Positions 1 through 40,901 of a stretch of DNA of 40,901 nucleotides are shown piece by piece. The notes below the pieces were generated by a model. The model saw only the letters and a list, made by a program, of their open reading frames with translations, was not told the origin of the DNA and made no database searches. Both the position numbers and the translations under genes were made by a program. The DNA comes from a virus. Location: UHGV virus genome UHGV-1629914. One strand, written 5' to 3'. Within the stretch, counting starts at the first letter, position 1; each line of letters starts with the position of its first letter.

Positions 1-180
1 AAAGACACCTGCAGTGTCGCCTTTAGCAATATAACCGCTTTTCTCGCACATGTTACGCAAGCAGTCAATATATGAATGTTGCTCAGATTTGACTGCGCAT
101 AGCATTTGCTGTCTGCTAAATGACTCACCTACTGCAATGCTTGCTATGAATTGCTTGAATGCATCCCAACGAGTCATCAT
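1..180 (-). CDS. hypothetical protein, N-terminal portion; CDS runs off the window start
   Basis: ATG at 180-178 on the minus strand opens a frame with no stop down to position 1; this ATG overlaps the TGA stop of the upstream gene (ATGA). Confidence 0.3.
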   Translation of the reverse strand, partial: MMTRWDAFKQFIASIAVGESFSRQQMLCAVKSEQHSYIDCLRNMCEKSGYIAKGDTAGVF

Positions 181-632
181 AGATTCGATTTGTACGTTTC
201 ACAGCGTTTCCAATCTGTTGCAGCTTTCAGACCCTTCAAGTATTCTACATACATTGGATGCTCCCATGCAGGGTCATCAGTTACAGCAACATAGCCTTTG
301 CTGTGCTTATCTTTGTCAATAAGCATCTCTGCGTATTTTGGCGCAAGCAGTCGTTTGTTTGCAGCCCAAGCAAAATGACATTTGACAAAGTGTCGTGTAA
401 TTCTTGTGTATGCTGCTTTGACAGACTTTAACATGTCAGGGTCTGCAATGACATCAGCCAAATTCTGTGGCGCTGCTGCAATGAAAACTGCTTCACAGTC
501 TTTATGTTTTGCAGCAATTTGCTGTAGCAAGTCTTCATGTGAATTGAGATGCAGAATCGTCGAACAGATGACTACAATGTCTGTTGCAGGTTCGATTCGC
601 TTTGCTTGTTCTTTAAGAGATGGTCGTTCCAT
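177..632 (-). CDS. hypothetical protein (151 aa)
   Basis: ORF-track frame in the same orientation as the surrounding operon; no motif recognised. Confidence 0.5.
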   Translation of the reverse strand: MERPSLKEQAKRIEPATDIVVICSTILHLNSHEDLLQQIAAKHKDCEAVFIAAAPQNLADVIADPDMLKSVKAAYTRITRHFVKCHFAWAANKRLLAPKYAEMLIDKDKHSKGYVAVTDDPAWEHPMYVEYLKGLKAATDWKRCETYKSNL

Positions 633-638
633 GTTGTG

Positions 639-908
639 TCAGATTTTGATATGTCGTAGCAAAATTTTATGCAAATTCAGCAATGATTGTGCAGCATATG
701 CAGGATTTGGCTGAAGCTCTTTGCAGTTGTTGCATTTCAATGACTGTTCAGTTATTTGAGCATCTGTGTCAATGTCAATAGCAGTTTGGCAAACTACACA
801 TTGCCATTTAAGCGTATGTGTATGTAAGTTGTCTACGAACAATGTAGAGCCAAACTTGTCTTGCCAGTCTTCTGCGCATTTTGGATGAAACATTGTCAAT
901 GAGCCCAA
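639..908 (-). CDS. small Cys-containing hypothetical protein (89 aa)
   Basis: ORF-track frame with CVVC and CNNC pairs; overlaps the end of the upstream gene by 13 nt. Confidence 0.4.
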   Translation of the reverse strand: MGSLTMFHPKCAEDWQDKFGSTLFVDNLHTHTLKWQCVVCQTAIDIDTDAQITEQSLKCNNCKELQPNPAYAAQSLLNLHKILLRHIKI

Positions 909-1897
909 TTAAGCCATACATCATCAATTGATTGCGTAGTATATTCACAATCATACAAGAAATCTACAAGAGCATCATAATTGCGTCTGCCCCACAATTT
1001 GTGCTTCAGACTGCCAATTTCTTCGTCTTTTTTATAATTGTTGTAGATTCGTTCAAGCATTGCTGAAGAGCCTGCTTTTGTGTCGTACTCAGCCTCAAAC
1101 AAACAACCACAACTTGCTTTCTTAACAATTATGCGGTCATACATTGACACTACTGCTCGTAAAATGCTCTTTGACTGCAATCGTAGTGTGTCAAGTTTAT
1201 TGCATTGAGACTCCCATTTTTTGTACAACGTGTTGAACGATGGATTGTCAAGTAGCTTATCTGCAATTGCATACGCAAATGACATTGCATGCCAATCATC
1301 TGTTCTGAAGTCCTCTGTATTATGCTTGTTGTAATATGAGCCAGTCGGTGCACAGCCAATAAACGCTTCAAGCTGTCCAGAATCATTTCGTAATATGCGC
1401 AATGAATGCTTGTTGAAAAATGACACCCATATGCGATTATGCGCAACTATCACAGAATACTTATTTTCGCATTTTGCAGCAGCATCACTTATTGAACGAC
1501 AATCAATCTGCTTACAAATTGATGTTATGAATGCAGCAAACTCTTCATGCTTCTTGAGCTTGTTTTGTGTGACGTCATACAAATGCAATAGACCATTGAC
1601 AGCAGAGTCAAGCTTAGCTTCATCAGACTCAAAACTACCAAATGTTTCAAAGACTCGCATCTCTTTGTCGACAAGTGTTTCTACGATTGCGTCAATATCT
1701 TTGCTAAGTAACGTTTTGGGTTCCAACGTTGCATGCATAAATGTCAATTGGAGCAATGCATTTGCAGTTTGCTCAGACAATACGTCATTTGCACGTGCAA
1801 TGTCGATTGCAGCTTTAAGTTCTGTTCGTTTGACTTCAAAATATCGTTGCAGCTGTAGTTTAAGTTGCTGAGAGTAGACGTTATTTGGTCTGAGCAT
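896..1897 (-). CDS. hypothetical protein (333 aa)
   Basis: Long ATG-initiated ORF in operon orientation; no recognisable motif. Confidence 0.6.
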   Translation of the reverse strand: MLRPNNVYSQQLKLQLQRYFEVKRTELKAAIDIARANDVLSEQTANALLQLTFMHATLEPKTLLSKDIDAIVETLVDKEMRVFETFGSFESDEAKLDSAVNGLLHLYDVTQNKLKKHEEFAAFITSICKQIDCRSISDAAAKCENKYSVIVAHNRIWVSFFNKHSLRILRNDSGQLEAFIGCAPTGSYYNKHNTEDFRTDDWHAMSFAYAIADKLLDNPSFNTLYKKWESQCNKLDTLRLQSKSILRAVVSMYDRIIVKKASCGCLFEAEYDTKAGSSAMLERIYNNYKKDEEIGSLKHKLWGRRNYDALVDFLYDCEYTTQSIDDVWLNWAH

Positions 1898-2000
1898 ATT
1901 TGGGATGGACTCTTACGTTTATTTAAGAATAAAATACCACAAGTTGTCAAGTTTTGCTAACTTTGACGACTTGTGGTACGTCTATTTTGTACATGCATCA

Positions 2001-2420
2001 CTATTTGATTGCACGTTCAAACATTCTGCAGCACCAGTCTTTATACGCAGGATTGCCCTTGACATCTGCTCGGAATGCACAGTTGATAAGAGTCTTCTCT
2101 TCATCAACAAAGCATGCATAACGACAGTTTGCGCAACAACGAGCATCTTCTTGCTTTGTGCAAAATGCTGCACATGTCATGTCATCTTCTGTGTTGCGAA
2201 TTGTTTTTGTTGGCGTGTATTCATAAGTGCACTGACAAATGCCATTATGTTCACGATGAAAGAAGCAATTTTTGCAAACATGTGCAACTTCTTCAACTGG
2301 TGCTGATGCTGCATATGTTTGTTCTTGCTCTACTACAGGCTGTGTAGCAGCTTTAGTCTTTTTTGCCATTGTATCAAATGTTTGTATTTGTAAGTTGTTT
2401 TGATGCAAAATGCAAAACAA
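2001..2420 (-). CDS. Cys-rich putative zinc-binding protein (139 aa)
   Basis: ORF-track frame with many Cys/His (CKNC, CQC, CxxC pairs) beside the ligase gene. Confidence 0.5.
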   Translation of the reverse strand: MFCILHQNNLQIQTFDTMAKKTKAATQPVVEQEQTYAASAPVEEVAHVCKNCFFHREHNGICQCTYEYTPTKTIRNTEDDMTCAAFCTKQEDARCCANCRYACFVDEEKTLINCAFRADVKGNPAYKDWCCRMFERAIK

Positions 2421-2439
2421 TATAAAATTGTTTTGATAT

Positions 2440-4344
2440 CTACAAAGATTTGAACAATTCCTCGTATGTTACAATTTTCTTGCCTTTTGCAAGTGCTGCT
2501 TTCATTTTGTTCGACAGCTTGTTGACATCATTTGTGACAACATAGTCACATGCATCAATGTTTGCACCGACATCTTCAAGCTTACCATTTGTTGCATCAA
2601 TAAATGCACCTTTTGTCGCCCAAGTAGGCTTAGGCGAGCCTGTCATAACAACCTTGATTGTATCAGCGTTCGTAGATGCTTCTTTGTGCATTTCATTGAA
2701 CATTACGAAGCATTGCGGGTATTGTTTGAGCAATCTTTGAATGACATTCAACTTTATGAGCTTATCAATTGGCTCCATACTTAAGCCCTTAAAGTCATAT
2801 TGGCAATTGCTGAAGTACGCAGATAACTGATACGCTGCTTTGCTGCCAAGACCAGGAATCTGCATGCATTCAATGAAATGCGATAAGTGAATGCTATTGA
2901 AGCGTTCACGTAAGCCTGTAATGACTGCACAGTCATTTTTGCTATTTGTGTCAAACTGTAGCAGTTCAAACAATCTGTCATTGTCAACTTCTTGCACAAT
3001 GCAGAACAAGTCTTCAATTGTTGGCGCATCAGAGAATGTCAACATGACATCAAGATTGTCTTGTGCAATAAGCAAAGCCTCGCAAATTTTCGTAGCATAA
3101 ACCCAGCCAAGACCATCAATATTAAGCTTGCAAACGCCTTTGATAAACCTCGTGCATCTTGCAAATTCCTCAGGCATTATCAAGTGAATGCCATCGACAT
3201 ATGCATGTACAGGAATGTCAGCTTTGCTGATATCGCCAGGTTCAATGCATTCTTGAATGTCTGGTATGATGTCACCGCCCTTTTCAATACGAACAAGAGC
3301 ACCTGGCCAGATACCATTTGCATGCAAAAAGCCGTAGTGAAATGCAGATGCAGCCTTGACTGTAGTGCCATCAAGCTCAACAGGCTCAAGTTCAACTCTG
3401 GGAAAGAGTTCACCATTGATTCGTTGACGCCAATCAATTCGAGTTACTCGAGTTACAGCAGACATTGCGTCAAGCTTCAATGCAACCATGTTTGCATATT
3501 CTGCTGCATTTGCAAACTGCTGCTCAATCCACAAGTCATCTGCAAAAGGCTTGACTACAATGCCATCAATGCGATATTTGAATTCTGGGCGTTCATTAGC
3601 AATTTTTGTGCAAGTTTCTGCAAACTCATTGTAATCAGTGACTTCAAAGACTTCTGCAATGAATTCTGCAGGCCAGCCAACTTTAGCAAGAGCATCTGCA
3701 GGATTGGTTTGCTCGTATGTTTTGCCATCAAGTGTGTCAGTCAGCATGTATGCCATAGGGTCAATGTCTTCCATGCCACACATATCTAATGACTTCACAA
3801 ATGCCGCAGCAGTATTACGCTCATTTTTGTATTTAACTGAGCCATCAGAGTTGAAGTGATATTTTTGTGCAAAAATGTCTTTTGCAATGACAGCTTCAAA
3901 GCGAATCTGATATGGCTGTTCTGCTGCAGCAAGCTGCATCGGCACTTTGCCTGCTACAACAAATTTGCGCGTGACATCATAGCCCGTGTAGCCATCACCA
4001 CGAGTAACAACTTTCAGCAATCTGCCATCAGTGTCGTAATGTGCTTCACAGCCCATGCCGTCATACTTGTGCATAAGTAACATTTTATAACCAACAATGT
4101 TGCACACAATATCATGCAATGTGGTTGTAAACTGTGATTTTGTATGAATTGCAGCAAGACTCAATGCAGGTGTAAGATGCTTAACTTCTTGCTTATTTGA
4201 CTCTTCAAAGCGAATCTTATGTTTGATGTCGCTATTTGCAAGAAGCTGCTGTTCAAGAGCATCAAATGCCTCATCAGACATTATCGGATTGCCTGCATAA
4301 TACGCAGCTATTGCGTCATGGTACATATTGAGTGTATCAGTCAT
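2440..4344 (-). CDS. ligA: NAD-dependent DNA ligase (LigA family)
   Basis: 634 aa with adenylation motif KYDG, the LigA-typical VTRGDGYTGYDVT block, DGIVVK, and a C-terminal region resembling HhH/BRCT. Confidence 0.88.
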   Translation of the reverse strand: MTDTLNMYHDAIAAYYAGNPIMSDEAFDALEQQLLANSDIKHKIRFEESNKQEVKHLTPALSLAAIHTKSQFTTTLHDIVCNIVGYKMLLMHKYDGMGCEAHYDTDGRLLKVVTRGDGYTGYDVTRKFVVAGKVPMQLAAAEQPYQIRFEAVIAKDIFAQKYHFNSDGSVKYKNERNTAAAFVKSLDMCGMEDIDPMAYMLTDTLDGKTYEQTNPADALAKVGWPAEFIAEVFEVTDYNEFAETCTKIANERPEFKYRIDGIVVKPFADDLWIEQQFANAAEYANMVALKLDAMSAVTRVTRIDWRQRINGELFPRVELEPVELDGTTVKAASAFHYGFLHANGIWPGALVRIEKGGDIIPDIQECIEPGDISKADIPVHAYVDGIHLIMPEEFARCTRFIKGVCKLNIDGLGWVYATKICEALLIAQDNLDVMLTFSDAPTIEDLFCIVQEVDNDRLFELLQFDTNSKNDCAVITGLRERFNSIHLSHFIECMQIPGLGSKAAYQLSAYFSNCQYDFKGLSMEPIDKLIKLNVIQRLLKQYPQCFVMFNEMHKEASTNADTIKVVMTGSPKPTWATKGAFIDATNGKLEDVGANIDACDYVVTNDVNKLSNKMKAALAKGKKIVTYEELFKSL

Positions 4345-4576
4345 CGTCTTCTTCTGTTAAATCATTTTCTTCTACCAATGTGTCAGTTGTGTCAATATCT
4401 GGAAATTCGTAGTTGTTAGGTCGTTTTACGCTAATGTTATGCAAATGCTTCATAAGTTCATCACGAGTCATAAAGAACGTGTTATTATTGTCATTTGCAT
4501 ACATTAAAGGCTTTGCTGTAGATTCGTATGTAGTTGCCGTGCACACATACAACGGCGAGCCATTCAGTGTTGGCAT
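4337..4576 (-). CDS. small acidic hypothetical protein (79 aa)
   Basis: ORF-track frame with an acidic C-terminus (TEEDDD); overlaps the ligase start by 8 nt. Confidence 0.4.
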   Translation of the reverse strand: MPTLNGSPLYVCTATTYESTAKPLMYANDNNNTFFMTRDELMKHLHNISVKRPNNYEFPDIDTTDTLVEENDLTEEDDD

Positions 4577-4577
4577 T

Positions 4578-5021
4578 TCATTGCAATTGTTTTTGATACG
4601 CTATCAATTCATTAAGCAATTCATCTGCATGACATTGAACAAGTAGTTGCCATGTTTTTGAATCAATGTCTTCAGTTTGCATGTACAAGTCTACTACTCG
4701 TTTGTCAAACTTATTTATTGCATCTACAGTAGCATTACTTGTAGGTTTGTCAACTTTCTTACCGCTGATAAAAGACCATTTTGGTTGTCTTGCGTTGCCA
4801 AGTTCTCTATGATAAGCATTCATAACTTGTGTCATGTCCATACCGAGTTTGTTGAATGCTTGAGCAATCTGCGGAAAGGCTATGGCAACATTGCGATTTG
4901 TCATGAATGCATTGTCTGCTTTTTGTTTTGCAGTCAACTTATCATAATCGCTATCACGAACATACAGCAACTCCTTAAATTTGAAGAAGTCTACTTTTTG
5001 TGTGATGAATTGTTCTGCCAT
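4578..5021 (-). CDS. hypothetical protein (147 aa)
   Basis: ATG-initiated ORF preceded by a class A promoter-like motif at 5048-5078. Confidence 0.55.
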   Translation of the reverse strand: MAEQFITQKVDFFKFKELLYVRDSDYDKLTAKQKADNAFMTNRNVAIAFPQIAQAFNKLGMDMTQVMNAYHRELGNARQPKWSFISGKKVDKPTSNATVDAINKFDKRVVDLYMQTEDIDSKTWQLLVQCHADELLNELIAYQKQLQ

Positions 5022-5047
5022 TGAAGTTTATGTTATTATATAGTGAT

Positions 5048-5078
5048 ATTGTACAACAAAAATCTCAAATTTGCACAC
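5048..5078 (-). promoter_or_regulatory. class A promoter-like motif (GTGCAAAnTTTG ... TTGTACAAT on the coding strand)
   Basis: Motif lies about 27 nt upstream of the ATG at 5021; the same bipartite motif recurs at 18458, 20724, 20843, 28548 and 38529. Confidence 0.5.
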
Positions 5079-5575
5079 TACGATGGCTTTTTGTCATCAA
5101 ATTTGAAAATGACTGGCATTGCAGAATCAGGCTTTATGTCGCCTTTGTTAACTGCGTCATTTAAGCATTCTACAATCTTTTTGCCAAAATCTTTTACTTC
5201 TGCAGGAATTTTCTCGTATGGCACATTTGACGATAATTGAGGTTCATTTTGCTGAGGCTCGTTTTGTTGAAGCTCTGCTGTTTCAGATAGCTGCTTATCA
5301 ATTCGAGTAAACATCAATTCATCACGTGCATCAATGAATTCTTGAATTGTTTGCAGCTGCTCAATGCTGCATATTACAATGCATTGCAACAAATTTGACG
5401 CGTCATAGAATGACATGCCAACAATTCGTGTAGTATCATAATCGATGTCTTTCAATGTGTCCATAAACGACATTGATAAGTCTTCAATGCTTGATACATC
5501 TGCAATGCTGAATACAAATTGTGTGCTGCCGACACATTCATGCTTGTCTGAAAATATGAGCTTATCTACTGTCAT
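5078..5575 (-). CDS. hypothetical protein with QQNEPQQNEPQ repeat (165 aa)
   Basis: ORF-track frame in operon orientation. Confidence 0.5.
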   Translation of the reverse strand: MTVDKLIFSDKHECVGSTQFVFSIADVSSIEDLSMSFMDTLKDIDYDTTRIVGMSFYDASNLLQCIVICSIEQLQTIQEFIDARDELMFTRIDKQLSETAELQQNEPQQNEPQLSSNVPYEKIPAEVKDFGKKIVECLNDAVNKGDIKPDSAMPVIFKFDDKKPS

Positions 5576-5787
5576 TTCGTAGTTGCTTTTGTAATGATGC
5601 CCTTTGCAAGCATCTTTTTGTATGTGTCATAGCCGATAATGTCAATTGTTATGTCGTTTACTCGCCGAACAATCAACTCTGCTTTATCTGCAGCAGACAT
5701 GATGTTATCTGCAGCTTCTTTGTTTGCAGTGATAGCAGACCACTTACCATTACCGAGCTTGGTTATGTTTGCTTTGATTGATGTCAT
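5572..5787 (-). CDS. small hypothetical protein (71 aa)
   Basis: ORF-track frame; ATGA overlap with the downstream gene at 5572-5575. Confidence 0.45.
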   Translation of the reverse strand: MTSIKANITKLGNGKWSAITANKEAADNIMSAADKAELIVRRVNDITIDIIGYDTYKKMLAKGIITKATTK

Positions 5788-5792
5788 TGTTG

Positions 5793-7136
5793 TCAGAATT
5801 GAAACATGTTATTGATAAATGCATCGCCAAACTGTGCATCTGCAGCTTTTGACGTTGTGTCATATGTTGCTGCATTGATACCAAGTGCAGTTATTGTTGA
5901 TTGAGCATCTACAAGTTCATACACTTTGCAGCTTGGCTTTGTAATGTCTGTAAACGACATTGTGTACATGAAGTTTTCAAAGATATGTCTTGGTACTTCA
6001 CGTGCATTCAAACATGCAAGTTGTCTATTTTCTGCAAATCGCGCCTTGAGCCATTCAAAGTCATCTGCAGGTACTGAGTCAACATTCATGAATGTCTTAT
6101 ATGCTGCAGTCAAAAACATTGCAATGACTTCGTCATCATACAAATCTTCACCAAGCATATATCGCATGCCAGGTTCCAACTGTTTTGCATTGTTAGTTTC
6201 AATACCAAGAGACTTCAATGCATCGTAGATTTGGCCTACAGATAAATGCGACCAATTGTTGCCGCGTTTCTTGAGCTTGCCAAACAATTCTGGGATGTTG
6301 TCACCAGCATCACCAAGCACAATCTTGTAAAACAAGAAACTTGGCACATGTTCATGAATCTCAGCATCAACATACTCAAGCAATGCTGCATATGGGTTGT
6401 CAAGAATACGTGTTTTAACTTGAGCACCAGCAAAGCTGTCGAAGATGCTGCCGCCGACATTCTGCGACTTTTCACCAGCAAGTTCTTTGATGTGTTCAAG
6501 CACAAACTTGTCGCCCATCAGTACTCGAGACTTCTGCCACCCATTTGCTTTGCAGCCATTTTTGATGATTGCATACGCTGAACATGCGCCAGTATAAGTA
6601 TCGACACAAACACATTGAGTCAAGTCTTTGTCAGTGCCTTGATACAACACATTGCGGCCTTTTGATGTTGCATATCTGCTAAGCATGAATATGACATCAT
6701 CAGCCTCTGCTTCAGAAAGCTTGATATGACGAATGCCATGCACTTCTTGCATCAACTTCAACCATTCAAAGTATACACCATAAACTTTGAGCCAATTGAT
6801 TGTTTGGTCATATGTTCGAGTGCCTTTGTAACCAGCATCTTCACCTTGTTCAAAGCCCTCTCTTGTCAAGTATTGATGCTTTGAGCGCCACAAATTCGAC
6901 TTTTTGTCATCGACAGCAATAATGACATCATCAACGACATCTTCAAGTCTACGAAGCTCATTGCAAAGGTCGAGCGTTAGCTTTGATATCAAAGACAGTC
7001 TTGATGCATTCTCATTCTTTTCAAATGACAAGTCTGTGCCTGATTTTGCTAACACTGGCACTCTGCTCTTAAGCCACCAGCTTCCGTCAATTACGTAGAT
7101 GAACTTGTGATTATGAGTATTGTCAAGCTTTGTCAT
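5793..7136 (-). CDS. 5'-3' exonuclease / flap endonuclease (T4 RNase H / FEN family)
   Basis: 447 aa with N-terminal YVIDGSWW, then YKGTR, EAEADD, GTDKD and GDAGDNIPE, the ordered signature of 5' nuclease domains. Confidence 0.85.
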   Translation of the reverse strand: MTKLDNTHNHKFIYVIDGSWWLKSRVPVLAKSGTDLSFEKNENASRLSLISKLTLDLCNELRRLEDVVDDVIIAVDDKKSNLWRSKHQYLTREGFEQGEDAGYKGTRTYDQTINWLKVYGVYFEWLKLMQEVHGIRHIKLSEAEADDVIFMLSRYATSKGRNVLYQGTDKDLTQCVCVDTYTGACSAYAIIKNGCKANGWQKSRVLMGDKFVLEHIKELAGEKSQNVGGSIFDSFAGAQVKTRILDNPYAALLEYVDAEIHEHVPSFLFYKIVLGDAGDNIPELFGKLKKRGNNWSHLSVGQIYDALKSLGIETNNAKQLEPGMRYMLGEDLYDDEVIAMFLTAAYKTFMNVDSVPADDFEWLKARFAENRQLACLNAREVPRHIFENFMYTMSFTDITKPSCKVYELVDAQSTITALGINAATYDTTSKAADAQFGDAFINNMFQF

Positions 7137-7384
7137 TGTCTGAATGCTTTTGCAATTGCTGATGTTGAGAGCATTGGCACACTGTCATTTTTGAAGCGAG
7201 GCTTTTTGTTTGACAACGACCACTTTTGTTTATGCCACTTCGAGCAACTTGTGCCACGATTTGTTACATCTGCGCCGGACCTTGAGCATTTGAGTCGAAA
7301 GTCTTGTGCAGATGTACCATGCTTCTTTATTGAATGCTGACAATTATAGCAGCATTTATCGTGCGGTTCTACTGGATATCTCAT
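7133..7384 (-). CDS. small Cys/His-rich hypothetical protein (about 83 aa)
   Basis: Internal ATG (MRYPVEPHDKCCYNCQHS...) of ORF 7133..7492 starts just after the stop of the upstream gene; ATGA overlap with the exonuclease gene at 7133-7136. Confidence 0.4.
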   Translation of the reverse strand: MRYPVEPHDKCCYNCQHSIKKHGTSAQDFRLKCSRSGADVTNRGTSCSKWHKQKWSLSNKKPRFKNDSVPMLSTSAIAKAFRQ

Positions 7385-7385
7385 G

Positions 7386-7853
7386 TCATTCAATGATAAG
7401 TGTATGACCGACTTCTTTCGCAAATGACACAATGCAACCAAACAATTGCGGGTCACACCAAGGCTTGATGAACTGCTGCCACCAGTGAACATCAGATGAT
7501 ACCATCATTTCTTTGACAAGGTCTTCCTTTTCCCTGTCAAGATATGCAATGTCGCCCAACGCAAACATTGACTTCAAGATGTTATCATCACTCATGTCAA
7601 ACTTGCCAAGCCCTTGTTCGTCAACTTTTCGTGCAACCTTGATTGCATCAGGCAGCTTACATGCACCATTTGCGCATAAACATGCTGCAAGAATTACAAA
7701 TGCAGGCTTTTTGTCCTGTGCAAGTCTGTATGCCCAATTGCGTGTTGCAGGAAAGTTTGGTACCCTGATGTCTACACCTTGAGGCAGATTTGATTCTTTA
7801 ACTGCTTTGAGCTTGGCATCACTGCCAACCATGCCCATCTTTATTTGTGTCAT
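7386..7853 (-). CDS. hypothetical protein (155 aa)
   Basis: ORF-track frame in operon orientation. Confidence 0.5.
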   Translation of the reverse strand: MTQIKMGMVGSDAKLKAVKESNLPQGVDIRVPNFPATRNWAYRLAQDKKPAFVILAACLCANGACKLPDAIKVARKVDEQGLGKFDMSDDNILKSMFALGDIAYLDREKEDLVKEMMVSSDVHWWQQFIKPWCDPQLFGCIVSFAKEVGHTLIIE

Positions 7854-7980
7854 ATGTCAATCTTGGTCAAGAAATTGTTCTTCGTCATTTGGCTGTTTCT
7901 TTGTCGACTCATCGACATTGTCTGCATCAAGCCACTGGTCATCTTGCTTGACTGTTCCAGTATCTGGTACGTTCATATCG

Positions 7981-8376
7981 TTATCGATTCTTTGAAAATG
8001 AAACTTGTGTTGATTGCTGTGGTCGTATGTCAACAAACACTGAATCTACTGCATCAAACTTAAGCGTAGCAAGTGAATCAATTGTTTGTCTTGCTTTTTG
8101 CAAATTGCGTGCTTTGATGCCTGATACTGTTGCAGACTTTTCAAGCAGATATGCATCACGAGGCGTCCAGTAACGAGCTTGCCAACGCATATGCATAGAG
8201 TCGACAATCAGATTTTCTGCTGCAGCATCAATAATTGCTGCAGTTGATTGCTGAGTTGCATCAAGTCGTTGCTGTAACACCGCCAATTGTTTTGTGTGCT
8301 GTTGCTGTTGTTTGAACACTACGCTGATTGCGCCAAATAAAAGAAACCACGCAATAAAATGCAAAAATGACTTCAT
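7981..8376 (-). CDS. putative membrane/secreted protein (131 aa)
   Basis: N-terminal hydrophobic segment FLHFIAWFLLFGAISVVF; ATGA overlap with the clamp-loader stop. Confidence 0.5.
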   Translation of the reverse strand: MKSFLHFIAWFLLFGAISVVFKQQQQHTKQLAVLQQRLDATQQSTAAIIDAAAENLIVDSMHMRWQARYWTPRDAYLLEKSATVSGIKARNLQKARQTIDSLATLKFDAVDSVFVDIRPQQSTQVSFSKNR

Positions 8377-9347
8377 GATTGCTGCACGAATTTTGAGAGC
8401 TCGAATGATAATGCGAGCATTGTTATGAATTGGTCAATTGATTGTTTCGACTCTACGCCATATTTGTGAGCTGCAATGACAATGTCTCCAAGTCGTGCAA
8501 CAAAACCAGGCGTGTTCTTTGATAGCTTTGCATAGCACCAATTTGCAAAGTCAGTTGAGAGAGCATTGATGACTTCGGTTTCACGACCTTTGTATTGTGA
8601 CAGTGTTTGATAATGTGTTCTTGGGTCTTTGCAAGTCACAATAAATTCGTACAACTCTTCAAACTTTGCTGACATGCCCTTTGTGACATGCTCAAGTGTT
8701 ATGTGACGCTCGCCTTGATTAAAGACAAAGTAGCAAATGTTCAGAATTTTGCGGAAGTCTGGGTAGTTATCTTGAATGAGCTTGATGAGTGCCTCTTTTT
8801 CAATTGTGCATTCATTTTCTTTCAAGATATTGTAGACGCGAACCATACACTTCTTCATCAACTGTTCTGCAACATCATCAGAAAAGTCGAATGATAGCAT
8901 TTTGAGACGAGATTGAGCAATTGCATTTTCAATTCTGTCTGGATAATTACAAGTTGCAATGAAAAATGCAATGCCTGCAAACTCTTCAATGGTGCCTCGC
9001 AAAGCCATCTGACTTTGTGTCGATAGATAATCCATTTCATCAAGCAGCACAACCTTTACGCCACTTGACGACAATGACATATGCTGACAGAATTCTGAAA
9101 TTGTGTTGCGAACTGTGTCAATGCCAGAATTCTTTGAGCAGTTGATTTGCAAAATCGAACGTCTATCAGTCCACTTCAATGCCAATGCTCTTGCTGCGGT
9201 TGTTTTCCCACTTCCTGGTGCTCCTGCGAACAAATAATTTTGCGGTTGACCATTAAATGCTGCAGCATAATCATCAGGCACAATTAACTCTTCGACTTTT
9301 GTTGGTCGATATTTTTCAAGCCAAGTTCTATCTTTAAGGGATGCCAT
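8373..9347 (-). CDS. clamp loader ATPase (RFC-like AAA+)
   Basis: WLEKYRP box, Walker A GAPGSGKTT and Walker B VVLLDEMD. Start moved to the internal ATG (MASLKDR) because the ORF-track extension to 9380 overlaps the upstream conserved motif. Confidence 0.8.
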   Translation of the reverse strand: MASLKDRTWLEKYRPTKVEELIVPDDYAAAFNGQPQNYLFAGAPGSGKTTAARALALKWTDRRSILQINCSKNSGIDTVRNTISEFCQHMSLSSSGVKVVLLDEMDYLSTQSQMALRGTIEEFAGIAFFIATCNYPDRIENAIAQSRLKMLSFDFSDDVAEQLMKKCMVRVYNILKENECTIEKEALIKLIQDNYPDFRKILNICYFVFNQGERHITLEHVTKGMSAKFEELYEFIVTCKDPRTHYQTLSQYKGRETEVINALSTDFANWCYAKLSKNTPGFVARLGDIVIAAHKYGVESKQSIDQFITMLALSFELSKFVQQS

Positions 9348-9364
9348 TTGTTGTTTGTTATGAT

Positions 9365-9415
9365 ATGTGATATGATGCAAAATGCATATTCATATTGTAT
9401 ATGAATATGATACAA
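9365..9415 (-). promoter_or_regulatory. class B conserved upstream element (about 50 bp)
   Basis: Near-identical copy at 14415-14470 (ATGATGCAAAATGCATATTCA ... GAATATGATACAACA on plus); both lie just upstream of replication genes. Confidence 0.5.
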
Positions 9416-9423
9416 CAAACGTG

Positions 9424-10548
9424 TCATTTTTGCACAGCATGACCGCAATCGTACACAGGAACATAGCCTGCGTCAAGCATCTCTTGCGCATCTTGCCCGC
9501 AGTCTTCAATATGTTCTTTTGTCTTCAAATGACACCAGTGTTTGCGAATTGTTGACCTGTCATCTGACAGCTGCGGATTGAGTGCGAAGTCAGTTGAGTC
9601 TACTGGTTCACCTGCAAGATGCTTTCGAATGATGTCAATGATTTGGCTGTCGTCCATCCATTCGAATATCGTTATGCAAGTGTAGCCATGTTGAATAGCA
9701 AGTTGAGTTTTGTTAAAGTGATAGTCAAAAGGTCGCAACCAATTGCGTGATGATTGTTGACGCAAATATGAATATGAATATGCAGAATTATGAGAAAACG
9801 TCGGATTGATTTCAATTAGCACATTGTTAAAGTGCAAGTCGTATGAAAATCTGTCAAAATGCACATCATCATATGAAAAATCTATGCCAAGTGTATCAAG
9901 CAATTTATTATGCCATTGTATGTTAACATTTGATTTTGCTGCGCCTGCTTGTCTGCATTGTATTGTCATGCAATTCCATGGCACACCATATCGTTCTTCA
10001 CAAGTTTTAGACACGTCACTTGGCGCTCTAAACAAATGGCCGTATTTGTTCATTTTTGTAGTGACCATTTTATTGATATCGCCAAATGCATTGCCGTGCT
10101 TTTTAATTTTGCCGGCAACCATATTTGTAGTATTGCCATTAGACTTGCCATAGCGCGCTTCATTTGTTCGTCTACGTTTGTCTAAATCACCACAGCCATT
10201 GCCATAAATTTCAAGCTTTCGTTTTTGTGCAAGCTTAACGTTGCCAAATGCATTGCCGTATATGGCTTCTTTAGTTTTTAGCATTTTGTCTATGCCGCCA
10301 TGCCCATTGCCATATCGTGCATATTTTGTTGCAACGCCTTTTTGCACATGTTCATGCACTTGATTAGCATTTTCTACGCCATGTCTTTTTAATGTGCCAA
10401 TTTTGACATTGTAATGAATTTTAATACTACTATGTGATGTCTTGTATTTTGCATATCTCACAAAGGGTGTTTCTGCAAGCAATCTATCTCTTTCCTCTTC
10501 AAGCTCTTTAATTCGAGCTTCAAGAGCTTCTCCAGTTAGTGGTTCCAT
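9424..10548 (-). CDS. homing-endonuclease-like protein with seven tandem K/R-rich YG repeats
   Basis: 374 aa: N-terminal coiled-coil-like segment, about seven repeats of roughly 19 aa (K-x-YGN-x-G pattern), and a C-terminal region (LIEINPTFSH ... GYTCITIFEW) resembling the C-terminus of ORF 21877..22707. Confidence 0.45.
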   Translation of the reverse strand: MEPLTGEALEARIKELEEERDRLLAETPFVRYAKYKTSHSSIKIHYNVKIGTLKRHGVENANQVHEHVQKGVATKYARYGNGHGGIDKMLKTKEAIYGNAFGNVKLAQKRKLEIYGNGCGDLDKRRRTNEARYGKSNGNTTNMVAGKIKKHGNAFGDINKMVTTKMNKYGHLFRAPSDVSKTCEERYGVPWNCMTIQCRQAGAAKSNVNIQWHNKLLDTLGIDFSYDDVHFDRFSYDLHFNNVLIEINPTFSHNSAYSYSYLRQQSSRNWLRPFDYHFNKTQLAIQHGYTCITIFEWMDDSQIIDIIRKHLAGEPVDSTDFALNPQLSDDRSTIRKHWCHLKTKEHIEDCGQDAQEMLDAGYVPVYDCGHAVQK

Positions 10549-10567
10549 ATGTCATTTGTGTAAATAT

Positions 10568-10614
10568 CAACAAAAATAGCGCAGCAGTATAATCTCACGA
10601 CTAACTGCTGCGCT
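10568..10614 (-). terminator. putative intrinsic terminator
   Basis: 10-bp perfect stem AGCGCAGCAG/CTGCTGCGCT (10578-10614) followed on the minus strand by a T-rich run. Confidence 0.4.
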
Positions 10615-10784
10615 TGAACATTGTGCTATGAAAGAATGACCATCCCAAACACCCAAACAAGCACAAATGTTCCGACACAAGAAAACGGAAGAACCCGAAA
10701 GAAGCGAGGAGCACGCTTTGTTTGTGACTGGATTATGTTATCAATGTATGTACTTATAGGGTGTTTGTTCGTGGGTTCTTGTCA

Positions 10785-13700
10785 TCAAAAGCCTCGATTC
10801 ATCAGTTCATCAGCAAGTCGTTCAAGTTCAGTAGCAGCTTTTTGTCGCTTGGCTTCTCTTTCTGCTTCAACATCTGCTTTGCTTACTGGTGATTCCAAGT
10901 CTTTTGCAGGTGCATCTTCAATAACAGTCAAATTGCTGTCATCAAACTTGTTGTCAATGTCAACTCGTTTGAATGATATGATGCCTGATGACACCTGAGC
11001 TTCTGCTTGTTGTTTGTCAAATACAAGACTACTAATCGTTGATTGCAGTTTTGCAGATGCCAGCAATCGTTCTGTGTTATCTGCAAAAATGTCATCAGTA
11101 AACAATACATGCAGCATTTGAGCAATCGAATCACGACTTCTGCTGTAGCCACTGTCAAATGCAGGCAACTGCTTAATTGCATAGATGTCGCCATCATGTA
11201 CAGTAATTGCATTGAACATGCGCCTTGCAATTGATGCAACCGAATCAAGTACGTCTGGTGATTGTGGTGTGTAGCCTCGTGAATCAAAGTATATGAGTGC
11301 AGAGTTCTTAACAATTTGGTCGACAACTTCTGATGCAATTGAAACTGCATCTTTGCTATTGTTGAAGACATCATTCAGCATATATGACACAATCTTGATG
11401 TTTGATTCATGCATTGTGCCACTTGAGCCCGCATCAAATATTGACACTGCGTCTTTGATTGATTTGAGTCTTGCAAGTCGATACATGTCTTTGTTGTCAA
11501 TGACATACATATCGATAGTCTTCATGATTGTGTCAAACAAGTAATGATGTGACAATGTTCGCAATGCATGTCGCCAATCATCAAATACTCGTCTGTCTTC
11601 TACAAGATATGTAAGCTTGCCATTTTTCTTGACAAGTTCAAATCTGTCTGATTCTTGAACTTGCTCTGCTGGCAAATTCATGATGACTTCGAATGTGGCT
11701 TGATTGACAAATGATGCAAACATTTTGCCAATCTTGCTGTTCTTTTCTTGACGGTACTCTGCTCGAGCTTCTTTTGCTGCATTGAGAACTTGAGCAATCA
11801 TCATGTCATCTGCAACAACATCTTGTACGACTTTGCATTCATAGCCATATGATGACAACGTGTTTTGAATGATGACAAGCTGAGTAGCCCATTGTCGCCA
11901 TTTCTGCTCAAACATATTGAGCTTGTATGCAGTCAAGTGAATCTTGATTTCACCTGTGTACGGGTCACGATAGAAATACGGTGCATTGAATGCCCATTCA
12001 AAGAAATCAAAGAGACTTCTTGAGTCATTGCGCTTTGTCTGCATTTGCAAAATGTCCCAGAATGACAGCTTTTCAACATTTGTCAATGTCAAGTCAAGCT
12101 CATCATATGCAGTAATGTTTCGTGGGTCGCCATTCGATTTTGTCATACTGAAATACACATATGACTGAATGGATATTTTGCGAAGCCGTGAGTTAAATTG
12201 TTCGATTTCTTGACCTGTAAATGCCTCGTCATAAATGACATCGAATTCGTAGCTGTCATTGATATCAATGCCAACTGACAAGTAATTTGTGCAAAACAGC
12301 AGTTCAATATCACCGATTGTACCAGATTCATTGATTGATTGAACAAAGTCATGCATTGCATTATCACGCTTGTAATACTTGACTTTCGGATTTCTGCCAA
12401 GCATCATTCGAACTGCGCCTACAATTGCATGAGTAAATGCATCGCCTTTGTTTGTTGGGAACAGAATTCGTTTGCCTGCTTTAATTGCTGTTGAGATATG
12501 TGATGCAAGTTTTGTAATCTTGTCGCCGTCATGTTTGCAGCAGACAAATCTGACACCTTTGTTGTAATTAAGCGGCTTGTCGCAGAATATGACAGTGTCA
12601 AAATGACAGAACATGTGTTCAGCTACAGGTGTGCCTGTCATCAAAATGACTTTTGTCTGCAACTTTGTTAAGTTGTCAATTACATTTGCAGGCACAACAT
12701 CACGATATGCAGACATTGTCAACAAGTGTGACTCGTCGACGACAACGTAGTCATATAAAATTGATACTTCCTCTGGGTCAGCTAATGTAAACTTATCGAA
12801 TGTCAAAGCTACATTGACATGCTTAGACAATTCAAGACCGCGCTGACCAAATGAGCAATACATGCCAAGGTCTGACATCTCAATCTTTGATTGCAAGATT
12901 GATGTGTATGGTTCAATCAGCATGACTCGTTTTCCATCACGAGTAAGCTGTTTGATGAATTCTGTCTTGCCTGAGCCTGGCCGTGCAATCAAGTAATTGA
13001 TGCCAGTTACAAATGCTTCTTCAAGTTCATGCTTGTATGTTGACAAGTATTCATTTTCTGCAAGTTTGAAGACATGCGTATGTCGAAGTTCAAAGTCTTT
13101 TTGCTGTGCAACTTTCGACATAATGTACTGGCTGATTGCATCTTCTGTGTTGTGTTCAGCAATCAGTTCATTGACAGTTACAGATGACTTGTTAGCAAAC
13201 TTGAATTTGAAGCCATGCTTTTCACGAAGTTCTTTGACAGATGACCACACACATGGACAAGTACCTGCAGCATTACGTTCAACTGCAGACCTGAATGAGT
13301 TTGCCCAGCTGTTATGCTCTGCATTGAACTTTGGGTTGCCTGAACACATTTGCAAGAACATTTGCAACACATGTTCATATTGACCACCTGTAGTTGACTT
13401 CAAATCATATAAAAATGCTAAAGTATATGCAAGTCTGTATCTACCAGTGTTATCGTAGTTTTGTGGAGTGATTGTGAGCATTGTGCCCTCTTCAATCATT
13501 GTGATGTCGTCACGTTGAGTAAAGACTTGCTCGCCGTCAGTCATTGCAGTCATATGAGACTTCGGTGCATAATCAAAACGACCACGAAGTCTATCAAACA
13601 TTGTCTTCAGTTTGTCGATGCAGAATTTTGCATCAACTGAAGCATAGATGCTAACATCAAACTCTGGTTGCTCAATGAATTGCGCGTTTTGATTGATGAT

Positions 13701-14384
13701 GACATCTTTATCTCGTGCAACAAACAGTGGCTGACTAATTTTGCAAACGGATGCATCGACTACTCGAGATTCAGACATTTGTCCAGACTTTTCAAGTCGT
13801 CTTGACAACGTGTTATTTACAGGATGCACTTCTCGAGCCATGTCATGATTGCCCTCTGATTCAAGCTGGTCACTCAGCAACACAAGGCATTTCCAAATGA
13901 CATACAGTTTTGCTTCATATGCATCAAGATATGTTTTCTTTGCTGCAGAAGCATTTTCAGATGACACAAATACAGCGTCTTCAGTTTGAATTGACAGAGG
14001 CTTTGAGATTGTGTAGACGTGCAAGCCTGAACCAGAAGTTGACTTAAGCACAGCAACACACCACGGATATTTGCAAAGCATTGCAGCCAAACGTGGTTTG
14101 ATGATTTCTACGAGTTCTTTTGAATGGAAGTCCAAATCGACTGGCTGCAAGCCTGACCAAGTCAAGTAGTCATGAACTTGCTGTTTTGGTCGAGCAAACA
14201 TTGTCGATTGCGACACAAAGGGACGATGTGCTTTATCTACTGTGTCAAGTGACTCATCATTTGCAACTTTCATGATGAGGTCATACAATGAAATTTGTTG
14301 CTTATTGACAGTGTCTTCTGTTTTACGAACACTGTCGCCCATCATGAACTTTATGCCACTGAGCAAATCTTTGACGTTTGACAT
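10785..14384 (-). CDS. putative DNA primase-helicase (AEP-like primase motif plus SF2-type helicase motifs)
   Basis: 1199 aa: N-terminal KSTSGSGLHVYT (primase motif-II-like), then Walker A IARPGSGKTE, Walker B VVVDESHLL and TGTP motif III. Confidence 0.55.
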   Translation of the reverse strand: MSNVKDLLSGIKFMMGDSVRKTEDTVNKQQISLYDLIMKVANDESLDTVDKAHRPFVSQSTMFARPKQQVHDYLTWSGLQPVDLDFHSKELVEIIKPRLAAMLCKYPWCVAVLKSTSGSGLHVYTISKPLSIQTEDAVFVSSENASAAKKTYLDAYEAKLYVIWKCLVLLSDQLESEGNHDMAREVHPVNNTLSRRLEKSGQMSESRVVDASVCKISQPLFVARDKDVIINQNAQFIEQPEFDVSIYASVDAKFCIDKLKTMFDRLRGRFDYAPKSHMTAMTDGEQVFTQRDDITMIEEGTMLTITPQNYDNTGRYRLAYTLAFLYDLKSTTGGQYEHVLQMFLQMCSGNPKFNAEHNSWANSFRSAVERNAAGTCPCVWSSVKELREKHGFKFKFANKSSVTVNELIAEHNTEDAISQYIMSKVAQQKDFELRHTHVFKLAENEYLSTYKHELEEAFVTGINYLIARPGSGKTEFIKQLTRDGKRVMLIEPYTSILQSKIEMSDLGMYCSFGQRGLELSKHVNVALTFDKFTLADPEEVSILYDYVVVDESHLLTMSAYRDVVPANVIDNLTKLQTKVILMTGTPVAEHMFCHFDTVIFCDKPLNYNKGVRFVCCKHDGDKITKLASHISTAIKAGKRILFPTNKGDAFTHAIVGAVRMMLGRNPKVKYYKRDNAMHDFVQSINESGTIGDIELLFCTNYLSVGIDINDSYEFDVIYDEAFTGQEIEQFNSRLRKISIQSYVYFSMTKSNGDPRNITAYDELDLTLTNVEKLSFWDILQMQTKRNDSRSLFDFFEWAFNAPYFYRDPYTGEIKIHLTAYKLNMFEQKWRQWATQLVIIQNTLSSYGYECKVVQDVVADDMMIAQVLNAAKEARAEYRQEKNSKIGKMFASFVNQATFEVIMNLPAEQVQESDRFELVKKNGKLTYLVEDRRVFDDWRHALRTLSHHYLFDTIMKTIDMYVIDNKDMYRLARLKSIKDAVSIFDAGSSGTMHESNIKIVSYMLNDVFNNSKDAVSIASEVVDQIVKNSALIYFDSRGYTPQSPDVLDSVASIARRMFNAITVHDGDIYAIKQLPAFDSGYSRSRDSIAQMLHVLFTDDIFADNTERLLASAKLQSTISSLVFDKQQAEAQVSSGIISFKRVDIDNKFDDSNLTVIEDAPAKDLESPVSKADVEAEREAKRQKAATELERLADELMNRGF

Positions 14385-14414
14385 ATTTTGTTGTTGCTTT
14401 TTGTTTGGTCAAAA

Positions 14415-14470
14415 TTATATTGAATATGATGCAAAATGCATATTCAAATTATATTGAATATGATACAACA
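14415..14470 (-). promoter_or_regulatory. class B conserved upstream element (second copy)
   Basis: Near-identical to 9365-9415; about 30 nt upstream of the ATG at 14384. Confidence 0.5.
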
Positions 14471-14486
14471 CTTGTGACATTTTTGC

Positions 14487-15128
14487 TTAGAATGCGACAC
14501 CGACATGTGCGCCAATCATAGCAGCTTTTGAGTCAACTTGCTTCATGCAGCCTGCATCAAGACCGATACGCCATTGTAAACTACCCTTGCCAAATTGACG
14601 AGTGTATGACAGCCAATACATATCAATTGACTGTTTGTCAAATGTGCCAAATGCATAGTGAAAGTCTACATTATTTCGTGGTGCATCATTGTCAATGACT
14701 TTGATTGTCGTAGTCTGCACTTCACGAATAACTGTGTCTGCTTTGAACATCAAAATGTCCCAATCACGTTGCTTGATTGTGTTTTGTGTGACATAGTCTT
14801 TTATTGCTATTTGCAGTTTGTCTGACTTCAATGTGTCTGTGTACTCATATTGTGCAAAGTAGTCATTGACATATTGCATGAGCTTTGTTGTATCGATGTC
14901 AACTACAAGTGTAGTGTCACGATACACTGGCACTGGCACAGTTTTGCCTGGCAATCTTATTGTGTCATGCTTAATGAACGTATCTACTTTGAATGTTGGT
15001 TCTGCATTTATAGCATCTTGATATGTTTGCCAGTCTTTTGGACTAACAAAATGCCAATCTTTGAAAATCATGACAGCAGCCAATACAATGACTGCTGTTA
15101 CGACTATGATTTTGAGTGTCTTCAACAT
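14487..15128 (-). CDS. membrane-anchored hypothetical protein (213 aa)
   Basis: N-terminal transmembrane segment LKIIVVTAVIVLAAVMIF. Confidence 0.5.
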   Translation of the reverse strand: MLKTLKIIVVTAVIVLAAVMIFKDWHFVSPKDWQTYQDAINAEPTFKVDTFIKHDTIRLPGKTVPVPVYRDTTLVVDIDTTKLMQYVNDYFAQYEYTDTLKSDKLQIAIKDYVTQNTIKQRDWDILMFKADTVIREVQTTTIKVIDNDAPRNNVDFHYAFGTFDKQSIDMYWLSYTRQFGKGSLQWRIGLDAGCMKQVDSKAAMIGAHVGVAF

Positions 15129-15134
15129 GGTTAC

Positions 15135-16730
15135 TTATGCTTTTGCAGTTACAGATGATAAGACAATTCGTTGCAGGAAATTGCCTGCAGTGTCCATAAT
15201 GTCCCAAGTAGTGCTTGAGCCCTCATTGTTTGACAATGTGAATCTAATGTAATTCGATGTTCTTGTCAATTCATCACGAATGATATTGTTGCCTGAACGT
15301 GCAATGTAACTACCAAATTTTTGCAATGCAATTTGAGCATTATCTGTGTCAAGCAATGCAATTGATATGTCTACAGAAGAGCCCTTTGGGCAGTTGATTG
15401 TTTTGACAACGAACAATGATTGAGCATCATCATTTATCACAAGCTTGCTGATAAGTGTAGGCACTGGTCTGTCAATCTGCAAAACTCTATCTACACCTGT
15501 TTTTGCATTGTCAATGACAGTCTTTTGATTGATGACTTTATGCACAATGTCATATGATTCAAATTTGACTTGAGGCTTACGATGCCAGCAAAGCATTGCA
15601 ATGTCGTCTTCAGACAGAATCAATTGCATTGAACGACTTATGCGTACTTGTCCAAGAGTTGACACGTAATCAAGCACAGCAGTAACATACACAAGAGCCA
15701 TTTTTGGCTTGTTATCTGGATTGTCATCGTCTACAATGATAGGCGACCATTCAACTGCTTGTGTCGCGTTGTCAACATTTGCAAATTGCATATGTCGTAT
15801 GCTTGAATCTATGAGAACGCCTTCTGCATTGTATGCTTGCAAGATAACGTCATACATAACATTCGCGTCGTCAATAAGTTCAAGTCTTGAAATCCAATCT
15901 GACAATTGCATTGTGCGATGCTTCATCTGCATTTCGATACATGCAGGTGCGTATTCGGATTCTTGTCGTAGTACTACATCTGCGTACAAAGTCTCATCTT
16001 CATTGCCAGTCAATAGCAATGCTTGTTTGATTTCTCTAAGAGCAAACTGAGTAAATGTTCTGACTGCACCAGATACAAGCGACTGCTCAAATGAGTAAAC
16101 TTTGTCATCATACACAAGTCCAATCTCAACATTGATATTTGATTGCAATGCTCGTCTTGTAGATGTGCCAAACACGAACTCACGAACTTTAGACATTTCA
16201 TCACTGTTCATTGAACACAAAAAGTCAATATCAACAATTTTGAATTCAATTTCAGTAGTGAATTGCTCATTGTCAATGACAACAATTTTGTTCTTGACAG
16301 GTGTAAACAATGAACGTGCTTTGATGTCAAACAATGACATCAAACTGTACTTGACATCATCAATGTCAATTGACAGTCTAAGCCAAACGCCAATGACATT
16401 TGATGCATAACGAAATCCGCTGACTGCGTATAATCTGCATGTTAGATATTGCAGTTTGTCAAGCGATGTCGTTTTATATGCTGAATCTGCAAAATTTGCG
16501 ACAATTGTGTCTGTGTATGAGTCAGGTGTCAGATATGTCGGCACCTGATATGTAGTGTTTTGTGCAACTGAACTGTATTCACGAACATTGTGTGTTTCTG
16601 CACCATCGGCATTCAATAAATGCACAACACCACCACTTGCAATCTTATGCAAGGGCATATCTGTCATATCATAGACACTTGAATTACCAATCTCAAGGGC
16701 AAAATCTTCAGTCAGTCTCAGTCGTTGCAT
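15135..16730 (-). CDS. hypothetical protein (531 aa)
   Basis: Long ATG-initiated ORF in operon orientation; no motif recognised. Confidence 0.6.
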   Translation of the reverse strand: MQRLRLTEDFALEIGNSSVYDMTDMPLHKIASGGVVHLLNADGAETHNVREYSSVAQNTTYQVPTYLTPDSYTDTIVANFADSAYKTTSLDKLQYLTCRLYAVSGFRYASNVIGVWLRLSIDIDDVKYSLMSLFDIKARSLFTPVKNKIVVIDNEQFTTEIEFKIVDIDFLCSMNSDEMSKVREFVFGTSTRRALQSNINVEIGLVYDDKVYSFEQSLVSGAVRTFTQFALREIKQALLLTGNEDETLYADVVLRQESEYAPACIEMQMKHRTMQLSDWISRLELIDDANVMYDVILQAYNAEGVLIDSSIRHMQFANVDNATQAVEWSPIIVDDDNPDNKPKMALVYVTAVLDYVSTLGQVRISRSMQLILSEDDIAMLCWHRKPQVKFESYDIVHKVINQKTVIDNAKTGVDRVLQIDRPVPTLISKLVINDDAQSLFVVKTINCPKGSSVDISIALLDTDNAQIALQKFGSYIARSGNNIIRDELTRTSNYIRFTLSNNEGSSTTWDIMDTAGNFLQRIVLSSVTAKA

Positions 16731-16797
16731 ATTGTCGAAATCTTGTTTGTGTTATATGTACACAAAACTGCACCAGCAATTTTGCTGGTGCAGCTGG

Positions 16798-17049
16798 TTA
16801 ATTGTTGAGATACTGTTGAAGTTCTACTTCTGTTGCATGTCTGCATTGCTTAACATTGAACACTGTCATAGCATTGCAACTTTTGCATTTATGCCAAATT
16901 TCAGCTACTGCAGTTTGTTCGTTCTTTGGCAATGAACGTCTGTACTTGACAATATCTGTGGTACCGCAGTGTCTACAAGTACCAAGTACAACATACAGTT
17001 TTGAGTTAGTCGCGCTCAATTGTGACATGTCTAACTTCCGCTTCTTCAT
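16798..17049 (-). CDS. small zinc-ribbon-like protein (83 aa)
   Basis: Two CxxC pairs (CRHCG and CKSC); overlaps the downstream gene by about 44 nt. Confidence 0.4.
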   Translation of the reverse strand: MKKRKLDMSQLSATNSKLYVVLGTCRHCGTTDIVKYRRSLPKNEQTAVAEIWHKCKSCNAMTVFNVKQCRHATEVELQQYLNN

Positions 17050-18427
17050 AGCCGTGCTCTCTCAGTTTTTCAATGAGTGCTTCAACATCTGCTCGATAAG
17101 TATCGCGATTATCAGAACGTTCAACTATTTTGTACTCTTTCTTAAGTTCTACAATCTTTGCTTTTAGCTTTTTCTGCTCATCTTGAGTCAATCTACTAAC
17201 AGCAATTTCAAGAACTTTGTGATTGATTGAATGCTCATCAAGAATTGCTTTGACTTGCTTAGTTGTCATTTTATGCAGCACAATGACTTCATCAAGCACT
17301 AATTGAATGAACTTCATGATATCTTCATACCACTGAATTGTAGTACGAATGTCTTCAAGTCGTTTTTGCTTGCGAATTTCATAGAATTGCAAACGCCACT
17401 CGACAAATCGCATAATAAGTGAACCGACTGTTTTATATCGACGAATCTTGTCATCGAAGTCAATAACAGTCAAGTTGTCACGTTCAATTCTGCAGAACAT
17501 TGCAAGAGTCCAGTATAATGAATCTTTTGCAAGCAACTCAGCAAGTTTTGCTTTCGTAAACTTTATCTCATACAGAATCTTGTCTTTGTGAGAGTAATTT
17601 GTCCATGCTTCAATGATGTCGCGGTCAAGCAGCATATTGAGATGGTTTTCATAGCCATCGAATGTGTTATTGTATGGAATTGCAGTCACATTGACTGTGG
17701 TGTCATCAACAACTTCCATTCGACCATGATGCTCATATACACCATTGACAAGTCGCCATTCTCCTTGCAAGCCTTTGACATATGGCGTAATTTTACGTTC
17801 AGAAATATCTTCGCCATCAAGAGCATCAATAACAGCATTGCAAACTTCAATTGGATTACGATTGATAATTGTGCTTGAATAGCCAACCGCGATGCCCATA
17901 ATTGAGTTTAGCAAAATTGTGGGCACAATTGGCAGATAAAATTGCGGCTCAACCTCAATGCCCTCTTGCCAACGATTTGTAAGCAGCTCATTGTCTTTCA
18001 TGAGCAGCTCAAATGCATCTGATAATCGAACAAAGATGTATCGAGGCGCACCTGCATATGGGCTGTAGAACGTGCCAAATTGGCCTTCACCAATGAAATA
18101 TGGAATGTTCTGCTTAAAGTCCTGAGACATGATTGTGATATTGCCCTCAAGACTTGTCTGGCCATGTTCATAGCCGCCCTCTGCTTTCACATAACCCGCA
18201 AATGCACCTACAGTTTGCTTAACGCCGCCTTTAAGACGCTTAAGTGCAACATACATGATTTTTCGTGCAGTAGGCTTAAAGCCATCACGAACATCAGGTA
18301 TTGCACGTTCAAATGCTGTGTGTAATGCATACTCTTTATATCGAGTGTTCAAAAATTCCGCAATGGAAATTTGAATATCTTGTTCTGTCAATGGTTCTGT
18401 ATAGACTTCTTGTTTTCGTCGTGCCAT
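17006..18427 (-). CDS. type II DNA topoisomerase, DNA breakage-reunion subunit (GyrA/ParC-like N-terminal domain)
   Basis: ERAIPDVRDGFKPTARKIMYVALKR matches the GyrA signature. Start taken at the internal ATG (MARRKQ) because the class A motif at 18458-18486 lies inside the ORF-track extension. Confidence 0.85.
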   Translation of the reverse strand: MARRKQEVYTEPLTEQDIQISIAEFLNTRYKEYALHTAFERAIPDVRDGFKPTARKIMYVALKRLKGGVKQTVGAFAGYVKAEGGYEHGQTSLEGNITIMSQDFKQNIPYFIGEGQFGTFYSPYAGAPRYIFVRLSDAFELLMKDNELLTNRWQEGIEVEPQFYLPIVPTILLNSIMGIAVGYSSTIINRNPIEVCNAVIDALDGEDISERKITPYVKGLQGEWRLVNGVYEHHGRMEVVDDTTVNVTAIPYNNTFDGYENHLNMLLDRDIIEAWTNYSHKDKILYEIKFTKAKLAELLAKDSLYWTLAMFCRIERDNLTVIDFDDKIRRYKTVGSLIMRFVEWRLQFYEIRKQKRLEDIRTTIQWYEDIMKFIQLVLDEVIVLHKMTTKQVKAILDEHSINHKVLEIAVSRLTQDEQKKLKAKIVELKKEYKIVERSDNRDTYRADVEALIEKLREHGYEEAEVRHVTIERD

Positions 18428-18457
18428 TGTAGCTAATTTGATTTTATTTCCTATATT

Positions 18458-18486
18458 ATTGTACAACATGCAAAACGAGTTTGCAC
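18458..18486 (-). promoter_or_regulatory. class A promoter-like motif
   Basis: Coding strand reads GTGCAAACTCGTTTTGCATGTTGTACAAT, about 30 nt upstream of the ATG at 18427. Confidence 0.5.
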
Positions 18487-18507
18487 TGTTTTGATACAAC
18501 GATGTTG

Positions 18508-18681
18508 TCAGATTTGCATCATTTGAATATCTTCAAATCTGCAAAGCTGCGCAGTAGACTGAATACGGAATACTAAGAACACGCCACAATCAGTAACACA
18601 TTTAACAAGCGCGTCTTCATTCGTAGGCGTGTACAATACAACATCCCAAGGTTCAAGTTGTTTTGCTTCTTCTGCTGTCAT
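18508..18681 (-). CDS. small hypothetical ORF (57 aa), not in the ORF track
   Basis: Hand translation of an ATG-to-TGA frame filling the gap between two minus-strand genes. Confidence 0.25.
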   Translation of the reverse strand: MTAEEAKQLEPWDVVLYTPTNEDALVKCVTDCGVFLVFRIQSTAQLCRFEDIQMMQI

Positions 18682-18695
18682 ATGCGTGGTGTAGT

Positions 18696-19664
18696 TTAGT
18701 CAAGCCAATGCAGCATATTCTCGTCATCAAAACGAGATTCAAGCTCAGCTGTTGTAATGAATGCAAGTTTGTTCAGCATATACTGCTGCAATTCACGTTT
18801 GCGAATTGATTCAAATCTGACAAATGTTTCAGGCACTTCAAGTTCGCCATCAGCATCATATGTTGCAACAGACGTGTCAACATTGATGTTATGAATCTTT
18901 TCACATGACACTCTGTACTTTGTCAAGTCAAAGCCTGGCATGCCATCATTACGAGGCAGCAAACTCCACATAGCAAAGTTTTCTACAGCTTCAGCAACAA
19001 ATGCAAGAGCTTCATGCATGTCAACACTGTAGTCTTCTATAAGATTTGCGTATAGTGTAGCTACAATGTTTTGATGTGTCGCAAGGTCAAGCTTATTGCT
19101 AATTGCATGCTCAAAAATGTCTTTGAAGTTCTCATACATAGTGAAGTTCTTCAAGACTAGCCGTTGTAATGCTGTGCGGTCTTCAAGAGCTGCGTATGCA
19201 GTGTCATCATGCATTGCAGAAGCCGCTGCTTGCTGAGCATTCAGTACAACTGATACGTCATGAATAACAAATTTTGAGTCAATCAGCACTGACACTGCAA
19301 TAAACGGTGCAACAGACTTTGAGTCTTTTTGAGCAAAGTCAATTTCGATGTGAAATGAATTGCCTTGTCGCGATTGCACTGAATGATAAATGTCGTAGTC
19401 ATTAACATACAACTTAAAGTGTTGCTTAATTGCATCATTGACTGCATTGATGCCTGCATCGTAAATGTTGCCAATCACTTCAAGTGCACGAGTGTTAAGT
19501 GTATGCGCAAGAAATGCTACATTTTGATAGTTGACGAGTTTGTGAGACAAATCAGTCGTGTTGTTAAGTTGTCTCATCAAATCATGCAGTGCATCGTATG
19601 ACAATTTGATGTCATCTAATGTGTCGCACTCATGTATTGCGTTAATTTGCTGTGCCAGAGTCAT
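18696..19664 (-). CDS. hypothetical protein (322 aa)
   Basis: ORF-track frame in operon orientation. Confidence 0.55.
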   Translation of the reverse strand: MTLAQQINAIHECDTLDDIKLSYDALHDLMRQLNNTTDLSHKLVNYQNVAFLAHTLNTRALEVIGNIYDAGINAVNDAIKQHFKLYVNDYDIYHSVQSRQGNSFHIEIDFAQKDSKSVAPFIAVSVLIDSKFVIHDVSVVLNAQQAAASAMHDDTAYAALEDRTALQRLVLKNFTMYENFKDIFEHAISNKLDLATHQNIVATLYANLIEDYSVDMHEALAFVAEAVENFAMWSLLPRNDGMPGFDLTKYRVSCEKIHNINVDTSVATYDADGELEVPETFVRFESIRKRELQQYMLNKLAFITTAELESRFDDENMLHWLD

Positions 19665-19908
19665 TTTGTGTATGTTCTTGATTTGCTTGTTCTGCTAAAT
19701 TGTCTATAAAAGCTTTGAGCAATGTAATGATTGTTGTTAGCAACTGAATTTGAAACAATACAATGCTAAACACTACAATTGCTACAATGCAAATTGAAAT
19801 GAAGAGCATATTGATGTCAAATTTGTTTGCTATCAATGTTTGCAGCCAAGTTATGACTGCAAACATTGAAATCAGTATGAATGTTTTGTGCTGTGATAAC
19901 GATTTCAT
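19642..19908 (-). CDS. small membrane protein (88 aa)
   Basis: Two hydrophobic segments (FILISMFAVITWL and ICIVAIVVFSIVLF); ATGA overlap at 19905-19908. Confidence 0.4.
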   Translation of the reverse strand: MKSLSQHKTFILISMFAVITWLQTLIANKFDINMLFISICIVAIVVFSIVLFQIQLLTTIITLLKAFIDNLAEQANQEHTQNDSGTAN

Positions 19909-20624
19909 TTGAAATGTATGGATGTTGGATTAGTGTCGGTCATTCTAACATGCCAGTCATAAATGAACCATCTTGCGAGGTCGTCATTTTTGATGTTATG
20001 AGTTTTGACATACTGTTCAGGACCTAATGACTCGCCGGTTTCAGGATTGACTGCGAAGTGGGATTCATCTACATTAGTAGACTTGTTTTTGATGTTTGAG
20101 ATTCGGAGCTTTGTATGCAGTTCAGTGCCGTCAGATTGTAGTGTTTTGACATAGAATGCAGTTTTTGTTGTTGCTTCATTGTCAAGCCATACTCCAAACT
20201 TAACTCCATGTGATTTCCAATATGCATTGTCAGCATCCCTGATTGCTTTGAAGTTCGGGTCATCAAGCCAAGGCTTGAAGACGTATACAGCATGTTGTTC
20301 TTTTCGAGTGATTTCGCCTTTGCCTTCACAAACTGTATGATACAGCCGCATTGCAGTTTCTTCATCAAAATAGTAAGTCAGATTGCCTGGCTTATCGAAT
20401 GTGCCAAGCTGTTGACCATCGATTACGAGAATGAATGTGTAATGCGAATCCTTGAAGAACTCTACTCGTACAGGTTGTTTGTGCTGTCTGCTGTTAAGCA
20501 GTCTGTCAATTGTAATGACTGCCCAGTTGGTGCCTGTCTTTGTTTTGTTGCCATGAAACAGTTCAGGATATGAAACTGTGTAAGGCAATGCTTTGTACTT
20601 CCAATGTTCATTAAAGCTTTTCAT
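19905..20624 (-). CDS. hypothetical protein (239 aa)
   Basis: ORF-track frame preceded by the repeat- and promoter-rich intergenic region 20625-20975. Confidence 0.55.
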   Translation of the reverse strand: MKSFNEHWKYKALPYTVSYPELFHGNKTKTGTNWAVITIDRLLNSRQHKQPVRVEFFKDSHYTFILVIDGQQLGTFDKPGNLTYYFDEETAMRLYHTVCEGKGEITRKEQHAVYVFKPWLDDPNFKAIRDADNAYWKSHGVKFGVWLDNEATTKTAFYVKTLQSDGTELHTKLRISNIKNKSTNVDESHFAVNPETGESLGPEQYVKTHNIKNDDLARWFIYDWHVRMTDTNPTSIHFK

Positions 20625-20646
20625 ATGTAGAGATTTTTGTAGTTTG

Positions 20647-20700
20647 TATCAATTGCATTCTATATCAATTGCATTCTATATCAATTGCATCTTGTATCAA
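20647..20700. repeat. 16-bp direct tandem repeat, about 3.4 copies (TATCAATTGCATTCTA)
   Basis: Two exact copies, one variant copy and a partial, each containing the palindrome CAATTG, in the 5' leader of gene 19905..20624. Confidence 0.85.
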
Positions 20701-20723
20701 ATACATTATATTGATATATGATA

Positions 20724-20754
20724 ATTGTACTACAAAAATCCCAAATTTGCACAC
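20724..20754 (-). promoter_or_regulatory. class A promoter-like motif
   Basis: Coding strand reads GTGTGCAAATTTGGGATTTTTGTAGTACAAT. Confidence 0.45.
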
Positions 20755-20797
20755 TTTGATAATCAAAAGTGCAAACAAAATTCAAAGTTATATTGTA

Positions 20798-20829
20798 CAT
20801 CATAAAGTGCAAATTTGCACTTTATGATG
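20798..20829. repeat. 32-bp perfect palindrome CATCATAAAGTGCAAATTTGCACTTTATGATG
   Basis: Exact reverse-complement symmetry checked base by base; contains GTGCAAATTTGCAC, the core of the class A motif. Confidence 0.85.
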
Positions 20830-20842
20830 CTAAAATGTTGCC

Positions 20843-20871
20843 ATTGTACAACGCTTTGCGCTATTTTGCAC
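20843..20871 (-). promoter_or_regulatory. class A promoter-like motif (second copy in the same intergenic region)
   Basis: Coding strand reads GTGCAAAATAGCGCAAAGCGTTGTACAAT. Confidence 0.45.
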
Positions 20872-20975
20872 AAAGCAGCATGTTAAAATGTAACCATTTA
20901 TAACGCTGCAAATGTCTGCATAAAATAAGCAGCTTAGCAATCTAAGCTGCTGTCATTGTATGCATGCAGTCACTG

Positions 20976-21461
20976 TCATTTGTAGTGCTCAGTTATGTAT
21001 GCTGAGCATAGCAATACAACTGATATGCAAATGACAATGTATGTTGGTGTAATCAGTGTCACATTAAATAGCAATGCAGTCAATGCACATACTGTTACTG
21101 ATATGAGTGTTGAAATGAATGCTGCATATGTACTAAACTTGCTTTTGAATAGACGCTCAATGATGTACGTTGTCGCAACAGACAGTAAGACTACACATGC
21201 AAATAACAACAGCCAAGTTGAGTTTGACGTTGTCGGCTCTTCAATAAATTGCAATGTTGCAGATGGCACTTCAACGTTGTTTGGCGCTTGTAAAGTGCCA
21301 CTCACTGCATCTGCATACATCACAGTTAAGTAGTGTCGTTGAATTTCTGCTGCGTCTACTTTATAGATTCTATGCCATGCAACATCTGATATGATGTATG
21401 TTGCAGCCATAAATGCGGCAATGCATAGCATATAAGAGCCAAACTTTGCAATCGGTTTCAT
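20976..21461 (-). CDS. multi-pass membrane protein (about 160 aa)
   Basis: Several hydrophobic segments. The ORF-track start at 21509 is a TTG inside a terminator hairpin, so the start was moved to the internal ATG (MKPIAKFG). Confidence 0.45.
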   Translation of the reverse strand: MKPIAKFGSYMLCIAAFMAATYIISDVAWHRIYKVDAAEIQRHYLTVMYADAVSGTLQAPNNVEVPSATLQFIEEPTTSNSTWLLLFACVVLLSVATTYIIERLFKSKFSTYAAFISTLISVTVCALTALLFNVTLITPTYIVICISVVLLCSAYITEHYK

Positions 21462-21491
21462 GCAAATATATTTTTGTTTGTATATGTACAT

Positions 21492-21525
21492 AAAAGAGCA
21501 AGTTCTCAATGTGGAGAACTTGCTC
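21492..21525 (-). terminator. intrinsic terminator (12-bp perfect stem plus T-run)
   Basis: GAGCAAGTTCTC / GAGAACTTGCTC stem with a 6-nt loop, followed on the minus strand by TTTTATG. Confidence 0.55.
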
Positions 21526-21866
21526 AGCTGACCTGTTGCCAGGTGAAAGCGTGGTGCAGCACCTTGTGCTGCAATGGCTATGCTGCCATCGCCATAACGG
21601 GCTGAGCATTGCCCAGCATCATTACACGACCAGCTGCGTTAAGCATACGCTTTGCTTTGTTGAAAAATTTGCCAGTTATTGGCTATACACATCTGTTCGT
21701 ACACGTTCATAAGCCGTCAAATACCTGTCACCCCCAATGCTTGGACAGTTGTCAGTCAGTTGTCCAGCTGACTGCAGTCTTTCTGAGTGTATCAAGTTCA
21801 GCGATTCTGCATCTAAAATGGCAATGGTTCAAAATGTGGAGGTGCCGCCATCGAAGGCGGGTCCGT
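21526..21866 (-). ncRNA. candidate circularly permuted (two-piece) tmRNA, ssrA-like
   Basis: (1) T-arm-like hairpin CCGCC-TTCGAT-GGCGG followed by CACCTCC plus A at 21860-21837. (2) About 100 nt downstream, GGGGGTG (21735-21729) pairs with CACCTCC over 7/7 positions with G3-U70 and discriminator A. (3) GGGGGUGACAGGUAUUUGACGGC resembles the conserved tmRNA 5' region. (4) A short frame ends ...GNAQPVMAMAA-UAG, followed by a hairpin. (5) About 48% GC locally. (6) Terminator at 21492-21525. Confidence 0.45.
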
Positions 21867-21876
21867 GCAAACTACG

Positions 21877-22707
21877 TTACGACTTCTTGCTTTCGCAACT
21901 TGTCGACATGTATGGGTTTATATTGTGAGTATTACAAAAATCTTTATACCATGCAATAAAGTCTGCAATTTGCTGTTTACATAAGTGCTTAAATTTATGC
22001 GCATCCCAATATTGAATACGATACACAGTGTAACCTATCGATGACATAAATATATCGCGCTTAGTATCTCGTTCAATGTGTTCTGGATATCTATGCTGTT
22101 TGCCGTCAATTTCAAGGTCTACATTGCCAGGCAATCTAAAATCAAGAAAATATACGCCATGTGCAGACGAATCATAATCTCGCTTATTTATACGATATTG
22201 AAACTCATATGCAATATGCTCAATGTCAAGTACACCTTTCCAATATGATTCTGCAAATGTTATAGTATTTCTTGCAGCCCACGGCTTATTTCGGCCATCC
22301 TCAAAAGATTTACGAACTTTATCACCTATCTTTTTACGAGTATTTTCTGAATGTCGTATATTATGACCAGCAGCAAACCATTTGTTATTGGCTTTATAAG
22401 TTTCATCGGCAAATAATTGTTTCATTCTATTTGACTGACGCTTACGTGCTGCAGAAGACCATTTGCCTTTGCCACCCTTACTTTCCTGATATTGACGTTT
22501 TTGTTCTGCACGTGTAGGCACTTTATGCGCACGTGCTAACTTATTATGTTTAGAACGTCCAGCAGCAACAAATGCTGCGTTCATTCTTTTACGTGTCTCA
22601 GGATGTTTTTTGTGATAATTGTTTTGCAACATTTGAATGTGCACACCAATTGCAACAAAATCTACCGCTGCCATATGTGCCATCATGTTCTTTTCCACAA
22701 TTTTCAC
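21877..22707 (-). CDS. freestanding homing-endonuclease-like protein (NUMOD3-like motifs plus C-terminal Vsr/DUF559-like PD-(D/E)xK-type domain)
   Basis: 276 aa with HPETRKRM and HSENTRKKIGDK (NUMOD3-like) and C-terminal VDLEIDGKQH ... GYTVYRIQYW resembling the Vsr/DUF559 core; sits between the tRNA cluster and the tmRNA candidate. Confidence 0.55.
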   Translation of the reverse strand: MKIVEKNMMAHMAAVDFVAIGVHIQMLQNNYHKKHPETRKRMNAAFVAAGRSKHNKLARAHKVPTRAEQKRQYQESKGGKGKWSSAARKRQSNRMKQLFADETYKANNKWFAAGHNIRHSENTRKKIGDKVRKSFEDGRNKPWAARNTITFAESYWKGVLDIEHIAYEFQYRINKRDYDSSAHGVYFLDFRLPGNVDLEIDGKQHRYPEHIERDTKRDIFMSSIGYTVYRIQYWDAHKFKHLCKQQIADFIAWYKDFCNTHNINPYMSTSCESKKS

Positions 22708-22735
22708 AAATATGCATAAGATATTAAAAGTTTTT

Positions 22736-22811
22736 GCAGCGCACCGAGATTCGAACTCGGACTCCCACCACTACAGTGGTACTCTACCGTTAAGCTACAC
22801 GTCTTTACAAG
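22736..22811 (-). other. tRNA-like element: clear T-arm plus 3' acceptor strand, 5' half does not fold canonically
   Basis: CCGAG-TTCGAAT-CTCGG then TGCGCTG-C at 22760-22736; no complementary 5' acceptor strand or cloverleaf found by hand upstream. Confidence 0.25.
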
Positions 22812-22889
22812 TGCCAAACACTGCAATATTTGACAAAAGTGCCAACATCAATCTACGTTCAATTGCAGTTGAATTAGTAGATATCGTTG

Positions 22890-22973
22890 AGCCAGTGGTC
22901 AGATTCGAACTGACGTGAGGCAATGCCTACCGGGTTACAAATCCGGTGGAGTCGACCGCTGTCCCACACTGGC
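22890..22973 (-). tRNA. class II (long variable arm) tRNA, anticodon ambiguous: loop UUUGUAA gives UGU by canonical register
   Basis: Perfect 7-bp acceptor GCCAGTG/CACTGGC, D-arm GGA-CAGCGGTCGAC-TCC, anticodon stem CCGGA/CCCGG (one A-C mismatch), variable arm AGGC-ATT-GCCT, T-arm GTCAG-TTCGAAT-CTGAC; 84 nt, no encoded CCA. Confidence 0.6.
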
Positions 22974-23044
22974 ATAAAGTCGTTGGGCCATTGCAACCCA
23001 AACCTATCATCTTTGCCTAACCAAAGATGCAAGCGCTCTCTTAC

Positions 23045-23116
23045 ACCACGACTTGTAGCCGAACTTGGAGTCGAACCAAGCTTTCGAGAATGAAAATCTC
23101 GCGTCCTAACCGATAG
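23045..23116 (-). tRNA. tRNA-Glu (anticodon UUC)
   Basis: D-arm GTCT-ATCGGTTA-GGAC, anticodon arm CGAGA-TTTTCAT-TCTCG, T-arm CTTGG-TTCGACT-CCAAG; acceptor GGCCGTT/TTCGGCT has two U-U mismatches. Confidence 0.6.
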
Positions 23117-23314
23117 ACGAAACGGCCAAGAGCAGTTCAAGTCTGCAGCATTGAACTGCGGAAGCAATGCCTGTACGGGCAGCAAATTGTGCAGATACAG
23201 CGACATTGCAAAATCACACCGAACCAAGTTTGTGCTTTCGAATATCAATTTGTATTGACCGCAGTCATTATACTTGGCACCAATGACTACTGATGTAAAA
23301 ATCGGTGTGTTACG

Positions 23315-23399
23315 CGGAGAGTAAGGGATTCGAACCCCTGGTACGTTGCCGTACAGTGGTTTTCAAGACCACCGCCATCGACCGCTCGGCCAACTCTCC
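23315..23399 (-). tRNA. tRNA-Ser (anticodon UGA), class II
   Basis: Perfect acceptor GGAGAGT/ACTCTCC, D-loop GAGCGGTCGAT, anticodon arm GTGGT-CTTGAAA-ACCAC, variable arm GTACG-GCAA-CGTAC, T-loop TTCGAAT. Confidence 0.8.
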
Positions 23400-23592
23400 G
23401 TAAAACATTGCATAAGCATTCTTATCTCTTGATGAGACCAAGTAGCTAATTTGGCAAGTTTGTTATATCTATCGTGACTGCTGCAGTTTGTTTGTCACTC
23501 AATACACAAAACTTTCGAACATTCATTGACAGCACTGCAATATCGCTTTTTAAGCTCAGCCATCAATGTATTTATGCAATGTATAACAATTC

Positions 23593-23674
23593 GTAGCCAA
23601 ACCGGGACTTGAACCCAGACTCCTAATGGAACAACATTTTGAGTGTTGCGTGTCTACCAATTCCACCATTTGGC
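23593..23674 (-). tRNA. tRNA-Leu (anticodon CAA), class II
   Basis: Acceptor GGCCAAA/TTTGGCT, anticodon arm CAACA-CTCAAAA-TGTTG, long variable arm, T-arm CTGGG-TTCAAGT-CCCGG. Confidence 0.8.
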
Positions 23675-23778
23675 CATTTGCAAATGCAAGCTGTTTCACA
23701 ACTGTTTGCATTTGCTGTCGTAAATTCGTATTGTTTAACTTCTAAAACAGAATTCATCTAATTAAAACCAGAGAATTG

Positions 23779-23851
23779 TAGGGAAGACCGGACTCGAACC
23801 GACGACCACTTGCTCCCAAAGCAAGCATGCTACCAACTGCACCACTTCCCT
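23779..23851 (-). tRNA. tRNA-Pro (anticodon UGG)
   Basis: Perfect acceptor AGGGAAG/CTTCCCT, D-loop AGTTGGTA, anticodon arm CTTGC-TTTGGGA-GCAAG, T-loop TTCGAGT. Confidence 0.8.
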
Positions 23852-23857
23852 AAATTG

Positions 23858-23929
23858 TTGAGACGGCAGAATTCGAATCTGCATTACAGGAACCAAAATC
23901 CTGGGTCTTAACCATTGGACGACGTCTCA
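23858..23929 (-). tRNA. tRNA-Gln (anticodon UUG)
   Basis: Perfect acceptor TGAGACG/CGTCTCA, anticodon arm CAGGA-TTTTGGT-TCCTG, T-arm GCAGA-TTCGAAT-TCTGC. Confidence 0.75.
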
Positions 23930-24061
23930 ATCAAATGCAAATCTTTGTAAGGCGTTTGCAATCCTGTAATTTGTTTATGTATTTTTGTTTATTTAGTAAT
24001 TATATGAATATATTACTACAAACATTTATGATTTGCACAATATACTGCAACTTTGTATCAC

Positions 24062-24424
24062 TTAATTGTACAATGTTATTCTGTCTTTGATTTTGTGCAT
24101 ATGCAGTGCACTTGCAATATCTACTGGCAACTTATACGACCCATCAGATATCGCAAATGCAGCAAGTTGCATAATCAAATCTGCATTGTCTGTAAGAACT
24201 TCTGCAAATTTACTGGTATCACAACATGCGTAGTATTTGCGAATTGCTGCTGCTTGCTTTTGTATGATGACACGCACATACACAGTCTGAGCAATGATTG
24301 CGCGTCGTAAATCGACTTTGACAATACACATAGTGTCATCATGGTCATTTATGACATGTCGCCATACGCCGTCATTGCAAATGCCATGCTGTGCTATAAG
24401 TGTTTTCGTGATATCAGACATCAT
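24062..24424 (-). CDS. hypothetical protein (120 aa)
   Basis: ORF-track frame in operon orientation. Confidence 0.45.
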   Translation of the reverse strand: MMSDITKTLIAQHGICNDGVWRHVINDHDDTMCIVKVDLRRAIIAQTVYVRVIIQKQAAAIRKYYACCDTSKFAEVLTDNADLIMQLAAFAISDGSYKLPVDIASALHMHKIKDRITLYN

Positions 24425-24469
24425 CTCTGTTCAAATATAATTTTTTGATAATAAAATTCCATACAAATA

Positions 24470-24859
24470 TCATTCGATGTTACCAGATAATATCCGAATG
24501 GCATCCAATGCATTTTCTCGTATCAAGCCAAACTTACCTATAACTTGAACAAAATGTTTGTCATTTTCAAATGTTGAGTCATCAAGAATGACATACTGCT
24601 TGATGTTGTGTTTCTCAACAAGTGCAGGCACTGCAGCAAATCTGTCATGAAAGCCCTCAGCATAAATTGATGGCAACAAATAGCCTGGCATATTACGCTT
24701 AAGCCACATTGTCTTGCAGTCATCAAGAATAGCCCAGCTACTTATCAAGCATATTGCACCAACATCTGACATCTGACAAATGTATCTCAACCAGCCAACA
24801 CCATCAATGTCCAAGAATATCACTTTGTCAGGCCAAATCACTTTGCTTGCTGTGTTCAT
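24470..24859 (-). CDS. possible HAD-like hydrolase (129 aa)
   Basis: N-terminal VIFLDIDGV resembles HAD motif I and VILDDS a later Asp motif; weak. Confidence 0.35.
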   Translation of the reverse strand: MNTASKVIWPDKVIFLDIDGVGWLRYICQMSDVGAICLISSWAILDDCKTMWLKRNMPGYLLPSIYAEGFHDRFAAVPALVEKHNIKQYVILDDSTFENDKHFVQVIGKFGLIRENALDAIRILSGNIE

Positions 24860-25703
24860 GACGATGTTTTGTTATGTCTTCTACTGTCAGCTTGAGTTCA
24901 GGCCAAGCGTCAAACACTTTCTGCAGCTGCTCATCTGACTTGTTAAGAAGCTTCTTGTATGTAGTGCTCAATGACTGATAATTAGCATCAATAGCTTTGC
25001 TGATGTGCACAAGTGGTATTTGCAAATGCACAATACAATGTAGCACAAATGCTTGTTTACGAAGTCTTTGAACACCACCATCCAAACGCCAAATTTGTAG
25101 TACACCTGCATTCAGTGCGTCTTCATACAATGACTGTACAACTTGTATGTTATGCTCTGCTGTAGCACGTCTGTTATCGCGCTTTGCTATTACAAGCGAC
25201 TTACGTGAATCTGGGCGTTGTCTTGTGTGCTTAGTAGTCTGTACTGTGACATTATTGATATGACTATGAGTTTTCTCAACATCAATGAATTCAGTACGAT
25301 GTTCTTTTGCTGCAGTTTTTCGTCTGCCAAGTATATGTTTGTCATACACTTGTTCTTGCAGTCGTTCAGACAACTCTGCTTGCAAATCTGCAACTTGTTT
25401 GCGTAATGTAACATTCTGCGCAGATTGCTGTGCTGCAATATCTGCAACAGACATAATATCAAAGACGGTGTTGAGCTGCAGCCATACGTTATATGCGCAT
25501 TCTACAATATGACGTTTGGCTGCATCAATTGTTGCAAATTGCTCACGAGTCTTAAATGCATCAAGCATTGTGCTTATGACATACGTATGCTCACGTTGAA
25601 TTATGGTGACATTGATGCTGCCAATTGTTGCAGTCCATTGCATTGGCGCAGATAACTGCACATTGACAGATGCATCAATAGACTTGCGCAATGAATCAAA
25701 CAT
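24828..25703 (-). CDS. hypothetical protein (291 aa)
   Basis: ORF-track frame; a C7 tract on the coding strand lies about 10 nt upstream of its ATG. Confidence 0.5.
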   Translation of the reverse strand: MFDSLRKSIDASVNVQLSAPMQWTATIGSINVTIIQREHTYVISTMLDAFKTREQFATIDAAKRHIVECAYNVWLQLNTVFDIMSVADIAAQQSAQNVTLRKQVADLQAELSERLQEQVYDKHILGRRKTAAKEHRTEFIDVEKTHSHINNVTVQTTKHTRQRPDSRKSLVIAKRDNRRATAEHNIQVVQSLYEDALNAGVLQIWRLDGGVQRLRKQAFVLHCIVHLQIPLVHISKAIDANYQSLSTTYKKLLNKSDEQLQKVFDAWPELKLTVEDITKHRHEHSKQSDLA

Positions 25704-25722
25704 GGTTGCTTGTGGGGGGGCA

Positions 25723-26232
25723 TCATAACATTATGAGTTGTTGACGTGCTTGCATCTGCTCAATGCAATCATCACCTGTTATGCACAAATACTGAGGCAA
25801 CTTGTCAAGTGAAATGAGCGTGCAAATGTATGGGTCAAAGAACTTATTTGTTGATGCAAGCAAATCGTAAAATAGACATGCTTGTTCTGCGTCAAGTCGA
25901 GTAACAACAAGTCTATTGTATCCAGGCGCGTCAAACCCGCATTTGAGCAAATGTCTACCGACATGTATGTCATTGCCCATTGTCAATGTGGCTGCAAGCA
26001 TGCTGTCGCATTCTACTGTAGGTTCTGAGTAATGCCAGTTAATTGATGCATATGCAGTTAGCACATACATGCCAGCAGTCACATCCCATTCAGACTCTGC
26101 AATAATTGCCCATGTGCGCTTGCCATTATGTTCAATTTCGACAAAGTCACCTCTTGTGAATGAATCTACAAGCTTTGCAGTTATCAGATACTGCAGTTGT
26201 TCTGTGCTATTGTATTTGATGCAAGTTTTCAT
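25723..26232 (-). CDS. hypothetical protein (169 aa)
   Basis: ORF-track frame in operon orientation. Confidence 0.5.
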   Translation of the reverse strand: MKTCIKYNSTEQLQYLITAKLVDSFTRGDFVEIEHNGKRTWAIIAESEWDVTAGMYVLTAYASINWHYSEPTVECDSMLAATLTMGNDIHVGRHLLKCGFDAPGYNRLVVTRLDAEQACLFYDLLASTNKFFDPYICTLISLDKLPQYLCITGDDCIEQMQARQQLIML

Positions 26233-26527
26233 AATCTGTCAATATGAAACATCTAACAAGTTTTGAAACAAGTCGTCTATGACCCGTCTCAACTCGTATC
26301 ATATGCTTGGTGAATAGTGGCCCTGTTGCTGTTGCACAATGTCTGTCAAGGGCATTTAGTACTTTATTCATTGCAATCAATGGGTGCAAATGACTATTCG
26401 GCCAGCATTCTTCTGCAATGTATGTCAAAATGCCATCGCCATATGACACGACTGCGCATTTATCTGCAATAAGATGCTTCTTAGCAATCTCTGCAACTTT
26501 CTGTGTAGAACAACGCATTACAATCAA
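26207..26527 (-). CDS. hypothetical protein (106 aa)
   Basis: ORF-track frame; ATGA overlap with the topoisomerase gene stop at 26524-26527. Confidence 0.4.
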   Translation of the reverse strand: MIVMRCSTQKVAEIAKKHLIADKCAVVSYGDGILTYIAEECWPNSHLHPLIAMNKVLNALDRHCATATGPLFTKHMIRVETGHRRLVSKLVRCFILTDYENLHQIQ

Positions 26528-28518
26528 TCATCTGCAGCATCACCATCGAAGCCCATGAGTACTTTGCGTACATGTGCATTGCCGCCAAGCCATGCATTGA
26601 TTGCATCCCATGAGTCTTCTTTAGCGACCACTTGTTCGAGTACTGGCGCAGACATAATGTCTTCAAACTCTGTAGAAGTCAATGATGCAAGACCTTTCTT
26701 ATGATTGACTTCCCAGTCTTTGCTGCCATTGAATTTGTCTGCGACTTTATTGTAATCATCATAGAAGTAGAACTTTCGTTCTTCACCAGTTTTGCGATTG
26801 TTACAGATGATGATTGGCGTGACTACATTGTACACAAGGCCCATATCAAACAACTCTGGCCAGAACTTGTAGAAGAACAACTGCAGCAATGATGAAATGC
26901 TATAGCCATCGACATCTGCATCAGTCAAAATGCAAATCTTGCCATAGCGTAATTTGCGTGGGTCTGCTTTTTCATTGAATCGCAAACCAAGTGACTGCAT
27001 CAAACCTGCAATTTCAGGCTTTTCTATGAGTTTCTTTGGATTGTCATAGTAGCAATTGCCAATTGACTTACCACGAATACAGTAGAAGCCTTGGGTCAAT
27101 GCATTTCGATTGACTCGAATGCCTTGTGATGCAGAATCGCCTTCTACAATGAATAGCATGCATTCATTACGATTTGTCTTTTGTGCAGCATCTACAAGCT
27201 TATTGACATGAAACTGCTTTGTCTTGACTTCAAGTTTCTTATTGAGCTCCTTGGCTTCTTTGGCTTTCTCTTTCTCTTCTTCAATCTGTTTCTTGATTTT
27301 GCAGTCCATCAAGATGCGGTCAAGAATTTCAGTTTTTGTCAAGTACTTCTTGAGCTTATCTGAAATGAGAATTGGAAAGCCAAACTTTTGTGTTTTTGTA
27401 GCCAATTTGTCTTTGACCTGCGCATCGAATTCAGGATTGGGGATTTTCCACATCGACAAAATTGACATGTGCTTAAATACGTCTTTCTTTGCAGGTTCAA
27501 ACCCATATTTGTTTTTGATGTGACTAATCAAAAAGTCTGCGCATACATTCGCAATGAAGTCCATGTGCGTGCCATAGTCACATCGAATTGAGTTGACTAT
27601 GGCAAAACTTTCAAAGAAGCCTGCTCTACTTGGGCCAATCTCGAAACTGTAGTTCTCGTTTTCATCACCACGAAATTCTTTTGTGTGTTCCCACAAGTCT
27701 TTGTACTCCCAGAAGTGCTTGAACTTGAATTCATAGTTTTCGCCAGTAGCTTCATTGTGCCATTCAACTACAAGTGGATTGTTTACATCGCAGCCCATAA
27801 CTGCGACTTCGATTGCTCGTGACAGCCACTTATCTACTGTGTCATCTGGGATATGGTCAAGTGGCGCTGCATTAATCCACTCCCATCTGCCAAGGTCAAG
27901 ATGCGCCTCGATGTATGTAAAATGTTCAGACTTACGACATTTGCTGACTTTTGCATCATCATGTCGACCCATATTGTCATACCAGCAAATTTCAAGTTTT
28001 TTGCCATCTTTTGCTGTGATGACTTTGAATGACTTAGACATCACATTGACAAGTGATGCACCAAGCCCATTAGTACCAGACAATGCACCACGGTCAGCAA
28101 CAAAATTTGAACCAGACCTCAATGAGCCAAATACCATCTGCGGTATGTACTCATTGTATTCTGGATGCATCACTACAGGAATACCGCCGTTGTCCCATAC
28201 AGCAAGCTTGCCTGTTTTTGGATTGACTGTGACTGATATGCGATTGACTACTTCTTGTGCATGACTTTGAATGTTACGTTGACGCTCATCAAAACTATTA
28301 TTGATGCACTCATTAAACATTGTATTCAAGCCAATTGACTGATATGTGTCATAGACACGTCGAATCGGTCTTTCAGCATCTTCATATGGACGATACAACT
28401 CACATTCTTGTTCCGCAAGAAATTCGAGTGACCCAATGTACATACCAGGCTTCAGTAGACAATGCTCGCGCGATGAAAGTTTTTTGAATTTTTCTGTCAG
28501 ATTGTTTATGTCAGACAT
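26524..28518 (-). CDS. type II DNA topoisomerase, ATPase/Toprim subunit (GyrB/ParE-like)
   Basis: N-terminal EHCLLKPGMYIGS (GyrB signature) and Toprim motif FIVEGDSA. Start taken at the internal ATG (MSDINNL); the ORF-track start at 28632 appears to be a non-ATG codon upstream of the class A motif. Confidence 0.85.
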   Translation of the reverse strand: MSDINNLTEKFKKLSSREHCLLKPGMYIGSLEFLAEQECELYRPYEDAERPIRRVYDTYQSIGLNTMFNECINNSFDERQRNIQSHAQEVVNRISVTVNPKTGKLAVWDNGGIPVVMHPEYNEYIPQMVFGSLRSGSNFVADRGALSGTNGLGASLVNVMSKSFKVITAKDGKKLEICWYDNMGRHDDAKVSKCRKSEHFTYIEAHLDLGRWEWINAAPLDHIPDDTVDKWLSRAIEVAVMGCDVNNPLVVEWHNEATGENYEFKFKHFWEYKDLWEHTKEFRGDENENYSFEIGPSRAGFFESFAIVNSIRCDYGTHMDFIANVCADFLISHIKNKYGFEPAKKDVFKHMSILSMWKIPNPEFDAQVKDKLATKTQKFGFPILISDKLKKYLTKTEILDRILMDCKIKKQIEEEKEKAKEAKELNKKLEVKTKQFHVNKLVDAAQKTNRNECMLFIVEGDSASQGIRVNRNALTQGFYCIRGKSIGNCYYDNPKKLIEKPEIAGLMQSLGLRFNEKADPRKLRYGKICILTDADVDGYSISSLLQLFFYKFWPELFDMGLVYNVVTPIIICNNRKTGEERKFYFYDDYNKVADKFNGSKDWEVNHKKGLASLTSTEFEDIMSAPVLEQVVAKEDSWDAINAWLGGNAHVRKVLMGFDGDAADD

Positions 28519-28547
28519 GTCTGTAAATTGAGATGTTTGTATATGTA

Positions 28548-28576
28548 TATTGTACAACAAGAATGCAAAACTTGCA
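28548..28576 (-). promoter_or_regulatory. class A promoter-like motif
   Basis: Coding strand reads GTGCAAGTTTTGCATTCTTGTTGTACAAT, about 30 nt upstream of the topoisomerase ATG. Confidence 0.5.
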
Positions 28577-28594
28577 CTGAAAATATACACATTT

Positions 28595-29632
28595 TCACAT
28601 AGTTGCAAGCATAATGCCAAGCAGCACTGCAAGACATATCAAACCTATGCCAAGAACAATAAAGTCCAGTATAGAATACGTGTCATTAGACTGTTTAATA
28701 AGTAGTGATCGCAATTGATTCTTTGCAATGAATGCATTGATGTGCTCTGGCTTGCATACAGCACGATAGTAGAGTTCAAATACTCGTTTAGCAGATGGCA
28801 ATTTGCATGCAGTCAAATCTTTATCTTGCATTACAACACCAGTAATGTACTTAATGTCATGCAGCTCAATGTCTGAACAACGACGCTTTGCTGCAAACTC
28901 AAATGCTTGTTTGACAATTTTTGAGCACTCTGCTGTAGTACATTGCTGAAATGCTGCGCAAAACTCTGCATAAGTACTACAGTCATTTTGCAGATGCAAC
29001 GCAACAGACGATTTCAGCATTGCTTCTGTTAAGTATTTTGGCAACTTGCACAAAATTTTGACATATCTGCACTTGTCATCTGTCACATGCACGTAGCCAG
29101 ATACTGCAAGCATTCTAACATATCGAACAAGTTCTCTATGCTGTAGCACTGTGCGCAATATGACGTTGTTTTGCAGCAAAATCTCATTGTCAACTGTGCA
29201 GTTAAGTGGCAATGTGTTGTATGCTACTTTAAGATACGATAACTTCGTTAATTGTTGTAAGCCATCATAGCCAACAAAATCTGCTGGCACAATCAGTGGC
29301 AGACTGGCAACGACTTGTCGATTATTTCTGTCAACAATTGTGATTGCTGGGTTTTGCAAGTCAAGCACAGATTTTGAACAAAACACTTGCATTGTGTCTT
29401 GAACTATGACAAATCCAAAGTTCTTGTGCAATTGCATATTGCATGTACGAGCTTCTGCTGCGCTAATTGTTGCAATGGGCAACTGTTTGTCGCTACACAC
29501 ATGCATCGGAGTTGACCATATTGGGTCAGCTCTCAATACAAGCACATGTTTGTTGCAGTCATATATTGCAGCAAAATCTGCAAGATTGCTGATGCTTCTT
29601 AAAGTAGTGTTACAAATCCCATTCATATGCAT
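28595..29632 (-). CDS. hypothetical protein with C-terminal transmembrane anchor (start uncertain)
   Basis: ORF 28595..29848 overlaps ORF 29610..30443 in another frame, so an internal ATG near 29632 is the more likely start; C-terminus ILDFIVLGIGLICLAVLLGIMLATM is hydrophobic. Confidence 0.4.
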   Translation of the reverse strand: MHMNGICNTTLRSISNLADFAAIYDCNKHVLVLRADPIWSTPMHVCSDKQLPIATISAAEARTCNMQLHKNFGFVIVQDTMQVFCSKSVLDLQNPAITIVDRNNRQVVASLPLIVPADFVGYDGLQQLTKLSYLKVAYNTLPLNCTVDNEILLQNNVILRTVLQHRELVRYVRMLAVSGYVHVTDDKCRYVKILCKLPKYLTEAMLKSSVALHLQNDCSTYAEFCAAFQQCTTAECSKIVKQAFEFAAKRRCSDIELHDIKYITGVVMQDKDLTACKLPSAKRVFELYYRAVCKPEHINAFIAKNQLRSLLIKQSNDTYSILDFIVLGIGLICLAVLLGIMLATM

Positions 29633-30443
29633 TGTCTTGTACAGGTCCGCTAATTTGAACATCGAGGCCAAAGCGCTCAAGATAGCCATCGCAGAAATCA
29701 AGCCCATATTTGTTGCACTGTCTGAATGCATACTGGAACTTATCCAAGATTGCCCATAGATAAGGCTTTGAGCCTTCTGTGGGATATCCGCCCTTTCTGT
29801 AATGCCACCAGCGCATGATATCATGAAACTCCCAATCTTCTGCTTCACATTCTACTGTAAAGCAGTCATGATATTTTGCCATCTGAGGCCAGAGTTCAGT
29901 ATTGATGCGTTGACGAGTTGCTGCGCAGTCATCAAGCAACTCAAGAAACTCTTCAGGCGCATCAATCATGGGCAGATTTGCTTCATTGACATCGATTTCT
30001 GCATCATTCGACAGCAGCTTTGTGATACGACCATTGTGCTCCGCGATGTCCTCGTAGACTTTTTTGCGTGTTGCATCCATAGTCGCAGTCCACTTCGTGC
30101 CCTCTTCAATTTTCGGAAGTTGCTTGTCTTTGTTTTCATTCCATTCAGGTGACTGGTCGAATATTGCCTTGCGACGAATATCGACAAGCTCCAAAAAGAA
30201 GGGCTTCGTCAACATAACAGTGTCACCCAGAATTTCTTTTGCTTGTTCAAAGCCCTCAATTTTGATTGAGTCTGCTGCAGCACAAATCTGCTCCTGAATT
30301 TTGTCTGCAGCTTCAAGAATGATGCGAGCTTTTGTTTTGATGTCGTAAGATGCAGAATGTAAGCCAAGCTGCTCTGCAATTTCTACGGAATTTTGAAGAC
30401 GAGCCTGCATGGCTTCTTCATTGTTCTTCTTTCCTCGTGCCAT
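29610..30443 (-). CDS. hypothetical protein (277 aa)
   Basis: ORF-track frame in operon orientation. Confidence 0.55.
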   Translation of the reverse strand: MARGKKNNEEAMQARLQNSVEIAEQLGLHSASYDIKTKARIILEAADKIQEQICAAADSIKIEGFEQAKEILGDTVMLTKPFFLELVDIRRKAIFDQSPEWNENKDKQLPKIEEGTKWTATMDATRKKVYEDIAEHNGRITKLLSNDAEIDVNEANLPMIDAPEEFLELLDDCAATRQRINTELWPQMAKYHDCFTVECEAEDWEFHDIMRWWHYRKGGYPTEGSKPYLWAILDKFQYAFRQCNKYGLDFCDGYLERFGLDVQISGPVQDNAYEWDL

Positions 30444-30458
30444 AATGTTATTGTTTTG

Positions 30459-30707
30459 CTATATGAGACTTGTTATGACTTCAAGCACATGTTCTTTTGA
30501 ATAGCACTTATCAAACTTATGCTTGAAGTCAATTAGCGACTCAAGCTTTGTTAAGTACCATTGATTGTCGTACTTGAACCAGACTCGAGCATTTGCCGAA
30601 CATATTGCATGCATTGCAGCATTCTGGTTTTCTTCAGGATTACGCCACTTAGACCCAAAGTGATATTGCAATGTAATGCCGCATTTATGAATTTCGTGCA
30701 ATTTCAT
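30459..30707 (-). CDS. hypothetical protein (82 aa)
   Basis: ORF-track frame. Confidence 0.45.
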   Translation of the reverse strand: MKLHEIHKCGITLQYHFGSKWRNPEENQNAAMHAICSANARVWFKYDNQWYLTKLESLIDFKHKFDKCYSKEHVLEVITSLI

Positions 30708-30716
30708 GTGTACTTG

Positions 30717-30917
30717 CTAAAATGTTAACTGTAATGACTTGATATTGACGCATTCAATTTTTAACATGACAAGCTTATCATGTGCAGCCATTGCGTCATA
30801 TTTGATGTTTGCAATTTCGAGCTTTTGTGCAATTTTGTATGCAGTGGCGCCATCAGTAGATATGCAGATGCAATTGCCAATGACAATATTTGCTGCATCT
30901 GTTATATTACTTTGCAT
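30717..30917 (-). CDS. small hypothetical protein (66 aa)
   Basis: ORF-track frame; weak. Confidence 0.3.
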   Translation of the reverse strand: MQSNITDAANIVIGNCICISTDGATAYKIAQKLEIANIKYDAMAAHDKLVMLKIECVNIKSLQLTF

Positions 30918-31142
30918 GCATTATCATTGTTATCAATGACTTCTATGCATTTGATTGAGTTAAAGTCCATATTGCAGAGATTTTACTATATTGTGTTCGA
31001 ATATATGAGAACATATATTATTTATAGATATATAATACTACACACTTGCAGATTTTGCACTTAGTTGATAAATAATTTGTAAACATTTTCACAAACTTTT
31101 AACAGCTCTTTCGCTTATGAAAACTACTCAACTCTGGTTTGA

Positions 31143-31868
31143 ATGCCAGCAGTCAATCGCGGGGGGGCTCTTCGTGCTCCTATCACTACTATTGATGTCA
31201 GACTGTATGACTACGATATGCCGACAAAGGCATACACAACTGGGACTCATAGCATCGTAGTATACTATGATGGCGGAATTGTTGCAAATGGCAACACACA
31301 AAATGGGCGTTGGTACTCATCTCAACTTCAGCTTCAGCAATCAAAGGGCGCAGTTATCACTATAGCATTGCAAGATGCAAGCATTAGCAGCGTTGGTTGT
31401 GCTACTGTGTCATTTTACGCAGATGACGCAAAGATACAAAATGGCACTATACACGTCAAACTATATTGTCGTACACAATATGCGTTTGTATGGCCACAAG
31501 CATACATGACTCAGTATGTGAATGATTTAATGTATGCTGTTTGTGTAGAGCCAAATGACATAAGCTTTAATACATCTGCTTTTGTCAATTTTTGCGGCTG
31601 CGGTCAAGCATTGATGGACAACTTTAATGGAGAACTCTGGGATAATGGCTATTCAATTGAAGACACTGACATTATGCAAGATGACGCAGACGAATGGTGG
31701 CTAATGATTAGTAATAACAGTGCAGAATTCCCATACACTGTCATAGCATCAAACATTCCGAAAGAGTCTATGGCATCTGGACTTGCAGCTTTTCTGCAAA
31801 GTGCTGGTGTTGGCCGTGTTTTCTATGTACAAGCATTGCAACTTGGTGAACTTGTAAGTTCATTTTAG
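31143..31868 (+). CDS. hypothetical protein (241 aa), the only plus-strand gene in the window
   Basis: ATG-initiated ORF opposite to all neighbours, preceded by an AT-rich divergent region and followed by a bidirectional terminator; a G7 tract lies in its first codons. Confidence 0.5.
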   Translation: MPAVNRGGALRAPITTIDVRLYDYDMPTKAYTTGTHSIVVYYDGGIVANGNTQNGRWYSSQLQLQQSKGAVITIALQDASISSVGCATVSFYADDAKIQNGTIHVKLYCRTQYAFVWPQAYMTQYVNDLMYAVCVEPNDISFNTSAFVNFCGCGQALMDNFNGELWDNGYSIEDTDIMQDDADEWWLMISNNSAEFPYTVIASNIPKESMASGLAAFLQSAGVGRVFYVQALQLGELVSSF

Positions 31869-31881
31869 ACTGCAGCATGAC

Positions 31882-31926
31882 ACAAAAAGAAAAGCCGAAC
31901 TGAATTTCAGTTCGGCTTTCTTTTTG
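31882..31926. terminator. bidirectional intrinsic terminator between convergent genes
   Basis: 13-bp perfect stem AAAGCCGAACTGA / TCAGTTCGGCTTT with a 3-nt loop, flanked by an A-run upstream and a T-run downstream on the plus strand. Confidence 0.65.
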
Positions 31927-31943
31927 CATACGCTTATGCTATG

Positions 31944-34900
31944 TTAGAACAGAGCAATGATGTTGTCGACAAACATAAAGCATGCATGTAGCAATTCAGC
32001 TGTCGGCGCCATCTCATATGCTTTGCCATCATACATAAATCGCACAGTGACAATTGGTGATACTTCGTCTTTGAATGCAAGTACTGGAACGTCTACACCT
32101 GCAGTCAATTGCACTTCAACGTCCTTGTCAGCTGCTACATCTTTAGCAATCACTGTGATATCTTGACAACGACCTGCAGCCACTGCATATCGAACATTTG
32201 TCAATGCTGCAGACATATCAACAAGAGCTTGCATGATTTGCTGTTGAGTAAATTGCTCGACTGACTTCTTTGCAGCCTTGACTGCTTCGATATCTTGCGT
32301 ATTTGCAAGAATCAATGCTACCACTGCAGGGTCAGAAGTAGTCCACCAACGGCCATCAATTGCAAGCCACAGTCGATTGCCATTGACGTCAATTGCATAT
32401 GCATATTGAGTGTTTGGTGCCAATGTGACTTTTCGAGTGTTCTTTAAGAACTCTGCTGCATCAGGAGCTGCAACAATGTTCTTGACAAATGACGGCAGCA
32501 TTTCAGCTTCAAATGTTTGTGTAGCTTCAAAGACACCGCCACGTGCATCGTCATCAATTCTGCCTGCAAAGCGTTTGCAGATTTGAATGATTGTAGACAT
32601 GCCTACTGTTGGAACGACTTGACGTTTCATTGCAGGCATTTGCAGAGGCATTATATCTTGCGCAATGTACAATGATGTCGCATCAACAGTGTCAAGTACT
32701 CGTGCAATGTCAGCAATGTCAACAATTACAAACCAGTCGCCATCATGGCAGACAATGAGTTGCTTGCTGTCATTTGCATATGTCAGCAATACTGCAATGT
32801 CATTTTTGATTGAGATTGCAGGAATCCATGCTTGTTGCAGAGGCAAGTCAAGATTTGGTGTGCCGCATGGATAAAGCGCAGATGGCTGCATAATTGAGCG
32901 GCAATCAAAACCTATTGAACTTACAAGCTGCAGAACTTCGCCACGAATGCAAGCATTACTTTGATTCTGTGTCATGTCATATGCAAGCCAACTGCAAATT
33001 GCTTTGATTGATGACACTGGAAATGCTACGCCAATTGTGCTGTACGCAATCTTGCCGTCTGCTGACAATGACTCATCAACTGCAATGCCAGCATCATTGA
33101 ACAATGACATATCAATTGAACAATGGAATTCGCCACCAGGCATTGGACCTGCAGCAATGCCATAGCCAGAACCAAGTGACAGCCATTCTTTCATTGCATC
33201 TGAATTGTATGACGAGAACTTGTACAACACATATGACTTATGCGGGTCACTAACTGACTTACGAATCTCCATCTTGGCGCCTGCTTTCTTTGCAATTGCT
33301 TTAATGTTATCGGCGTGCTTCTTTGCCTCAGACTTGTCAAATTTGCCTTCATCAAGTTGAGCAATCTTGCCAAGCGCATAAGCAGTCCATGCAATTGACA
33401 ATTGATTCAGTGCACCAACTTCTGACCACGACTTTTCTGCAAACCATGAACCAAGACCAGATTTGTCAAGAGTTTCTTTGCGTTCAGCTTTTGTTGTGCT
33501 GTCCCACCACTTGCCAGTCGCAGGCAATACAATGTCTTTGATTTGCTCCTTACGAAGCTCATTGACGCCGATTTTGCCTTCATGAACATGCGCATTTGCA
33601 TGATATGCTCTAAGAGCAGCCAACGCGGCATCATATGAGTCATAGTCTTGCGGCCAGAATTCCCCATTCTTGCCAATGATGCCCCATACGCCCTTTGACT
33701 TTTCTTGGATGACAGAGTCTTTGTCACCGGCAGCTTCATTGACAAATGCCGTGTTAAGATATGCAATGACATGCTGAAGCTCTTTGTCGTCTGTAGACTC
33801 ATTGACGTTCTTAGCGTAATCACCAAGAATTGATTCAACTTTGCCACGCAAATTGCTTGGCATATCATCAAGGTCAAGATTGCCATACTTCGTAACTTCT
33901 GGTTGAGACAATCCAAGCAATTTCAACACCTTATCACGGTACTTGTTTGCAAGCTTCTTCCAAATCCAGCGGAATGTTACAGCGCCAATCAAGAATTTGA
34001 TGAGGCCCTCATCAAGTACATGTTGTTCACGCAAATATGCTGTAATGCATGAACGTTGACCATCAGTCAAGTCAACCCACATTTTATCAAGCAATATTGA
34101 ATCTGGGTTGCTTGCAATGCCTGCGCCGCTGCGGTTGTACACATTCATTCTGTCAATTGCTGGTGTTGCGTCATTGTCCCACCAAGCTTGTGCATATAAA
34201 CATCCAGCAGGATTTGAGATTGCCTCATCAATGTACATGACATTGAAAATTTCGCAAAGACGCTTGCGACATTCAGGTGACATAACTTGCCATTGTGCTG
34301 CAATTTTGTCTTCTGACCACTGCAACAGCATGTCTGCAAATTCTTTACCTGCACATTGCTCAACTGCGCCATGTTTCGAACGCCAATAATTGTCAGGCTC
34401 AATCTGCGCAATTGCATGAACAAATGAAGTCAGATTGTATGACGCAGATTCGCAAATGCAATGCTGTTCAATGTAGCTACGAACAGCAAGTGCAGTGTTT
34501 TCCGGCAAGTTGCTATATGGTGACTCATAGATGTTTGCTTGCTGATTGAGCATATGTGGAGCAACTTCTGCAATGATTTGTTTGCGAACATTCAATGGCC
34601 ATGCATTCCATGAAGATTCTACAGATTCATCAAGATGCATGCCAATTGCATCCATAACTGCATCAGCATCTTTGCCCGACAGTTCGTCAAACAATTTGTC
34701 TACTACTGCATAATCATATCGCAAATTTGGCTGAGCCTTTGCAAGAGCGTCCATCATTGCTTTGCGTTCTTGTTTTGACGCATTATTCCATGTGCCAGCA
34801 TACAATTCTGCTGTCGCGCTTTCACAGACAATATCTGCAGCAGCATATGCTTGCTTCATAATGTCCATGAAGATTGACTTCATTTTTGGATGCATCACAT

Positions 34901-35150
34901 GATACTTTTCATTGTAGATGTCAAGTACGCCATAAACATCTTTCAATGGTCGAATGCTTTCTGATGAGCCGAATGATGGCTTCAAAATTGAATTGCATAC
35001 ACGTTCAACGGTGCCACGCATAAACTTGACATCACTTCGCTTGTCACTGATAGACATAAATGCATCAATGACAGACTTGATAATGTCATCTGCAGCTTCA
35101 TTAACAAAGCCTACTGGTCGACCGCCAAACTTGTTCGTTTGTGTTGTCAT
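31944..35150 (-). CDS. large hypothetical protein (1068 aa)
   Basis: Long uninterrupted ATG-initiated ORF; no polymerase, helicase or nuclease motif recognised by eye. Confidence 0.6.
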   Translation of the reverse strand: MTTQTNKFGGRPVGFVNEAADDIIKSVIDAFMSISDKRSDVKFMRGTVERVCNSILKPSFGSSESIRPLKDVYGVLDIYNEKYHVMHPKMKSIFMDIMKQAYAAADIVCESATAELYAGTWNNASKQERKAMMDALAKAQPNLRYDYAVVDKLFDELSGKDADAVMDAIGMHLDESVESSWNAWPLNVRKQIIAEVAPHMLNQQANIYESPYSNLPENTALAVRSYIEQHCICESASYNLTSFVHAIAQIEPDNYWRSKHGAVEQCAGKEFADMLLQWSEDKIAAQWQVMSPECRKRLCEIFNVMYIDEAISNPAGCLYAQAWWDNDATPAIDRMNVYNRSGAGIASNPDSILLDKMWVDLTDGQRSCITAYLREQHVLDEGLIKFLIGAVTFRWIWKKLANKYRDKVLKLLGLSQPEVTKYGNLDLDDMPSNLRGKVESILGDYAKNVNESTDDKELQHVIAYLNTAFVNEAAGDKDSVIQEKSKGVWGIIGKNGEFWPQDYDSYDAALAALRAYHANAHVHEGKIGVNELRKEQIKDIVLPATGKWWDSTTKAERKETLDKSGLGSWFAEKSWSEVGALNQLSIAWTAYALGKIAQLDEGKFDKSEAKKHADNIKAIAKKAGAKMEIRKSVSDPHKSYVLYKFSSYNSDAMKEWLSLGSGYGIAAGPMPGGEFHCSIDMSLFNDAGIAVDESLSADGKIAYSTIGVAFPVSSIKAICSWLAYDMTQNQSNACIRGEVLQLVSSIGFDCRSIMQPSALYPCGTPNLDLPLQQAWIPAISIKNDIAVLLTYANDSKQLIVCHDGDWFVIVDIADIARVLDTVDATSLYIAQDIMPLQMPAMKRQVVPTVGMSTIIQICKRFAGRIDDDARGGVFEATQTFEAEMLPSFVKNIVAAPDAAEFLKNTRKVTLAPNTQYAYAIDVNGNRLWLAIDGRWWTTSDPAVVALILANTQDIEAVKAAKKSVEQFTQQQIMQALVDMSAALTNVRYAVAAGRCQDITVIAKDVAADKDVEVQLTAGVDVPVLAFKDEVSPIVTVRFMYDGKAYEMAPTAELLHACFMFVDNIIALF

Positions 35151-35207
35151 ATATCAACTATTTTGATTGTCAATCAATTGATTTGTTTGTTATATGTATG
35201 CAACAAT

Positions 35208-35248
35208 GCAAAATGAACCTGCAAATTTCTTCGCAGGTTCATTTTGAG
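35208..35248 (-). terminator. putative terminator/attenuator hairpin
   Basis: 8-bp stem GAACCTGC / GCAGGTTC with a 10-nt loop and flanking A/T runs, just downstream of the reductase stop. Confidence 0.35.
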
Positions 35249-35265
35249 TATGTCATGCAATATTA

Positions 35266-38200
35266 TCAGTTACATGCTGAATGTCCACAGTTGGTGCATC
35301 GAACACAGCCATCAAACTTGACCATATCACCACCACATTCAGGGCACTTTGCATACATTTTTGAGCCATCTTGAATATGCAGTTTCAATGCACGACCAAT
35401 TGCTTTGCAGAATGTTCCGACAGATGCAAAGCTTTTTGCAGTTTGGTCGACAATTTCGCCGAGGTCAATACCATTGCGAAGCATCGTTGAGTACAGTCGA
35501 GTAATTGTCTGCTGCTCATCTGAACCAAGACGTTCTGAGATATTGTCATAGTGCTGCAAGAATGACAAATTATCACTAAGCTTGTAGTGTTTCTTATCAG
35601 TCTTTGTGATTGTCGTTTGTTCAATGCCTTGCAACTTGTCGAATTCATCTTTGTCAAGTTCAAATGCAAAGATTTCATAAGGTCGACCGTCATCACAGCC
35701 TACAAGAATACACCACTTGCGCTTATACACTGACACGCAATACACTGCAGCAGGCAATACTGGTTTTCGTTTTGAGCGATGACCAGATTGCAAGATGTGC
35801 GACTTGTCTTTTGACTGCTTGTCATCTTTTACGAGAACACCTGCACGTGAGCCGTCTCGATAAATTGTGCAGCCCTTGCAGCCAGATTTCCATGCAGTCA
35901 TATAAATTTCACGAACGAGTTCTTTTGTTGCAGAGTTTGGAATGTTGACCGTTACAGAAATTGACGAGTCAATGTATTTTTGCAATGCACCTTGCAGTTT
36001 CACCTTGCCAATCCAGTCAACATCTTCAGTAGTTGCCTTGTAGTATGGTGATTGAACAAGCAACTCATCAATGACTGCTTGCGGAGCATTTGATAACCAA
36101 GCTTTGATGCGAGACATTTCTGCTTCTGACCATTCAATGCCAGTATCTTTGACAAGAGTAAATTTGCCATCGCCAAGCTGCACTCGTTTACAAATCCACT
36201 GCATCAATGGATAATGAACTACAGCATATTCAATGAACTTATCGCCAGTAGTCTCATCAATGAAGTTGATGTCAGCTTCATTATCAACTGCAGTAGGCTT
36301 TCGACGACGTTTGTGCAGTGGCATAAAGACGGGCTCAATACCAGACGTCGTCTGAGTCATCAAAGCTGTAGTGCCTGTTGGCGCAATTGTGGTCGTGTTG
36401 ATGTTTCGACGACCAAATTGCTGATAAGTTTTGATGTGCTCATCATCAATCAGTTCAGATAGCATACGCTGGACGAACTTTGACTGCACATCTGTGTCAT
36501 AGTCAAATATTGCAAATGAGCCGCGAATCTTTGCCAAGTCAATTGATGCTTCATAAGTAGCCTTTACAAGCCATTGCTGCATAGTGACTGCGAAGTCAAT
36601 TGACTCTTGTGAACCATAGCGTAAGCCAAGCATCGCCATTGCATCGCCAAGTGCAAGGAAGCCCATACCATATCGACGAGTATTTGTCAGTTTGTCATAG
36701 ACTTTGTGCCACAAGTCAAGTTCAGTCTTTTTGATGTCAAAGTCTTCTTTGTCTGACCGTACCTTTGCAATGATTCGTTGCACTGCTTCAATTTCAAGCT
36801 GTACAAGGTCATCCATGATGACTGCGCAATCATACGTGTCTTTATAGAATGTCTCAAAGTCAAATGACGCATCAGCAGTCCAAGGATTAAGCACGTATGC
36901 AGTCAAATTGCGATGTGACAAAATGCAGCTTGCATATGCTGCAAGAGGTTGTTCACCACAATTTAATGTATTGACGACTTGCTTGTCATTGACTGCAATA
37001 AAGAAATTGTGGAAGTCTTCTACTGTACCATTGTACACATCTGCTTTGTTCATGTGACGTGTTGCGACAACTTTGACAATTGCATCACCAGTAGTGTCAA
37101 TGTCTGCATATTTGCTGTAGTCACCTAACGCTGCGCAAGCATCACAGCAATACGCTTGTTCACGATTGTCATAAGAAACTTCGAATTCTTTACCACAATA
37201 TTCGCATCGTTTAATGACTGTGTTTCGTTCTGTTTTTACAAGTTCGTCAGTCTTCAATGCAATTGATAGCTTATCTGTGCTTGGCATATCAATTGCCCAC
37301 AATGAGTCATTTGTTGCAAGGTCAATTGCATACTTGAAATCGCCATTAGCAAGTCTAAACTCATGATTTGCTGTACAATTGATGACATGACCATCATCAA
37401 GCACAATCTGAATGATTTGTGCATTGTGTGCAGTCAATCTTGGTCGACGCATTGTACGCACAACAAGCTTGCCATTAGCGTCAAGACAATACACTGGAAT
37501 GTCTTCGCCGTTATCAGCAAGCTCTTTGAATGTCTTCAAACCTGAGCCATCAGCAACAAGCACTTTTGTATCACCTGTGAAGCATGGATTTGTTGAGCGC
37601 TCTTCATACATTTTGCCATATGCTTTCGAGTTCGACTCTTCCATAATGCGGTCCCAGAAGAACACACCAGGTTCTGCAGATGCCCATACATTATCAACAA
37701 TTTTGTCGAACAATGCTTTTGCATCTGATGTCTTATGCAGCTCTTGGCCATCAGAGCCACGCCAAACATGCTCAAACTGTTGTTCTGCAAGTACTGCACG
37801 CATAAATGCATCAGTAAGCTTGATAGAAATGTTTGCGCCTGTGATTTTCGTCAAGTCTTTTTTTGCGTCAATGAACTTATCTGCGTCAGGATGCTCAATT
37901 GACAATGACAACATCAATGCACCACGCCTGCCATTTTGTGCAACTTCTTTTGTTGATGTTGAAAAGCGTTCCATAAATGACACTACACCAGAAGTTGTAA
38001 CAGCACTGTTATGCACTTCTACGCCTTCTGGGCGAATATGTGACAAATCATGGCCAACACCACCACGACGCTTCATCAACTGAACTTGCTCTTCATCTGT
38101 TTTGAAGATGCCGCCATATGAGTCTGCATCATTGCCTATTACGTAGCAATTTGACATTGATGTGTAACCGCCAAGACCAATACCAGCCATTGGAGAACCA

Positions 38201-38487
38201 CCAAGTACAAATCGCTTAAATGGCTCAAGCAAATATGCAAGTCGCTCTTTTGACAATACACGTTTGCCTGTCTGTTCTTCAAATTGTGATTCTATACGGT
38301 CAAATTCATTGACCCAGCGTTCATGCATGTCAGACAATGAGTGTTCATACAGATTGTCTTTGTCGTGATGCAAGTATTTTGACATGCATATGTCAGCAGC
38401 CATTGAATCACCTGTAAATTCATGTGTCAGTGCAGTATGCACTTCGGCATATTCAGGCGACCCAATTTGAATGGGATGTTTTGTCAT
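35266..38487 (-). CDS. ribonucleotide reductase catalytic subunit (class II-like NPCGEQ site) interrupted by an intein
   Basis: NPC / GEQPL active-site motif split by an inserted block; C-terminal Cys cluster CPECGG ... CVRCTNCGHSAC. Start taken at the internal ATG (MTKHPIQ), about 45 nt downstream of a class A motif. Confidence 0.75.
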   Translation of the reverse strand: MTKHPIQIGSPEYAEVHTALTHEFTGDSMAADICMSKYLHHDKDNLYEHSLSDMHERWVNEFDRIESQFEEQTGKRVLSKERLAYLLEPFKRFVLGGSPMAGIGLGGYTSMSNCYVIGNDADSYGGIFKTDEEQVQLMKRRGGVGHDLSHIRPEGVEVHNSAVTTSGVVSFMERFSTSTKEVAQNGRRGALMLSLSIEHPDADKFIDAKKDLTKITGANISIKLTDAFMRAVLAEQQFEHVWRGSDGQELHKTSDAKALFDKIVDNVWASAEPGVFFWDRIMEESNSKAYGKMYEERSTNPCFTGDTKVLVADGSGLKTFKELADNGEDIPVYCLDANGKLVVRTMRRPRLTAHNAQIIQIVLDDGHVINCTANHEFRLANGDFKYAIDLATNDSLWAIDMPSTDKLSIALKTDELVKTERNTVIKRCEYCGKEFEVSYDNREQAYCCDACAALGDYSKYADIDTTGDAIVKVVATRHMNKADVYNGTVEDFHNFFIAVNDKQVVNTLNCGEQPLAAYASCILSHRNLTAYVLNPWTADASFDFETFYKDTYDCAVIMDDLVQLEIEAVQRIIAKVRSDKEDFDIKKTELDLWHKVYDKLTNTRRYGMGFLALGDAMAMLGLRYGSQESIDFAVTMQQWLVKATYEASIDLAKIRGSFAIFDYDTDVQSKFVQRMLSELIDDEHIKTYQQFGRRNINTTTIAPTGTTALMTQTTSGIEPVFMPLHKRRRKPTAVDNEADINFIDETTGDKFIEYAVVHYPLMQWICKRVQLGDGKFTLVKDTGIEWSEAEMSRIKAWLSNAPQAVIDELLVQSPYYKATTEDVDWIGKVKLQGALQKYIDSSISVTVNIPNSATKELVREIYMTAWKSGCKGCTIYRDGSRAGVLVKDDKQSKDKSHILQSGHRSKRKPVLPAAVYCVSVYKRKWCILVGCDDGRPYEIFAFELDKDEFDKLQGIEQTTITKTDKKHYKLSDNLSFLQHYDNISERLGSDEQQTITRLYSTMLRNGIDLGEIVDQTAKSFASVGTFCKAIGRALKLHIQDGSKMYAKCPECGGDMVKFDGCVRCTNCGHSACN
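36961..37584 (-). mobile_element. intein (about 208 aa) within the ribonucleotide reductase
   Basis: Begins CFTGDTKVLV (intein block A) right after ...STNP; ends VEDFHNFFIAVNDKQVVNTLN with terminal Asn followed by extein Cys (CGEQPL). Carries a CEYCGKEF ... CCDAC zinc-ribbon-like insert; no LAGLIDADG or HNH block seen. Confidence 0.6.
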
Positions 38488-38528
38488 TGTAACAGTGCAT
38501 TTAAGTGTTTTAACTGTTTTATGTATAA

Positions 38529-38556
38529 ATTGTACAACAATGCGCAAAATTTTGCA
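38529..38556 (-). promoter_or_regulatory. class A promoter-like motif
   Basis: Coding strand reads TGCAAAATTTTGCGCATTGTTGTACAAT, upstream of the reductase ATG. Confidence 0.5.
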
Positions 38557-38557
38557 T

Positions 38558-38603
38558 CAACTCAAAACAGCCAAGCAATGAATTGCTTGGCTGTTTTGAG
38601 TTG
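38558..38603. repeat. 21-bp perfect inverted repeat (stem-loop, 4-nt loop)
   Basis: CAACTCAAAACAGCCAAGCAA - TGAA - TTGCTTGGCTGTTTTGAGTTG; no adjacent U-run on either strand. Confidence 0.8.
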
Positions 38604-38614
38604 ACGTGTGCCCG

Positions 38615-38773
38615 CTATTTTACTTGAACAGTTTCTGCAAGAATGAACATGCAATCTACTACATCGTCTTCTTCACATTTAGAATTGAAGTACTGCTGAG
38701 CGTCCTTGGCATTGTCAAATGACTCATACCATCGATGGTCAATGTAGTCTACTAATACAAGATAGTGTTTCAT
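38615..38773 (-). CDS. small hypothetical ORF (52 aa), not in the ORF track
   Basis: Hand translation MKHYLVLVDY...; its ATG overlaps the TGA of the upstream gene (ATGA at 38770-38773). Confidence 0.3.
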   Translation of the reverse strand: MKHYLVLVDYIDHRWYESFDNAKDAQQYFNSKCEEDDVVDCMFILAETVQVK

Positions 38774-39237
38774 AGTTGATTTGCTTTTGCTTGTGCAGTG
38801 TAATACGTGATTGCGTCAATATAAGGCTGTTCTTTAGACATTAGCCAATCAATGCCAAATACTATATCTTGACGAAATCTTCGTTGTGCAATCATTTGAA
38901 CTTCGATTGGCATATCTACATCCTTGCCAAATCTGATTGTATTTGCAAGTTCTGTGATTGCATATCTGAGAATTTTATCGGTGCTCATTGTTAAAGTGCT
39001 TTCCGGCAATTGACAGTAACGTTCCTGGAATGCTCGATTTGCTGAGTAAGTCCAAAGTTCAAGTCTTGCATTTCTGCAATCGTATGAAACAATGAGACTT
39101 AAACCCCTTGTCCAGCAATGTGCTATCTTGATGATAGGGTTGCTATCATTGATAGATGACATTGCTTGCAGTTTTTCGAAATCTTTAACATATCTGTTAT
39201 CATTCGAAAGCTGTTCCATTATTTCACCGTAAGTCAT
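38770..39237 (-). CDS. hypothetical protein (155 aa)
   Basis: ORF-track frame; an upstream element resembling the class A motif lies at about 39255-39290. Confidence 0.5.
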   Translation of the reverse strand: MTYGEIMEQLSNDNRYVKDFEKLQAMSSINDSNPIIKIAHCWTRGLSLIVSYDCRNARLELWTYSANRAFQERYCQLPESTLTMSTDKILRYAITELANTIRFGKDVDMPIEVQMIAQRRFRQDIVFGIDWLMSKEQPYIDAITYYTAQAKANQL

Positions 39238-39323
39238 TGTAGTAGAGGTTAAAATATATTAATATATAATAATTATATTACAAAGTTGTCAGATTTGCAC
39301 CAGAATGTATAACAAGTTCACAC

Positions 39324-39369
39324 AAAATTACAAACAAAAAACAAGCAGACTGCAATTACAGCCTGCTTG
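39324..39369 (-). terminator. intrinsic terminator
   Basis: Stem CAAGCAGACTG / CAGCCTGCTTG (one mismatch) followed on the minus strand by TTTTTTGTTTG, just downstream of gene 39417..40856. Confidence 0.55.
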
Positions 39370-39416
39370 CGCAAAAACAGAAAAAGATGATAACTTACTA
39401 ACCCAAAAACCTAATT

Positions 39417-40856
39417 TTATCTACTTGCAGAATCTCGCATTGAAATCATAACTTGCTCTTGAATTGATGTAGGTATGACATTGAAGTCTGACACTTCAGC
39501 AATATCGTCAACATCAAGAGCTCTCAATGTATCTGTGGTGCAACAAGTCACAATGATTGACTTGCGAACAAACTCATCTGCGACATTCCACAATAGTTGA
39601 CAAATTGCTCGATTGTCAAGACAAATTTCATTAACTGTACGAACAAGACTGTACCATGCAGTCACATTGTTGCGTTTCAGAGTTTCAAGCATATATCGTG
39701 CAAGTCCAAAACCTGCTACATATGACCCAGTCTGCTTGTTGAATGACTCGATTGCATATGCATCAAACAATGCTTCTGTCATCAAAGGCATTGCAGCTGT
39801 CATTCGGTAGTATCGATAGTCAACACATACAATCAACCAGTTAACATATGAATTGACTGCATATGCATGTGCTTTGAACCCAAGGTCATTCAAGATTTTG
39901 CAGATGGCATTGTAAGTAGATTCATCAGCATTGCCAAAATTTGCGAGCAGTTTGACTTTAAGAATGTCTTCACCAATTGCATTTCTTGTAGCAGTGAATG
40001 ATGGCATACATGCAAAGCTTCTTTTGCAGATGTCTGTAATAAGTTGCTGTGCATCATTTACAAGTTGTCTTGCAGCCTCAGCACGTTTTTCAGACTGTGC
40101 TTGATATTTTGGTCGCAACTGTGATGAGCCAGTCGCAGCGCCATATCGCATAGCAGCTTGCCAGTCCTTGAGATTATTTTGCAATTCACGAACATAGTCT
40201 GCAGCAACCATTGCAGATGGAGTTCTTTGTTGCTCGATTAGTTTGTTGATGTTTGCAAGCACATCTGATGCAAACATATCTTTTGGCTTGACTCTTGCAA
40301 TTTCAGCAAGCACTGCCGGTACACGAGCAATACCGCGAGGTTCATTTGAAACTACTACTGCATAGTCTACAAGTGCCTCACATACAAGCTGCTCATCAAC
40401 AAAGTACTCAGGATTCTGCACAGCATCTTCAACAACTGCAATCAATGTTGCTCTACGATTGTCATCAGGTTTGTTGCCAAACAGCTCAATGTACAGCATG
40501 TCTGCTTGCTGGTCTGTCATTGAACCTGCGATGTCAATTGACTTTGCAAGTTTGTTAAGCAGTTCAGCTTGCTTACTTGACAATCTGACTTTGTATGATG
40601 ACTCTACGGCTTCTTTGACTGCTTTGAGTTTTCTGTCAATGTCAAGGCTGCTTTCATTGACATTCATGCCGACAATGCCTGCAGCATCAGTATTAAATTG
40701 CTCAACAGTTTCTGCTGCAGTTATTGGCAATGACACAATAGATTGTTTTGCATTTGCTGCAAGCTGATTGAGTCGAGTGACTGCTTCAGAATCTTGCGCA
40801 ACTGCAAGATATCTTACGCACAGCTCATCAATCTGTGAAAGATAACTTTGGGTCAT
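39417..40856 (-). CDS. hypothetical protein (479 aa)
   Basis: Long ATG-initiated ORF; no motif recognised. Confidence 0.6.
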   Translation of the reverse strand: MTQSYLSQIDELCVRYLAVAQDSEAVTRLNQLAANAKQSIVSLPITAAETVEQFNTDAAGIVGMNVNESSLDIDRKLKAVKEAVESSYKVRLSSKQAELLNKLAKSIDIAGSMTDQQADMLYIELFGNKPDDNRRATLIAVVEDAVQNPEYFVDEQLVCEALVDYAVVVSNEPRGIARVPAVLAEIARVKPKDMFASDVLANINKLIEQQRTPSAMVAADYVRELQNNLKDWQAAMRYGAATGSSQLRPKYQAQSEKRAEAARQLVNDAQQLITDICKRSFACMPSFTATRNAIGEDILKVKLLANFGNADESTYNAICKILNDLGFKAHAYAVNSYVNWLIVCVDYRYYRMTAAMPLMTEALFDAYAIESFNKQTGSYVAGFGLARYMLETLKRNNVTAWYSLVRTVNEICLDNRAICQLLWNVADEFVRKSIIVTCCTTDTLRALDVDDIAEVSDFNVIPTSIQEQVMISMRDSASR

Positions 40857-40901
40857 GTTTATTGAAAAATTGTTGTTTCTTGACGAATAGCTGTTGGATG
40901 C

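What the first reader, a model, noticed from the sequence alone, without database searches (positions are those of the whole stretch)
5048..5078. Class A bipartite promoter-like motif recurring upstream of at least six minus-strand genes
On the coding strand, GTGCAAA(N)TTTG followed after about 8-15 nt by TTGT(A/T)GTACAAT occurs 25-45 nt upstream of the ATG at 5048, 18458, 20724, 20843, 28548 and 38529, with relaxed variants near 35170-35200 and 39255-39290. Both topoisomerase subunits and the reductase are among the targets. TTGTACAA and GTGCAAATTTGCAC are palindromic, suggesting a dimeric DNA-binding protein or a phage-specific promoter class.
Basis: seen in the sequence. Interest (0 to 1): 0.5.

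Follow-up and report, generated by a model that had tools for sequence, protein, structure and literature searches.

The report
Phage-specific two-part promoter family
The repeated motif is a real, strand-specific two-box promoter used about a dozen times in this window by an uncultured large gut phage to switch on its DNA-replication genes, and it is probably read by the phage's own sigma factor rather than by the host's.

Summary
The motif is real. On the coding (minus) strand it reads [G/A/T]TGCAAA-N15-GTACAAT, with fixed spacing. A matrix trained on copies outside the window finds 13 sites on the coding strand, 1 on the other, against 0.45 in shuffles. All 13 lie in the 8% of the window that is non-coding. 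They precede both topoisomerase II subunits, ribonucleotide reductase, the clamp loader, a primase-helicase, a ligase operon and a tRNA cluster.

Elsewhere in the roughly 175-kb genome the same motif precedes DNA polymerase B, a gp32-like protein and a gp55-like late sigma. Relatives with 61-65% TopoA identity from four other samples carry it too (8 sites, all on the coding strand).

The geometry is sigma-70-like: a 17-bp spacer, with T-12, A-11 and T-7 nearly invariant. It matches neither TTGACA nor the Bacteroidota TAnnTTTG box. The host is probably Bacteroidota: 1 of 40 genes has a Shine-Dalgarno motif, and gene order matches phages PAU and MA9V-1.

The phage encodes a 298-aa sigma with regions 2 and 4, whose own promoter looks host-type. 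My best reading is a pre-replicative ("middle-like") promoter class read by that sigma. This step is inferred, not shown. The palindromes are an optional extra, present in 13 of 27 sites. Overall this is a new member of a known kind, of moderate interest.

The parts
5048..5076 (-). Class A promoter: GTGCAAA-N15-GTACAAT. It lies 26 nt before the ATG at 5021, the first gene of the unit that runs into the NAD-dependent ligase gene (2440-4344).
   Evidence: (35.1 bits)
9407..9435 (-). Class A promoter (GTGCAAA-N15-GTATCAT), 59 nt before the clamp-loader gene (8373-9347). Its leader carries a hairpin.
   Evidence: (37.5 bits)
14460..14488 (-). Relaxed class A promoter (AAGCAAA-N15-GTATCAT), 75 nt before the 1199-aa primase-helicase-like gene (10785-14384). 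A host-type TAATTTTG box follows at 14417.
   Evidence: (19.1 bits)
18458..18486 (-). Class A promoter, 30 nt before the topoisomerase II subunit A gene (17006-18427).
   Evidence: (31.3 bits)
20724..20871 (-). Three tandem class A promoters (20871-20843, 20820-20792, 20752-20724), downstream of a terminator and upstream of gene 19905-20624.
24010..24038 (-). Class A promoter (GTGCAAA-N15-GTAATAT), 80 nt before the tRNA cluster.
   Evidence: (30.1 bits)
28549..28577 (-). Class A promoter, 30 nt before the topoisomerase II subunit B gene (26524-28518).
   Evidence: (36.9 bits)
31032..31060 (-). Class A promoter (GTGCAAA-N15-GTATTAT) before small ORFs (30717-30917). The sequence downstream of it differs between strains.
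   Evidence: (21.1 bits)
38529..38557 (-). Class A promoter (ATGCAAA-N15-GTACAAT), 41 nt before the intein-containing ribonucleotide reductase large-subunit gene (35266-38487).
   Evidence: (24.1 bits)
39272..39300 (-). Relaxed class A promoter (GTGCAAA-N15-ATATAAT; GTATAAT in the two sister contigs), 34 nt before gene 38770-39237.
   Evidence: (18.0 bits)
1931..1959 (-). Weak candidate class A site (10.8 bits), 33 nt before gene 896-1897.
39341..39370 (-). Intrinsic-terminator-like hairpin (13 pairs plus a T run) just upstream of the promoter at 39300. It marks a boundary between transcription units.
20928..20951 (-). Intrinsic-terminator-like hairpin just upstream of the triple promoter.
22737..23929 (-). 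Cluster of 7 tRNA genes transcribed from the promoter at 24038. This non-coding target shows that the motif is a transcription signal, not a translation signal.

Best explanation
Class A is a clade-specific promoter of the sigma-70 family type. It has a -35-like box xTGCAA(A) at -35..-29, a 17-bp spacer counted hexamer to hexamer, and an extended -10-like box TGTTG-TACAAT at -17..-7. The start site is probably in the conserved A[T/C]ATA about 7 nt downstream.

It starts the pre-replicative transcription units of a roughly 175-kb uncultured phage related to the Bacteroidota phages PAU and MA9V-1. These units cover topoisomerase II A and B, ribonucleotide reductase, clamp loader, primase-helicase, ligase, DNA polymerase B, a gp32-like protein, tRNAs and the gene for a gp55-like late sigma.

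The most likely reader is host core RNA polymerase carrying the phage's own 298-aa sigma, which has both region 2 (binds -10) and region 4 (binds -35). That sigma gene sits behind a different promoter that resembles the host type. The suggested cascade is: host sigma, then phage sigma, then class A genes including the late sigma, then -10-only late promoters ('class B').

Shown: the motif, its geometry, its strand and position bias, its conservation, the gene set and the sigma genes. Inferred: which sigma reads it, the timing and the start site.

Confidence by step:
- It is a promoter: about 0.9.
- It is read by the phage sigma, given that it is a promoter: about 0.6.
For: Enrichment and placement
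- 13 sites on the minus strand and 1 on the plus strand, against 0.45 in shuffles. All are intergenic in a window that is 92% coding.
- 33:1 strand bias in the 82.6 kb I hold of sister contig A, with every site at a gene 5' end.
- The strict pattern occurs 12 and 10 times in the two sister contigs, and at most once in any other IMG/VR contig.

Geometry
- Spacing is fixed. T-12 is present in 27/27 sites, A-11 in 26/27 and T-7 in 26/27.
- Positions not used to select sites are also conserved.

Transcription-unit context
- Terminators lie directly upstream of some copies.
- One site drives only tRNAs.

Conservation
- Between strains the spacers change but the boxes and the spacing persist.
- Four syntenic relatives from other samples carry 8 sites, all on the coding strand, against 0.03-0.14 per locus in shuffles.

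Not a host-type promoter
- The canonical TTGACA/TATAAT scan shows no enrichment and does not flag these sites.
- The -12..-5 stretch reads TACAATAT, against TAHHTTTG in Bacteroidota (PMC6847099).

Host likely Bacteroidota
- 1 of 40 genes has a Shine-Dalgarno-like motif.
- Gene order matches MA9V-1 and PAU.
- The PAU host is a Sphingobacterium (reference cited in PMC10537231).

Phage sigma
- L272:2830-3726 scores 34 bits for Sigma70_r2 and 31 bits for Sigma70_r4, and matches PHROG 351 at E=4e-26.
- Its upstream region matches the MA9V-1 TAnnTTT[G/A]-type motif and carries no class A site.

Comparison across phages
- PAU has an analogous bipartite class, TGAAAC-N16-GTATAAT, before its topoisomerase genes.
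- The -10-like cores are alike in the three phages, as is sigma region 2.
- The -35-like boxes differ, as does the region 4 helix.

Timing
- The gene set equals that of T4 middle genes (PMC2988021), and it includes a gp55-like sigma.
Against: - There are no transcript 5' ends and no expression or binding data. The assignment to the phage sigma rests on correlation across three phages and on an inferred host phylum.
- The host is not known. If it is not Bacteroidota, its primary sigma could read xTGCAA-17-TACAAT directly.
- I hold only about 60% of the genome, so other regulators (MotA/AsiA-like proteins, further sigmas) cannot be excluded.
- MA9V-1, which also encodes a homologous sigma, puts a host-like TAnnTTTG motif before the same kinds of genes. 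Replication genes in this group therefore need not depend on the phage sigma.
- The phage sigma could instead serve class B.
- The dyad in half of the sites is unexplained by this model.
Confidence: 0.55

Rival explanations
1. Class A sites are early promoters read directly by the host's primary sigma factor, as with T4 early promoters. Their unusual consensus is just phage-specific fine-tuning, or it reflects a host whose consensus is close to xTGCAA-17-TACAAT.
For: - The geometry is sigma-70-like: a 17-bp spacer, with T-12, A-11 and T-7 nearly invariant.
- T-34 and G-33 match the best-conserved positions of TTGACA, and three sites read TTGCAAA.
- MA9V-1 places a host-like promoter before the same gene classes.
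- Strong phage promoters often deviate from the host consensus (PMC2988021; PMC2839356).
Against: - The -35 box matches only 3 of 6 positions, and the canonical scan does not flag the sites.
- The near-absence of Shine-Dalgarno motifs (1/40), the Bacteroidota relatives and the host-type promoter before the sigma gene all point to a Bacteroidota host.
- That host's sigma needs T-8, T-6 and G-5. Class A has A at -8 in 27 of 27 sites and no G at -5 (PMC6847099).
- Separate TAHHTTTG boxes exist in intergenic DNA of the window.
Confidence: 0.25
2. Class A works like T4 middle promoters. A host sigma reads the -10 box, while a phage activator, with or without an AsiA-like co-factor, binds TGCAAA in place of a -35 contact (sigma appropriation).
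For: - The gene set (replication, nucleotide metabolism, tRNAs, late sigma) is the same as that of T4 middle genes (PMC2988021).
- The -10 box is excellent while the -35 box is non-canonical.
- The phage has T4-like replication and late-transcription parts: Gp44_lid, gp32 and a gp55-like sigma.
Against: - The box is TGCAAA, not TGCTT.
- It lies 16 bp from the -10 hexamer, not 12 +/- 1 bp (PMC2988021).
- No MotA or AsiA family hit appeared among the proteins I scanned. The scan was not exhaustive and covers about 60% of the genome.
- If the host is Bacteroidota, the -10 box still does not fit the host sigma.
Confidence: 0.08
3. The element is mainly an operator for a dimeric phage or host DNA-binding protein (repressor or activator) that recognises the TGCAAA/TTTGCA and TTGTACAA palindromes.
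For: - An inverted copy (5 nt or more) of the -35 box lies in the spacer of 13 of 27 sites, against 1.5 expected.
- Perfect palindromes occur at 20820 and in relative L401: GTGCAAAATTTGCAC.
Against: - 14 of 27 sites lack the dyad.
- The second arm sits at varying distances.
- The whole spacer can be swapped between strains.
- The motif shows complete strand bias and a fixed distance to an asymmetric -10-like box.
Confidence: 0.07
4. The copies are chiefly recombination cassettes (like PeSL elements of T4-type phages) that spread and shuffle genes. Any promoter activity is secondary.
For: - Differences between the window and sister contigs abut promoters at 9435, 20752-20871 and 31060.
- A promoter-proximal segment of the window (9437-9735) matches a different promoter locus in contig A.
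- Terminator plus promoter pairs occur, and in PAU the -35 box lies in a hairpin loop, as in PeSLs (PMC2839356).
Against: - PeSLs are themselves functional promoters, so this reading is compatible with the promoter reading rather than an alternative to it.
- Class A also precedes conserved core genes, not only variable ORFs.
- There are too few breakpoints for firm statistics.
Confidence: 0.05

Closest known systems
Bipartite motif of Sphingobacterium ('Sphingomonas') phage PAU: CTGAAAC-N16-GTA(T/C)(A/T)AT, seen here in the PAU genome. I found no published description.
   Same: - It has two boxes at fixed spacing: 22 nt from the T of the upstream box to the G of GTA, against 21 nt here.
- The -10-like core is the same, (T)GTAGTAyWAT.
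- It lies before the topoisomerase II A and B genes and other replication-module genes.
- The phage encodes a homologous sigma with a region 4-like helix.
   Different: - The upstream box is TGAAAC, not TGCAAA, and sits in the loop of a terminator-like hairpin.
- The class A matrix does not score PAU sites.
- TopoA identity between the two phages is only 37%.
T4 middle promoters (MotA box plus sigma-70 -10 element; sigma appropriation)
   Same: - The class of genes served is the same: replication, nucleotide metabolism, tRNAs and the late-transcription factor.
- The -10 element is excellent, with a non-host element where the -35 box would be (PMC2988021).
   Different: - The MotA box is (a/t)(a/t)(a/t)TGCTTtA, 12 +/- 1 bp from the -10 element. 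Here the box is TGCAAA at 16 bp.
- No MotA or AsiA homologue was seen.
- A full phage sigma with region 4 is available instead.
Promoters read by phage-encoded sigma-70-family factors. Examples from my own knowledge: Bacillus phage SPO1 gp28 and gp33/34, and T4 gp55. For jumbo phages, Iyer et al. 2021 (PMC7824862) describe 'group 2' phages that all encode sigma factors of a minimal and a fuller type.
   Same: - The phage encodes both a fuller sigma (regions 2 and 4) and a gp55-like minimal sigma.
- It has at least two phage-specific promoter consensus classes distinct from the host's.
   Different: - The consensus sequence is new.
- The pairing of sigma with promoter is not demonstrated here.
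Bacteroidota primary-sigma promoter (-33 TTTG / -7 TAHHTTTG)
   Same: - T-12, A-11 and T-7 are shared.
- This type of box does occur in the phage, before its sigma gene and at five intergenic places in the window.
   Different: - Class A has A at -8 and lacks T-6 and G-5.
- Its upstream box lies 16 bp from the downstream element, not 19-21 bp (PMC6847099).
PeSL cassettes of T4-type phages (strong sigma-70-like promoter plus stem-loop terminator that mediate modular shuffling; PMC2839356, PMC4122927)
   Same: - The promoter units are repeated and often lie next to terminators.
- Tandem copies occur.
- Strain differences are located at the copies.
   Different: - Many class A copies have no adjacent stem-loop and serve core genes.
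- Recombination between copies is suggested but not shown.

Membership tests
Sigma-70-family -35/-10 promoter (general architecture) | Two conserved boxes separated by 17 +/- 1 bp, co-oriented with and upstream of the transcribed gene | tested here: met
   GTGCAA and TACAAT are separated by exactly 17 bp in all strong copies. 13 of 13 window sites are intergenic and on the gene strand.
Sigma-70-family -35/-10 promoter (general architecture) | -10 element with T-12, A-11 and T-7 | tested here: met
   T-12 in 27/27 sites, A-11 in 26/27, T-7 in 26/27.
Sigma-70-family -35/-10 promoter (general architecture) | Transcripts start 5-9 nt downstream of the -10 element | not testable with these tools
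   No RNA data are available. The only indirect hint is the conserved A[T/C]ATA at the expected place.
E. coli-type housekeeping promoter (TTGACA-17-TATAAT) | -35 hexamer matching TTGACA in at least 4 of 6 positions | tested here: not met
   GTGCAA matches 3 of 6 positions. The consensus scan flags none of the sites and shows no enrichment of canonical promoters: 59 against 56.2, and 59 against 54.6.
Bacteroidota primary-sigma promoter | -7 element TAHHTTTG at -12..-5 (T-12, A-11, T-8, T-7, T-6, G-5 nearly invariant; PMC6847099) | tested here: not met
   Class A reads TACAATAT at -12..-5. A at -8 in 27/27 sites, A or T at -6, and no G at -5.
T4 MotA-dependent middle promoter | MotA box (a/t)(a/t)(a/t)TGCTTtA, 12 +/- 1 bp upstream of the -10 element (PMC2988021) | tested here: not met
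   The box is TGCAAA and lies 16 bp from TACAAT.
T4 MotA-dependent middle promoter | Phage encodes MotA and AsiA | tested here: inconclusive
   No such family appeared among about 45 proteins scanned with Pfam or PHROGs. About 40% of the genome was not available and small ORFs were not scanned.
T4-type late promoter (gp55) | -10-only element TATAAATA with no -35 box | tested here: not met
   Class A needs an upstream box at fixed spacing. A separate -10-only class (hairpin plus TGTACATATAA) fits this better.
Promoter class of a phage-encoded sigma factor | Phage encodes a sigma-70-family protein with the DNA-reading regions 2 and 4 | tested here: met
   L272:2830-3726 (contig A, about 158.6-159.4 kb) scores 34 bits for Sigma70_r2 (cut-off 24) and 31 bits for Sigma70_r4 (cut-off 24.1). 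It matches PHROG 351 at E=4e-26.
Promoter class of a phage-encoded sigma factor | The phage sigma, not the host sigma, directs initiation at the motif | not testable with these tools
   The support is indirect only:
- a mismatch to the presumed host consensus;
- a host-type promoter on the sigma gene itself;
- -10 cores and region 2 both conserved across PAU, MA9V-1 and this phage, while -35 boxes and region 4 both diverge.
PeSL-type mobile regulatory cassette | Promoter coupled to a stem-loop terminator, with recombination between copies producing indels and replacements between close strains (PMC2839356) | tested here: inconclusive
   Terminators adjoin 2 promoter loci. Strain breakpoints abut 3 promoter loci, and one promoter-proximal segment matches a non-syntenic promoter locus. 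The numbers are too small for a firm test.

The most novel reading that the evidence does not exclude
A clade of uncultured gut phages of Bacteroidota carries a self-contained, orthogonal transcription system. A phage sigma with regions 2 and 4 redirects host core polymerase to E. coli-style -35/-10 promoters (TGCAAA-N16-GTACAAT) that the host's own divergent primary sigma cannot read.

The -35 specificity has diversified together with sigma region 4 among PAU-like phages: TGCAAA here, TGAAAC in PAU.

In the boldest version the sigma is delivered in the virion. The RefSeq note on PAU gp1 calls it an 'internal capsid vertex protein'. Class A would then be immediate-early and independent of any host sigma.
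Probability: 0.4. Interest if true: 0.6.

Novelty: new member of a known kind. Interest (0 to 1): 0.42.

Why it matters
- **Regulatory map.** The finding gives a concrete map for an uncultured roughly 175-kb phage lineage whose proteins mostly have no family assignment. It covers at least 13 transcription-unit starts in this window and more than 30 in the part of the genome I hold. It also gives a testable three-step cascade: host-type promoter, then phage sigma, then class A genes including the gp55-like sigma, then late promoters.
- **Possible tool.** If the phage sigma does read class A, the pair would be a compact orthogonal sigma/promoter module for Bacteroidota, where E. coli promoters do not work (PMC6847099).
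- **Evolution of specificity.** Comparison with PAU and MA9V-1 would offer a natural series for how sigma region 4 and -35 boxes change together.
- **Annotation.** The motif marks true gene starts. For example, topoisomerase A starts at 18427, not at the upstream TTG or ATG.

Tried and rejected
1. Megablast of 20 kb against 50,697 phage records found no match.
The same happened for the MA9V-1-type motif TTTCATATGT-N13-TANATTT. Only the 16-base strict pattern was informative.
3. The canonical sigma-70 scan does not see the sites.
4. The two proteins over 1000 aa with no Pfam hit were checked as possible phage RNA polymerases. PHROGs and PDB sequence searches found nothing. Motif inspection suggests that the 1199-aa protein is a primase-helicase, with GSGKT and DESH motifs. 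The 1068-aa protein remains unknown.
5. The protein at 39417-40856 came up as the best hit of a two-sequence sigma profile (E=0.002-0.0045 in a small database). The aligned stretch is helical and low-information, not region 2, and Pfam shows no sigma domain. Rejected.
6. tblastn with the MA9V-1 sigma against the sequence I held found nothing. The homologue appeared only with a seven-sequence alignment.
7. Host search with the only plus-strand gene (31143-31868) against 185,579 genomes found no relative.
8. None of 78 IMG/VR relatives with TopoA identity of 40% or less has class A, and no shared motif lies upstream of their topoA genes.
9. I tried reading class A as a Bacteroidota -33/-7 promoter on either strand. 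The spacing and the key bases do not fit.
10. A naive ORF mask placed 7 of 33 contig-A sites 'inside' ORFs. All seven lie 0-81 nt after an upstream in-frame ATG, which in one case is the ATG within the motif itself, and another in-frame ATG follows 1-45 nt after the -10 box. This is an artefact.

Full report
**What is in the sequence**

Read on the minus strand, 5076-5048 is GTGCAAAtttgagatttttgttGTACAAT, followed 26 nt later by an ATG. The same two boxes recur with exactly 15 nt between GTGCAAA and GTACAAT at these places:
- 18486-18458
- 20752-20724
- 20820-20792
- 20871-20843
- 28577-28549 (GTGCAAG)
- 38557-38529 (ATGCAAA)

Copies with a relaxed second box (GTAnnAT) lie at 39300, 31060, 24038 and 9435.

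- One strong copy (20792) was missed.
- The TTTG after GTGCAAA is not conserved.
- The spacing is fixed, not variable.
- The 'variant' at 35170-35200 belongs to another motif class.

**Is it more than chance?**

The window is about 96% identical to two IMG/VR contigs of 175.6 and 174.6 kb, which I call A and B. The strict pattern TGCAA-N12-TGTTGTACAAT occurs 12 times in A and 10 times in B, always on one strand. It occurs at most once in any other of the 2.9 million viral contigs.

I trained a position matrix on 15 copies from parts of A that lie outside the window, then scanned the window:
- 13 hits on the minus strand, 1 on the plus strand, and 0.45 on average in shuffles.
- All 13 minus-strand hits are intergenic, although 92% of the window is coding.

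In the 82.6 kb of A that I hold, the count is 33 to 1, and every site sits at a gene 5' end.

Positions that played no part in choosing the sites are also conserved. TGTT lies at -17..-14 (21-26 of 27 sites), and A[T/C]ATA lies around the expected start point.

**Anatomy**

With TACAAT taken as the -10 hexamer, T-12, A-11, A-8 and T-7 are present in 26-27 of 27 sites. The upstream box occupies -35..-29. The hexamers GTGCAA and TACAAT are 17 bp apart.

This is the geometry of a sigma-70-family promoter. The -35 box, however, shares only 3 of 6 positions with TTGACA (the T and G among them). A canonical scan neither flags these sites nor finds any excess of canonical promoters.

Strong terminator-like hairpins lie just upstream of the promoters at 39300 and 20871.

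The site at 24038 is followed only by a cluster of seven tRNA genes. The signal therefore acts on transcription, not translation.

The distance from the -10 box to the start codon is 26-41 nt at six sites and 59-114 nt at four.

**The palindromes**

An inverted copy (5 nt or more) of the -35 box lies in the spacer at 13 of 27 sites, against 1.5 expected. The dyad is thus real. It is also optional, and its position varies.

Between strains, the whole spacer of the topoisomerase A promoter has been replaced, dyad included, while both boxes and the 15-nt spacing persist.

Given the total strand bias as well, a symmetric operator is not the primary function. An overlaid regulator site remains possible.

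**What the promoters drive**

In the window:
- topoisomerase II A and B, and an intein-containing ribonucleotide reductase
- the clamp loader and the unit leading to an NAD-dependent ligase
- a 1199-aa protein with helicase motifs
- the tRNA cluster

In contig A:
- family B DNA polymerase
- a gp32-like single-strand-binding protein
- a gp55-like late sigma (PHROG 234, E=1.3e-8)

This is the gene set that Hinton (PMC2988021) lists for T4 middle transcription. Because the late-sigma gene is among the targets, class A must act before late transcription.

**What phage and what host**

No close relative exists among deposited phages. The best TopoA matches are Chryseobacterium phages MA9V-1 and MA9V-2 (39%), phage PAU (37%) and the Lak megaphages (33%).

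Gene order is shared with MA9V-1 and PAU: topoB, topoA, a roughly 1200-aa helicase, then the clamp loader. According to the reference cited in PMC10537231, the PAU host is a Sphingobacterium.

Only 1 of 40 window genes has a Shine-Dalgarno-like motif. This is a hallmark of Bacteroidota (PMC6847099).

The window is an ENA contig, ERZ27261429 k119_57943. One of its proteins recurs in an assembly labelled ZEEV15, and a relative occurs in one labelled GAIO21. I read these labels as gut metagenome cohorts. That is my inference from the names only.

The host is therefore probably a gut Bacteroidota, but this is not shown.

**Why the host sigma is an unlikely reader**

The Bacteroidota primary sigma uses TAHHTTTG at -12..-5, with T-8, T-6 and G-5 nearly invariant (PMC6847099). 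Class A reads TACAATAT there.

Boxes of the host type do exist in the phage:
- Five lie in intergenic DNA of the window on the coding strand, at 39330, 24439, 20790, 14417 and 10578.
- One lies before the phage's sigma gene (see below).

**The phage sigma**

MA9V-1 and PAU each encode a sigma-70-family protein. A seven-sequence alignment of that family retrieved a homologue in both sister contigs of this phage.
- It is a 298-aa protein.
- It scores 34 bits for Sigma70_r2 and 31 bits for Sigma70_r4, both above the curated cut-offs.
- It matches PHROG 351 at E=4e-26.

Its upstream region reads cattttCATATGTGacaaaaaatgatTAAATTTAtataacaaattaaaac. This closely follows the dominant intergenic motif of MA9V-1, TTTTCATATGTC-N11-T[AT]A[AT]ATTT[AG], and the stretch before PAU's sigma gene. 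No class A site lies nearby.

Iyer et al. (PMC7824862) had noted that jumbo phages of this 'group 2' all encode sigma factors of a minimal and a fuller kind. This phage has both.

**Comparison of promoter classes across phages**

PAU's replication module carries its own bipartite class, CTGAAAC-N16-GTA(T/C)(A/T)AT. Nine sites have exactly 22 nt from the T of the first box to the G of the second, and one has 23 nt. They lie before topoB, topoA and other genes.

The -10-like cores of the three phages are alike:
- GTACAAT here
- GTATAAT in PAU
- GTATTAT in MA9V-1

The invariant residues of the sigma alignment cluster in region 2: KFS-YA--WIKK.

The -35-like boxes differ:
- TGCAAA here
- TGAAAC in PAU
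- TGTCAAA in MA9V-1

The region 4 recognition helix has no invariant position.

This parallel is the main argument that the phage sigma reads class A. It is an inference from three genomes.

A second class, which I call class B, lacks any -35 box. It consists of a hairpin followed by TTTTGTGTACATATAACA, at 16760, 21488 and 35198. PAU and MA9V-1 have counterparts. It would suit the gp55-like sigma.

**Conservation in closer relatives**

A protein search found TopoA homologues of 57-65% identity in ENA and Logan assemblies. Four syntenic loci from different samples (L398-L401, GC 31-38%) carry [GAT]TGCA[AC]A-N15/16-GTAnnAT:
- 8 times on the coding strand and never on the other
- against 0.03-0.14 per locus in shuffles
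- each time in front of a gene

More distant relatives lack it. These are 78 IMG/VR loci with TopoA identity of 40% or less, plus MA9V-1 and PAU. Class A is thus a clade-level signal, not a peculiarity of one genome.

**Verdict**

The finding is a genuine promoter family.
- Its existence, geometry and gene set are shown.
- Its timing (before late transcription) is supported by the late-sigma target.
- The identity of the reading sigma is inferred. I put about 0.6 on the phage sigma and about 0.25 on a host sigma, with the remainder on an activator-dependent or other mechanism.

It is a new member of a known kind, phage-specific promoters for phage-directed polymerase. It is of moderate interest, mainly as a possible orthogonal sigma/promoter pair in Bacteroidota.

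Noticed in passing
window 16753-16800, 21481-21525, 35191-35245 (minus strand): A second motif class ('class B'): a terminator-like hairpin followed directly by TTTT(G/A)TGTACATATA(A/C)(C)AAACAA (GCATACATATAACA at 35198), with no -35 box. It lies before genes for unknown proteins of 531, 171 and 1068 aa. Counterparts occur in PAU (hairpin plus TTTATACATATTTCATA, one before a capsid decoration gene), in MA9V-1 (hairpin plus TTTGTGTATAT) and in relatives L398-L401. It is probably the late promoter of the gp55-like sigma.
   Followed up: partly
contig A 155567-162277 (L272: ORF 2830-3726), outside the window: The phage encodes a 298-aa sigma-70-family protein with regions 2 and 4. Its promoter region is almost superimposable on the main intergenic motif of the distant phage MA9V-1, although the two sigma proteins share only about 27-30% identity.
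   Followed up: yes
contig A about 79733-80250 (outside the window): A gp55-like late sigma gene (PHROG 234) lies behind three tandem class A-like units (A80355, A80311, A80278).
   Followed up: partly
window 20647-20690: A perfect 16-nt tandem repeat (2.8 copies; ATGCAATTGATATAGA on the coding strand) lies in the 99-nt leader between the triple promoter and gene 19905-20624. Sister contig B has fewer copies. Its function is unknown.
   Followed up: no
window 39247, 30979, 20632 (minus strand); contig A 139524, 139190, 50377, 35352: A CTCT(A/G)C-N2-4-ATG motif, often as AACCTCTACTACAATG, lies immediately before some start codons. It resembles the 16S 3' end rather than its complement, so it is not a Shine-Dalgarno site. 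Unexplained.
   Followed up: no
window 9375-9406 and 14400-14459 (minus strand); contig A about 133350-133390: A sub-family of class A promoters (GTATCAT as -10 box) shares a long leader with inverted repeats: ATTCATATacaATATGAAT, then ATGCATTTTGCAT. They lie before the clamp-loader, primase-helicase and gp32-like genes. This may be a site of post-transcriptional or attenuation control.
   Followed up: no
whole window: Only 1 of 40 genes has a Shine-Dalgarno-like motif. Leaders are rich in A and C, and A occupies position -3 in 19 of 40. This fits translation of the Bacteroidota type.
   Followed up: partly
window 39330, 24439, 20790, 14417, 10578 (minus strand): Five TAHHTTTG boxes (the Bacteroidota -7 element) lie in intergenic DNA on the coding strand, out of 11 on that strand in total. 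Two follow terminators (10578, 39330), and one lies 7 nt before the ATG of gene 24062-24424. They are possibly host-sigma promoters.
   Followed up: partly
window 21877-22707: A gene with a weak DUF559 (endonuclease-like) match is present in the window but absent from contig A, where about 1060 bp is replaced by about 235 bp. It is likely a mobile homing-endonuclease gene.
   Followed up: partly
window 35266-38487: The ribonucleotide reductase large-subunit gene carries an intein (Intein_splicing match at residues 338-517 of the translated ORF 35266-38547).
   Followed up: no
window 22737-22804: Rfam finds a seventh tRNA (31.5 bits) that ARAGORN does not call.
   Followed up: no
window 31143-31868 and 31890-31920: This is the only plus-strand gene (241 aa, with a weak CorA-like copper-binding match). 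It ends at a bidirectional terminator shared with the minus-strand unit, which looks like an inserted 'moron'. No relative was found in 185,579 genomes.
   Followed up: partly
window 9373-9437, 20647-20880, 30975-31014 compared with contigs A and B: Three of about six rearrangement or indel breakpoints between the window and its sister contigs lie at class A promoters. Window 9437-9735 matches a different promoter locus of contig A (86986-87284) at 85%. This recalls PeSL-mediated shuffling in T4-type phages.
   Followed up: partly
PAU record NC_019521.1, gp1 (L271/L397 94-1182): The RefSeq note on the PAU sigma factor calls it 'internal capsid vertex protein (mango) subunit 2'. This hints that the sigma may be a virion component.
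   Followed up: no
window 31944-35150 and 39417-40856: Large proteins of 1068 aa and 479 aa have no hit in Pfam, PHROGs or PDB sequences. The 1068-aa protein has a weak match (23% over 292 aa) to a hypothetical protein of MA9V-1.
   Followed up: partly

What the first reader, a model, noticed from the sequence alone, without database searches (positions are those of the whole stretch)
9365..9415. Class B 50-bp conserved element upstream of the clamp loader and the primase-helicase
Two near-identical copies (9365-9415 and 14415-14470) contain TGCAAAATGCA and flanking GAATATGAT / ATCATATTC inverted segments. They lie immediately upstream of two replication genes and differ from the class A motif, suggesting a second, co-regulated promoter or operator class, perhaps for a different temporal stage.
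Basis: seen in the sequence. Interest (0 to 1): 0.5.

Follow-up and report, generated by a model that had tools for sequence, protein, structure and literature searches.

The report
Promoter carrying an optional hairpin repeat
The two look-alike sequences are ordinary copies of this gut phage's standard promoter that each also carry one 34-35-base hairpin repeat unit, which many near-identical strains lack, so they are not a separate class of control element.

Summary
Two ~75-nt near-identical segments (minus strand 9436-9363 and 14489-14412) lie directly upstream of the clamp-loader gene and of a 1199-aa primase/helicase-like gene.

They are not a second promoter class. Each starts with the phage's "class A" motif (GTGCAAA-N16-TAnnAT) at the canonical spacing. 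What makes them look different is a 35- or 34-nt block inserted just after the -10-like hexamer.

The block is a presence/absence polymorphism. All four combinations of the two sites occur among near-identical ~175-kb gut-phage genomes. The commonest genotype has neither block, and relatives at 79-57% protein identity have plain class A motifs at both sites.

The block is one unit of a small species-specific repeat family: an invariant core TGCAT(T/C)TTGCATCA flanked by complementary arms whose sequence differs by locus. The same family occurs in 0-3 copies downstream of the ligase gene (2437-2394) and as an array of 2 to at least 5 units elsewhere in the genome.

Most likely these are class A promoters with a dispensable, slippage- and recombination-prone leader hairpin unit that at most tunes expression. 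A selected RNA- or protein-binding role for the conserved core is not excluded. There are no transcription data.

The parts
9429..9435 (-). Copy 1: class A upstream box GTGCAAA (overlaps the stop codon TGA 9426-9424 of ORF 9424-10548)
9407..9412 (-). Copy 1: -10-like hexamer TATCAT, 16 nt after the box and preceded by TTGTTG
9377..9411 (-). Copy 1: 35-nt strain-variable block ATCATATTCATATACAATATGAATATGCATTTTGC. The boundary is ambiguous by up to 7 nt because ATCATAT is repeated.
9363..9409 (-). Copy 1 hairpin arms: X 9409-9399, loop 9398-9396, X' 9395-9385, core loop CATTTTGCAT 9384-9375, imperfect third arm 9374-9363
9373..9386 (-). Copy 1: invariant 14-nt core TGCATTTTGCATCA
8373..9347 (-). 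Clamp-loader large-subunit gene (ATG 9347-9345)
14482..14488 (-). Copy 2: degenerate upstream box AAGCAAA, directly after stop TAA 14489-14487 of ORF 14487-15128
14460..14465 (-). Copy 2: -10-like hexamer TATCAT, 16 nt after the box
14431..14464 (-). Copy 2: 34-nt strain-variable block ATCATATTCAATATAATTTGAATATGCATTTTGC, exactly missing in L005 and L082-L086
14412..14430 (-). Copy 2: second copy of the 19-nt direct repeat ATCATATTCAATATAATTT. The 23-nt repeat TTG(T/C)ATCATATTCAATATAATTT is spaced 34 nt.
14420..14462 (-). Copy 2 hairpin arms: X 14462-14454, loop 14453-14448, X' 14447-14439, core loop 14438-14429, X 14428-14420
14427..14440 (-). Copy 2: invariant 14-nt core TGCATTTTGCATCA
10785..14384 (-). 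1199-aa gene: SF2 helicase core with an N-terminal AEP-primase-like (BT4734-like) region
2394..2437 (-). Third member of the unit family: one 33-nt unit ATCAAAACAATTTTATATTGTTTTGCATTTTGC (2437-2405) plus trailing arm ATCAAAACAAC. It lies between the ligase stop (2442-2440) and the next ATG (2369-2367), core at 2414-2401. Relatives carry 0-3 units.
5033..5077 (-). Reference class A site (52.8 bits). Other class A sites, as 45-nt windows on the minus strand: 18487-18443, 20753-20709, 20821-20777, 20872-20828, 24039-23995, 28578-28534, 31061-31017, 38558-38514, 39301-39257.

Best explanation
Each 'class B' copy is a class A-type phage promoter (GTGCAAA box, 16-nt spacer, TAnnAT hexamer preceded by TTGTTG) that drives the gene just downstream. 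Each also carries one 34/35-nt repeat unit inserted right after the -10-like hexamer.

The insert begins with a copy of the sequence it displaces. The promoter core and first transcribed bases are therefore unchanged, and the transcript simply gains a 34-35-nt AU-rich hairpin in its 5' leader.

The unit belongs to a small species-specific family: an invariant core TGCAT(T/C)TTGCATCA between complementary arms that differ by locus. Unit number changes by slippage or recombination between its direct repeats. The unit probably moved between the two already similar promoters by gene conversion.

The unit is dispensable. Its effect on expression is most likely small (tuning) or nil.

Shown: anatomy, class A membership, indel polymorphism, the unit family and its copy-number variation. 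Inferred: that class A is a promoter, that the unit is transcribed, the origin mechanism, and the weak functional effect.
For: Class A membership and promoter character:
- The two copies share the box, the 16-nt spacing and the TTGTTG-TAnnAT part with 10 other sites. All strong hits are on the coding strand and none on the other strand.
- The typical distance from the hexamer to the ATG is 26-41 nt.
- One class A site precedes a 7-tRNA cluster.
- Orthologous sites in relatives at 79, 66 and 57% identity keep a plain class A-type motif at both genes.

The block is an indel:
- The helicase-site block is an exact 34-nt indel, 107 versus 73 nt from box to ATG. The clamp-loader-site block allele is 91 nt, against 59 and 56 nt for the two block-less alleles.
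- Without the block, the hexamer-to-ATG distances fall back near or into the class A range: 24-27 and 41 nt, against 59 and 75 nt with it.

Genotypes at helicase site / clamp-loader site:
- +/+ : window and L081.
- +/- : contig 149023.
- -/+ : contig 152288 and L086.
- -/- : L082-L085, the commonest clamp-loader allele, found in 56 index blocks.

Distribution:
- The block's 22-mer occurs once per ~175-kb IMG/VR genome.
- Only one further true copy was found in the metagenome scan.

The unit family:
- The same architecture with different arms lies downstream of the ligase gene in 0, 1, 2 or 3 units.
- It also forms an array of 2 to at least 5 units elsewhere.
- Arms are 85% paired against 32-53% in slid controls, and 5 of 9 pairs change on both sides.
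- A covariance model finds only these loci, at E <= 2.5e-6.

Other:
- The clamp-loader block allele carries the helicase-type -10 region TGTTGTATCATATTCA instead of TGTTGTACAAT, as expected for a conversion patch.
- A separate 16-nt leader repeat at 20653-20684 also varies in copy number between strains.
Against: - There are no transcription data, so neither the class A promoter nor the start site is demonstrated.
- Copy 2's box (AAGCAAA) is degenerate and its matrix score (6.8 bits) is borderline.
- A 14-nt core that is invariant across four loci with different but complementary arms, always in the sense orientation, is not what purely neutral slippage predicts. It suggests either selection on the core and on pairing, or a templated generating mechanism.
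- Within the block there is no variation among at least 6 clamp-loader-site haplotypes, while the flanks vary at 4 sites. The numbers are too small to test.
- The block allele at the clamp-loader site is frequent, found in at least 12 independent contigs, so it is not obviously deleterious.
Confidence: 0.62

Rival explanations
1. Functional RNA module. The unit is transcribed and folds into a hairpin with a variable basal stem, a 3' UCA bulge and an apical UGCA/UGCA helix with a U(U/C)U loop. A phage or host protein reads its conserved apical part. It would control mRNA stability, processing, antitermination or translation, with unit number setting the dose.
For: - The core is invariant while the stems differ and stay complementary.
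- The geometry is constant, with 10 nt between the arms at every locus.
- All four loci are in the sense orientation, in leader or intercistronic positions.
- With the presumed start site, the hairpin lies close to the 5' end of the transcript.
Against: - Predicted folds are weak, at -9.2 and -10.6 kcal/mol with z-scores of -1.5 and -1.8. They are weaker still from the presumed start site, with z-scores of -0.4 and -1.1.
- Copy 1's core-spanning stem is imperfect, with only 5 perfect pairs.
- The unit is absent from many strains and from all relatives at 79-41% identity.
- No Rfam family matches.
- Arm complementarity could come from the way the unit is generated, by inverted duplication, rather than from selection. 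Few independent stem types exist.
Confidence: 0.2
2. The element is a distinct promoter or operator class, with the inverted repeats forming an operator for a dimeric regulator that co-regulates replication genes at a specific stage.
For: - The two copies are shared by two replication genes.
- A palindrome overlaps the -10 and start region.
- One compensated difference keeps the palindrome intact between the copies.
Against: - The upstream half is class A.
- Half-site spacing differs between the copies, with 3-nt and 6-nt loops.
- Other loci use different arm sequences.
- The block is missing from the commonest genotype and from all more distant relatives, which express the same genes from plain class A motifs.
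- Only two copies exist per genome, or fewer.
Confidence: 0.08
3. DNA-level site for the factor that reads the class A box. On the opposite strand the core reads TGATGCAAAATGCA, which is one or two TGCAAA(A) boxes in inverted orientation. It could act as a decoy, a roadblock or a weak antisense promoter that dampens the forward promoter.
For: - ATGCAAA is an accepted box variant, seen at 38558.
- Many class A boxes are palindromic as TGCAAA...TTTGCA. One is a 32-nt perfect palindrome at 20829-20798.
- The plus strand at 9374-9418 scores 7.9 bits, just above the shuffle maximum of 6.8.
Against: - The antisense score is borderline, and copy 2 and the ligase units do not score at all.
- This view does not explain why the arms are complementary.
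- The unit is dispensable in many strains.
Confidence: 0.06
4. Miniature mobile element (REP- or MITE-like), inserted by a dedicated enzyme that copies target sequence into the arms.
For: - Presence or absence at defined sites, and a constant core with locus-specific arms.
- The TTTTGCA part of the class B core is not a local duplication, whereas at the ligase site it is one (TTTTGCA TTTTGCA). This hints that the core was imported.
Against: - Only 3-4 loci per ~175-kb genome.
- No copy outside this phage species in IMG/VR or the metagenome scan.
- The 'target duplication' would be 19 nt at one site and is imperfect at the other.
- No transposase was identified nearby.
Confidence: 0.04

Closest known systems
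PeSLs (promoter-early stem-loops) of T4-type phages (Arbiol et al. 2010, PMC2839356; PMC4122927)
   Same: Both are composite intergenic cassettes of a repeated promoter plus a stem-loop. One PeSL subclass has the stem-loop downstream of the -10. PeSLs sit next to variable genes and serve as short homology patches for recombination between copies. Here the promoter alleles are mosaic, the ORF between the helicase and clamp-loader genes is variable, and one promoter appears to have been converted by the other.
   Different: PeSL promoters are sigma70-type, and their GC-rich stem-loops are effective terminators. Here the promoter motif is GTGCAAA-N16-TAnnAT and was not picked up by a sigma70 scan. 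The hairpin is AU-rich and weak with no proper U-tract. The hairpin part itself is a 0/1 to at least 5-copy tandem unit with an invariant core.
Copy-number-variable tandem repeats in promoters and leaders (slipped-strand 'contingency' repeats; own knowledge)
   Same: Both are direct repeats whose unit number differs between near-identical strains, located between the promoter and the start codon. The length change shifts leader length.
   Different: Classical contingency repeats have 1-8-nt units that change promoter spacing or reading frame. Here the units are 28-35 nt, contain a hairpin, and leave the box-to-hexamer spacing untouched.
REP/BIME palindromic units of bacterial chromosomes (own knowledge)
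   Same: Both are ~30-nt palindromic intergenic units that occur singly or in short arrays, are transcribed with neighbouring genes, and vary in copy number.
   Different: REPs are present in tens to hundreds of copies with a conserved stem sequence and alternating orientation, and are linked to RAYT transposases. Here there are 3-4 loci, the stems are locus-specific, orientation is head-to-tail, and the host replicon is a phage.
Lambda nut sites (boxB hairpin downstream of pL and pR; own knowledge)
   Same: Both involve two copies per genome, each just downstream of a promoter, with a hairpin whose apical part is conserved.
   Different: nut sites are essential and conserved among lambdoid relatives, and work with boxA and the N protein. 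This unit is absent from many strains and all relatives, and no boxA or N analogue was identified.
T4 RegA translational operators (for example gene 44; PMC3014915)
   Same: Both are post-transcriptional sites on mRNAs of replication genes, including the clamp loader.
   Different: RegA sites overlap or abut the AUG and lack secondary structure. This unit ends 15-35 nt upstream of the AUG and is defined by a hairpin.

Membership tests
Class A promoter motif of this phage | Upstream box GTGCAAA | tested here: met
   Copy 1 has GTGCAAA at 9435-9429. Copy 2 has the degenerate AAGCAAA at 14488-14482. Matrix scores are 32.0 and 6.8 bits against a shuffle maximum of 6.8, so copy 2 is borderline.
Class A promoter motif of this phage | Invariant 16-nt spacer to a TAnnAT hexamer preceded by TTGT(T/A)G | tested here: met
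   All 12 sites, including both copies, have a 16-nt spacer. Both copies have TGTTG-TATCAT.
Class A promoter motif of this phage | Coding-strand orientation, 26-41 nt upstream of a start codon | tested here: inconclusive
   Orientation is met. The distance is 59 and 75 nt with the block, but 24-27 and 41 nt in block-less alleles.
Class A promoter motif of this phage | Motif kept at orthologous sites in diverged relatives | tested here: met
   L076, L077 and L079 (79, 66 and 57% identity) have class A-type motifs upstream of both genes.
Class A promoter motif of this phage | Transcription actually starts there | not testable with these tools
   No RNA data. Indirect support only: one site precedes the tRNA cluster.
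   The upstream half is class A. The distinct part is a 34/35-nt insert.
   Absent from the commonest genotype and from all relatives at 79-41% identity.
   The 22-mer occurs once per ~175-kb genome in two IMG/VR genomes and twice in the window.
PeSL-type promoter/stem-loop cassette | Sigma70-type early promoter | tested here: not met
   The sigma70 consensus scan does not list these sites and finds no excess, 26 against 22 expected.
PeSL-type promoter/stem-loop cassette | Stable stem-loop that acts as a terminator | tested here: inconclusive
   The hairpins are present but AU-rich, at -9 to -10.6 kcal/mol with z about -1.5 to -1.8. None is picked up by the terminator scan. Terminator function is not testable.
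PeSL-type promoter/stem-loop cassette | Association with variable genes and recombination between copies | tested here: met
   The ORF between the helicase and clamp-loader genes varies (343-455 aa) and is absent in L076 and L079. Promoter alleles are mosaic. The array locus borders different downstream genes.
REP/BIME-like palindromic units | High copy number with a conserved stem sequence | tested here: not met
   There are 3-4 loci per genome, and stems differ by locus.
REP/BIME-like palindromic units | Cognate RAYT/HUH transposase | not tested
   Only about 41 kb plus fragments of the ~175-kb genome could be read. None was seen among the proteins scanned.
Lambda nut-type RNA site | Hairpin with a conserved apical part downstream of a promoter | tested here: inconclusive
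   The core is invariant and the stems covary, but there are few independent stems and the folds are weak.
Lambda nut-type RNA site | Indispensable and conserved among relatives | tested here: not met
   Presence/absence polymorphism, and absent in relatives.
T4 RegA-type translational operator | Unstructured A/U-rich site that overlaps or abuts the AUG | tested here: not met
   The unit ends 15 nt (copy 1) and 35 nt (copy 2) before the ATG and is hairpin-based.
Variable-number tandem repeat in a leader | Head-to-tail units whose number differs between near-identical genomes | tested here: met
   0/1 unit at the helicase and clamp-loader sites, 0-3 at the ligase site, and 2 to at least 5 in the array.

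The most novel reading that the evidence does not exclude
The 28-35-nt units are a previously undescribed kind of phage cis-module. A constant 14-nt apical core (TGCAT(T/C)TTGCATCA) sits on a stem built from, or co-evolving with, local sequence. A dedicated mechanism would add and remove the units in promoter leaders and intercistronic spacers, and a phage RNA- or DNA-binding factor would read them. Strains would then tune the dosage of replication proteins by unit number.
Probability: 0.15. Interest if true: 0.55.

Novelty: new variant of a known kind. Interest (0 to 1): 0.3.

Why it matters
- It removes a false lead. The window shows one promoter-like family, not two temporal classes, so a regulatory map of this uncultured ~175-kb gut phage should not split replication genes into a separate regulon on this evidence.
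- It documents, in natural gut populations, fast turnover of promoter-proximal sequence. Examples are unit gain and loss, allele mosaicism and likely promoter-to-promoter conversion, in a phage whose relatives infect Bacteroidota. This is comparable to the PeSL-mediated shuffling known from T4-type coliphages.
- The invariant core with locus-specific complementary arms is a compact, testable candidate for a protein-recognised hairpin.
- The unit is a practical strain marker. It is also a cause of assembly breaks: several contigs end inside it.

Tried and rejected
- **Known RNA family:** Rfam at gathering thresholds finds only 7 tRNAs in the window.
- **Stable RNA structure:** folds are not significantly better than shuffles.
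- **Intrinsic terminator or sigma70 promoter:** the generic scans do not flag the element and show no enrichment.
- **Widely mobile element:** of 68 metagenome and 35 IMG/VR seed hits, all but those from this phage species lose similarity outside the seed and lack long arms.
- **Second tandem class A promoter made by the duplicated -10 segment:** no matrix hit above 3.8 bits inside the block on the coding strand.
- **Leader peptide:** copy 1 could encode MNMHFASYHIS* and copy 2 (L)NMHFASYSI*. The ligase-site and array units have no ATG, so this is not a family feature.
- **RegA-like operator:** wrong position and wrong structure.
- **Homologous units in relatives at 79-41% identity:** the best covariance-model hit has E = 0.33.
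- **A binding protein encoded next to the array:** neighbouring ORFs have no Pfam hit.
- **Close cultured relative:** megablast of 8 kb against phage genomes found nothing. The best protein hit is Chryseobacterium phage MA9V-1 at 41%.
- **Sequence identification of the 1199-aa protein:** no direct Pfam, PHROG or PDB hit, only weak family-level hits in homologues.

Full report
**Observation**

All genes around the finding are on the minus strand. Read in that orientation, the two segments align over about 75 nt at about 85% identity. The 23-mer TGAATATGCATTTTGCATCATAT occurs exactly twice in the window, with none expected in 100 shuffles.

Copy 1 lies between the stop codon of ORF 9424-10548 and the ATG (9347-9345) of a clamp-loader gene (Pfam AAA and Gp44_lid; PHROG clamp loader, 2e-59). 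Copy 2 lies between ORF 14487-15128 and the ATG (14384-14382) of a 1199-aa protein.

The 1199-aa protein has no direct Pfam, PHROG or PDB match. Its family shows a Walker A/DExH core, DEAD/ResIII hits in 5 of 11 homologues, and a BT4734-like N-terminal (AEP-primase-type) hit in 3 of 11. 'Primase-helicase' is therefore plausible but only weakly supported.

Its nearest cultured relatives are Chryseobacterium phage MA9V-1 (41% identity) and Tenacibaculum jumbo phages. Close relatives come from gut metagenomes as ~175-181-kb contigs.

**Class B contains class A**

A repeat search showed that both copies are members of the window's main repeat family. On the coding strand that family reads GTGCAAA, then 16 nt, then TAcAAT, with TTGT(T/A)G before the hexamer.

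A weight matrix built from nine sites, excluding the two copies, gave these results:
- It finds 11 strong sites (at least 32 bits) on the minus strand and none on the plus strand. The shuffle maximum is 6.8 bits.
- Copy 1 scores 32.0 bits.
- Copy 2 scores 6.8 bits, because its box is AAGCAAA.

The box-to-hexamer spacing is 16 nt at all 12 sites. Sites with a single downstream gene lie 26-41 nt before the ATG, and one site lies just upstream of a cluster of seven tRNA genes. Orthologous intergenic regions in relatives at 79, 66 and 57% helicase identity have the same type of motif before both genes.

I take class A to be the phage's promoter for this gene block. That is an inference from position, strand bias, fixed spacing and conservation; no transcript data exist. 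A generic sigma70 scan does not pick these sites up. Start codons lack Shine-Dalgarno sequences, which fits a Bacteroidota host (inference).

**What makes class B look different is an indel**

At the helicase site:
- Contig IMGVR_UViG_3300045988_152288 (L005) and five ENA genomes (L082-L086) lack exactly 34 nt, leaving ...GTGTTGTATCATATTCAATATAATTTTGACC....
- The window and contig ..._149023 (L004/L007) have the 34 nt.
- The box-to-ATG distance is 107 nt with the block and 73 nt without it.

At the clamp-loader site there are three alleles:
- Allele a is a fully canonical class A site (GTGCAAAAATGACATTATTGTTGTACAAT..., 59 nt to the ATG). It occurs in L082-L085 and L087. Its protein allele is the commonest, found in 56 index blocks.
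- Allele b is a second plain allele (56 nt). It occurs in 149023, L130 and L132.
- Allele c is the block allele (91 nt). It occurs in the window/L081, 152288, L074, L086, L088, L122-L129 and L131.

All four combinations of the two sites occur. Relatives at 79-57% identity have no block at either site. The block's 22-mer occurs once in each of the two ~175-kb IMG/VR genomes. An 18-mer scan of metagenomes gave only one additional true copy (L074); the other 67 hits lose similarity outside the seed.

The block is therefore recent, confined to one phage species, dispensable, and limited to these two sites.

**Anatomy of the block**

On the coding strand the order is: arm X, a short loop, arm X', then CATTTTGC, then arm X again.
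- Copy 1: X is CATATTCATAT, the loop is ACA, and X' is ATATGAATATG.
- Copy 2: X is CATATTCAA, the loop is TATAAT, and X' is TTGAATATG.
- The final arm is perfect in copy 2 and imperfect in copy 1.

The insert starts with a copy of the sequence it displaces, a 19-23-nt direct repeat in copy 2. The promoter core and the first transcribed bases are therefore unchanged, and the leader is simply lengthened by 34-35 nt. The duplicated hexamer region has no box at 16 nt and does not score as a second class A site.

The three differences between the copies (one inserted T, T>C and T>A) all lie inside the X/X' palindrome. They lengthen it from 9 bp with a 6-nt loop to 11 bp with a 3-nt loop. This is the signature expected from quasipalindrome template-switch mutation (PMC7202029, PMC3820800). 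It could also reflect selection for pairing.

The clamp-loader block allele carries the helicase-type TGTTGTATCATATTCA in place of the TGTTGTACAAT or AGTAGTATTAT of the plain alleles. This suggests a conversion patch copied from the helicase promoter (inference).

**The block is one unit of a small repeat family**

A weak third match at 2414-2401 has the same 14-nt core TGCATTTTGCATCA, flanked by different perfect arms (TTGTTTTG/CAAAACAA). In other strains this unit, which lies between the ligase gene and the next gene, is present 0 (L122), 2 (L082-L084, L121) or 3 times (L086, L115, L130), against once in the window.

A further locus outside the window is a head-to-tail array of the same kind of unit directly upstream of a gene. 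It has at least 5 units in 152288 and 2 in 149023, and the downstream gene differs between the two genomes.

Among all seed hits, only this species has 8-10-bp arms around the core. Over 12 distinct unit variants the arms are 85% paired, against 32-53% when the partner is slid, and 5 of 9 pairs change on both sides. The independent stem types are few.

A covariance model of the unit finds three sites in the window (2393-2422, 9365-9394 and 14419-14448, all on the minus strand) plus the known sites in close relatives, all at E <= 2.5e-6. Nothing is significant in relatives at 79-41% identity. All loci are in the sense orientation relative to the downstream gene.

**Function**

RNA folds of the leaders are weak, at -9.2 and -10.6 kcal/mol with z-scores of -1.5 and -1.8. 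From the presumed start site the z-scores are -0.4 and -1.1. No Rfam family matches. The hairpins are not terminator-like.

A possible leader peptide is not shared by the other loci. The position and structure do not fit RegA-type operators.

On the opposite strand the core reads TGATGCAAAATGCA, which resembles inverted class A boxes. The plus strand at 9374-9418 scores 7.9 bits, just above the noise level. This supports no more than a weak decoy or antisense-promoter idea.

Many strains lack the unit, and all relatives do. I therefore judge a strong regulatory role unlikely. The most probable picture is a class A promoter with a slippage- and recombination-prone leader hairpin unit of small or no effect.

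The invariant core with locus-specific complementary arms is the one feature this does not explain well. It keeps a functional-module reading alive at about 0.2-0.3 in total.

**Comparison with known systems**

The nearest described analogue is the PeSL cassette of T4-type phages. These are repeated promoter plus stem-loop modules next to variable genes that recombine with one another (PMC2839356).

The similarities are the composite architecture, the association with variable genes and the exchange between promoters. The ORF between the helicase and clamp-loader genes ranges from 343 to 455 aa among strains and is missing in L076 and L079.

The differences are the promoter type, the weak AU-rich hairpin with no terminator features, and the tandem-unit behaviour with an invariant core. 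REP/BIME elements, lambda nut sites and contingency repeats each share some features and fail others; the membership table gives the details.

**Verdict**

The interpretation as a second promoter or operator class is not supported beyond 'promoter-associated'. The finding is a new variant of a known kind, a promoter cassette with a variable hairpin repeat. Interest is modest.

Noticed in passing
window 20653-20700 (+), i.e. the leader of gene 19905-20624 (-): A 16-nt tandem repeat (TTGATATAGAATGCAA on the coding strand) lies between class A site 20753-20709 and the ATG at 20624. The window has about 3 copies and contig 149023 (L007) has about 6. This is another strain-variable leader repeat.
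   Followed up: partly
window 20709-20872 (-): Three class A sites lie in tandem within 165 nt of one large intergenic region. The middle one sits in a perfect 32-nt palindrome, CATCATAAAGTGCAAATTTGCACTTTATGATG (20829-20798). Many class A boxes are palindromic (TGCAAA...TTTGCA), which suggests a dimeric factor binds the box.
   Followed up: partly
window 22737-23929 (-): A cluster of seven tRNA genes lies immediately downstream of class A site 24039-23995.
   Followed up: partly
window 9424-10548 (-): The ORF between the helicase and clamp-loader genes (374 aa, faint DUF7487) is highly variable. Near-identical strains have alleles of 343, 396 and 455 aa. It is replaced by three small ORFs in L077 and is absent in L076 and L079. 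Its last codons overlap the class A box.
   Followed up: partly
L116 616-932 (contig IMGVR_UViG_3300045988_152288, positions 1-2800); L133 1340-1520: The unit array lies in a ~300-nt stretch bounded by an inverted C9...G9 pair (CCCCCCCCCAGTT / AACTGGGGGGGGG) in 152288. In 149023 the downstream part, including the G-run and the next gene, is different. In 152288 the array is within 1 kb of the contig end.
   Followed up: partly
window 10579-10613 (-): A GC-rich hairpin, GCGCAGCAG...CTGCTGCGC, is followed by TATTTTTGTTGATATTTAC just before the ATG at 10548. This terminator-plus-TTGTTG-TAnnnT arrangement resembles the intergenic regions of Chryseobacterium phage MA9V-1 (hairpin, T-run, TTGTTGTATAAT). 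It may be a second promoter type without the GTGCAAA box.
   Followed up: no
L122, L123, L126-L129 (Logan contigs): Several short-read contigs start 53-70 nt before the clamp-loader ATG, inside the block. This is consistent with the dispersed repeat breaking assemblies.
   Followed up: no
window-wide start codons (e.g. 9347, 14384, 5021, 18427, 28518): Start codons are preceded by A/C-rich tracts (AACAAACAACAAATG, CTACAATG) with no Shine-Dalgarno sequence. This fits a Bacteroidota host.
   Followed up: no
L079 5800-5870: In the 57% relative, a pair of direct repeats with the arm-core-arm look (CTTGTTTTGATGCATTTAGATGAAACAAG) lies upstream of the helicase promoter on the opposite strand. The covariance-model E-value is 0.33. 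It may be a distant cousin of the unit or a chance match.
   Followed up: partly

What the first reader, a model, noticed from the sequence alone, without database searches (positions are those of the whole stretch)
20625..20975. Intergenic hub with 16-bp tandem repeats, a 32-bp perfect palindrome and two promoter-like motifs
This 350-bp AT-rich stretch has no credible ORF. It contains 3.4 copies of TATCAATTGCATTCTA (20647-20700), a 32-bp perfect palindrome (20798-20829) whose core is GTGCAAATTTGCAC, and two class A motifs (20724-20754, 20843-20871). Iteron-like repeats plus a large palindrome in an AT-rich region could mark a replication origin or a heavily regulated operator.
Basis: seen in the sequence. 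Interest (0 to 1): 0.5.

Follow-up and report, generated by a model that had tools for sequence, protein, structure and literature searches.

The report
Tandem phage promoters with palindrome and variable repeat
This gap between two phage genes is a transcription control region with a terminator, three same-direction promoters, a highly conserved 32-bp palindrome over the middle promoter and a 16-bp repeat that some strains lack, and nothing marks it as a replication origin.

Summary
The interpretation needs revising.

- **Context:** The window is the replication-gene module of an uncultured phage of about 175 kb, probably infecting Bacteroidota. Every supported gene lies on the minus strand.
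- **Promoters:** The "class A motif" is a phage promoter, GTGCAAA-N15-GTACAAT, read on the minus strand. The window has 12 copies, each just upstream of a minus-strand ORF or the tRNA cluster. The region holds three, not two: P3, P2 and P1. All fire toward the 239-aa gene at 20624-19905, and a conserved terminator sits upstream of them.
- **Palindrome:** The 32-bp palindrome covers P2's -35 box and spacer. It belongs to a 129-bp core that is identical in three diverged strains compared in full. A fourth strain differs only by one compensatory double change that keeps the palindrome perfect. Flanking genes differ by 0.4-7%.
- **Repeats:** The 16-bp repeats lie in the 5' leader. Nine further contigs of the same phage species carry 0, 2 or 6 copies against 3 here. 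Three zero-copy strains encode an identical downstream protein. Distant syntenic relatives lack both the repeats and the palindrome.
- **Origin signal:** The window shows no GC-skew turning point.

Best reading: an ordinary, strongly constrained promoter and operator region with a dispensable variable repeat. An R-loop origin of the T4 type cannot be excluded.

The parts
20976..21461 (-). Upstream gene: a small membrane protein of about 161 aa. Its stop codon at 20976-20978 bounds the region on the right.
   Evidence: The translation is hydrophobic. It is 45% identical (E 3e-26) to the ORF at the same position in relative L003. The plus-strand ORF 20995-21333 is therefore a shadow ORF.
20928..20951 (-). 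Intrinsic terminator of the upstream gene: AGCAGCTTAG-ATTG-CTAAGCTGCT followed by TATTTTAT.
   Evidence: The terminator scan finds it. Across strains the stem is invariant while the loop varies (ATTG, CAAT, CACT). Distant relatives L003 and L011 carry a different hairpin plus T-run at the same position.
20846..20898 (-). A 53-bp strain-variable segment that carries promoter P3. It is bounded by 19-bp direct repeats at 20827-20845 and 20880-20898, so the exact boundaries are ambiguous.
   Evidence: Repeat family D3. The segment is present in the window, L002 and L024, and absent in L001 and L019.
20843..20871 (-). Promoter P3: GTGCAAAATAGCGCAAAGCGTTGTACAAT.
   Evidence: Motif scans. Across strains the substitutions fall only in the spacer, and both boxes are invariant.
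20798..20829 (.). The perfect 32-bp palindrome, with core GTGCAAA|TTTGCAC. It covers about 10 bp upstream of P2's -35 box, the box itself and the P2 spacer up to the -10 element. It is a candidate operator.
   Evidence: It is complete in all five strains whose contigs cover it, and present as far as three further contigs reach. L002 has a compensatory T:A to C:G change at the paired positions 20803/20824 that keeps it perfect.
20792..20820 (-). Promoter P2: GTGCAAATTTGCACTTTATGATGTACAAT.
20746..20775 (.). A second, imperfect 30-bp palindrome, TTTGCAC-ACTTTGATAATCAAAA-GTGCAAA. It pairs P1's -35 box with an inverted box upstream. Its centre lies 53 bp from the centre of the perfect palindrome.
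   Evidence: Read from the sequence. Inverted repeats I1 and I7. Heptamer positions. Invariant across strains.
20724..20752 (-). Promoter P1: GTGCAAATTTGGGATTTTTGTAGTACAAT. It is the promoter nearest the gene, and its position is conserved in distant relatives.
   Evidence: A homologous promoter lies upstream of the homologous gene in L003, L010, L011, L014 and L015.
20701..20829 (-). The hyperconserved 129-bp core: palindrome, P2, second palindrome, P1 and the first transcribed bases.
   Evidence: Mismatches to L001, L019 and L024 are 0/129, and to L002 2/129. The same strains differ at 3-27 of 720 positions in the downstream gene and 12-24 of 325 in the upstream gene.
20647..20710 (.). The 16-bp tandem repeat, a VNTR. 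On the minus strand the unit reads ATGCAATTGATATAGA. It lies inside the 5' leader between P1 and the start codon.
   Evidence: Added copies per strain are 0 (L024, L025, L026; L020 and L022 carry a different 13-bp duplication instead), 2 (L002, L019, L021), 3 (the window and L023, which looks like the window's own contig) and 6 (L001).
20625..20717 (-). Inferred 5' leader of the P1 transcript. The start point is inferred, not mapped. It is 23.5% GC.
   Evidence: The distance from the -10 element to the ATG is 99 nt here and 51 nt in zero-copy strains. Other class-A promoters sit roughly 25-70 nt from their start codons. The RNA fold is not significant, z = -1.7.
19905..20624 (-). The downstream gene that the promoters drive: a 239-aa protein of unknown function. 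It is the first gene of the block that leads into the topoisomerase II A-subunit gene.

Best explanation
The region is the transcription control region of the operon that starts at 20624 on the minus strand.

Read in the direction of transcription (right to left) it contains:
1. an intrinsic terminator that ends the upstream membrane-protein gene;
2. three tandem promoters, P3, P2 and P1, of one phage-specific class, GTGCAAA-N15-GTACAAT. This resembles a -35 box, a 17-bp spacer and a TAcAAT -10 box;
3. two dyad-symmetric elements built from inverted copies of the -35 box. One is a perfect 32-bp palindrome over P2. The other is an imperfect 30-bp palindrome over and upstream of P1's -35 box, with its centre 53 bp (five helical turns) away;
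4. an AT-rich 5' leader.

Inferred mechanism: a dimeric DNA-binding protein, not yet identified, binds the dyads. Either it is a repressor, or it is the factor that reads the GTGCAAA box. Its binding gates access of RNA polymerase to P2 and P1 and blocks transcripts from P3 and from terminator read-through.

The 16-bp repeats are a slippage-generated, strain-variable VNTR inside the leader. They are dispensable, so they are not iterons. At most they tune expression.

Shown here: the promoter class and its orientation, the terminator, the conservation pattern and the copy-number polymorphism. Inferred: protein binding to the dyads, the transcription start points and any regulatory effect.
For: - **Motif statistics.** There are 7 exact hits against 0.32 expected, all with the same spacing and on the same strand. 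With up to 2 mismatches and the fixed 15-nt spacing there are 12 minus-strand sites. Each lies just upstream of a minus-strand ORF or the tRNA cluster.
- **The class is conserved.** In L011 (31% protein identity) it occurs upstream of the same genes. It is also upstream of the homologous gene in L003, L010, L014 and L015.
- **P3 boxes are constrained.** Strain substitutions fall only in the P3 spacer.
- **Terminator.** The stem is conserved and the loop is variable.
- **The 129-bp core is conserved.** It shows 0, 0, 0 and 2 mismatches, where flanking divergence of 4.1-4.6% in three of the four strains would predict 5-6 each.
- **Compensatory change.** L002's two changes are at paired positions and keep the palindrome perfect.
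- **Uniqueness.** It is by far the longest palindrome in the window. Its 20-bp core occurs once per 175-kb genome of the two related contigs.
- **VNTR.** Copies range from 0 to 6, and zero-copy strains encode a protein identical to the window's.
Against: - No DNA-binding protein has been identified. The operon's proteins have no recognisable DNA-binding domain, and the 239-aa protein's fold matches nothing.
- The dyad GTGC-N6-GCAC occurs nowhere else in the window, so no regulon supports an operator role.
- The palindrome is absent from relatives at 64% protein identity or less, so any such regulation is specific to this lineage.
- The single compensatory change could come from hairpin-templated mutation rather than selection.
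- The conserved core could reflect a recent recombinational sweep.
- Transcription start points are not mapped.
- The host's RNA polymerase specificity is unknown. Bacteroidota normally use TTTG / TAnnTTTG promoters.
Confidence: 0.65

Rival explanations
1. The region is a replication origin. One form would be the T4 oriF/oriG type, where a transcript from a phage promoter forms a persistent R-loop in the AT-rich DNA downstream and primes leading-strand synthesis. The other would be the T4 oriE or plasmid type, where evenly spaced direct repeats bind an initiator.
For: - The form matches: promoters are followed directly by a 23.5% GC stretch.
- The direct repeats are evenly spaced.
- The phage has a T4-like replisome: clamp loader, topoisomerase II, ligase and RNR.
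- T4 oriF/G need only a promoter plus an AT-rich unwinding element of no particular sequence, and T4 oriE has 12-nt direct repeats (PMC3016281).
- The strongly conserved core shows that the DNA is functional.
Against: - The repeats are dispensable: 0 copies in strains with an identical downstream gene.
- The repeats are absent from all more distant syntenic relatives.
- The leader is only the 3rd or 4th least stable stretch in the window. It is no different from the AT-rich leaders after other class-A promoters.
- Cumulative GC skew has no turning point here, and there is no switch in transcription direction within 20 kb on either side.
- No initiator-like gene lies next to the region.
- Even in T4, no link between the oriE repeats and origin activity has been established.
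Confidence: 0.1
2. The palindrome is two back-to-back overlapping promoters that share the inverted -35 boxes. P2 fires leftward. A mirror promoter, GTGCAAA-N16-CTAAAAT, fires rightward and makes an antisense RNA across P3, the terminator and the end of the membrane-protein gene. The two compete for polymerase.
For: - The motif scan picks up the plus-strand site at 20807-20836 with 2 mismatches.
- A TAAAAT -10-like hexamer is kept in 4 of the 5 strains that cover it.
- Symmetry of the -35 box and spacer would follow naturally from mirrored promoters.
Against: - The rightward -10 is lost in L019, where it reads CTGCAAAAT after a deletion.
- It lacks the TTGTwG stretch found upstream of the -10 box in the class consensus, and its spacing is one base off.
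- There is no plus-strand gene, no Rfam RNA and no good plus-strand terminator downstream.
- All 12 other sites of the class are on the minus strand.
Confidence: 0.1
3. The palindrome acts as RNA. In transcripts from P3, or in read-through from the upstream gene, it forms a 15-bp hairpin. This could be an RNase III-type processing site, a 5' stabiliser or an attenuator ahead of the operon.
For: - The RNA hairpin has a free energy of -21.7 kcal/mol, z = -4.3.
- A compensatory change preserves the pairing.
- P3's inferred start lies only about 7 nt upstream of the hairpin.
Against: - Two strains, L001 and L019, keep the perfect palindrome but lack P3. There it would be transcribed only by read-through past a good terminator.
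- The hairpin coincides exactly with P2's -35 box and spacer, which points to action at the DNA level.
- No U-tract follows the hairpin.
- There is no Rfam match.
Confidence: 0.08
4. The 16-bp repeat is a functional tuning element and not neutral slippage. Each unit adds a mini-ORF (ATG CAA TTG ATA TAG) and 16 nt of leader. In a host with sigma-70-type recognition, each adjacent pair also adds a TTGATA-N16-TAGAAT promoter. Copy number would then set the expression level of the downstream operon in each strain.
For: - Copy number varies from 0 to 6 among otherwise near-identical strains.
- Two sigma-70-like sites scoring 10 of 12 arise from the repeats.
- The mini-ORF can be read directly from the sequence.
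- A different duplication occupies the same spot in L020 and L022, so this spot is repeatedly remodelled.
Against: - There is no conservation beyond this species-level cluster.
- The units are perfectly identical, which indicates recent slippage.
- The leader RNA is not significantly structured.
- The likely host group (Bacteroidota) does not use TTGACA/TATAAT promoters.
- No expression data exist.
Confidence: 0.15

Closest known systems
Tandem early/middle promoter clusters of large lytic phages, such as T7 A1-A2-A3 and the T4 early and MotA-dependent middle promoters
   Same: Several closely spaced promoters fire in the same direction ahead of DNA-metabolism genes. The motif is bipartite with fixed spacing, a sigma-70-like TAnnAT -10 box and an invariant upstream box that recurs throughout the replication module.
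   Different: The upstream box GTGCAAA is neither the E. coli -35 box nor the T4 MotA box. The polymerase or factor that reads it is unknown. The host is probably a Bacteroidota, whose own promoters look different. Nothing here has been mapped experimentally.
Palindromic operators that overlap promoters and bind dimeric repressors, such as the lambda and P22 operators or LexA boxes
   Same: Dyad symmetry is centred on the -35 box and spacer of a promoter. A second, weaker dyad lies five helical turns away. Conservation is extreme, with one symmetry-preserving double substitution.
   Different: At 32 bp and perfect, it is longer than typical operators. No cognate protein is known and no other sites occur in the window. 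It does not match the Bacteroidetes LexA motifs GGA-N5-TCC or CTAA-N5-TTAG (PMC8565304).
[quoted passage not shown]
   Same: A phage promoter is followed by an AT-rich tract and evenly spaced direct repeats, in a phage with a T4-like replisome.
   Different: The repeats are dispensable and not conserved. The region is not at a transcription-divergence or skew-shift point. Its AT-richness is no greater than that of other promoter leaders in the window.
Variable-number tandem repeats (VNTRs) in non-coding DNA
   Same: Perfect head-to-tail units differ in copy number between otherwise near-identical genomes (0, 2, 3 and 6 copies). Assemblies break nearby.
   Different: It sits within about 25-90 nt upstream of a start codon inside a 5' leader, so an effect on expression is possible but untested.

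Membership tests
Iteron-type replication origin (plasmid, lambda or T4 oriE type) | Several evenly spaced direct repeats | tested here: met
   Period 16, with 2.8 perfect copies and about 4 in all.
Iteron-type replication origin (plasmid, lambda or T4 oriE type) | The repeats are retained in close relatives, because an essential initiator-binding array should be kept | tested here: not met
   Three strains with an identical downstream protein have 0 copies. Other strains have 2, 3 or 6. Relatives at 31-64% protein identity have none.
Iteron-type replication origin (plasmid, lambda or T4 oriE type) | A cognate initiator (Rep-like) gene lies next to the repeats | tested here: not met
Iteron-type replication origin (plasmid, lambda or T4 oriE type) | A GC-skew or strand-bias turning point at the site | tested here: not met
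   Cumulative skew falls steadily over 40.9 kb, with only a 3-kb local reversal at 19-22 kb. Every supported gene is on one strand. Only this window was analysed for skew, not the whole 175-kb genome.
Iteron-type replication origin (plasmid, lambda or T4 oriE type) | Replication actually starts here | not testable with these tools
   This needs marker-frequency sequencing or a plasmid replication assay.
T4 oriF/oriG-type R-loop origin | A phage promoter followed directly by an A+T-rich unwinding element (PMC3016281) | tested here: inconclusive
   The form is present: P1 plus a 23.5% GC leader. At least five other class-A promoters in the window have equally or more unstable leaders, so the feature does not discriminate.
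Phage promoter class (bipartite -35/-10-like) | Two conserved boxes at fixed spacing, far more frequent than chance, on the coding strand only | tested here: met
   7 exact hits against 0.32 expected, and 12 sites with up to 2 mismatches, all on the minus strand with a 15-nt spacing.
Phage promoter class (bipartite -35/-10-like) | Located just upstream of genes, and conserved at the same places in relatives | tested here: met
   Each site lies just upstream of a minus-strand ORF or the tRNA cluster. The same class lies upstream of homologous genes in L011 and others.
Phage promoter class (bipartite -35/-10-like) | The boxes are conserved while the spacer is free to vary | tested here: met
   In P3, three strains differ at 5 spacer positions and at none of the box positions.
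Phage promoter class (bipartite -35/-10-like) | Mapped transcription start points | not testable with these tools
   No RNA data are available.
Intrinsic (rho-independent) terminator | A GC-rich stem-loop plus a T-run just after a stop codon, with the structure conserved | tested here: met
   A 10-bp stem with 5 GC pairs and the tail TATTTTAT, starting 25 nt after the stop codon. The stem is invariant and the loop varies across strains. Analogous hairpins occur in L003 and L011.
Palindromic operator for a dimeric regulator | Dyad symmetry that overlaps core promoter elements and is under constraint | tested here: met
   The palindrome spans P2's -35 box and spacer. There are 0 substitutions in three strains compared in full, and one compensatory pair in L002.
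Palindromic operator for a dimeric regulator | An identified cognate DNA-binding protein, or further sites that form a regulon | tested here: not met
   No DNA-binding-domain protein was found among the ORFs scanned. GTGC-N6-GCAC occurs only once in the window. The rest of the 175-kb genome was not examined for this.
Bacteroidetes LexA box | The motif GGA-N5-TCC or CTAA-N5-TTAG (PMC8565304) | tested here: not met
   The palindrome contains neither motif.
Known structured RNA (Rfam) | A match to a covariance model at the gathering score | tested here: not met
   Only miRNA-hairpin noise, at about 20 bits against a gathering score of 88-89.
VNTR | Copy-number polymorphism of identical head-to-tail units among near-identical genomes | tested here: met
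   0, 2, 3 and 6 added units among ten contigs of one phage species.

The most novel reading that the evidence does not exclude
The hyperconserved 129-bp core and its AT-rich leader could be an R-loop-type replication origin, like T4 oriF/oriG, in an uncultured family of large Bacteroidota phages. The perfect palindrome would act as a cruciform or protein-gated switch, and the variable repeat as an expandable unwinding element. This would give the first candidate origin for this phage group, and one that can be tested directly.
Probability: 0.08. Interest if true: 0.55.

Novelty: new member of a known kind. Interest (0 to 1): 0.3.

Why it matters
The finding has modest importance.

- It defines a promoter class, GTGCAAA-N15-GTACAAT, for an uncultured family of phages of about 150-175 kb related distantly to Chryseobacterium and Lak phages. 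This gives a practical handle for annotating their transcription units.
- It picks out one 129-bp non-coding core that is more conserved than the surrounding genes. That core is a good target for finding the phage's regulator.
- It shows that the eye-catching "iterons" are a dispensable strain-variable repeat. Tandem repeats plus a palindrome in AT-rich DNA should therefore not be read as an origin without comparing strains.

Tried and rejected
1. **Nucleotide search of cultured phages.** Megablast of 18-24 kb against 50,697 phage records found only tRNA matches.
2. **Palindrome core in IMG/VR.** The search found the two sister genomes and two unrelated chance hits, L005 and L006.
3. **Function of the downstream 239-aa protein.**
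   - Pfam and PHROGs gave nothing.
   - An exhaustive HMMER search found only 8 relatives, none with a known function.
   - The idea of an autoregulator or initiator gene therefore has no support.
4. **Rfam and RNA folding of the leader.** Neither gave a signal.
5. **Duplex-stability profile as a test for an unwinding element.** The leader is AT-rich but not exceptional.
6. **Bacteroidota host-type promoter consensus, TTTG-N19-21-TAnnTTTG.** There are 4 hits against 1.2 expected, reached by 4 of 100 shuffles. One hit is embedded in P2. This is too weak to build on.
7. **Reading the class A motif on the plus strand.** Rejected because no supported gene lies on the plus strand and every site precedes a minus-strand gene or the tRNA cluster.
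8. **Bacteroidetes LexA box.** The motifs do not match.
9. **Other copies of the 16-bp unit in the window.** There are three loose matches inside coding regions, which is not above chance.
10. **Contigs ending inside the palindrome as a possible genome terminus.** Rejected as an assembly artefact. I assume these Logan contigs were built with k = 31. On that assumption the shared 30 nt at two of the three contig starts equals k-1.
11. **PHROG scan of ten more ORFs for regulators.** Only one family of unknown function was found.

Full report
**Context**

The 40.9-kb window is the DNA-replication module of an uncultured phage. Its ORFs include:
- both topoisomerase II subunits;
- a gp44-like clamp loader;
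- an NAD-dependent ligase;
- a 5'-3' exonuclease;
- a ribonucleotide reductase that carries an intein;
- six tRNA genes.

Every ORF supported by a family match or a homologue lies on the minus strand. Two IMG/VR contigs of 175.6 and 174.6 kb carry the same locus, with 98% protein identity for the downstream gene. The nearest cultured phages by the topoisomerase A subunit are Chryseobacterium phages MA9V-1 and MA9V-2 at 39% identity, followed by Sphingomonas phage PAU and the Prevotella Lak phages. The genes lack Shine-Dalgarno sequences. Together these point to a Bacteroidota host, which is an inference.

- TRF reports TATCAATTGCATTCTA with period 16 and 2.8 perfect copies at 20647-20690. The array decays to 20711.
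- The 32-bp perfect palindrome at 20798-20829 is confirmed. The next longest in the window is 14 bp, and the longest in 200 simulated windows was 24 bp.
- The stretch is 30.8% GC against 40.2% for the window, and its longest ORF is 52 aa.

**The class A motif is a minus-strand promoter**

- The pattern TTGTAC-N(10-25)-TTGCAC occurs 7 times against 0.32 expected. Every hit has N = 16 and lies on the plus strand.
- Read on the coding (minus) strand, the motif is GTGCAAA-N15-GTACAAT. This amounts to a -35-like box, a 17-bp spacer and a TAcAAT -10 box.
- Allowing two mismatches at the fixed spacing gives 12 minus-strand sites. Each lies just upstream of a minus-strand ORF, or of the tRNA cluster in the case of the site at 24038. 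An AT-rich "CATATA" start region follows most of them.
- The genes served include both topoisomerase subunits, the RNR and the clamp loader.
- The class is conserved in L011, a syntenic relative at 31% protein identity. L011 has three sites in 12.7 kb, all upstream of genes.
All point at the 239-aa gene that starts at 20624.

**Anatomy, read right to left**

1. The upstream gene encodes a membrane protein. It is conserved at 45% identity in L003, which shows that the plus-strand ORF 20995-21333 is a shadow ORF.
2. An intrinsic terminator follows at 20951-20928. Its stem is invariant across strains and its loop varies.
3. A 53-bp strain-variable segment carries P3.
4. The perfect palindrome covers P2's -35 box and spacer.
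5. An imperfect 30-bp palindrome at 20746-20775 pairs P1's -35 box with an inverted box. Its centre lies 53 bp from the centre of the first palindrome.
6. P1 follows.
7. A 99-nt AT-rich leader contains the 16-bp repeats and runs to the ATG.

**Strain comparison**

This comparison decides between the two readings. Nine further contigs of the same phage species were recovered, plus L023, which appears to be the window's own contig.

*The repeats are dispensable.*
- Relative to the shortest allele, the leader has 0 added units in L024, L025 and L026. The downstream protein in these three is identical to the window's.
- L020 and L022 also have 0 units, but carry an unrelated 13-bp duplication at the same spot.
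- L002, L019 and L021 have 2 units, the window has 3, and L001 has 6.

*The core is more conserved than the genes around it.*
- The 129 bp from the palindrome through P1 to the first transcribed bases (20829-20701) shows 0 mismatches in L001, L019 and L024, and 2 in L002.
- The same strains differ at 3-27 of 720 positions in the downstream gene and 12-24 of 325 in the upstream gene.
- For L001, L002 and L019, the flanking divergence of 4.1-4.6% predicts 5-6 changes in 129 bp. For L024 the flanks are only 1.4% diverged, so its zero mismatches carry little weight.
- L002's two changes sit at the paired positions 20803 and 20824. They convert T:A to C:G and keep the palindrome perfect.
- In P3, strain differences fall only in the spacer.

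**Distant relatives**

Homologues of the 239-aa protein at 28-64% identity lie between the two topoisomerase II subunit genes in related phages. The contigs that extend far enough upstream show one or two promoters of the same class ahead of the gene, and L003 and L011 also show a terminator. None has the palindrome or the 16-bp array. The promoter and terminator layout is therefore ancestral to the family. The palindrome is specific to this lineage, and the repeats are specific to some strains within it.

**Tests of the origin reading**

- Cumulative GC skew falls steadily across the window. There is only a 3-kb local reversal at 19-22 kb and no turning point at the region.
- There is no switch in transcription direction. 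Active T4 origins tend to lie near such switches (PMC3016281).
- The leader is only the 3rd or 4th least stable duplex stretch in the window. The leaders behind the promoters at 39300, 24038 and 31060 are equal or less stable.
- No initiator-like protein is nearby. The 239-aa and 322-aa proteins have no family hits.
- A T4 oriF/G-type origin needs only a promoter and an AT-rich tract. This form cannot be excluded, but nothing distinguishes this promoter from the others on that criterion.

**Other checks**

- Rfam finds nothing.
- The leader RNA is not significantly structured, with z = -1.7.
- The palindrome would form a strong hairpin as RNA (-21.7 kcal/mol) or as DNA (-14.2 kcal/mol). However, two strains keep it while lacking P3, which favours a role at the DNA level.
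- It does not match the Bacteroidetes LexA motifs.
- The dyad GTGC-N6-GCAC occurs only once in the window.

**Conclusion**

The region is an ordinary but strongly constrained control region. It combines a terminator, three tandem phage promoters and dyad-symmetric operator-like elements. A dispensable VNTR lies in its leader.

Shown: the promoter class, the terminator, the conservation pattern and the copy-number variation. Inferred: protein binding to the dyads and any regulatory effect.

It survives only as a low-probability R-loop variant.

Noticed in passing
window, minus strand; 5' G of the motif at 39300, 38557, 31060, 28577, 24038, 18486, 9435, 5076 and 2014 (plus the three in the region): There are twelve copies of the promoter GTGCAAA-N15-GTACAAT. 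Each lies just upstream of a minus-strand ORF or the tRNA cluster, and most are followed by an AT-rich "CATATA" start region. The same class occurs in relative L011 (31% protein identity).
   Followed up: partly
window 20647-20700, minus strand: Each full 16-nt repeat unit reads ATG CAA TTG ATA TAG, a mini-ORF encoding MQLI. The last unit opens a 15-codon upstream ORF that overlaps the main start codon out of frame. Zero-copy strains have an equivalent upstream ORF. L020 and L022 do not.
   Followed up: no
window 20783-20813, minus strand: A perfect match to the Bacteroidota host promoter consensus, TTTG-N19-TAACTTTG, is embedded in P2 inside the hyperconserved core. The window has 4 such matches against 1.2 expected.
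   Followed up: partly
window 20746-20775: A second, imperfect 30-bp palindrome pairs P1's -35 box with an inverted GTGCAAA box. P3 carries its own dyad, TTGTGC-AAAATA-GCACAA, in strains L002 and L024.
   Followed up: partly
L020, L022 and L026, position 1: Three Logan contigs start inside the palindrome. L020 and L022 start with its last 30 nt and L026 with its last 29. This probably reflects a break in a k = 31 assembly, an assumption about how these contigs were built. It is an artefact and not a genome end.
   Followed up: yes
L020 and L022, leader about 30-55 nt upstream of the ATG: At the exact spot where other strains carry the 16-bp array, these strains have an unrelated 13-bp duplication, TTAAGATAACACG / TTAAGATACAAAC. 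The site is a hotspot for duplication.
   Followed up: no
L010 215-245: A distant relative has its own two-copy tandem duplication of 15-16 bp, CATTTTGCAATGAAAG / CATTTTCAATGAAAG. It lies upstream of the single promoter of the homologous gene.
   Followed up: no
window 19905-20624 (minus strand), with homologues in L011 and L015: A family of proteins of about 240 aa is conserved between the two topoisomerase II subunit genes in this phage group. It has no Pfam or PHROG match and no PDB fold match.
   Followed up: partly
window 35266-38547 (minus strand): The ribonucleotide reductase large subunit carries an intein (an Intein_splicing hit at residues 338-517).
   Followed up: no
window 21877-22707 (minus strand) and 22889-23929: An endonuclease-like ORF (DUF559 / REase_MTES_1575) sits beside a cluster of six tRNA genes (Thr, Glu, Ser, Leu, Pro, Gln). 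The cluster is served by the class-A promoter at 24038.
   Followed up: no
window about 19000-22000: GC skew is locally reversed: positive on the plus strand here, negative across the rest of the window. The reversal covers the 239-aa, 88-aa and membrane-protein genes, and its cause was not determined.
   Followed up: partly
window 20995-21333 (plus strand); L023 792-1130: The public gene call on the matching ENA contig picks this plus-strand 112-aa shadow ORF and not the conserved minus-strand membrane protein.
   Followed up: yes

What the first reader, a model, noticed from the sequence alone, without database searches (positions are those of the whole stretch)
21526..21866. Candidate phage-encoded, circularly permuted (two-piece) tmRNA next to a homing endonuclease gene
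Directly after the homing-endonuclease stop, the minus strand carries a T-arm-like hairpin, a 7-nt 3' acceptor strand (CACCTCC) and discriminator A. About 100 nt further on, GGGGGTG pairs with it over all seven positions including the G3-U70 wobble that defines alanine identity, and continues as GACAGGUAUUUGACGGC, resembling the conserved tmRNA 5' region (GGAUUCGACGGG). A short frame ending ...GNAQPVMAMAA-stop, then a hairpin and a strong terminator, follow. The order (3' acceptor piece before 5' piece) matches permuted ssrA genes. The stretch is about 48% GC against about 37% overall and has no credible coding frame. A phage-borne two-piece tmRNA beside a mobile endonuclease would be unusual.
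Basis: partly seen in the sequence, partly recalled or inferred. Interest (0 to 1): 0.85.

Follow-up and report, generated by a model that had tools for sequence, protein, structure and literature searches.

The report
Phage two-piece tmRNA gene, divergent lineage
This stretch is a real phage-carried gene for a circularly permuted (two-piece) tmRNA, the RNA that rescues stalled ribosomes; such genes are already known in phages, but this lineage is divergent enough that standard annotation tools miss it.

Summary
On the minus strand, window 21913-21492 encodes a permuted ssrA gene: an acceptor piece (three P2 3' strands, a GAAA hairpin, T-arm, CACCUCC, discriminator A), a 99-nt structured spacer, then a coding piece (GGGGGUG, P2 5' strands, a 31-codon tag frame ending PVMAMAA-stop, two hairpins, an intrinsic terminator). 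ARAGORN finds nothing in the window, and Rfam RF04321 gives only 24.6 bits (threshold 47). Comparative evidence settles it. Ten copies from independent samples fall into three sequence types. ARAGORN calls types B and C as permuted tmRNA at the same locus. Type A (window) differs from B at 21 helix pairs by double compensatory changes, and from C at 10, with only 1 pair lost; G3:U70 never changes. The tag frame shows protein-level selection (differences 7/5/15 by codon position, pN/pS 0.37, an in-frame indel) and has no start codon. The window copy is missed only because its T-loop has 6 nt; adding one base restores the ARAGORN call. The DUF559 endonuclease gene is a present/absent insertion whose last 13 codons overlap the acceptor piece. 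Phage two-piece tmRNAs are already documented, so this is a new, divergent member of a known kind.

The parts
21492..21913 (-). Whole permuted ssrA (two-piece tmRNA) gene: acceptor piece, spacer, coding piece, terminator
   Evidence: Syntenic ARAGORN tmRNA* calls in L003, L125, L128, L130, L145.
21905..21913 (-). 5' end of acceptor piece: P2c 3' strand AUACAUGUC, pairs with 21685-21693. Lies inside the endonuclease ORF.
   Evidence: RNAalifold cols 1-9/232-240; 9/9 pairs; 1 compensatory pair in L125, another in type B.
21887..21898 (-). Acceptor-piece hairpin UUGC-GAAA-GCAA
   Evidence: All 4 pairs compensated in type B (CCUG/CAGG) and 3 in type C (UCAU/AUGA).
21864..21882 (-). P2b and P2a 3' strands (UCGUAACGU, A, GUUUGCACG). 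Contains the endonuclease stop codon UAA at 21877-21879.
   Evidence: Pairs with 21697-21716. A bulged G is conserved in all three types. 9 compensatory pairs A vs B and 3 A vs C.
21845..21863 (-). GAC followed by the T-arm CCGCC-UUCGAU-GGCGG (6-nt T-loop)
   Evidence: Rfam alignment. Stem compensated in type B (2 pairs) and type C (1 pair). The same 6-nt loop occurs in L075/L078, which score 89-99 bits on tmRNA models.
21835..21844 (-). Acceptor 3' strand CACCUCC, discriminator A, then CA (CCA not fully encoded)
   Evidence: L126, L127 and L129 encode ACCA. The phage's tRNA genes encode no CCA.
21736..21834 (-). Intervening spacer (inferred to be excised), with two hairpins at 21774-21810 and 21739-21768
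   Evidence: Both hairpins were predicted by RNAalifold, with 3 and 2 compensatory pairs. The spacer is more conserved between types A and B than the tRNA-like domain is.
21717..21735 (-). 5' end of coding piece: acceptor 5' strand GGGGGUG (G3:U70), then ACAGGUAUUUGA (D-arm analogue)
   Evidence: Three acceptor pairs are compensated in type B while G3:U70 is kept.
21685..21716 (-). P2a, P2b (with bulged G) and P2c 5' strands
21578..21673 (-). Tag reading frame, GGC...GCA GCA UAG: GKFFNKAKRMLNAAGRVMMLGNAQPVMAMAA*. The resume codon is GGC (ARAGORN) or, alternatively, the in-frame GCA six codons further on. A small hairpin at 21671-21683 overlaps the GGC.
   Evidence: ARAGORN on relatives and on the edited window copy. 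Codon-position bias 7/5/15, pN/pS 0.37, an in-frame indel, and an in-frame TAG four codons upstream. The Rfam alignment suggests GCA.
21531..21573 (-). Two hairpins after the tag (UGCAGCAC-AAG-GUGCUGCA and ACCUG-GCAA-CAGGU)
21492..21525 (-). Intrinsic terminator: 12-bp stem plus a U run; inferred 3' end of the coding piece
   Evidence: Three compensatory pairs in L125.
21877..22717 (-). Neighbouring DUF559-domain endonuclease gene (context). An insertion between the tRNA cluster and the tmRNA gene, frameshifted in this window.
   Evidence: Pfam PF04480. Absent from L001, L003, L128, L130 and L145; present in L126, L127 and L129. A +1 A in the A-run at 22601-22615 relative to the intact 279-codon ORF of L126.

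Best explanation
Window 21913-21492 (minus strand) is a phage-encoded, circularly permuted ssrA gene. Shown here: the gene order, a covarying tRNA-like domain, and a tag frame under protein-level selection. Everything that follows is inferred from established tmRNA biology. The element is transcribed as one precursor, probably together with the upstream tRNA cluster. RNase P cuts 5' of G1 of GGGGGUG. The acceptor piece is trimmed to discriminator A and given CCA by the host CCA-adding enzyme, as the phage's own CCA-less tRNAs must be. This releases the ~99-nt spacer. The ~79-nt acceptor piece and ~240-nt coding piece stay joined by the 7-bp acceptor stem and three P2 helices. G3:U70 directs charging with alanine by host AlaRS. 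With host SmpB and EF-Tu, the RNA enters ribosomes stalled on broken mRNAs and switches translation to its own frame. That appends (A)GKFFNK...PVMAMAA and terminates at UAG. The ...MAA end resembles the ...LAA degron, so tagged proteins are probably degraded. The likely benefit to the phage is that ribosomes stay free during infection.
For: Rfam RF04321 aligns the T-arm, acceptor stem and GGAC...GACG in the window, and aligns full-length in L003 and L125. ARAGORN calls the syntenic element a permuted tmRNA in 5 relatives, and in the window after a 1-nt T-loop insertion. Unguided RNAalifold recovers the acceptor stem, T-arm, P2a/b/c and hairpins; 13 of 65 pairs are compensatory. That compares with 4.5 +/- 1.5 in shuffles (0/500) and 0 in all slid registers. 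Type A vs B: 21 compensatory pairs and 1 lost out of 46. Type A vs C: 10 compensatory and 0 lost out of 45. G3:U70 is invariant. Tag frame: differences 7/5/15 by codon position, pN/pS 0.37, an in-frame 3-nt indel, PVMAMAA invariant despite 4 synonymous changes, and an in-frame stop 4 codons upstream with no start codon. The -5 U and -4 A before GGC are conserved. A terminator follows. The element is present at the same site in phages with and without the endonuclease gene. The 6-nt T-loop also occurs in tmRNAs scoring 89-99 bits. Tags ending ...AMAA recur in other phage-contig tmRNAs.
Against: All Rfam scores are below the gathering threshold (24.6-35.1 vs 47). ARAGORN is negative on all five type-A copies. 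No pseudoknot PK1 was found, only a 4-bp hairpin that overlaps the proposed resume codon. The window's P2a has a U.U/U.U mismatch. CCA is not encoded in the window. Fold energy is no better than shuffles (z = -0.37). No SmpB gene was seen among the ORFs tested. No expression, processing or charging data exist. Only three independent sequence types are available, so the covariation counts rest on few lineages.
Confidence: 0.88

Rival explanations
1. The lineage has a real tmRNA gene, but the window's type-A copy is a decaying or inactive allele. On this reading it was damaged by the endonuclease-gene insertion and by a T-loop deletion, and is no longer charged or processed properly.
For: The T-loop has 6 nt. 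The gene encodes ACA instead of CCA. P2a has a U.U/U.U mismatch. The endonuclease insertion separates the acceptor piece from the tRNA-Gly 3' end, which would otherwise define its 5' end. ARAGORN is negative on all type-A copies.
Against: Type A occurs in 5 independent samples with an intact tag frame. The distant L125 keeps the 6-nt loop and compensates the stem. 6-nt T-loops occur in tmRNAs scoring 89-99 bits. Type A also exists without the endonuclease gene (L001). The phage's own tRNAs lack encoded CCA too. All other helices are intact.
Confidence: 0.08
2. It is not a tmRNA but the structured 3' UTR and terminator region of the endonuclease gene, or some other tRNA-like regulatory RNA.
For: It directly follows, and overlaps, the endonuclease ORF in the window. 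Rfam scores are sub-threshold.
Against: The element is present and conserved in five endonuclease-free relatives, directly after a tRNA. The 31-32-codon frame is under protein-level selection. G3:U70 and the tmRNA-specific GGAC/GACG motifs are conserved.
Confidence: 0.02
3. The conserved frame is an ordinary small protein gene, or there is a gene on the opposite strand, and the tRNA-like pairing is incidental.
For: The mechanical ORF list shows a 116-codon ORF on the + strand (21609-21959) and short sense ORFs. Type B has an in-frame AUG 7 codons upstream of GGC (read directly from the L003 upstream sequence printed).
Against: Antisense stop-free stretches change frame and length between variants: 102, 71 and 46 codons. 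Types A and C have an in-frame TAG 4 codons upstream and no start codon. The window's internal AUG at codon 10 is not conserved (ACG or UCG in the other copies). Synonymous changes are seen upstream of the only conserved internal AUG.
Confidence: 0.02

Closest known systems
Two-piece (permuted) tmRNAs of marine myophages: OM43 phage Melnitz, pelagimyophages, T4-like cyanophages (PMC9004378)
   Same: Phage-encoded. Gene order is acceptor piece, spacer, coding piece. G3:U70 acceptor stem. The tag ends in Ala-Ala. Sits among tRNA or early genes of a large myovirus-like genome with T4-type topoisomerase II.
   Different: Those are detected by ARAGORN, and comparable IMG/VR examples (L075, L078) score ~89-99 bits on the alpha/permuted Rfam models. 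This lineage scores 24.6-35.1 bits on RF04321 and only 11-13 bits on the alpha and beta models. It has a long 31-32-residue tag, an extra hairpin in the acceptor piece, no recognisable PK1 and no glutamine riboswitch. The samples appear to be human-gut cohorts rather than marine (inferred from sample names).
Alphaproteobacterial two-piece tmRNA (Caulobacter; Keiler, Shapiro & Williams 2000, cited in PMC9004378), Rfam RF01849/RF04321
   Same: Circular permutation; a three-segment P2 helix between the 5' part of the acceptor piece and the coding piece; the TLD motifs GGAC and UUCGA..GACG.
   Different: Cellular rather than viral. PK1 is retained. Tags are of the ANDN... type. The 7-nt T-loop is the consensus.
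One-piece phage tmRNAs (mycobacteriophage Bxz1 group, Bacillus phage G, huge phages; PMC4131195, PMC7162821) and the TLD-only RNA of phage DS6A
   Same: A phage carries its own ribosome-rescue RNA.
   Different: Those have standard gene order, or no tag at all (DS6A, proposed to inhibit host tmRNA). This one is permuted and has a selected tag frame.
Intron-form tmRNA genes with homing endonuclease genes inside a group I intron in the T-loop (PMC11915505)
   Same: A homing-type endonuclease gene is physically associated with an ssrA gene.
   Different: Here the endonuclease gene is free-standing, inserted just upstream. It overlaps the 5' end of the acceptor piece rather than sitting in a T-loop intron. 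No intron is involved.

Membership tests
tmRNA, permuted/two-piece form (ssrA; Rfam RF04321) | Gene order: T-arm and 3' acceptor strand come before the 5' acceptor strand and tag frame | tested here: met
   The same order is seen in all 10 copies.
tmRNA, permuted/two-piece form (ssrA; Rfam RF04321) | 7-bp acceptor stem with G3:U70 and discriminator A (alanine identity) | tested here: met
   7/7 pairs in all three types. Pairs 4-6 are compensated in type B and G3:U70 is invariant.
tmRNA, permuted/two-piece form (ssrA; Rfam RF04321) | T-arm with a UUCGA T-loop | tested here: met
   The 5-bp stem covaries. The loop is 6 nt, not 7, in types A and C. The same is seen in L075/L078, which pass the Rfam thresholds.
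tmRNA, permuted/two-piece form (ssrA; Rfam RF04321) | 3'-terminal CCA after the discriminator | tested here: inconclusive
   The window and L001 encode ACA, type B encodes ACC, and L126/L127/L129 encode ACCA. The phage's tRNA genes encode no CCA, so post-transcriptional addition is plausible but was not shown.
tmRNA, permuted/two-piece form (ssrA; Rfam RF04321) | P2 helix joining the two pieces next to the tRNA-like domain | tested here: met
   P2a/b/c were recovered by RNAalifold. 10 compensatory pairs A vs B and 4 A vs C. A bulged G is conserved.
tmRNA, permuted/two-piece form (ssrA; Rfam RF04321) | Tag reading frame without a start codon, ending in a hydrophobic ...AA C-terminus plus stop | tested here: met
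   31-32 codons ending PVMAMAA-stop. pN/pS 0.37, differences 7/5/15 by codon position, an in-frame indel, and a stop 4 codons upstream.
tmRNA, permuted/two-piece form (ssrA; Rfam RF04321) | Pseudoknot PK1 upstream of the resume codon | tested here: not met
   Only 11 nt separate P2c from GGC. Only a 4-bp hairpin was predicted there, and it is partly broken in L125. No pseudoknot-aware prediction was run.
tmRNA, permuted/two-piece form (ssrA; Rfam RF04321) | Score at or above Rfam's curated gathering threshold (47 bits) | tested here: not met
   Window 24.6, L001 24.9, L003 30.8, L125 35.1 bits.
tmRNA, permuted/two-piece form (ssrA; Rfam RF04321) | Detected by ARAGORN as tmRNA* | tested here: inconclusive
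   Negative in the window and in all type-A copies. Positive for types B and C at the same locus, and for the window after adding 1 nt to the T-loop.
tmRNA, permuted/two-piece form (ssrA; Rfam RF04321) | Processing into two RNAs, alanylation, and SmpB-dependent trans-translation | not testable with these tools
   Needs RNA-seq or northern blots, in vitro charging, and proteomics.
Alpha-, beta- or cyanobacterial sub-lineages of permuted tmRNA (RF01849, RF01850, RF01851) | Clade-specific sequence and structure outside the tRNA-like domain | tested here: not met
   L003 gives alpha 12.7 bits (GA 50) and beta 11.5 bits (GA 84), over the TLD only, with no cyano hit. None were reported for the window.
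tRNA (RF00005) | Contiguous cloverleaf with an anticodon arm | tested here: not met
   No RF00005 hit in 21350-22050 even at E <= 10. The acceptor strands are 101 nt apart in reverse order.
Free-standing homing endonuclease gene (the neighbouring ORF) | Nuclease domain, plus presence/absence polymorphism at one site among close relatives | tested here: met
   PF04480 DUF559 scores 22.8 and 25.9 bits (GA 20.6). Present in the window, L126, L127 and L129; absent at the same junction in L001, L003, L128, L130 and L145. Cleavage activity and target site were not testable.

The most novel reading that the evidence does not exclude
This is a fourth, independently diverged lineage of permuted tmRNA, carried by ~175-kb phages that appear to be from the human gut and whose hosts probably use one-piece tmRNA. 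Its tRNA-like domain is exchanged as two physically separated but co-adapted halves (types A and B differ at 21 compensated pairs in phages ~95% identical). That exchange would be driven by, or linked to, the adjacent homing endonuclease: 4 of 5 type-A copies carry it and 0 of 4 type-B copies do. In addition, the conserved, covarying 'spacer' would be a functional third RNA or processing platform rather than discarded sequence.
Probability: 0.2. Interest if true: 0.6.

Novelty: new member of a known kind. Interest (0 to 1): 0.4.

Why it matters
It adds a divergent, apparently gut-associated lineage to the known phage two-piece tmRNAs, which so far are described almost entirely from marine and aquatic phages (PMC9004378). 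It exposes an annotation blind spot: ARAGORN misses copies with a 6-nt T-loop (the window's type A, and L075/L078, which Rfam scores at 89-99 bits), although it did call the 6-nt-loop copy in L125. This lineage also falls below Rfam's threshold, so such genes are under-counted in phage genomes. The three sequence types form a natural covariation experiment on the tRNA-like domain and P2. Near-identical phages carry fully re-coded but structurally equivalent acceptor, T and P2 helices, while G3:U70 and a bulged G stay fixed. The insertion of an endonuclease gene into the 5' edge of the acceptor piece offers a testable case of mobile-element traffic at an ssrA gene.

Tried and rejected
1. ARAGORN on the window and sub-region found no tmRNA; the cause is explained.
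2. Rfam at gathering threshold found only tRNAs.
3. blastn and megablast against GenBank phages found no homologue of the element.
4. Single-sequence fold energy gave no signal, z = -0.37.
5. ViennaRNA cofold of the window's two pieces gave unstable, length-dependent P2 predictions. I replaced these with the comparative model.
6. A pairing of CUGGCAAAUU with the acceptor piece, predicted by cofold, was rejected because type B has no complement.
7. The outer helix of the acceptor-piece hairpin (CGAC/GUCG) was rejected as a conserved feature. It is absent in L125 and competes with P2b.
8. The metagenome scan for the resume context plus tag end found 0 hits.
9. The lineage-motif scans in IMG/VR and metagenomes gave mostly chance hits (L131-L152; L134 was inspected and discarded). 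Only L145 was real.
10. The genome scan of 100,044 species found 0 hits, so no donor or host was identified.
11. The anchor protein 19905-20624 gave only short contigs.
12. No SmpB was found among 9 small window ORFs; 130+ kb of the genome remain unseen.
13. I looked for PK1 by eye and in the RNAalifold output and did not find it.
14. I did not build a lineage-specific covariance model. At about 255 positions it would exceed the calibration limit, and homology was already obvious from the alignment.

Full report
**1. Observation**

- The neighbouring ORF (21877-22707) ends with UAA at 21877-21879.
- GAC plus a T-arm CCGCC-UUCGAU-GGCGG follows at 21845-21863.
- The 3' acceptor strand CACCUCC is at 21838-21844, with discriminator A and then CA.
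- GGGGGUG begins 101 nt further on, at 21729-21735. It pairs with CACCUCC at all seven positions, with a G.U at position 3:70.
- It continues as ACAGGUAUUUGACGG.
- A frame ending ...GNAQPVMAMAA-UAG ends at 21578.
- Two hairpins and a 12-bp terminator with a U run follow (21525-21496).
- GC is 0.46-0.49 across 21500-21900, like the adjacent tRNA cluster.

Taken alone, the window gives weak statistical support. ARAGORN reports six tRNAs and no tmRNA. Rfam at gathering thresholds reports only tRNAs. A permissive scan of 701 nt gives RF04321 (tmRNA_permuted) at 24.6 bits against a threshold of 47, E = 0.0057, covering only the T-arm, acceptor stem and first P2 pairs. The fold energy is no better than shuffles, z = -0.37.

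**2. Relatives**

No GenBank phage matches the region. The window's topoisomerase II subunit is 39% identical to that of Chryseobacterium phages MA9V-1/2, 37% to Sphingomonas phage PAU and about 33% to the Lak phages.

I found nine further copies of the element. They came from an exact-motif scan of IMG/VR, from the small membrane protein encoded just downstream, and from a lineage-motif scan of metagenome contigs. The sources are two ~175-kb IMG/VR contigs, Logan and ENA assemblies, and one metagenome contig. They fall into three sequence types:

| Type | Copies | Notes |
|---|---|---|
| A | window, L001, L126, L127, L129 | 6-nt T-loop |
| B | L003, L128, L130, L145 | 7-nt T-loop |
| C | L125 | flanking protein only 46% identical; 6-nt T-loop |

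ARAGORN calls types B and C as permuted tmRNA (tmRNA*) at the syntenic position. The tags are GKFFNKAKRTLNAAGRVMMLGNAQPVMAMAA* and GNFINKAKRSLNNAMGRVMTLGAPAPVMAMAA*. RF04321 aligns full-length to L003 (30.8 bits) and L125 (35.1 bits).

**3. Structure and covariation**

RNAalifold on types A and C, with no guidance, returns the following:
- a 7-bp acceptor stem;
- the T-arm;
- three helices between the 5' part of the acceptor piece and the coding piece: P2a, P2b (with a conserved bulged G) and P2c;
- a GAAA-capped hairpin inside the acceptor piece;
- two hairpins in the spacer;
- a small hairpin at the start of the tag.

Thirteen of the 65 predicted pairs carry double compensatory changes. With the pair-counting tool, 98.4% of cells are paired. 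The 13 compensatory pairs compare with 4.5 +/- 1.5 in shuffles (0 of 500 reach 13). Every slid register gives 0 compensatory pairs and 25-38% pairing. The structure was derived from the same four sequences, which favours it somewhat.

Type B cannot be aligned reliably by MAFFT, so I laid it out helix by helix.

| Comparison | Pairs | Unchanged | One-sided change, pair kept | Compensatory on both sides | Gained | Lost |
|---|---|---|---|---|---|---|
| A vs B | 46 | 20 | 2 | 21 | 2 | 1 |
| A vs C | 45 | 32 | 1 | 10 | 2 | 0 |

The acceptor stem changes from GGGGGUG/CACCUCC to GGGCUCG/CGAGUCC, which re-codes pairs 4-6 while G3:U70 stays. L003 cofolds robustly into the same architecture.

The divergence between types A and B is confined to the structural strands. 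The spacer and the mRNA-like domain are almost identical.

**4. The tag is translated**

Between the window and L125, the 31/32-codon frame differs at codon positions 1/2/3 in 7/5/15 sites. This gives pN/pS = 0.37, and there is one in-frame 3-nt indel. The last seven residues, PVMAMAA, are invariant although four of their codons carry synonymous changes, and UAG becomes UAA.

Types A and C have an in-frame UAG four codons upstream of the proposed resume codon GGC, with no start codon in between. The only conserved internal AUG lies downstream of several synonymous changes. Translation without conventional initiation is what trans-translation predicts.

The resume codon is GGC according to ARAGORN. 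Its -5 U and -4 A are conserved (UAACU or UAAAC), resembling E. coli's UAGUC; that comparison is from my own knowledge. The Rfam alignment instead places the start at the in-frame GCA six codons later. I cannot decide between the two.

Opposite-strand stop-free stretches are not conserved.

**5. Why the tools missed it**

Lengthening the window's T-loop from UUCGAU to UUCGAUU is enough for ARAGORN to call a permuted tmRNA with the expected tag. Restoring CCA, copying L125's T-stem or copying L125's P2a does not help.

The 6-nt loop is not evidence of decay:
- L125 keeps it while compensating the stem.
- The unrelated phage-contig tmRNAs L075 and L078 have the same CUUCGANG arrangement and score 89-99 bits on the permuted and alpha models.

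The missing CCA (ACA) is also unremarkable, because none of the six phage tRNA genes encodes CCA, while L126, L127 and L129 encode ACCA.

**6. The endonuclease gene**

The neighbouring ORF has a DUF559 nuclease domain.

- In L001, L003, L128, L130 and L145, the acceptor piece follows a tRNA-Gly(UCC) within about 2 nt.
- In L126, L127, L129 and the window, about 840 bp carrying the endonuclease gene sits between them.
- The ORF reads into native sequence. Its last 13 codons (YMSTSCESKKS-stop and the preceding NP) cover P2c, the acceptor-piece hairpin and the start of P2b.
- The window's copy has an extra A in an A-run (22601-22615). This separates the N-terminal zinc-finger segment from the rest of the ORF.
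- The gene is found with 4 of 5 type-A copies and 0 of 4 type-B copies. This is suggestive of linkage, but the sample is small.

**7. Mechanism**

Shown here: the permuted gene order, a covarying tRNA-like domain with alanine identity, intermolecular P2 helices, a translated tag without a start codon, and a terminator.

Inferred from established tmRNA biology:
- co-transcription with the tRNA cluster;
- RNase P cleavage at G1;
- 3' trimming and CCA addition;
- release of the spacer;
- alanylation by AlaRS;
- SmpB/EF-Tu-dependent entry into stalled ribosomes;
- tagging with ...PVMAMAA and proteolysis.

No PK1-4 pseudoknots were identified, so this looks like a reduced tmRNA. The benefit to the phage is speculative: it may keep ribosomes available, or back up the host tmRNA.

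**8. Comparison with what is known**

Phage tmRNAs have long been known (PMC4131195, PMC7162821). Two-piece forms are documented in 53 unique structures from phage genomes, 50 of them marine or aquatic (PMC9004378). In my own sample of 123 IMG/VR loci, ARAGORN found 45 permuted tmRNAs, several with ...AMAA tags.

What is new is the lineage:
- It is below Rfam's threshold.
- It is not recognised by the alpha or beta clade models.
- It is absent from 100,044 representative bacterial and archaeal genomes.
- It has a long tag, an extra hairpin and a structured spacer.
- Judging from ENA sample names, which is only an inference, it comes from human-gut cohorts.

**Verdict:** this is a genuine permuted ssrA gene and a new, divergent member of a known kind. 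Interest is moderate.

Noticed in passing
window 21736-21834 (-): The spacer between the two tmRNA pieces, expected to be discarded, is more conserved between types A and B than the tRNA-like domain is. It contains two hairpins with 3 and 2 compensatory pairs. Its function is unknown; it could be a processing platform or a separate RNA.
   Followed up: partly
window 22601-22615 (-), within ORFs 21877-22707 and 22598-22717: The DUF559 endonuclease gene is frameshifted in the window by one extra A in an A-run, relative to the intact 279-codon ORF in L126. This could be a pseudogene, a sequencing error or slippage.
   Followed up: partly
window 21877-22717 vs L001, L003, L126-L130, L145: The endonuclease gene co-occurs only with the type-A tRNA-like domain (4 of 5 type A, 0 of 4 type B). 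The A/B divergence forms two separate blocks (acceptor piece and coding-piece 5' end) flanking a near-identical spacer. This suggests recombination plus selection for matched halves.
   Followed up: partly
window 22737-22804 (-) and 22889-22973 (-): Where relatives have tRNA-Gly(UCC) and a 74-nt tRNA-Thr(UGU), the window has different genes. One is a weak tRNA-like sequence (Rfam 31.5 bits, poor acceptor stem, called Leu(UAA) only at relaxed ARAGORN settings). The other is a different 85-nt tRNA-Thr(UGU) with a long extra arm.
   Followed up: partly
window 24470-24859 (-): A 129-residue ORF just upstream of the tRNA cluster matches PF18143, the HAD domain of 'Swiss Army Knife' RNA repair proteins (E = 6e-8). 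This may be an RNA-repair theme next to the tRNA/tmRNA block.
   Followed up: no
L075 2822-3059, L078 535-795, L086 4130-4926 (IMG/VR loci): ARAGORN misses permuted tmRNAs with a 6-nt T-loop that Rfam scores at 89-99 bits (L075, L078). L086 has a weak RF04321 hit (34.5 bits) spread over ~800 nt, which suggests a large insertion inside a permuted tmRNA gene.
   Followed up: no
window ~21640-21646 with ~21546-21552 (-): RNAalifold predicts an invariant long-range pairing, AAAGCGU with ACGCUUU, that encloses the tag frame and post-tag hairpin. It never varies, so it can be neither supported nor refuted. It may explain why the first tag codons are conserved at the nucleotide level.
   Followed up: no
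L053 3636-4036 (IMG/VR contig from the same metagenome, 3300045988): A standard one-piece tmRNA with tag GNNSYALAA lies on another viral contig from the same sample. The tag looks Bacteroidota-like (from my own knowledge), which is a weak hint about the community and the possible host.
   Followed up: no

What the first reader, a model, noticed from the sequence alone, without database searches (positions are those of the whole stretch)
22890..22973. Class II tRNA whose anticodon loop reads UUUGUAA (UGU, a threonine anticodon, on a long-variable-arm scaffold)
The gene folds as a type II tRNA (84 nt, perfect acceptor stem, AGCGG-type D-loop, 4-bp variable-arm hairpin), yet the 7-nt anticodon loop in canonical register gives UGU. 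Long variable arms are expected only for Leu, Ser and Tyr. The loop contains GUA one position off register, and the closing pair 31-39 is an A-C mismatch. It could be a diverged Tyr tRNA, a decoding-altered tRNA or a pseudogene.
Basis: seen in the sequence. Interest (0 to 1): 0.5.

Follow-up and report, generated by a model that had tools for sequence, protein, structure and literature searches.

The report
Threonine tRNA with a long variable arm
This phage gene is an intact threonine tRNA (anticodon UGU) built on the long-armed "class II" shape that textbooks reserve for leucine, serine and tyrosine tRNAs, and it belongs to a large, conserved and apparently undescribed family found in many phages and several bacterial phyla.

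Summary
Window 22890-22973 (minus strand) encodes an 84-nt tRNA (Rfam 48.4 bits) with a perfect acceptor stem, a 3-bp D stem, a 15-nt variable arm with a 4-bp hairpin, loop UUUGUAA (anticodon UGU) and an A31·C39 mismatch.

It is not a one-off, a shifted tRNA-Tyr or a pseudogene. The same design occurs in at least 117 viral, 107 genomic and 40 metagenomic loci, giving 160 distinct sequences. About 97% have G1-C72/C2-G71 and 96% have U73. That is the signature of ordinary tRNA-Thr in the same loci, not of Tyr, Ser or Leu. UUUGUAA is the majority loop, and the A·C mismatch recurs in the closest relatives.

Two sister phages (89-96% DNA identity) carry an ordinary 74-nt tRNA-Thr(UGU) in exactly this slot. 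In the window a 1.14-kb cassette, which also holds a nuclease-like ORF, replaces it.

ACA is the phage's main Thr codon, and 11 of 15 conserved ACA columns are Thr in homologues.

Best reading: a Thr-accepting ACA decoder. Charging was not tested, the role of the long arm is unknown, and I found no paper describing such tRNAs.

The parts
22890..22973 (-). Class II-shaped tRNA-Thr(UGU), 84 nt including discriminator U73; no encoded CCA
   Evidence: ARAGORN; Rfam tRNA 48.4 bits; 52.5 bits against a profile of 159 family members
22937..22939 (-). Anticodon UGU (positions 34-36) inside loop UUUGUAA
   Evidence: this loop is found in 100 of 160 family members and in the class I orthologue of L291
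22915..22929 (-). 15-nt variable arm: U, then AGGC-AUU-GCCU hairpin, then CAC (1 unpaired + 4 bp + 3 unpaired)
   Evidence: sequence; the hairpin is kept in the centroid fold; the same layout occurs in 114 of 160 members against about 5 expected from shuffles
23055..23929 (-). Rest of the tRNA array: Gln(UUG) 23857-23929, Pro(UGG) 23778-23851, Leu(CAA) 23593-23675, Ser(UGA) 23314-23399, Glu(UUC) 23055-23127
   Evidence: 89-91% identical to the arrays of L291/L292; each anticodon matches the phage's preferred codon
21832..22969 (-). Window-specific 1138-bp segment. In sister phages a 313-bp segment with class I tRNA-Thr(UGU) and tRNA-Gly(UCC) occupies this place
   Evidence: blastn break points against L291/L292; tRNA calls in L291/L292
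22737..22804 (-). Degenerate tRNA-like element with a 5-nt anticodon loop and an imperfect acceptor stem; sits where relatives have tRNA-Gly(UCC)
   Evidence: Rfam 31.5 bits, just above threshold; not called by ARAGORN; compared with L291 by eye
21877..22717 (-). Nuclease-like ORF inside the cassette: N-terminal zinc ribbon (ATG at 22717) plus DUF559 nuclease-type domain, split by a frameshift at an A6 run near 22606-22611
   Evidence: Pfam DUF559 E 8.6e-5; translations in two frames; the N-terminal DNA matches Lak-A2 Prevotella phage and tRNA-array locus L268

Best explanation
The gene encodes a functional tRNA-Thr(UGU) that has a class II architecture: a 3-bp D stem, an enlarged D loop and a hairpin variable arm.

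Inferred mechanism. It is transcribed with the phage's tRNA array and receives CCA from the host CCA-adding enzyme. The host threonyl-tRNA synthetase (ThrRS) charges it with threonine through the usual bacterial Thr identity set (G1-C72, C2-G71, G35, U36, with the U73 typical of tRNA-Thr in these organisms). It then decodes ACA, the phage's most used Thr codon, and probably ACG by wobble.

Shown: it belongs to a large conserved family of such tRNAs in phages and in the chromosomes of several bacterial phyla. In this phage lineage it replaced an ordinary class I tRNA-Thr(UGU) at the same array position, as part of a 1.14-kb cassette that also carries a nuclease-like (possibly homing-endonuclease) ORF.

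Not explained: the long arm itself. It may be inherited from a class II ancestor and simply tolerated by ThrRS, or it may be selected for another reason.
For: Structure. Full cloverleaf. In 63 diverse members, 18 of 20 consensus pairs keep pairing through double changes.

Family. At least 117 viral, 107 genomic and 40 metagenomic loci, giving 160 distinct sequences.

Identity.
- G1-C72/C2-G71 in 159 of 164 and U73 in 158 of 164.
- Class I tRNA-Thr of the same loci: GC/GC in 48 of 53 and U73 in 49 of 53.
- Tyr is GG + A73, Ser is GG + G73, Leu is A73.
- According to review PMC9976931, Thr identity lies in the acceptor stem plus the anticodon, A73 is critical for Tyr and Leu, and C2-G71 in E. 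coli tRNA-Leu is an antideterminant against the seryl-tRNA synthetase, SerRS.

Natural swap. L291 and L292 are 89-96% identical in flanking DNA and have a 74-nt class I tRNA-Thr(UGU) with the same loop, the same GCC...GGC-U ends and the same leader, in the same slot.

Codons.
- ACA is 56% of Thr codons, and every tRNA in the array matches a preferred codon.
- In 50 ACA columns of RNR and topoisomerase alignments, Thr is the top residue (0.37).
- Conserved ACA columns: 11 Thr, 2 Asn, 1 Ala, 1 Lys, and no Ser, Tyr or Leu.

Cellular copies. An identical sequence occurs in 29 Spirosoma-type loci among housekeeping genes. In about 30 Eremiobacterota loci the gene sits beside the Tyr-Gly(UCC)-Thr(GGU) cluster.

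Public records. Cultured phages (Sinorhizobium phiM12 group, Pseudomonas HPP-Temi) annotate it as tRNA-Thr.

The 'odd' traits are family traits. U32 in 100 of 160; A31·C39 in 10 of 160, including the nearest relatives L253 and L279.
Against: - No aminoacylation or expression data exist for any member.
- ThrRS is a class II synthetase. From my own knowledge of class II complexes it approaches the tRNA from the variable-loop side, so a long arm could interfere. This was not tested.
- Some phage arrays hold both a class I and a class II tRNA(UGU) (9 viral and 8 metagenomic loci), which could hint at different roles.
- I could not scan whole bacterial genomes, so I do not know whether the class II gene is the only UGU tRNA in Spirosoma or Eremiobacterota.
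- The codon test shows what ACA means in evolution. It does not show what this particular tRNA carries.
Confidence: 0.8

Rival explanations
1. The long arm is adaptive and the tRNA has a specialised role. For example, it may resist or decoy host tRNA-targeting defences (anticodon nucleases, acceptor-end-modifying toxins), or be a handle for a phage or host factor, while still decoding ACA as Thr.
For: - Phage tRNAs are known to evade tRNA-targeting immunity through sequence changes (PMC10264068, PMC11555353, PMC11464382).
- The toxSAS toxin FaRel2 selects tRNA-Gly and tRNA-Thr through the acceptor stem (abstract of PMC11245113).
- About 10% (66 of 641) of distinct tRNAs of normally class I isotypes in the phage loci have long variable arms.
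- Class I and class II UGU tRNAs coexist in some arrays.
- The class II gene arrived on a mobile cassette.
Against: - The same architecture is a conserved chromosomal gene in several bacterial phyla, where evading phage defence makes no sense.
- None of the defence papers I checked mentions variable arms.
- There is no direct evidence of any kind.
Confidence: 0.15
2. It is a mis-incorporating tRNA. SerRS, which reads the long variable arm and ignores the anticodon, charges it with serine, so ACA is partly read as Ser.
For: [quoted passage not shown]
- The D loop AGCGGUCGA is identical to that of the neighbouring phage tRNA-Ser.
- Among the canonical class II surrogate profiles (Ser, Tyr, Leu), Ser scores highest (20 bits).
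Against: - U73 instead of G73, and C2-G71 instead of the G2-C71 that is conserved in bacterial tRNA-Ser. C2-G71 is listed as an anti-SerRS determinant.
- The variable arm has 3 unpaired bases on its 3' side and a short 3-4-bp stem, whereas Ser in the same loci has 1.
- No conserved ACA column is Ser.
- It is interchangeable with a class I tRNA-Thr in sister phages.
Confidence: 0.04
3. It is a decaying or inactive gene copy: a pseudogene carried along with the cassette.
For: - A31·C39 and C13·C22 mismatches, and no encoded CCA.
- Its cassette neighbours look damaged: a degenerate tRNA-like element and a frameshifted ORF.
- The single-sequence MFE fold is not a cloverleaf (z = -1.56).
Against: - All four stems are otherwise perfect, and the tertiary-pair positions U8, A14, G15:C48, G18G19 and T loop UUCGAAU are intact.
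- The mismatches are conserved subfamily traits.
- None of the array's tRNAs encodes CCA.
- It scores 48.4 bits on Rfam and 52.5 bits full-length on the family profile.
- If it were dead, this phage would lack the tRNA-Thr(UGU) its sisters keep.
Confidence: 0.05
4. It is a tRNA-Tyr whose anticodon GUA is read one position out of register from an enlarged 8- or 9-nt loop.
For: - GUA is present at positions 35-37.
- The A31·C39 mismatch could open the loop.
- The variable-arm layout (1 + stem + 3) matches tRNA-Tyr.
Against: - A73 and U35, the critical Tyr determinants (PMC9976931), are absent.
- Most family members have a closed 5-bp stem.
- The Tyr surrogate profile gives 7 bits.
- Normal tRNA-Tyr genes sit next to family members in 78 loci.
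Confidence: 0.01

Closest known systems
Canonical class I bacterial or phage tRNA-Thr(UGU) (for example the orthologous gene in sister phage L291 at 12807-12880; E. coli thrU from my own knowledge)
   Same: Anticodon loop UUUGUAA or CUUGUAA, G1-C72, C2-G71, U73, a 7/5 acceptor/T branch, the same slot and leader in the array, and the same presumed job of reading ACA as Thr.
   Different: - A 15-nt hairpin variable arm instead of 4-5 nt.
- A 3-bp D stem with a 13·22 mismatch and an enlarged D loop (20a, 20b) instead of a 4-bp stem.
- Only 12 bits against a class I Thr profile, and only over the 3' half.
Bacterial class II tRNAs: tRNA-Tyr(GUA), tRNA-Ser, tRNA-Leu
   Same: - Overall class II shape.
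- Variable-arm layout like Tyr (1 unpaired, stem, 3 unpaired).
- D loop like Ser in this subfamily.
- Some phage tRNA-Tyr genes have a nearly identical D arm (L105, L118).
   Different: - The anticodon is UGU.
- The discriminator is U73, not A73 (Tyr, Leu) or G73 (Ser).
- C2-G71 rather than G2-C71.
- Weak scores against the Tyr, Ser and Leu profiles (7, 20 and 5 bits).
allo-tRNAs and other irregular long-armed tRNAs (Mukai et al. 2017, PMC5389517)
   Same: Long variable arm combined with anticodons that are not Leu, Ser or Tyr; found in bacteria and phages by metagenome mining.
   Different: - Those tRNAs have 8/4 or 9/3 acceptor/T branches and mostly Ser (or Ala, His, Cys) identity, and they act as missense or nonsense suppressors.
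- This family has a standard 7/5 branch and the identity elements that match its own anticodon.
- That paper does not mention UGU tRNAs.
Yeast mitochondrial tRNA-Thr(UAG) derived from tRNA-His (reviewed in PMC7609411)
   Same: A precedent for a Thr-accepting tRNA built on the body of a different tRNA type.
   Different: That case reassigns CUN codons and has an 8-nt loop. Here the codon meaning is standard and the loop is canonical.
Phage T4 SegB homing endonuclease in the tRNA gene region (own knowledge, not checked here)
   Same: An endonuclease gene embedded in a phage tRNA cluster that promotes inheritance of the neighbouring tRNA genes. This is a plausible model for the cassette swap seen here.
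   Different: - SegB is a GIY-YIG enzyme, whereas the ORF here is a zinc ribbon plus a DUF559 (PD-(D/E)xK-like) domain.
- The ORF here appears frameshifted.
- Homing has not been shown.

Membership tests
tRNA (Rfam RF00005) | Cloverleaf that scores above the family's gathering threshold | tested here: met
   48.4 bits against a threshold of 29, model positions 1-71 all matched; also called by ARAGORN
tRNA-Thr (substrate of bacterial ThrRS) | Anticodon bases G35 and U36 | tested here: met
   Anticodon UGU in a canonical 7-nt loop with U33 and A37
tRNA-Thr (substrate of bacterial ThrRS) | Acceptor-stem pairs G1-C72 and C2-G71, and the discriminator used by local tRNA-Thr | tested here: met
   The window gene has GCC...GGC-U73. 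The family has GC/GC in 159 of 164 and U73 in 158 of 164. Class I Thr of the same loci has 48 of 53 and 49 of 53. The identity rules come from PMC9976931 and from my own knowledge of the E. coli and T. thermophilus studies.
tRNA-Thr (substrate of bacterial ThrRS) | Is actually aminoacylated with threonine | not testable with these tools
   Needs in vitro charging or charged-tRNA sequencing
tRNA-Thr (canonical architecture) | Class I body: 4-5-nt variable loop and 4-bp D stem | tested here: not met
   15-nt variable arm with a 4-bp hairpin, and a 3-bp D stem with C13·C22
Bacterial tRNA-Tyr | Anticodon GUA (U35) and discriminator A73 | tested here: not met
   Position 35 is G and the discriminator is U. 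Tyr in comparable loci has A73 in 45 of 49. The Tyr surrogate profile gives 7 bits.
Bacterial tRNA-Tyr | Long variable arm with about 3 unpaired bases on its 3' side | tested here: met
   U-AGGC-AUU-GCCU-CAC. The Tyr genes of the loci are mostly (1,3), as is this family.
Bacterial tRNA-Ser | G73, G1-C72/G2-C71, and a long variable arm with about 1 unpaired 3' base | tested here: not met
   U73, C2-G71 and 3 unpaired bases. Only the D loop is Ser-like.
Bacterial tRNA-Leu | Discriminator A73 (crucial for LeuRS) | tested here: not met
   U73; the Leu surrogate profile gives 5 bits
allo-tRNA (Mukai et al. 2017) | 8/4 or 9/3 acceptor/T-stem configuration | tested here: not met
   Standard 7-bp acceptor stem and 5-bp T stem
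Class II-shaped tRNA-Thr(UGU) family (defined here) | G1C2...U73 ends, 3-bp D stem with a 13·22 mismatch, D loop AGYGGUCGA, loop YUUGUAA, variable arm of 1 + 3-4 bp + 3-4 unpaired ending in C48, T loop UUCGAAU | tested here: met
   All features are present. 52.5 bits full-length against a profile of 159 other members.

The most novel reading that the evidence does not exclude
tRNA-Thr(UGU) is a fourth, so far unrecognised class II tRNA type in bacteria and phages. It would be the housekeeping ACA decoder in lineages such as Spirosoma and Eremiobacterota and would move between phage tRNA arrays on mobile cassettes. It would be the most visible case of a wider habit of phage arrays, which put long variable arms on normally class I isotypes (Asn, Cys, Pro, Ile, Lys, Gly and others). 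In this reading the arm is selected for a function, such as resistance to tRNA-targeting immunity or altered processing or recognition, rather than being a neutral relic.
Probability: 0.3. Interest if true: 0.8.

Novelty: new variant of a known kind. Interest (0 to 1): 0.55.

Why it matters
Textbooks and the 2023 tRNA identity review (PMC9976931) state that long variable arms belong to Leu, Ser and Tyr tRNAs (plus Sec), and the arm is treated as part of what tells the synthetases apart. A conserved, widespread Thr tRNA with that arm raises three points.
- ThrRS must tolerate or use a class II body.
- SerRS, TyrRS and LeuRS must be kept off it by other elements (U73, C2-G71).
- tRNA bodies can be re-assigned between amino acids in nature without changing the code.

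The sister-phage swap of class I for class II in the same slot is a ready-made natural experiment. Cultured systems exist for testing (Sinorhizobium phage phiM12, Pseudomonas phage HPP-Temi, Spirosoma isolates). Such tRNAs could also interest people who design orthogonal tRNAs. For this particular window the practical message is simpler: the gene is a normal working part of the phage's codon-matched tRNA set, not an anomaly.

Tried and rejected
- blastn of the tRNA array against annotated phages. There was no close relative of this tRNA. A family consensus query did find cultured phages.
- Relatives found through the topoisomerase subunit (55-59% identity; L243-L248). They are syntenic but have no tRNAs in that region. 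The 97% and 79% relatives lie on contigs too short to reach the array. A neighbouring 291-aa protein finally gave the informative sister phages.
- A recurring TTGCA(A/T) motif upstream of the tRNAs. It is common throughout the window (306 sites against about 259 expected), so it is not a tRNA-specific signal.
- Ancestry from the D arm alone. The nearest neighbours are split between tRNA-Gly (class I), Ser and Tyr, and the profile scores favour Ser weakly. The variable-arm layout favours Tyr. Origin is unresolved.
- RNAalifold on the MAFFT alignment does not call the variable-arm helix, because arms of different length are not aligned in register. I used a register-aware count with a shuffle control instead. 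The subset used for the per-pair counts was selected for pairing, so only the shuffle comparison (146 observed against 42 expected, and 114 against 5) carries weight.
- Nine literature searches and five papers read. None describes a long-armed tRNA-Thr. The library lacks most subscription journals, so absence is not proof.
- Whether Spirosoma or Eremiobacterota also have a class I tRNA-Thr(UGU).

Full report
**1. The observation.**

Window 22890-22973 encodes a tRNA on the minus strand. ARAGORN calls tRNA-Thr(tgt). Rfam's tRNA model matches end to end at 48.4 bits, against a gathering score of 29. Read from the sequence it is: GCCAGUG UG GGAC AGCGGUCGA CUCC A CCGGA UUUGUAA CCCGG U-AGGC-AUU-GCCU-CAC GUCAG UUCGAAU CUGAC CACUGGC U.

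- a perfect acceptor stem;
- D loop AGCGGUCGA;
- a 4-bp variable-arm hairpin;
- UGU in canonical register;
- an A31·C39 mismatch.

Three further features are worth recording. C13·C22 leaves a 3-bp D stem, which is the class II style. The discriminator is U73. No CCA is encoded, and the same holds for the five other tRNAs of the array.

**2. Context.**

The gene is the sixth of a minus-strand array: Gln(UUG), Pro(UGG), Leu(CAA), Ser(UGA), Glu(UUC), Thr(UGU). A seventh, degenerate tRNA-like element follows at 22737-22804.

The window is a replication and nucleotide-metabolism block of a large phage. It holds two topoisomerase II subunits, an NAD-dependent ligase, and a class II ribonucleotide reductase with an intein-like insert. 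It reads well in the standard code. The nearest cellular homologues of the reductase are from Bacteroidota, and the closest tRNA relatives come from rumen-like metagenomes.

Every tRNA in the array matches a preferred codon of the phage: CAA 69%, CCA 49%, TTG 33%, TCA 47%, GAA 72%, ACA 56%.

**3. It is a member of a big family.**

An exact-match search with the T arm found a different 130-kb phage contig (L001) that shares only 29 bp with the window. It has the same acceptor stem, T arm, CAC junction and U73-CCA. Its anticodon arm is fully canonical (CUCGC CUUGUAA GCGAG). Its variable-arm hairpin is made of different bases.

A narrower pattern found 40 metagenome contigs. ARAGORN confirms class II-shaped tRNA(UGU) genes in 117 viral, 107 genomic and 40 metagenomic loci, giving 160 distinct sequences.

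The cellular carriers include:
- Spirosoma, with an identical sequence in 29 loci among ordinary cellular genes;
- Eremiobacterota/Vulcanimicrobiota, with about 30 loci where the gene lies beside a Tyr-Gly(UCC)-Thr(GGU) cluster on the opposite strand;
- Kiritimatiellia, Verrucomicrobiota and others.

Cultured phages have it too, annotated simply as tRNA-Thr: Sinorhizobium phiM12, phiM7, phiM19 and phiN3, and Pseudomonas HPP-Temi.

**4. Which amino acid?**

The ends of the molecule answer this best.

| tRNA group in these loci | Pairs 1-72 / 2-71 | Discriminator |
|---|---|---|
| Class II tRNA(UGU), 164 distinct | G-C / C-G in 159 | U73 in 158 |
| Class I tRNA-Thr (GGU, CGU, UGU), 53 | G-C / C-G in 48 | U73 in 49 |
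| tRNA-Tyr, 49 | mostly G-C / G-C | A73 in 45 |
| tRNA-Ser | mostly G-C / G-C | mostly G73 |
| tRNA-Leu | mixed | A73 |

According to the identity review PMC9976931:
- Thr identity rests on acceptor-stem pairs plus the anticodon;
- A73 is critical for Tyr and Leu;
- bacterial tRNA-Ser conserves G1-C72 and G2-C71, and G73 contributes;
- C2-G71 in E. coli tRNA-Leu is an antideterminant against SerRS.

The window gene therefore carries the Thr set and lacks a key determinant of each class II synthetase.

tRNAscan-SE was not available, so I built surrogate isotype profiles from the tRNAs of the fetched loci. The window gene scores:
- 52.5 bits (full length) on the family;
- 20 on Ser (partial);
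- 12 on class I Thr (3' half only);
- 7 on Tyr;
- 5 on Leu.

**5. A natural swap.**

Two IMG/VR contigs of about 175 kb (L291, L292) are sister phages. Their DNA is 89-96% identical to the window on both sides of the array. Their arrays read Gln, Pro, Leu, (Ser), Glu, Thr(UGU), Gly(UCC). Their Thr(UGU) is an ordinary 74-nt class I tRNA scoring 66-67 bits on Rfam.

Homology with the window runs through the shared leader (…ggttgcaatggcccaacgactttat) and the first four bases (GCCA) of the tRNA. It stops at window 22970 and resumes at 21831. So 1138 bp in the window correspond to 313 bp in the relatives.
- The window segment holds the class II tRNA-Thr, the degenerate tRNA-like element and a 276-aa ORF.
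- The relatives' segment holds the class I tRNA-Thr, tRNA-Gly(UCC) and an 83-nt remnant.

The class I orthologue has the same loop UUUGUAA, the same GCC…GGC-U ends and no CCA. Two tRNAs with the same anticodon and the same identity elements occupying the same slot in near-identical genomes is the strongest evidence here that they do the same job.

The ORF in the cassette is a zinc ribbon plus a DUF559 nuclease-type domain. It is split by a frameshift at an A6 run. DNA similar to its N-terminus occurs in Lak-A2 Prevotella phage and in another tRNA-array locus. A homing-endonuclease-driven allele replacement is a reasonable inference. From my own knowledge, T4 SegB does this in the T4 tRNA region. 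It is not shown here.

**6. What ACA means.**

I aligned the phage reductase with 26 diverse homologues, mostly cellular, and the topoisomerase subunit with 58 homologues. This gave 50 ACA codons in well-occupied columns.
- Thr is the commonest residue in homologues at those columns (0.37). This compares with 0.28 for ACT, 0.41 for TCA/Ser and 0.36 for TAT/Tyr.
- Of the 15 ACA columns that are at least 80% conserved, 11 are Thr, 2 Asn, 1 Ala and 1 Lys. None is Ser, Tyr or Leu (first pass).

Inserting anything but Thr at ACA would therefore damage conserved sites.

**7. The 'defects' are family traits.**

- Loop UUUGUAA is the majority form (100 of 160), with CUUGUAA in the rest.
- The 31-39 pair is A-U 74, U-A 33, C-G 21, U-G 13, A·C 10, U·U 6 and C·C 3.
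- The A·C form with U32 (GGAUUUGUAACCC) recurs in several lineages and in the nearest relatives L253 and L279, which are about 80% identical.
- The 13·22 position is a mismatch in most members, and C·C is typical of the GGGAC subfamily.
- U8, A14, G15:C48 and the T loop are conserved in 155-159 of 160.
- In 63 diverse members, 18 of the 20 consensus pairs keep pairing through double substitutions.

**8. The variable arm is real and has a specific geometry.**

- 146 of 160 members have a hairpin of at least 3 bp in the variable region, against about 42 expected from shuffled arms.
- 114 have the layout '1 unpaired, 3-4 bp, small loop, 3-4 unpaired', against about 5 expected.
- 61 different stem sequences are used.

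The 3' junction is usually CAC. That layout matches tRNA-Tyr of the same loci (1,3). It does not match Ser (1,1) or Leu (0,1 or 1,2). Some phage tRNA-Tyr genes also have a nearly identical D arm.

Other evidence points elsewhere. The D arm also resembles tRNA-Gly, and this subfamily's D loop is Ser-like. Descent from tRNA-Tyr by a one-base slip (CUGUAAA to CUUGUAA) plus acceptor remodelling is attractive but unproven.

**9. A wider pattern (seen in passing).**

My pattern demanded UGU. Even so, neighbouring genes in the same phage arrays include long-armed versions of Asn, Cys, Pro, Ile, Lys, Met, His, Gln, Trp, Gly, Val and Glu tRNAs, each with its own isotype's discriminator. That is 66 of 641 distinct tRNAs of normally class I isotypes. 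Some Gly(UCC) genes share the exact D arm of the Thr family. HPP-Temi has an annotated 88-nt tRNA-Phe.

**10. Literature.**

Nine full-text searches and five papers read turned up no description of a long-armed tRNA-Thr.
- The 2023 identity review names only Leu, Ser and Tyr as class II.
- Mukai et al. 2017 describe long-armed irregular tRNAs, but with 8/4 or 9/3 branches and mostly Ser identity.
- The defence-evasion papers discuss anticodon-loop changes only.

The library lacks most subscription journals, and public records already label these genes tRNA-Thr. I therefore rate this as a new variant of a known kind rather than something categorically new.

**11. Verdict.**

Shown:
- the gene is intact;
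- it is a member of a large conserved family;
- it carries Thr-type identity elements;
- it sits where sister phages have a normal tRNA-Thr(UGU);
- it serves a codon that means Thr.

Inferred:
- charging by host ThrRS and decoding of ACA (confidence about 0.8);
- arrival by endonuclease-associated cassette exchange.

Unknown:
- why the arm is there;
- how ThrRS accommodates it;
- whether it is the sole UGU tRNA in the bacteria that carry it.

Noticed in passing
window 22737-22804 (-): Degenerate tRNA-like element (Rfam 31.5 bits, 5-nt anticodon loop GUAGU, imperfect acceptor stem; not called by ARAGORN). It lies where sister phages have tRNA-Gly(UCC). Its D arm resembles that Gly gene, and its T arm resembles an 83-nt remnant in L291 (13088-13104).
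   Followed up: partly
window 21877-22717 (-): The ORF next to the tRNA is a zinc ribbon (MHICENCGKEHDGTYGSGRFCCNWCAHSN...) plus a DUF559 nuclease-type domain, in two frames joined at an A6 run near 22606-22611. This could be a broken gene, a homopolymer assembly error or slippage. The N-terminal DNA is 87-91% identical to a stretch of Lak-A2 Prevotella phage and of tRNA-array locus L268.
   Followed up: partly
L001-L120 (e.g. L001 6110-6198; L051, L102 Gly(UCC)); L242 1594-1681: Phage tRNA arrays contain many long-armed versions of normally class I isotypes (Asn, Cys, Pro, Ile, Lys, Met, His, Gln, Trp, Gly, Val, Glu, Phe), 66 of 641 distinct genes. Each keeps its own discriminator base, and some share the D arm of the Thr(UGU) family.
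   Followed up: partly
L252, L254, L258, L265, L274, L276, L278, L279, L283, L284: Rumen-type jumbo-phage contigs (100-470 kb) with arrays of up to about 30 tRNAs include CUA-anticodon tRNAs, which ARAGORN labels 'Pyl'. These are probably amber suppressors, as expected for stop-codon-recoded phages.
   Followed up: no
window 35266-38547 (-): The class II (B12-type) ribonucleotide reductase carries an intein-like insert (Pfam Intein_splicing 29.6 bits, below its cut-off). Many homologues carry inteins with HNH domains, and the closest intein-free homologues are from Alistipes and Rikenellaceae.
   Followed up: no
L243-L248: Relatives at 55-59% topoisomerase identity are syntenic from the large to the small topoisomerase subunit but have no tRNA genes there. 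The whole tRNA array is therefore an insertion specific to the lineage of the window, L291 and L292.
   Followed up: yes
L291 12970-13040 and 13032-13474: The sister phage's tRNA-Gly(UCC) appears to have G at position 33 (loop CGUCCAA), where U is almost universal. ARAGORN also reports a 'tmRNA*' overlapping it, which looks like a false positive.
   Followed up: no
L124 and about 30 other Eremiobacterota loci: The class II tRNA-Thr(UGU) lies about 100 nt from tRNA-Tyr and is transcribed divergently from a Tyr-Gly(UCC)-Thr(GGU) cluster. The position recalls thrU in the E. coli thrU-tyrU-glyT-thrT operon (own knowledge), but the strand is opposite.
   Followed up: partly
L145, L223: Two genomic tRNA(UGU) genes have a tRNA-Ser-like body (GGAGG...CCUCC, G73, 5-bp variable-arm stem). 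They are candidates for genuine Ser-charged ACA readers and are unlike the main family.
   Followed up: no
L241 1586-1659 (Sinorhizobium phage phiM12): The gene next to the long-armed tRNA-Thr is annotated 'tRNA-OTHER' in RefSeq, so it is another irregular tRNA in the same small cluster.
   Followed up: no
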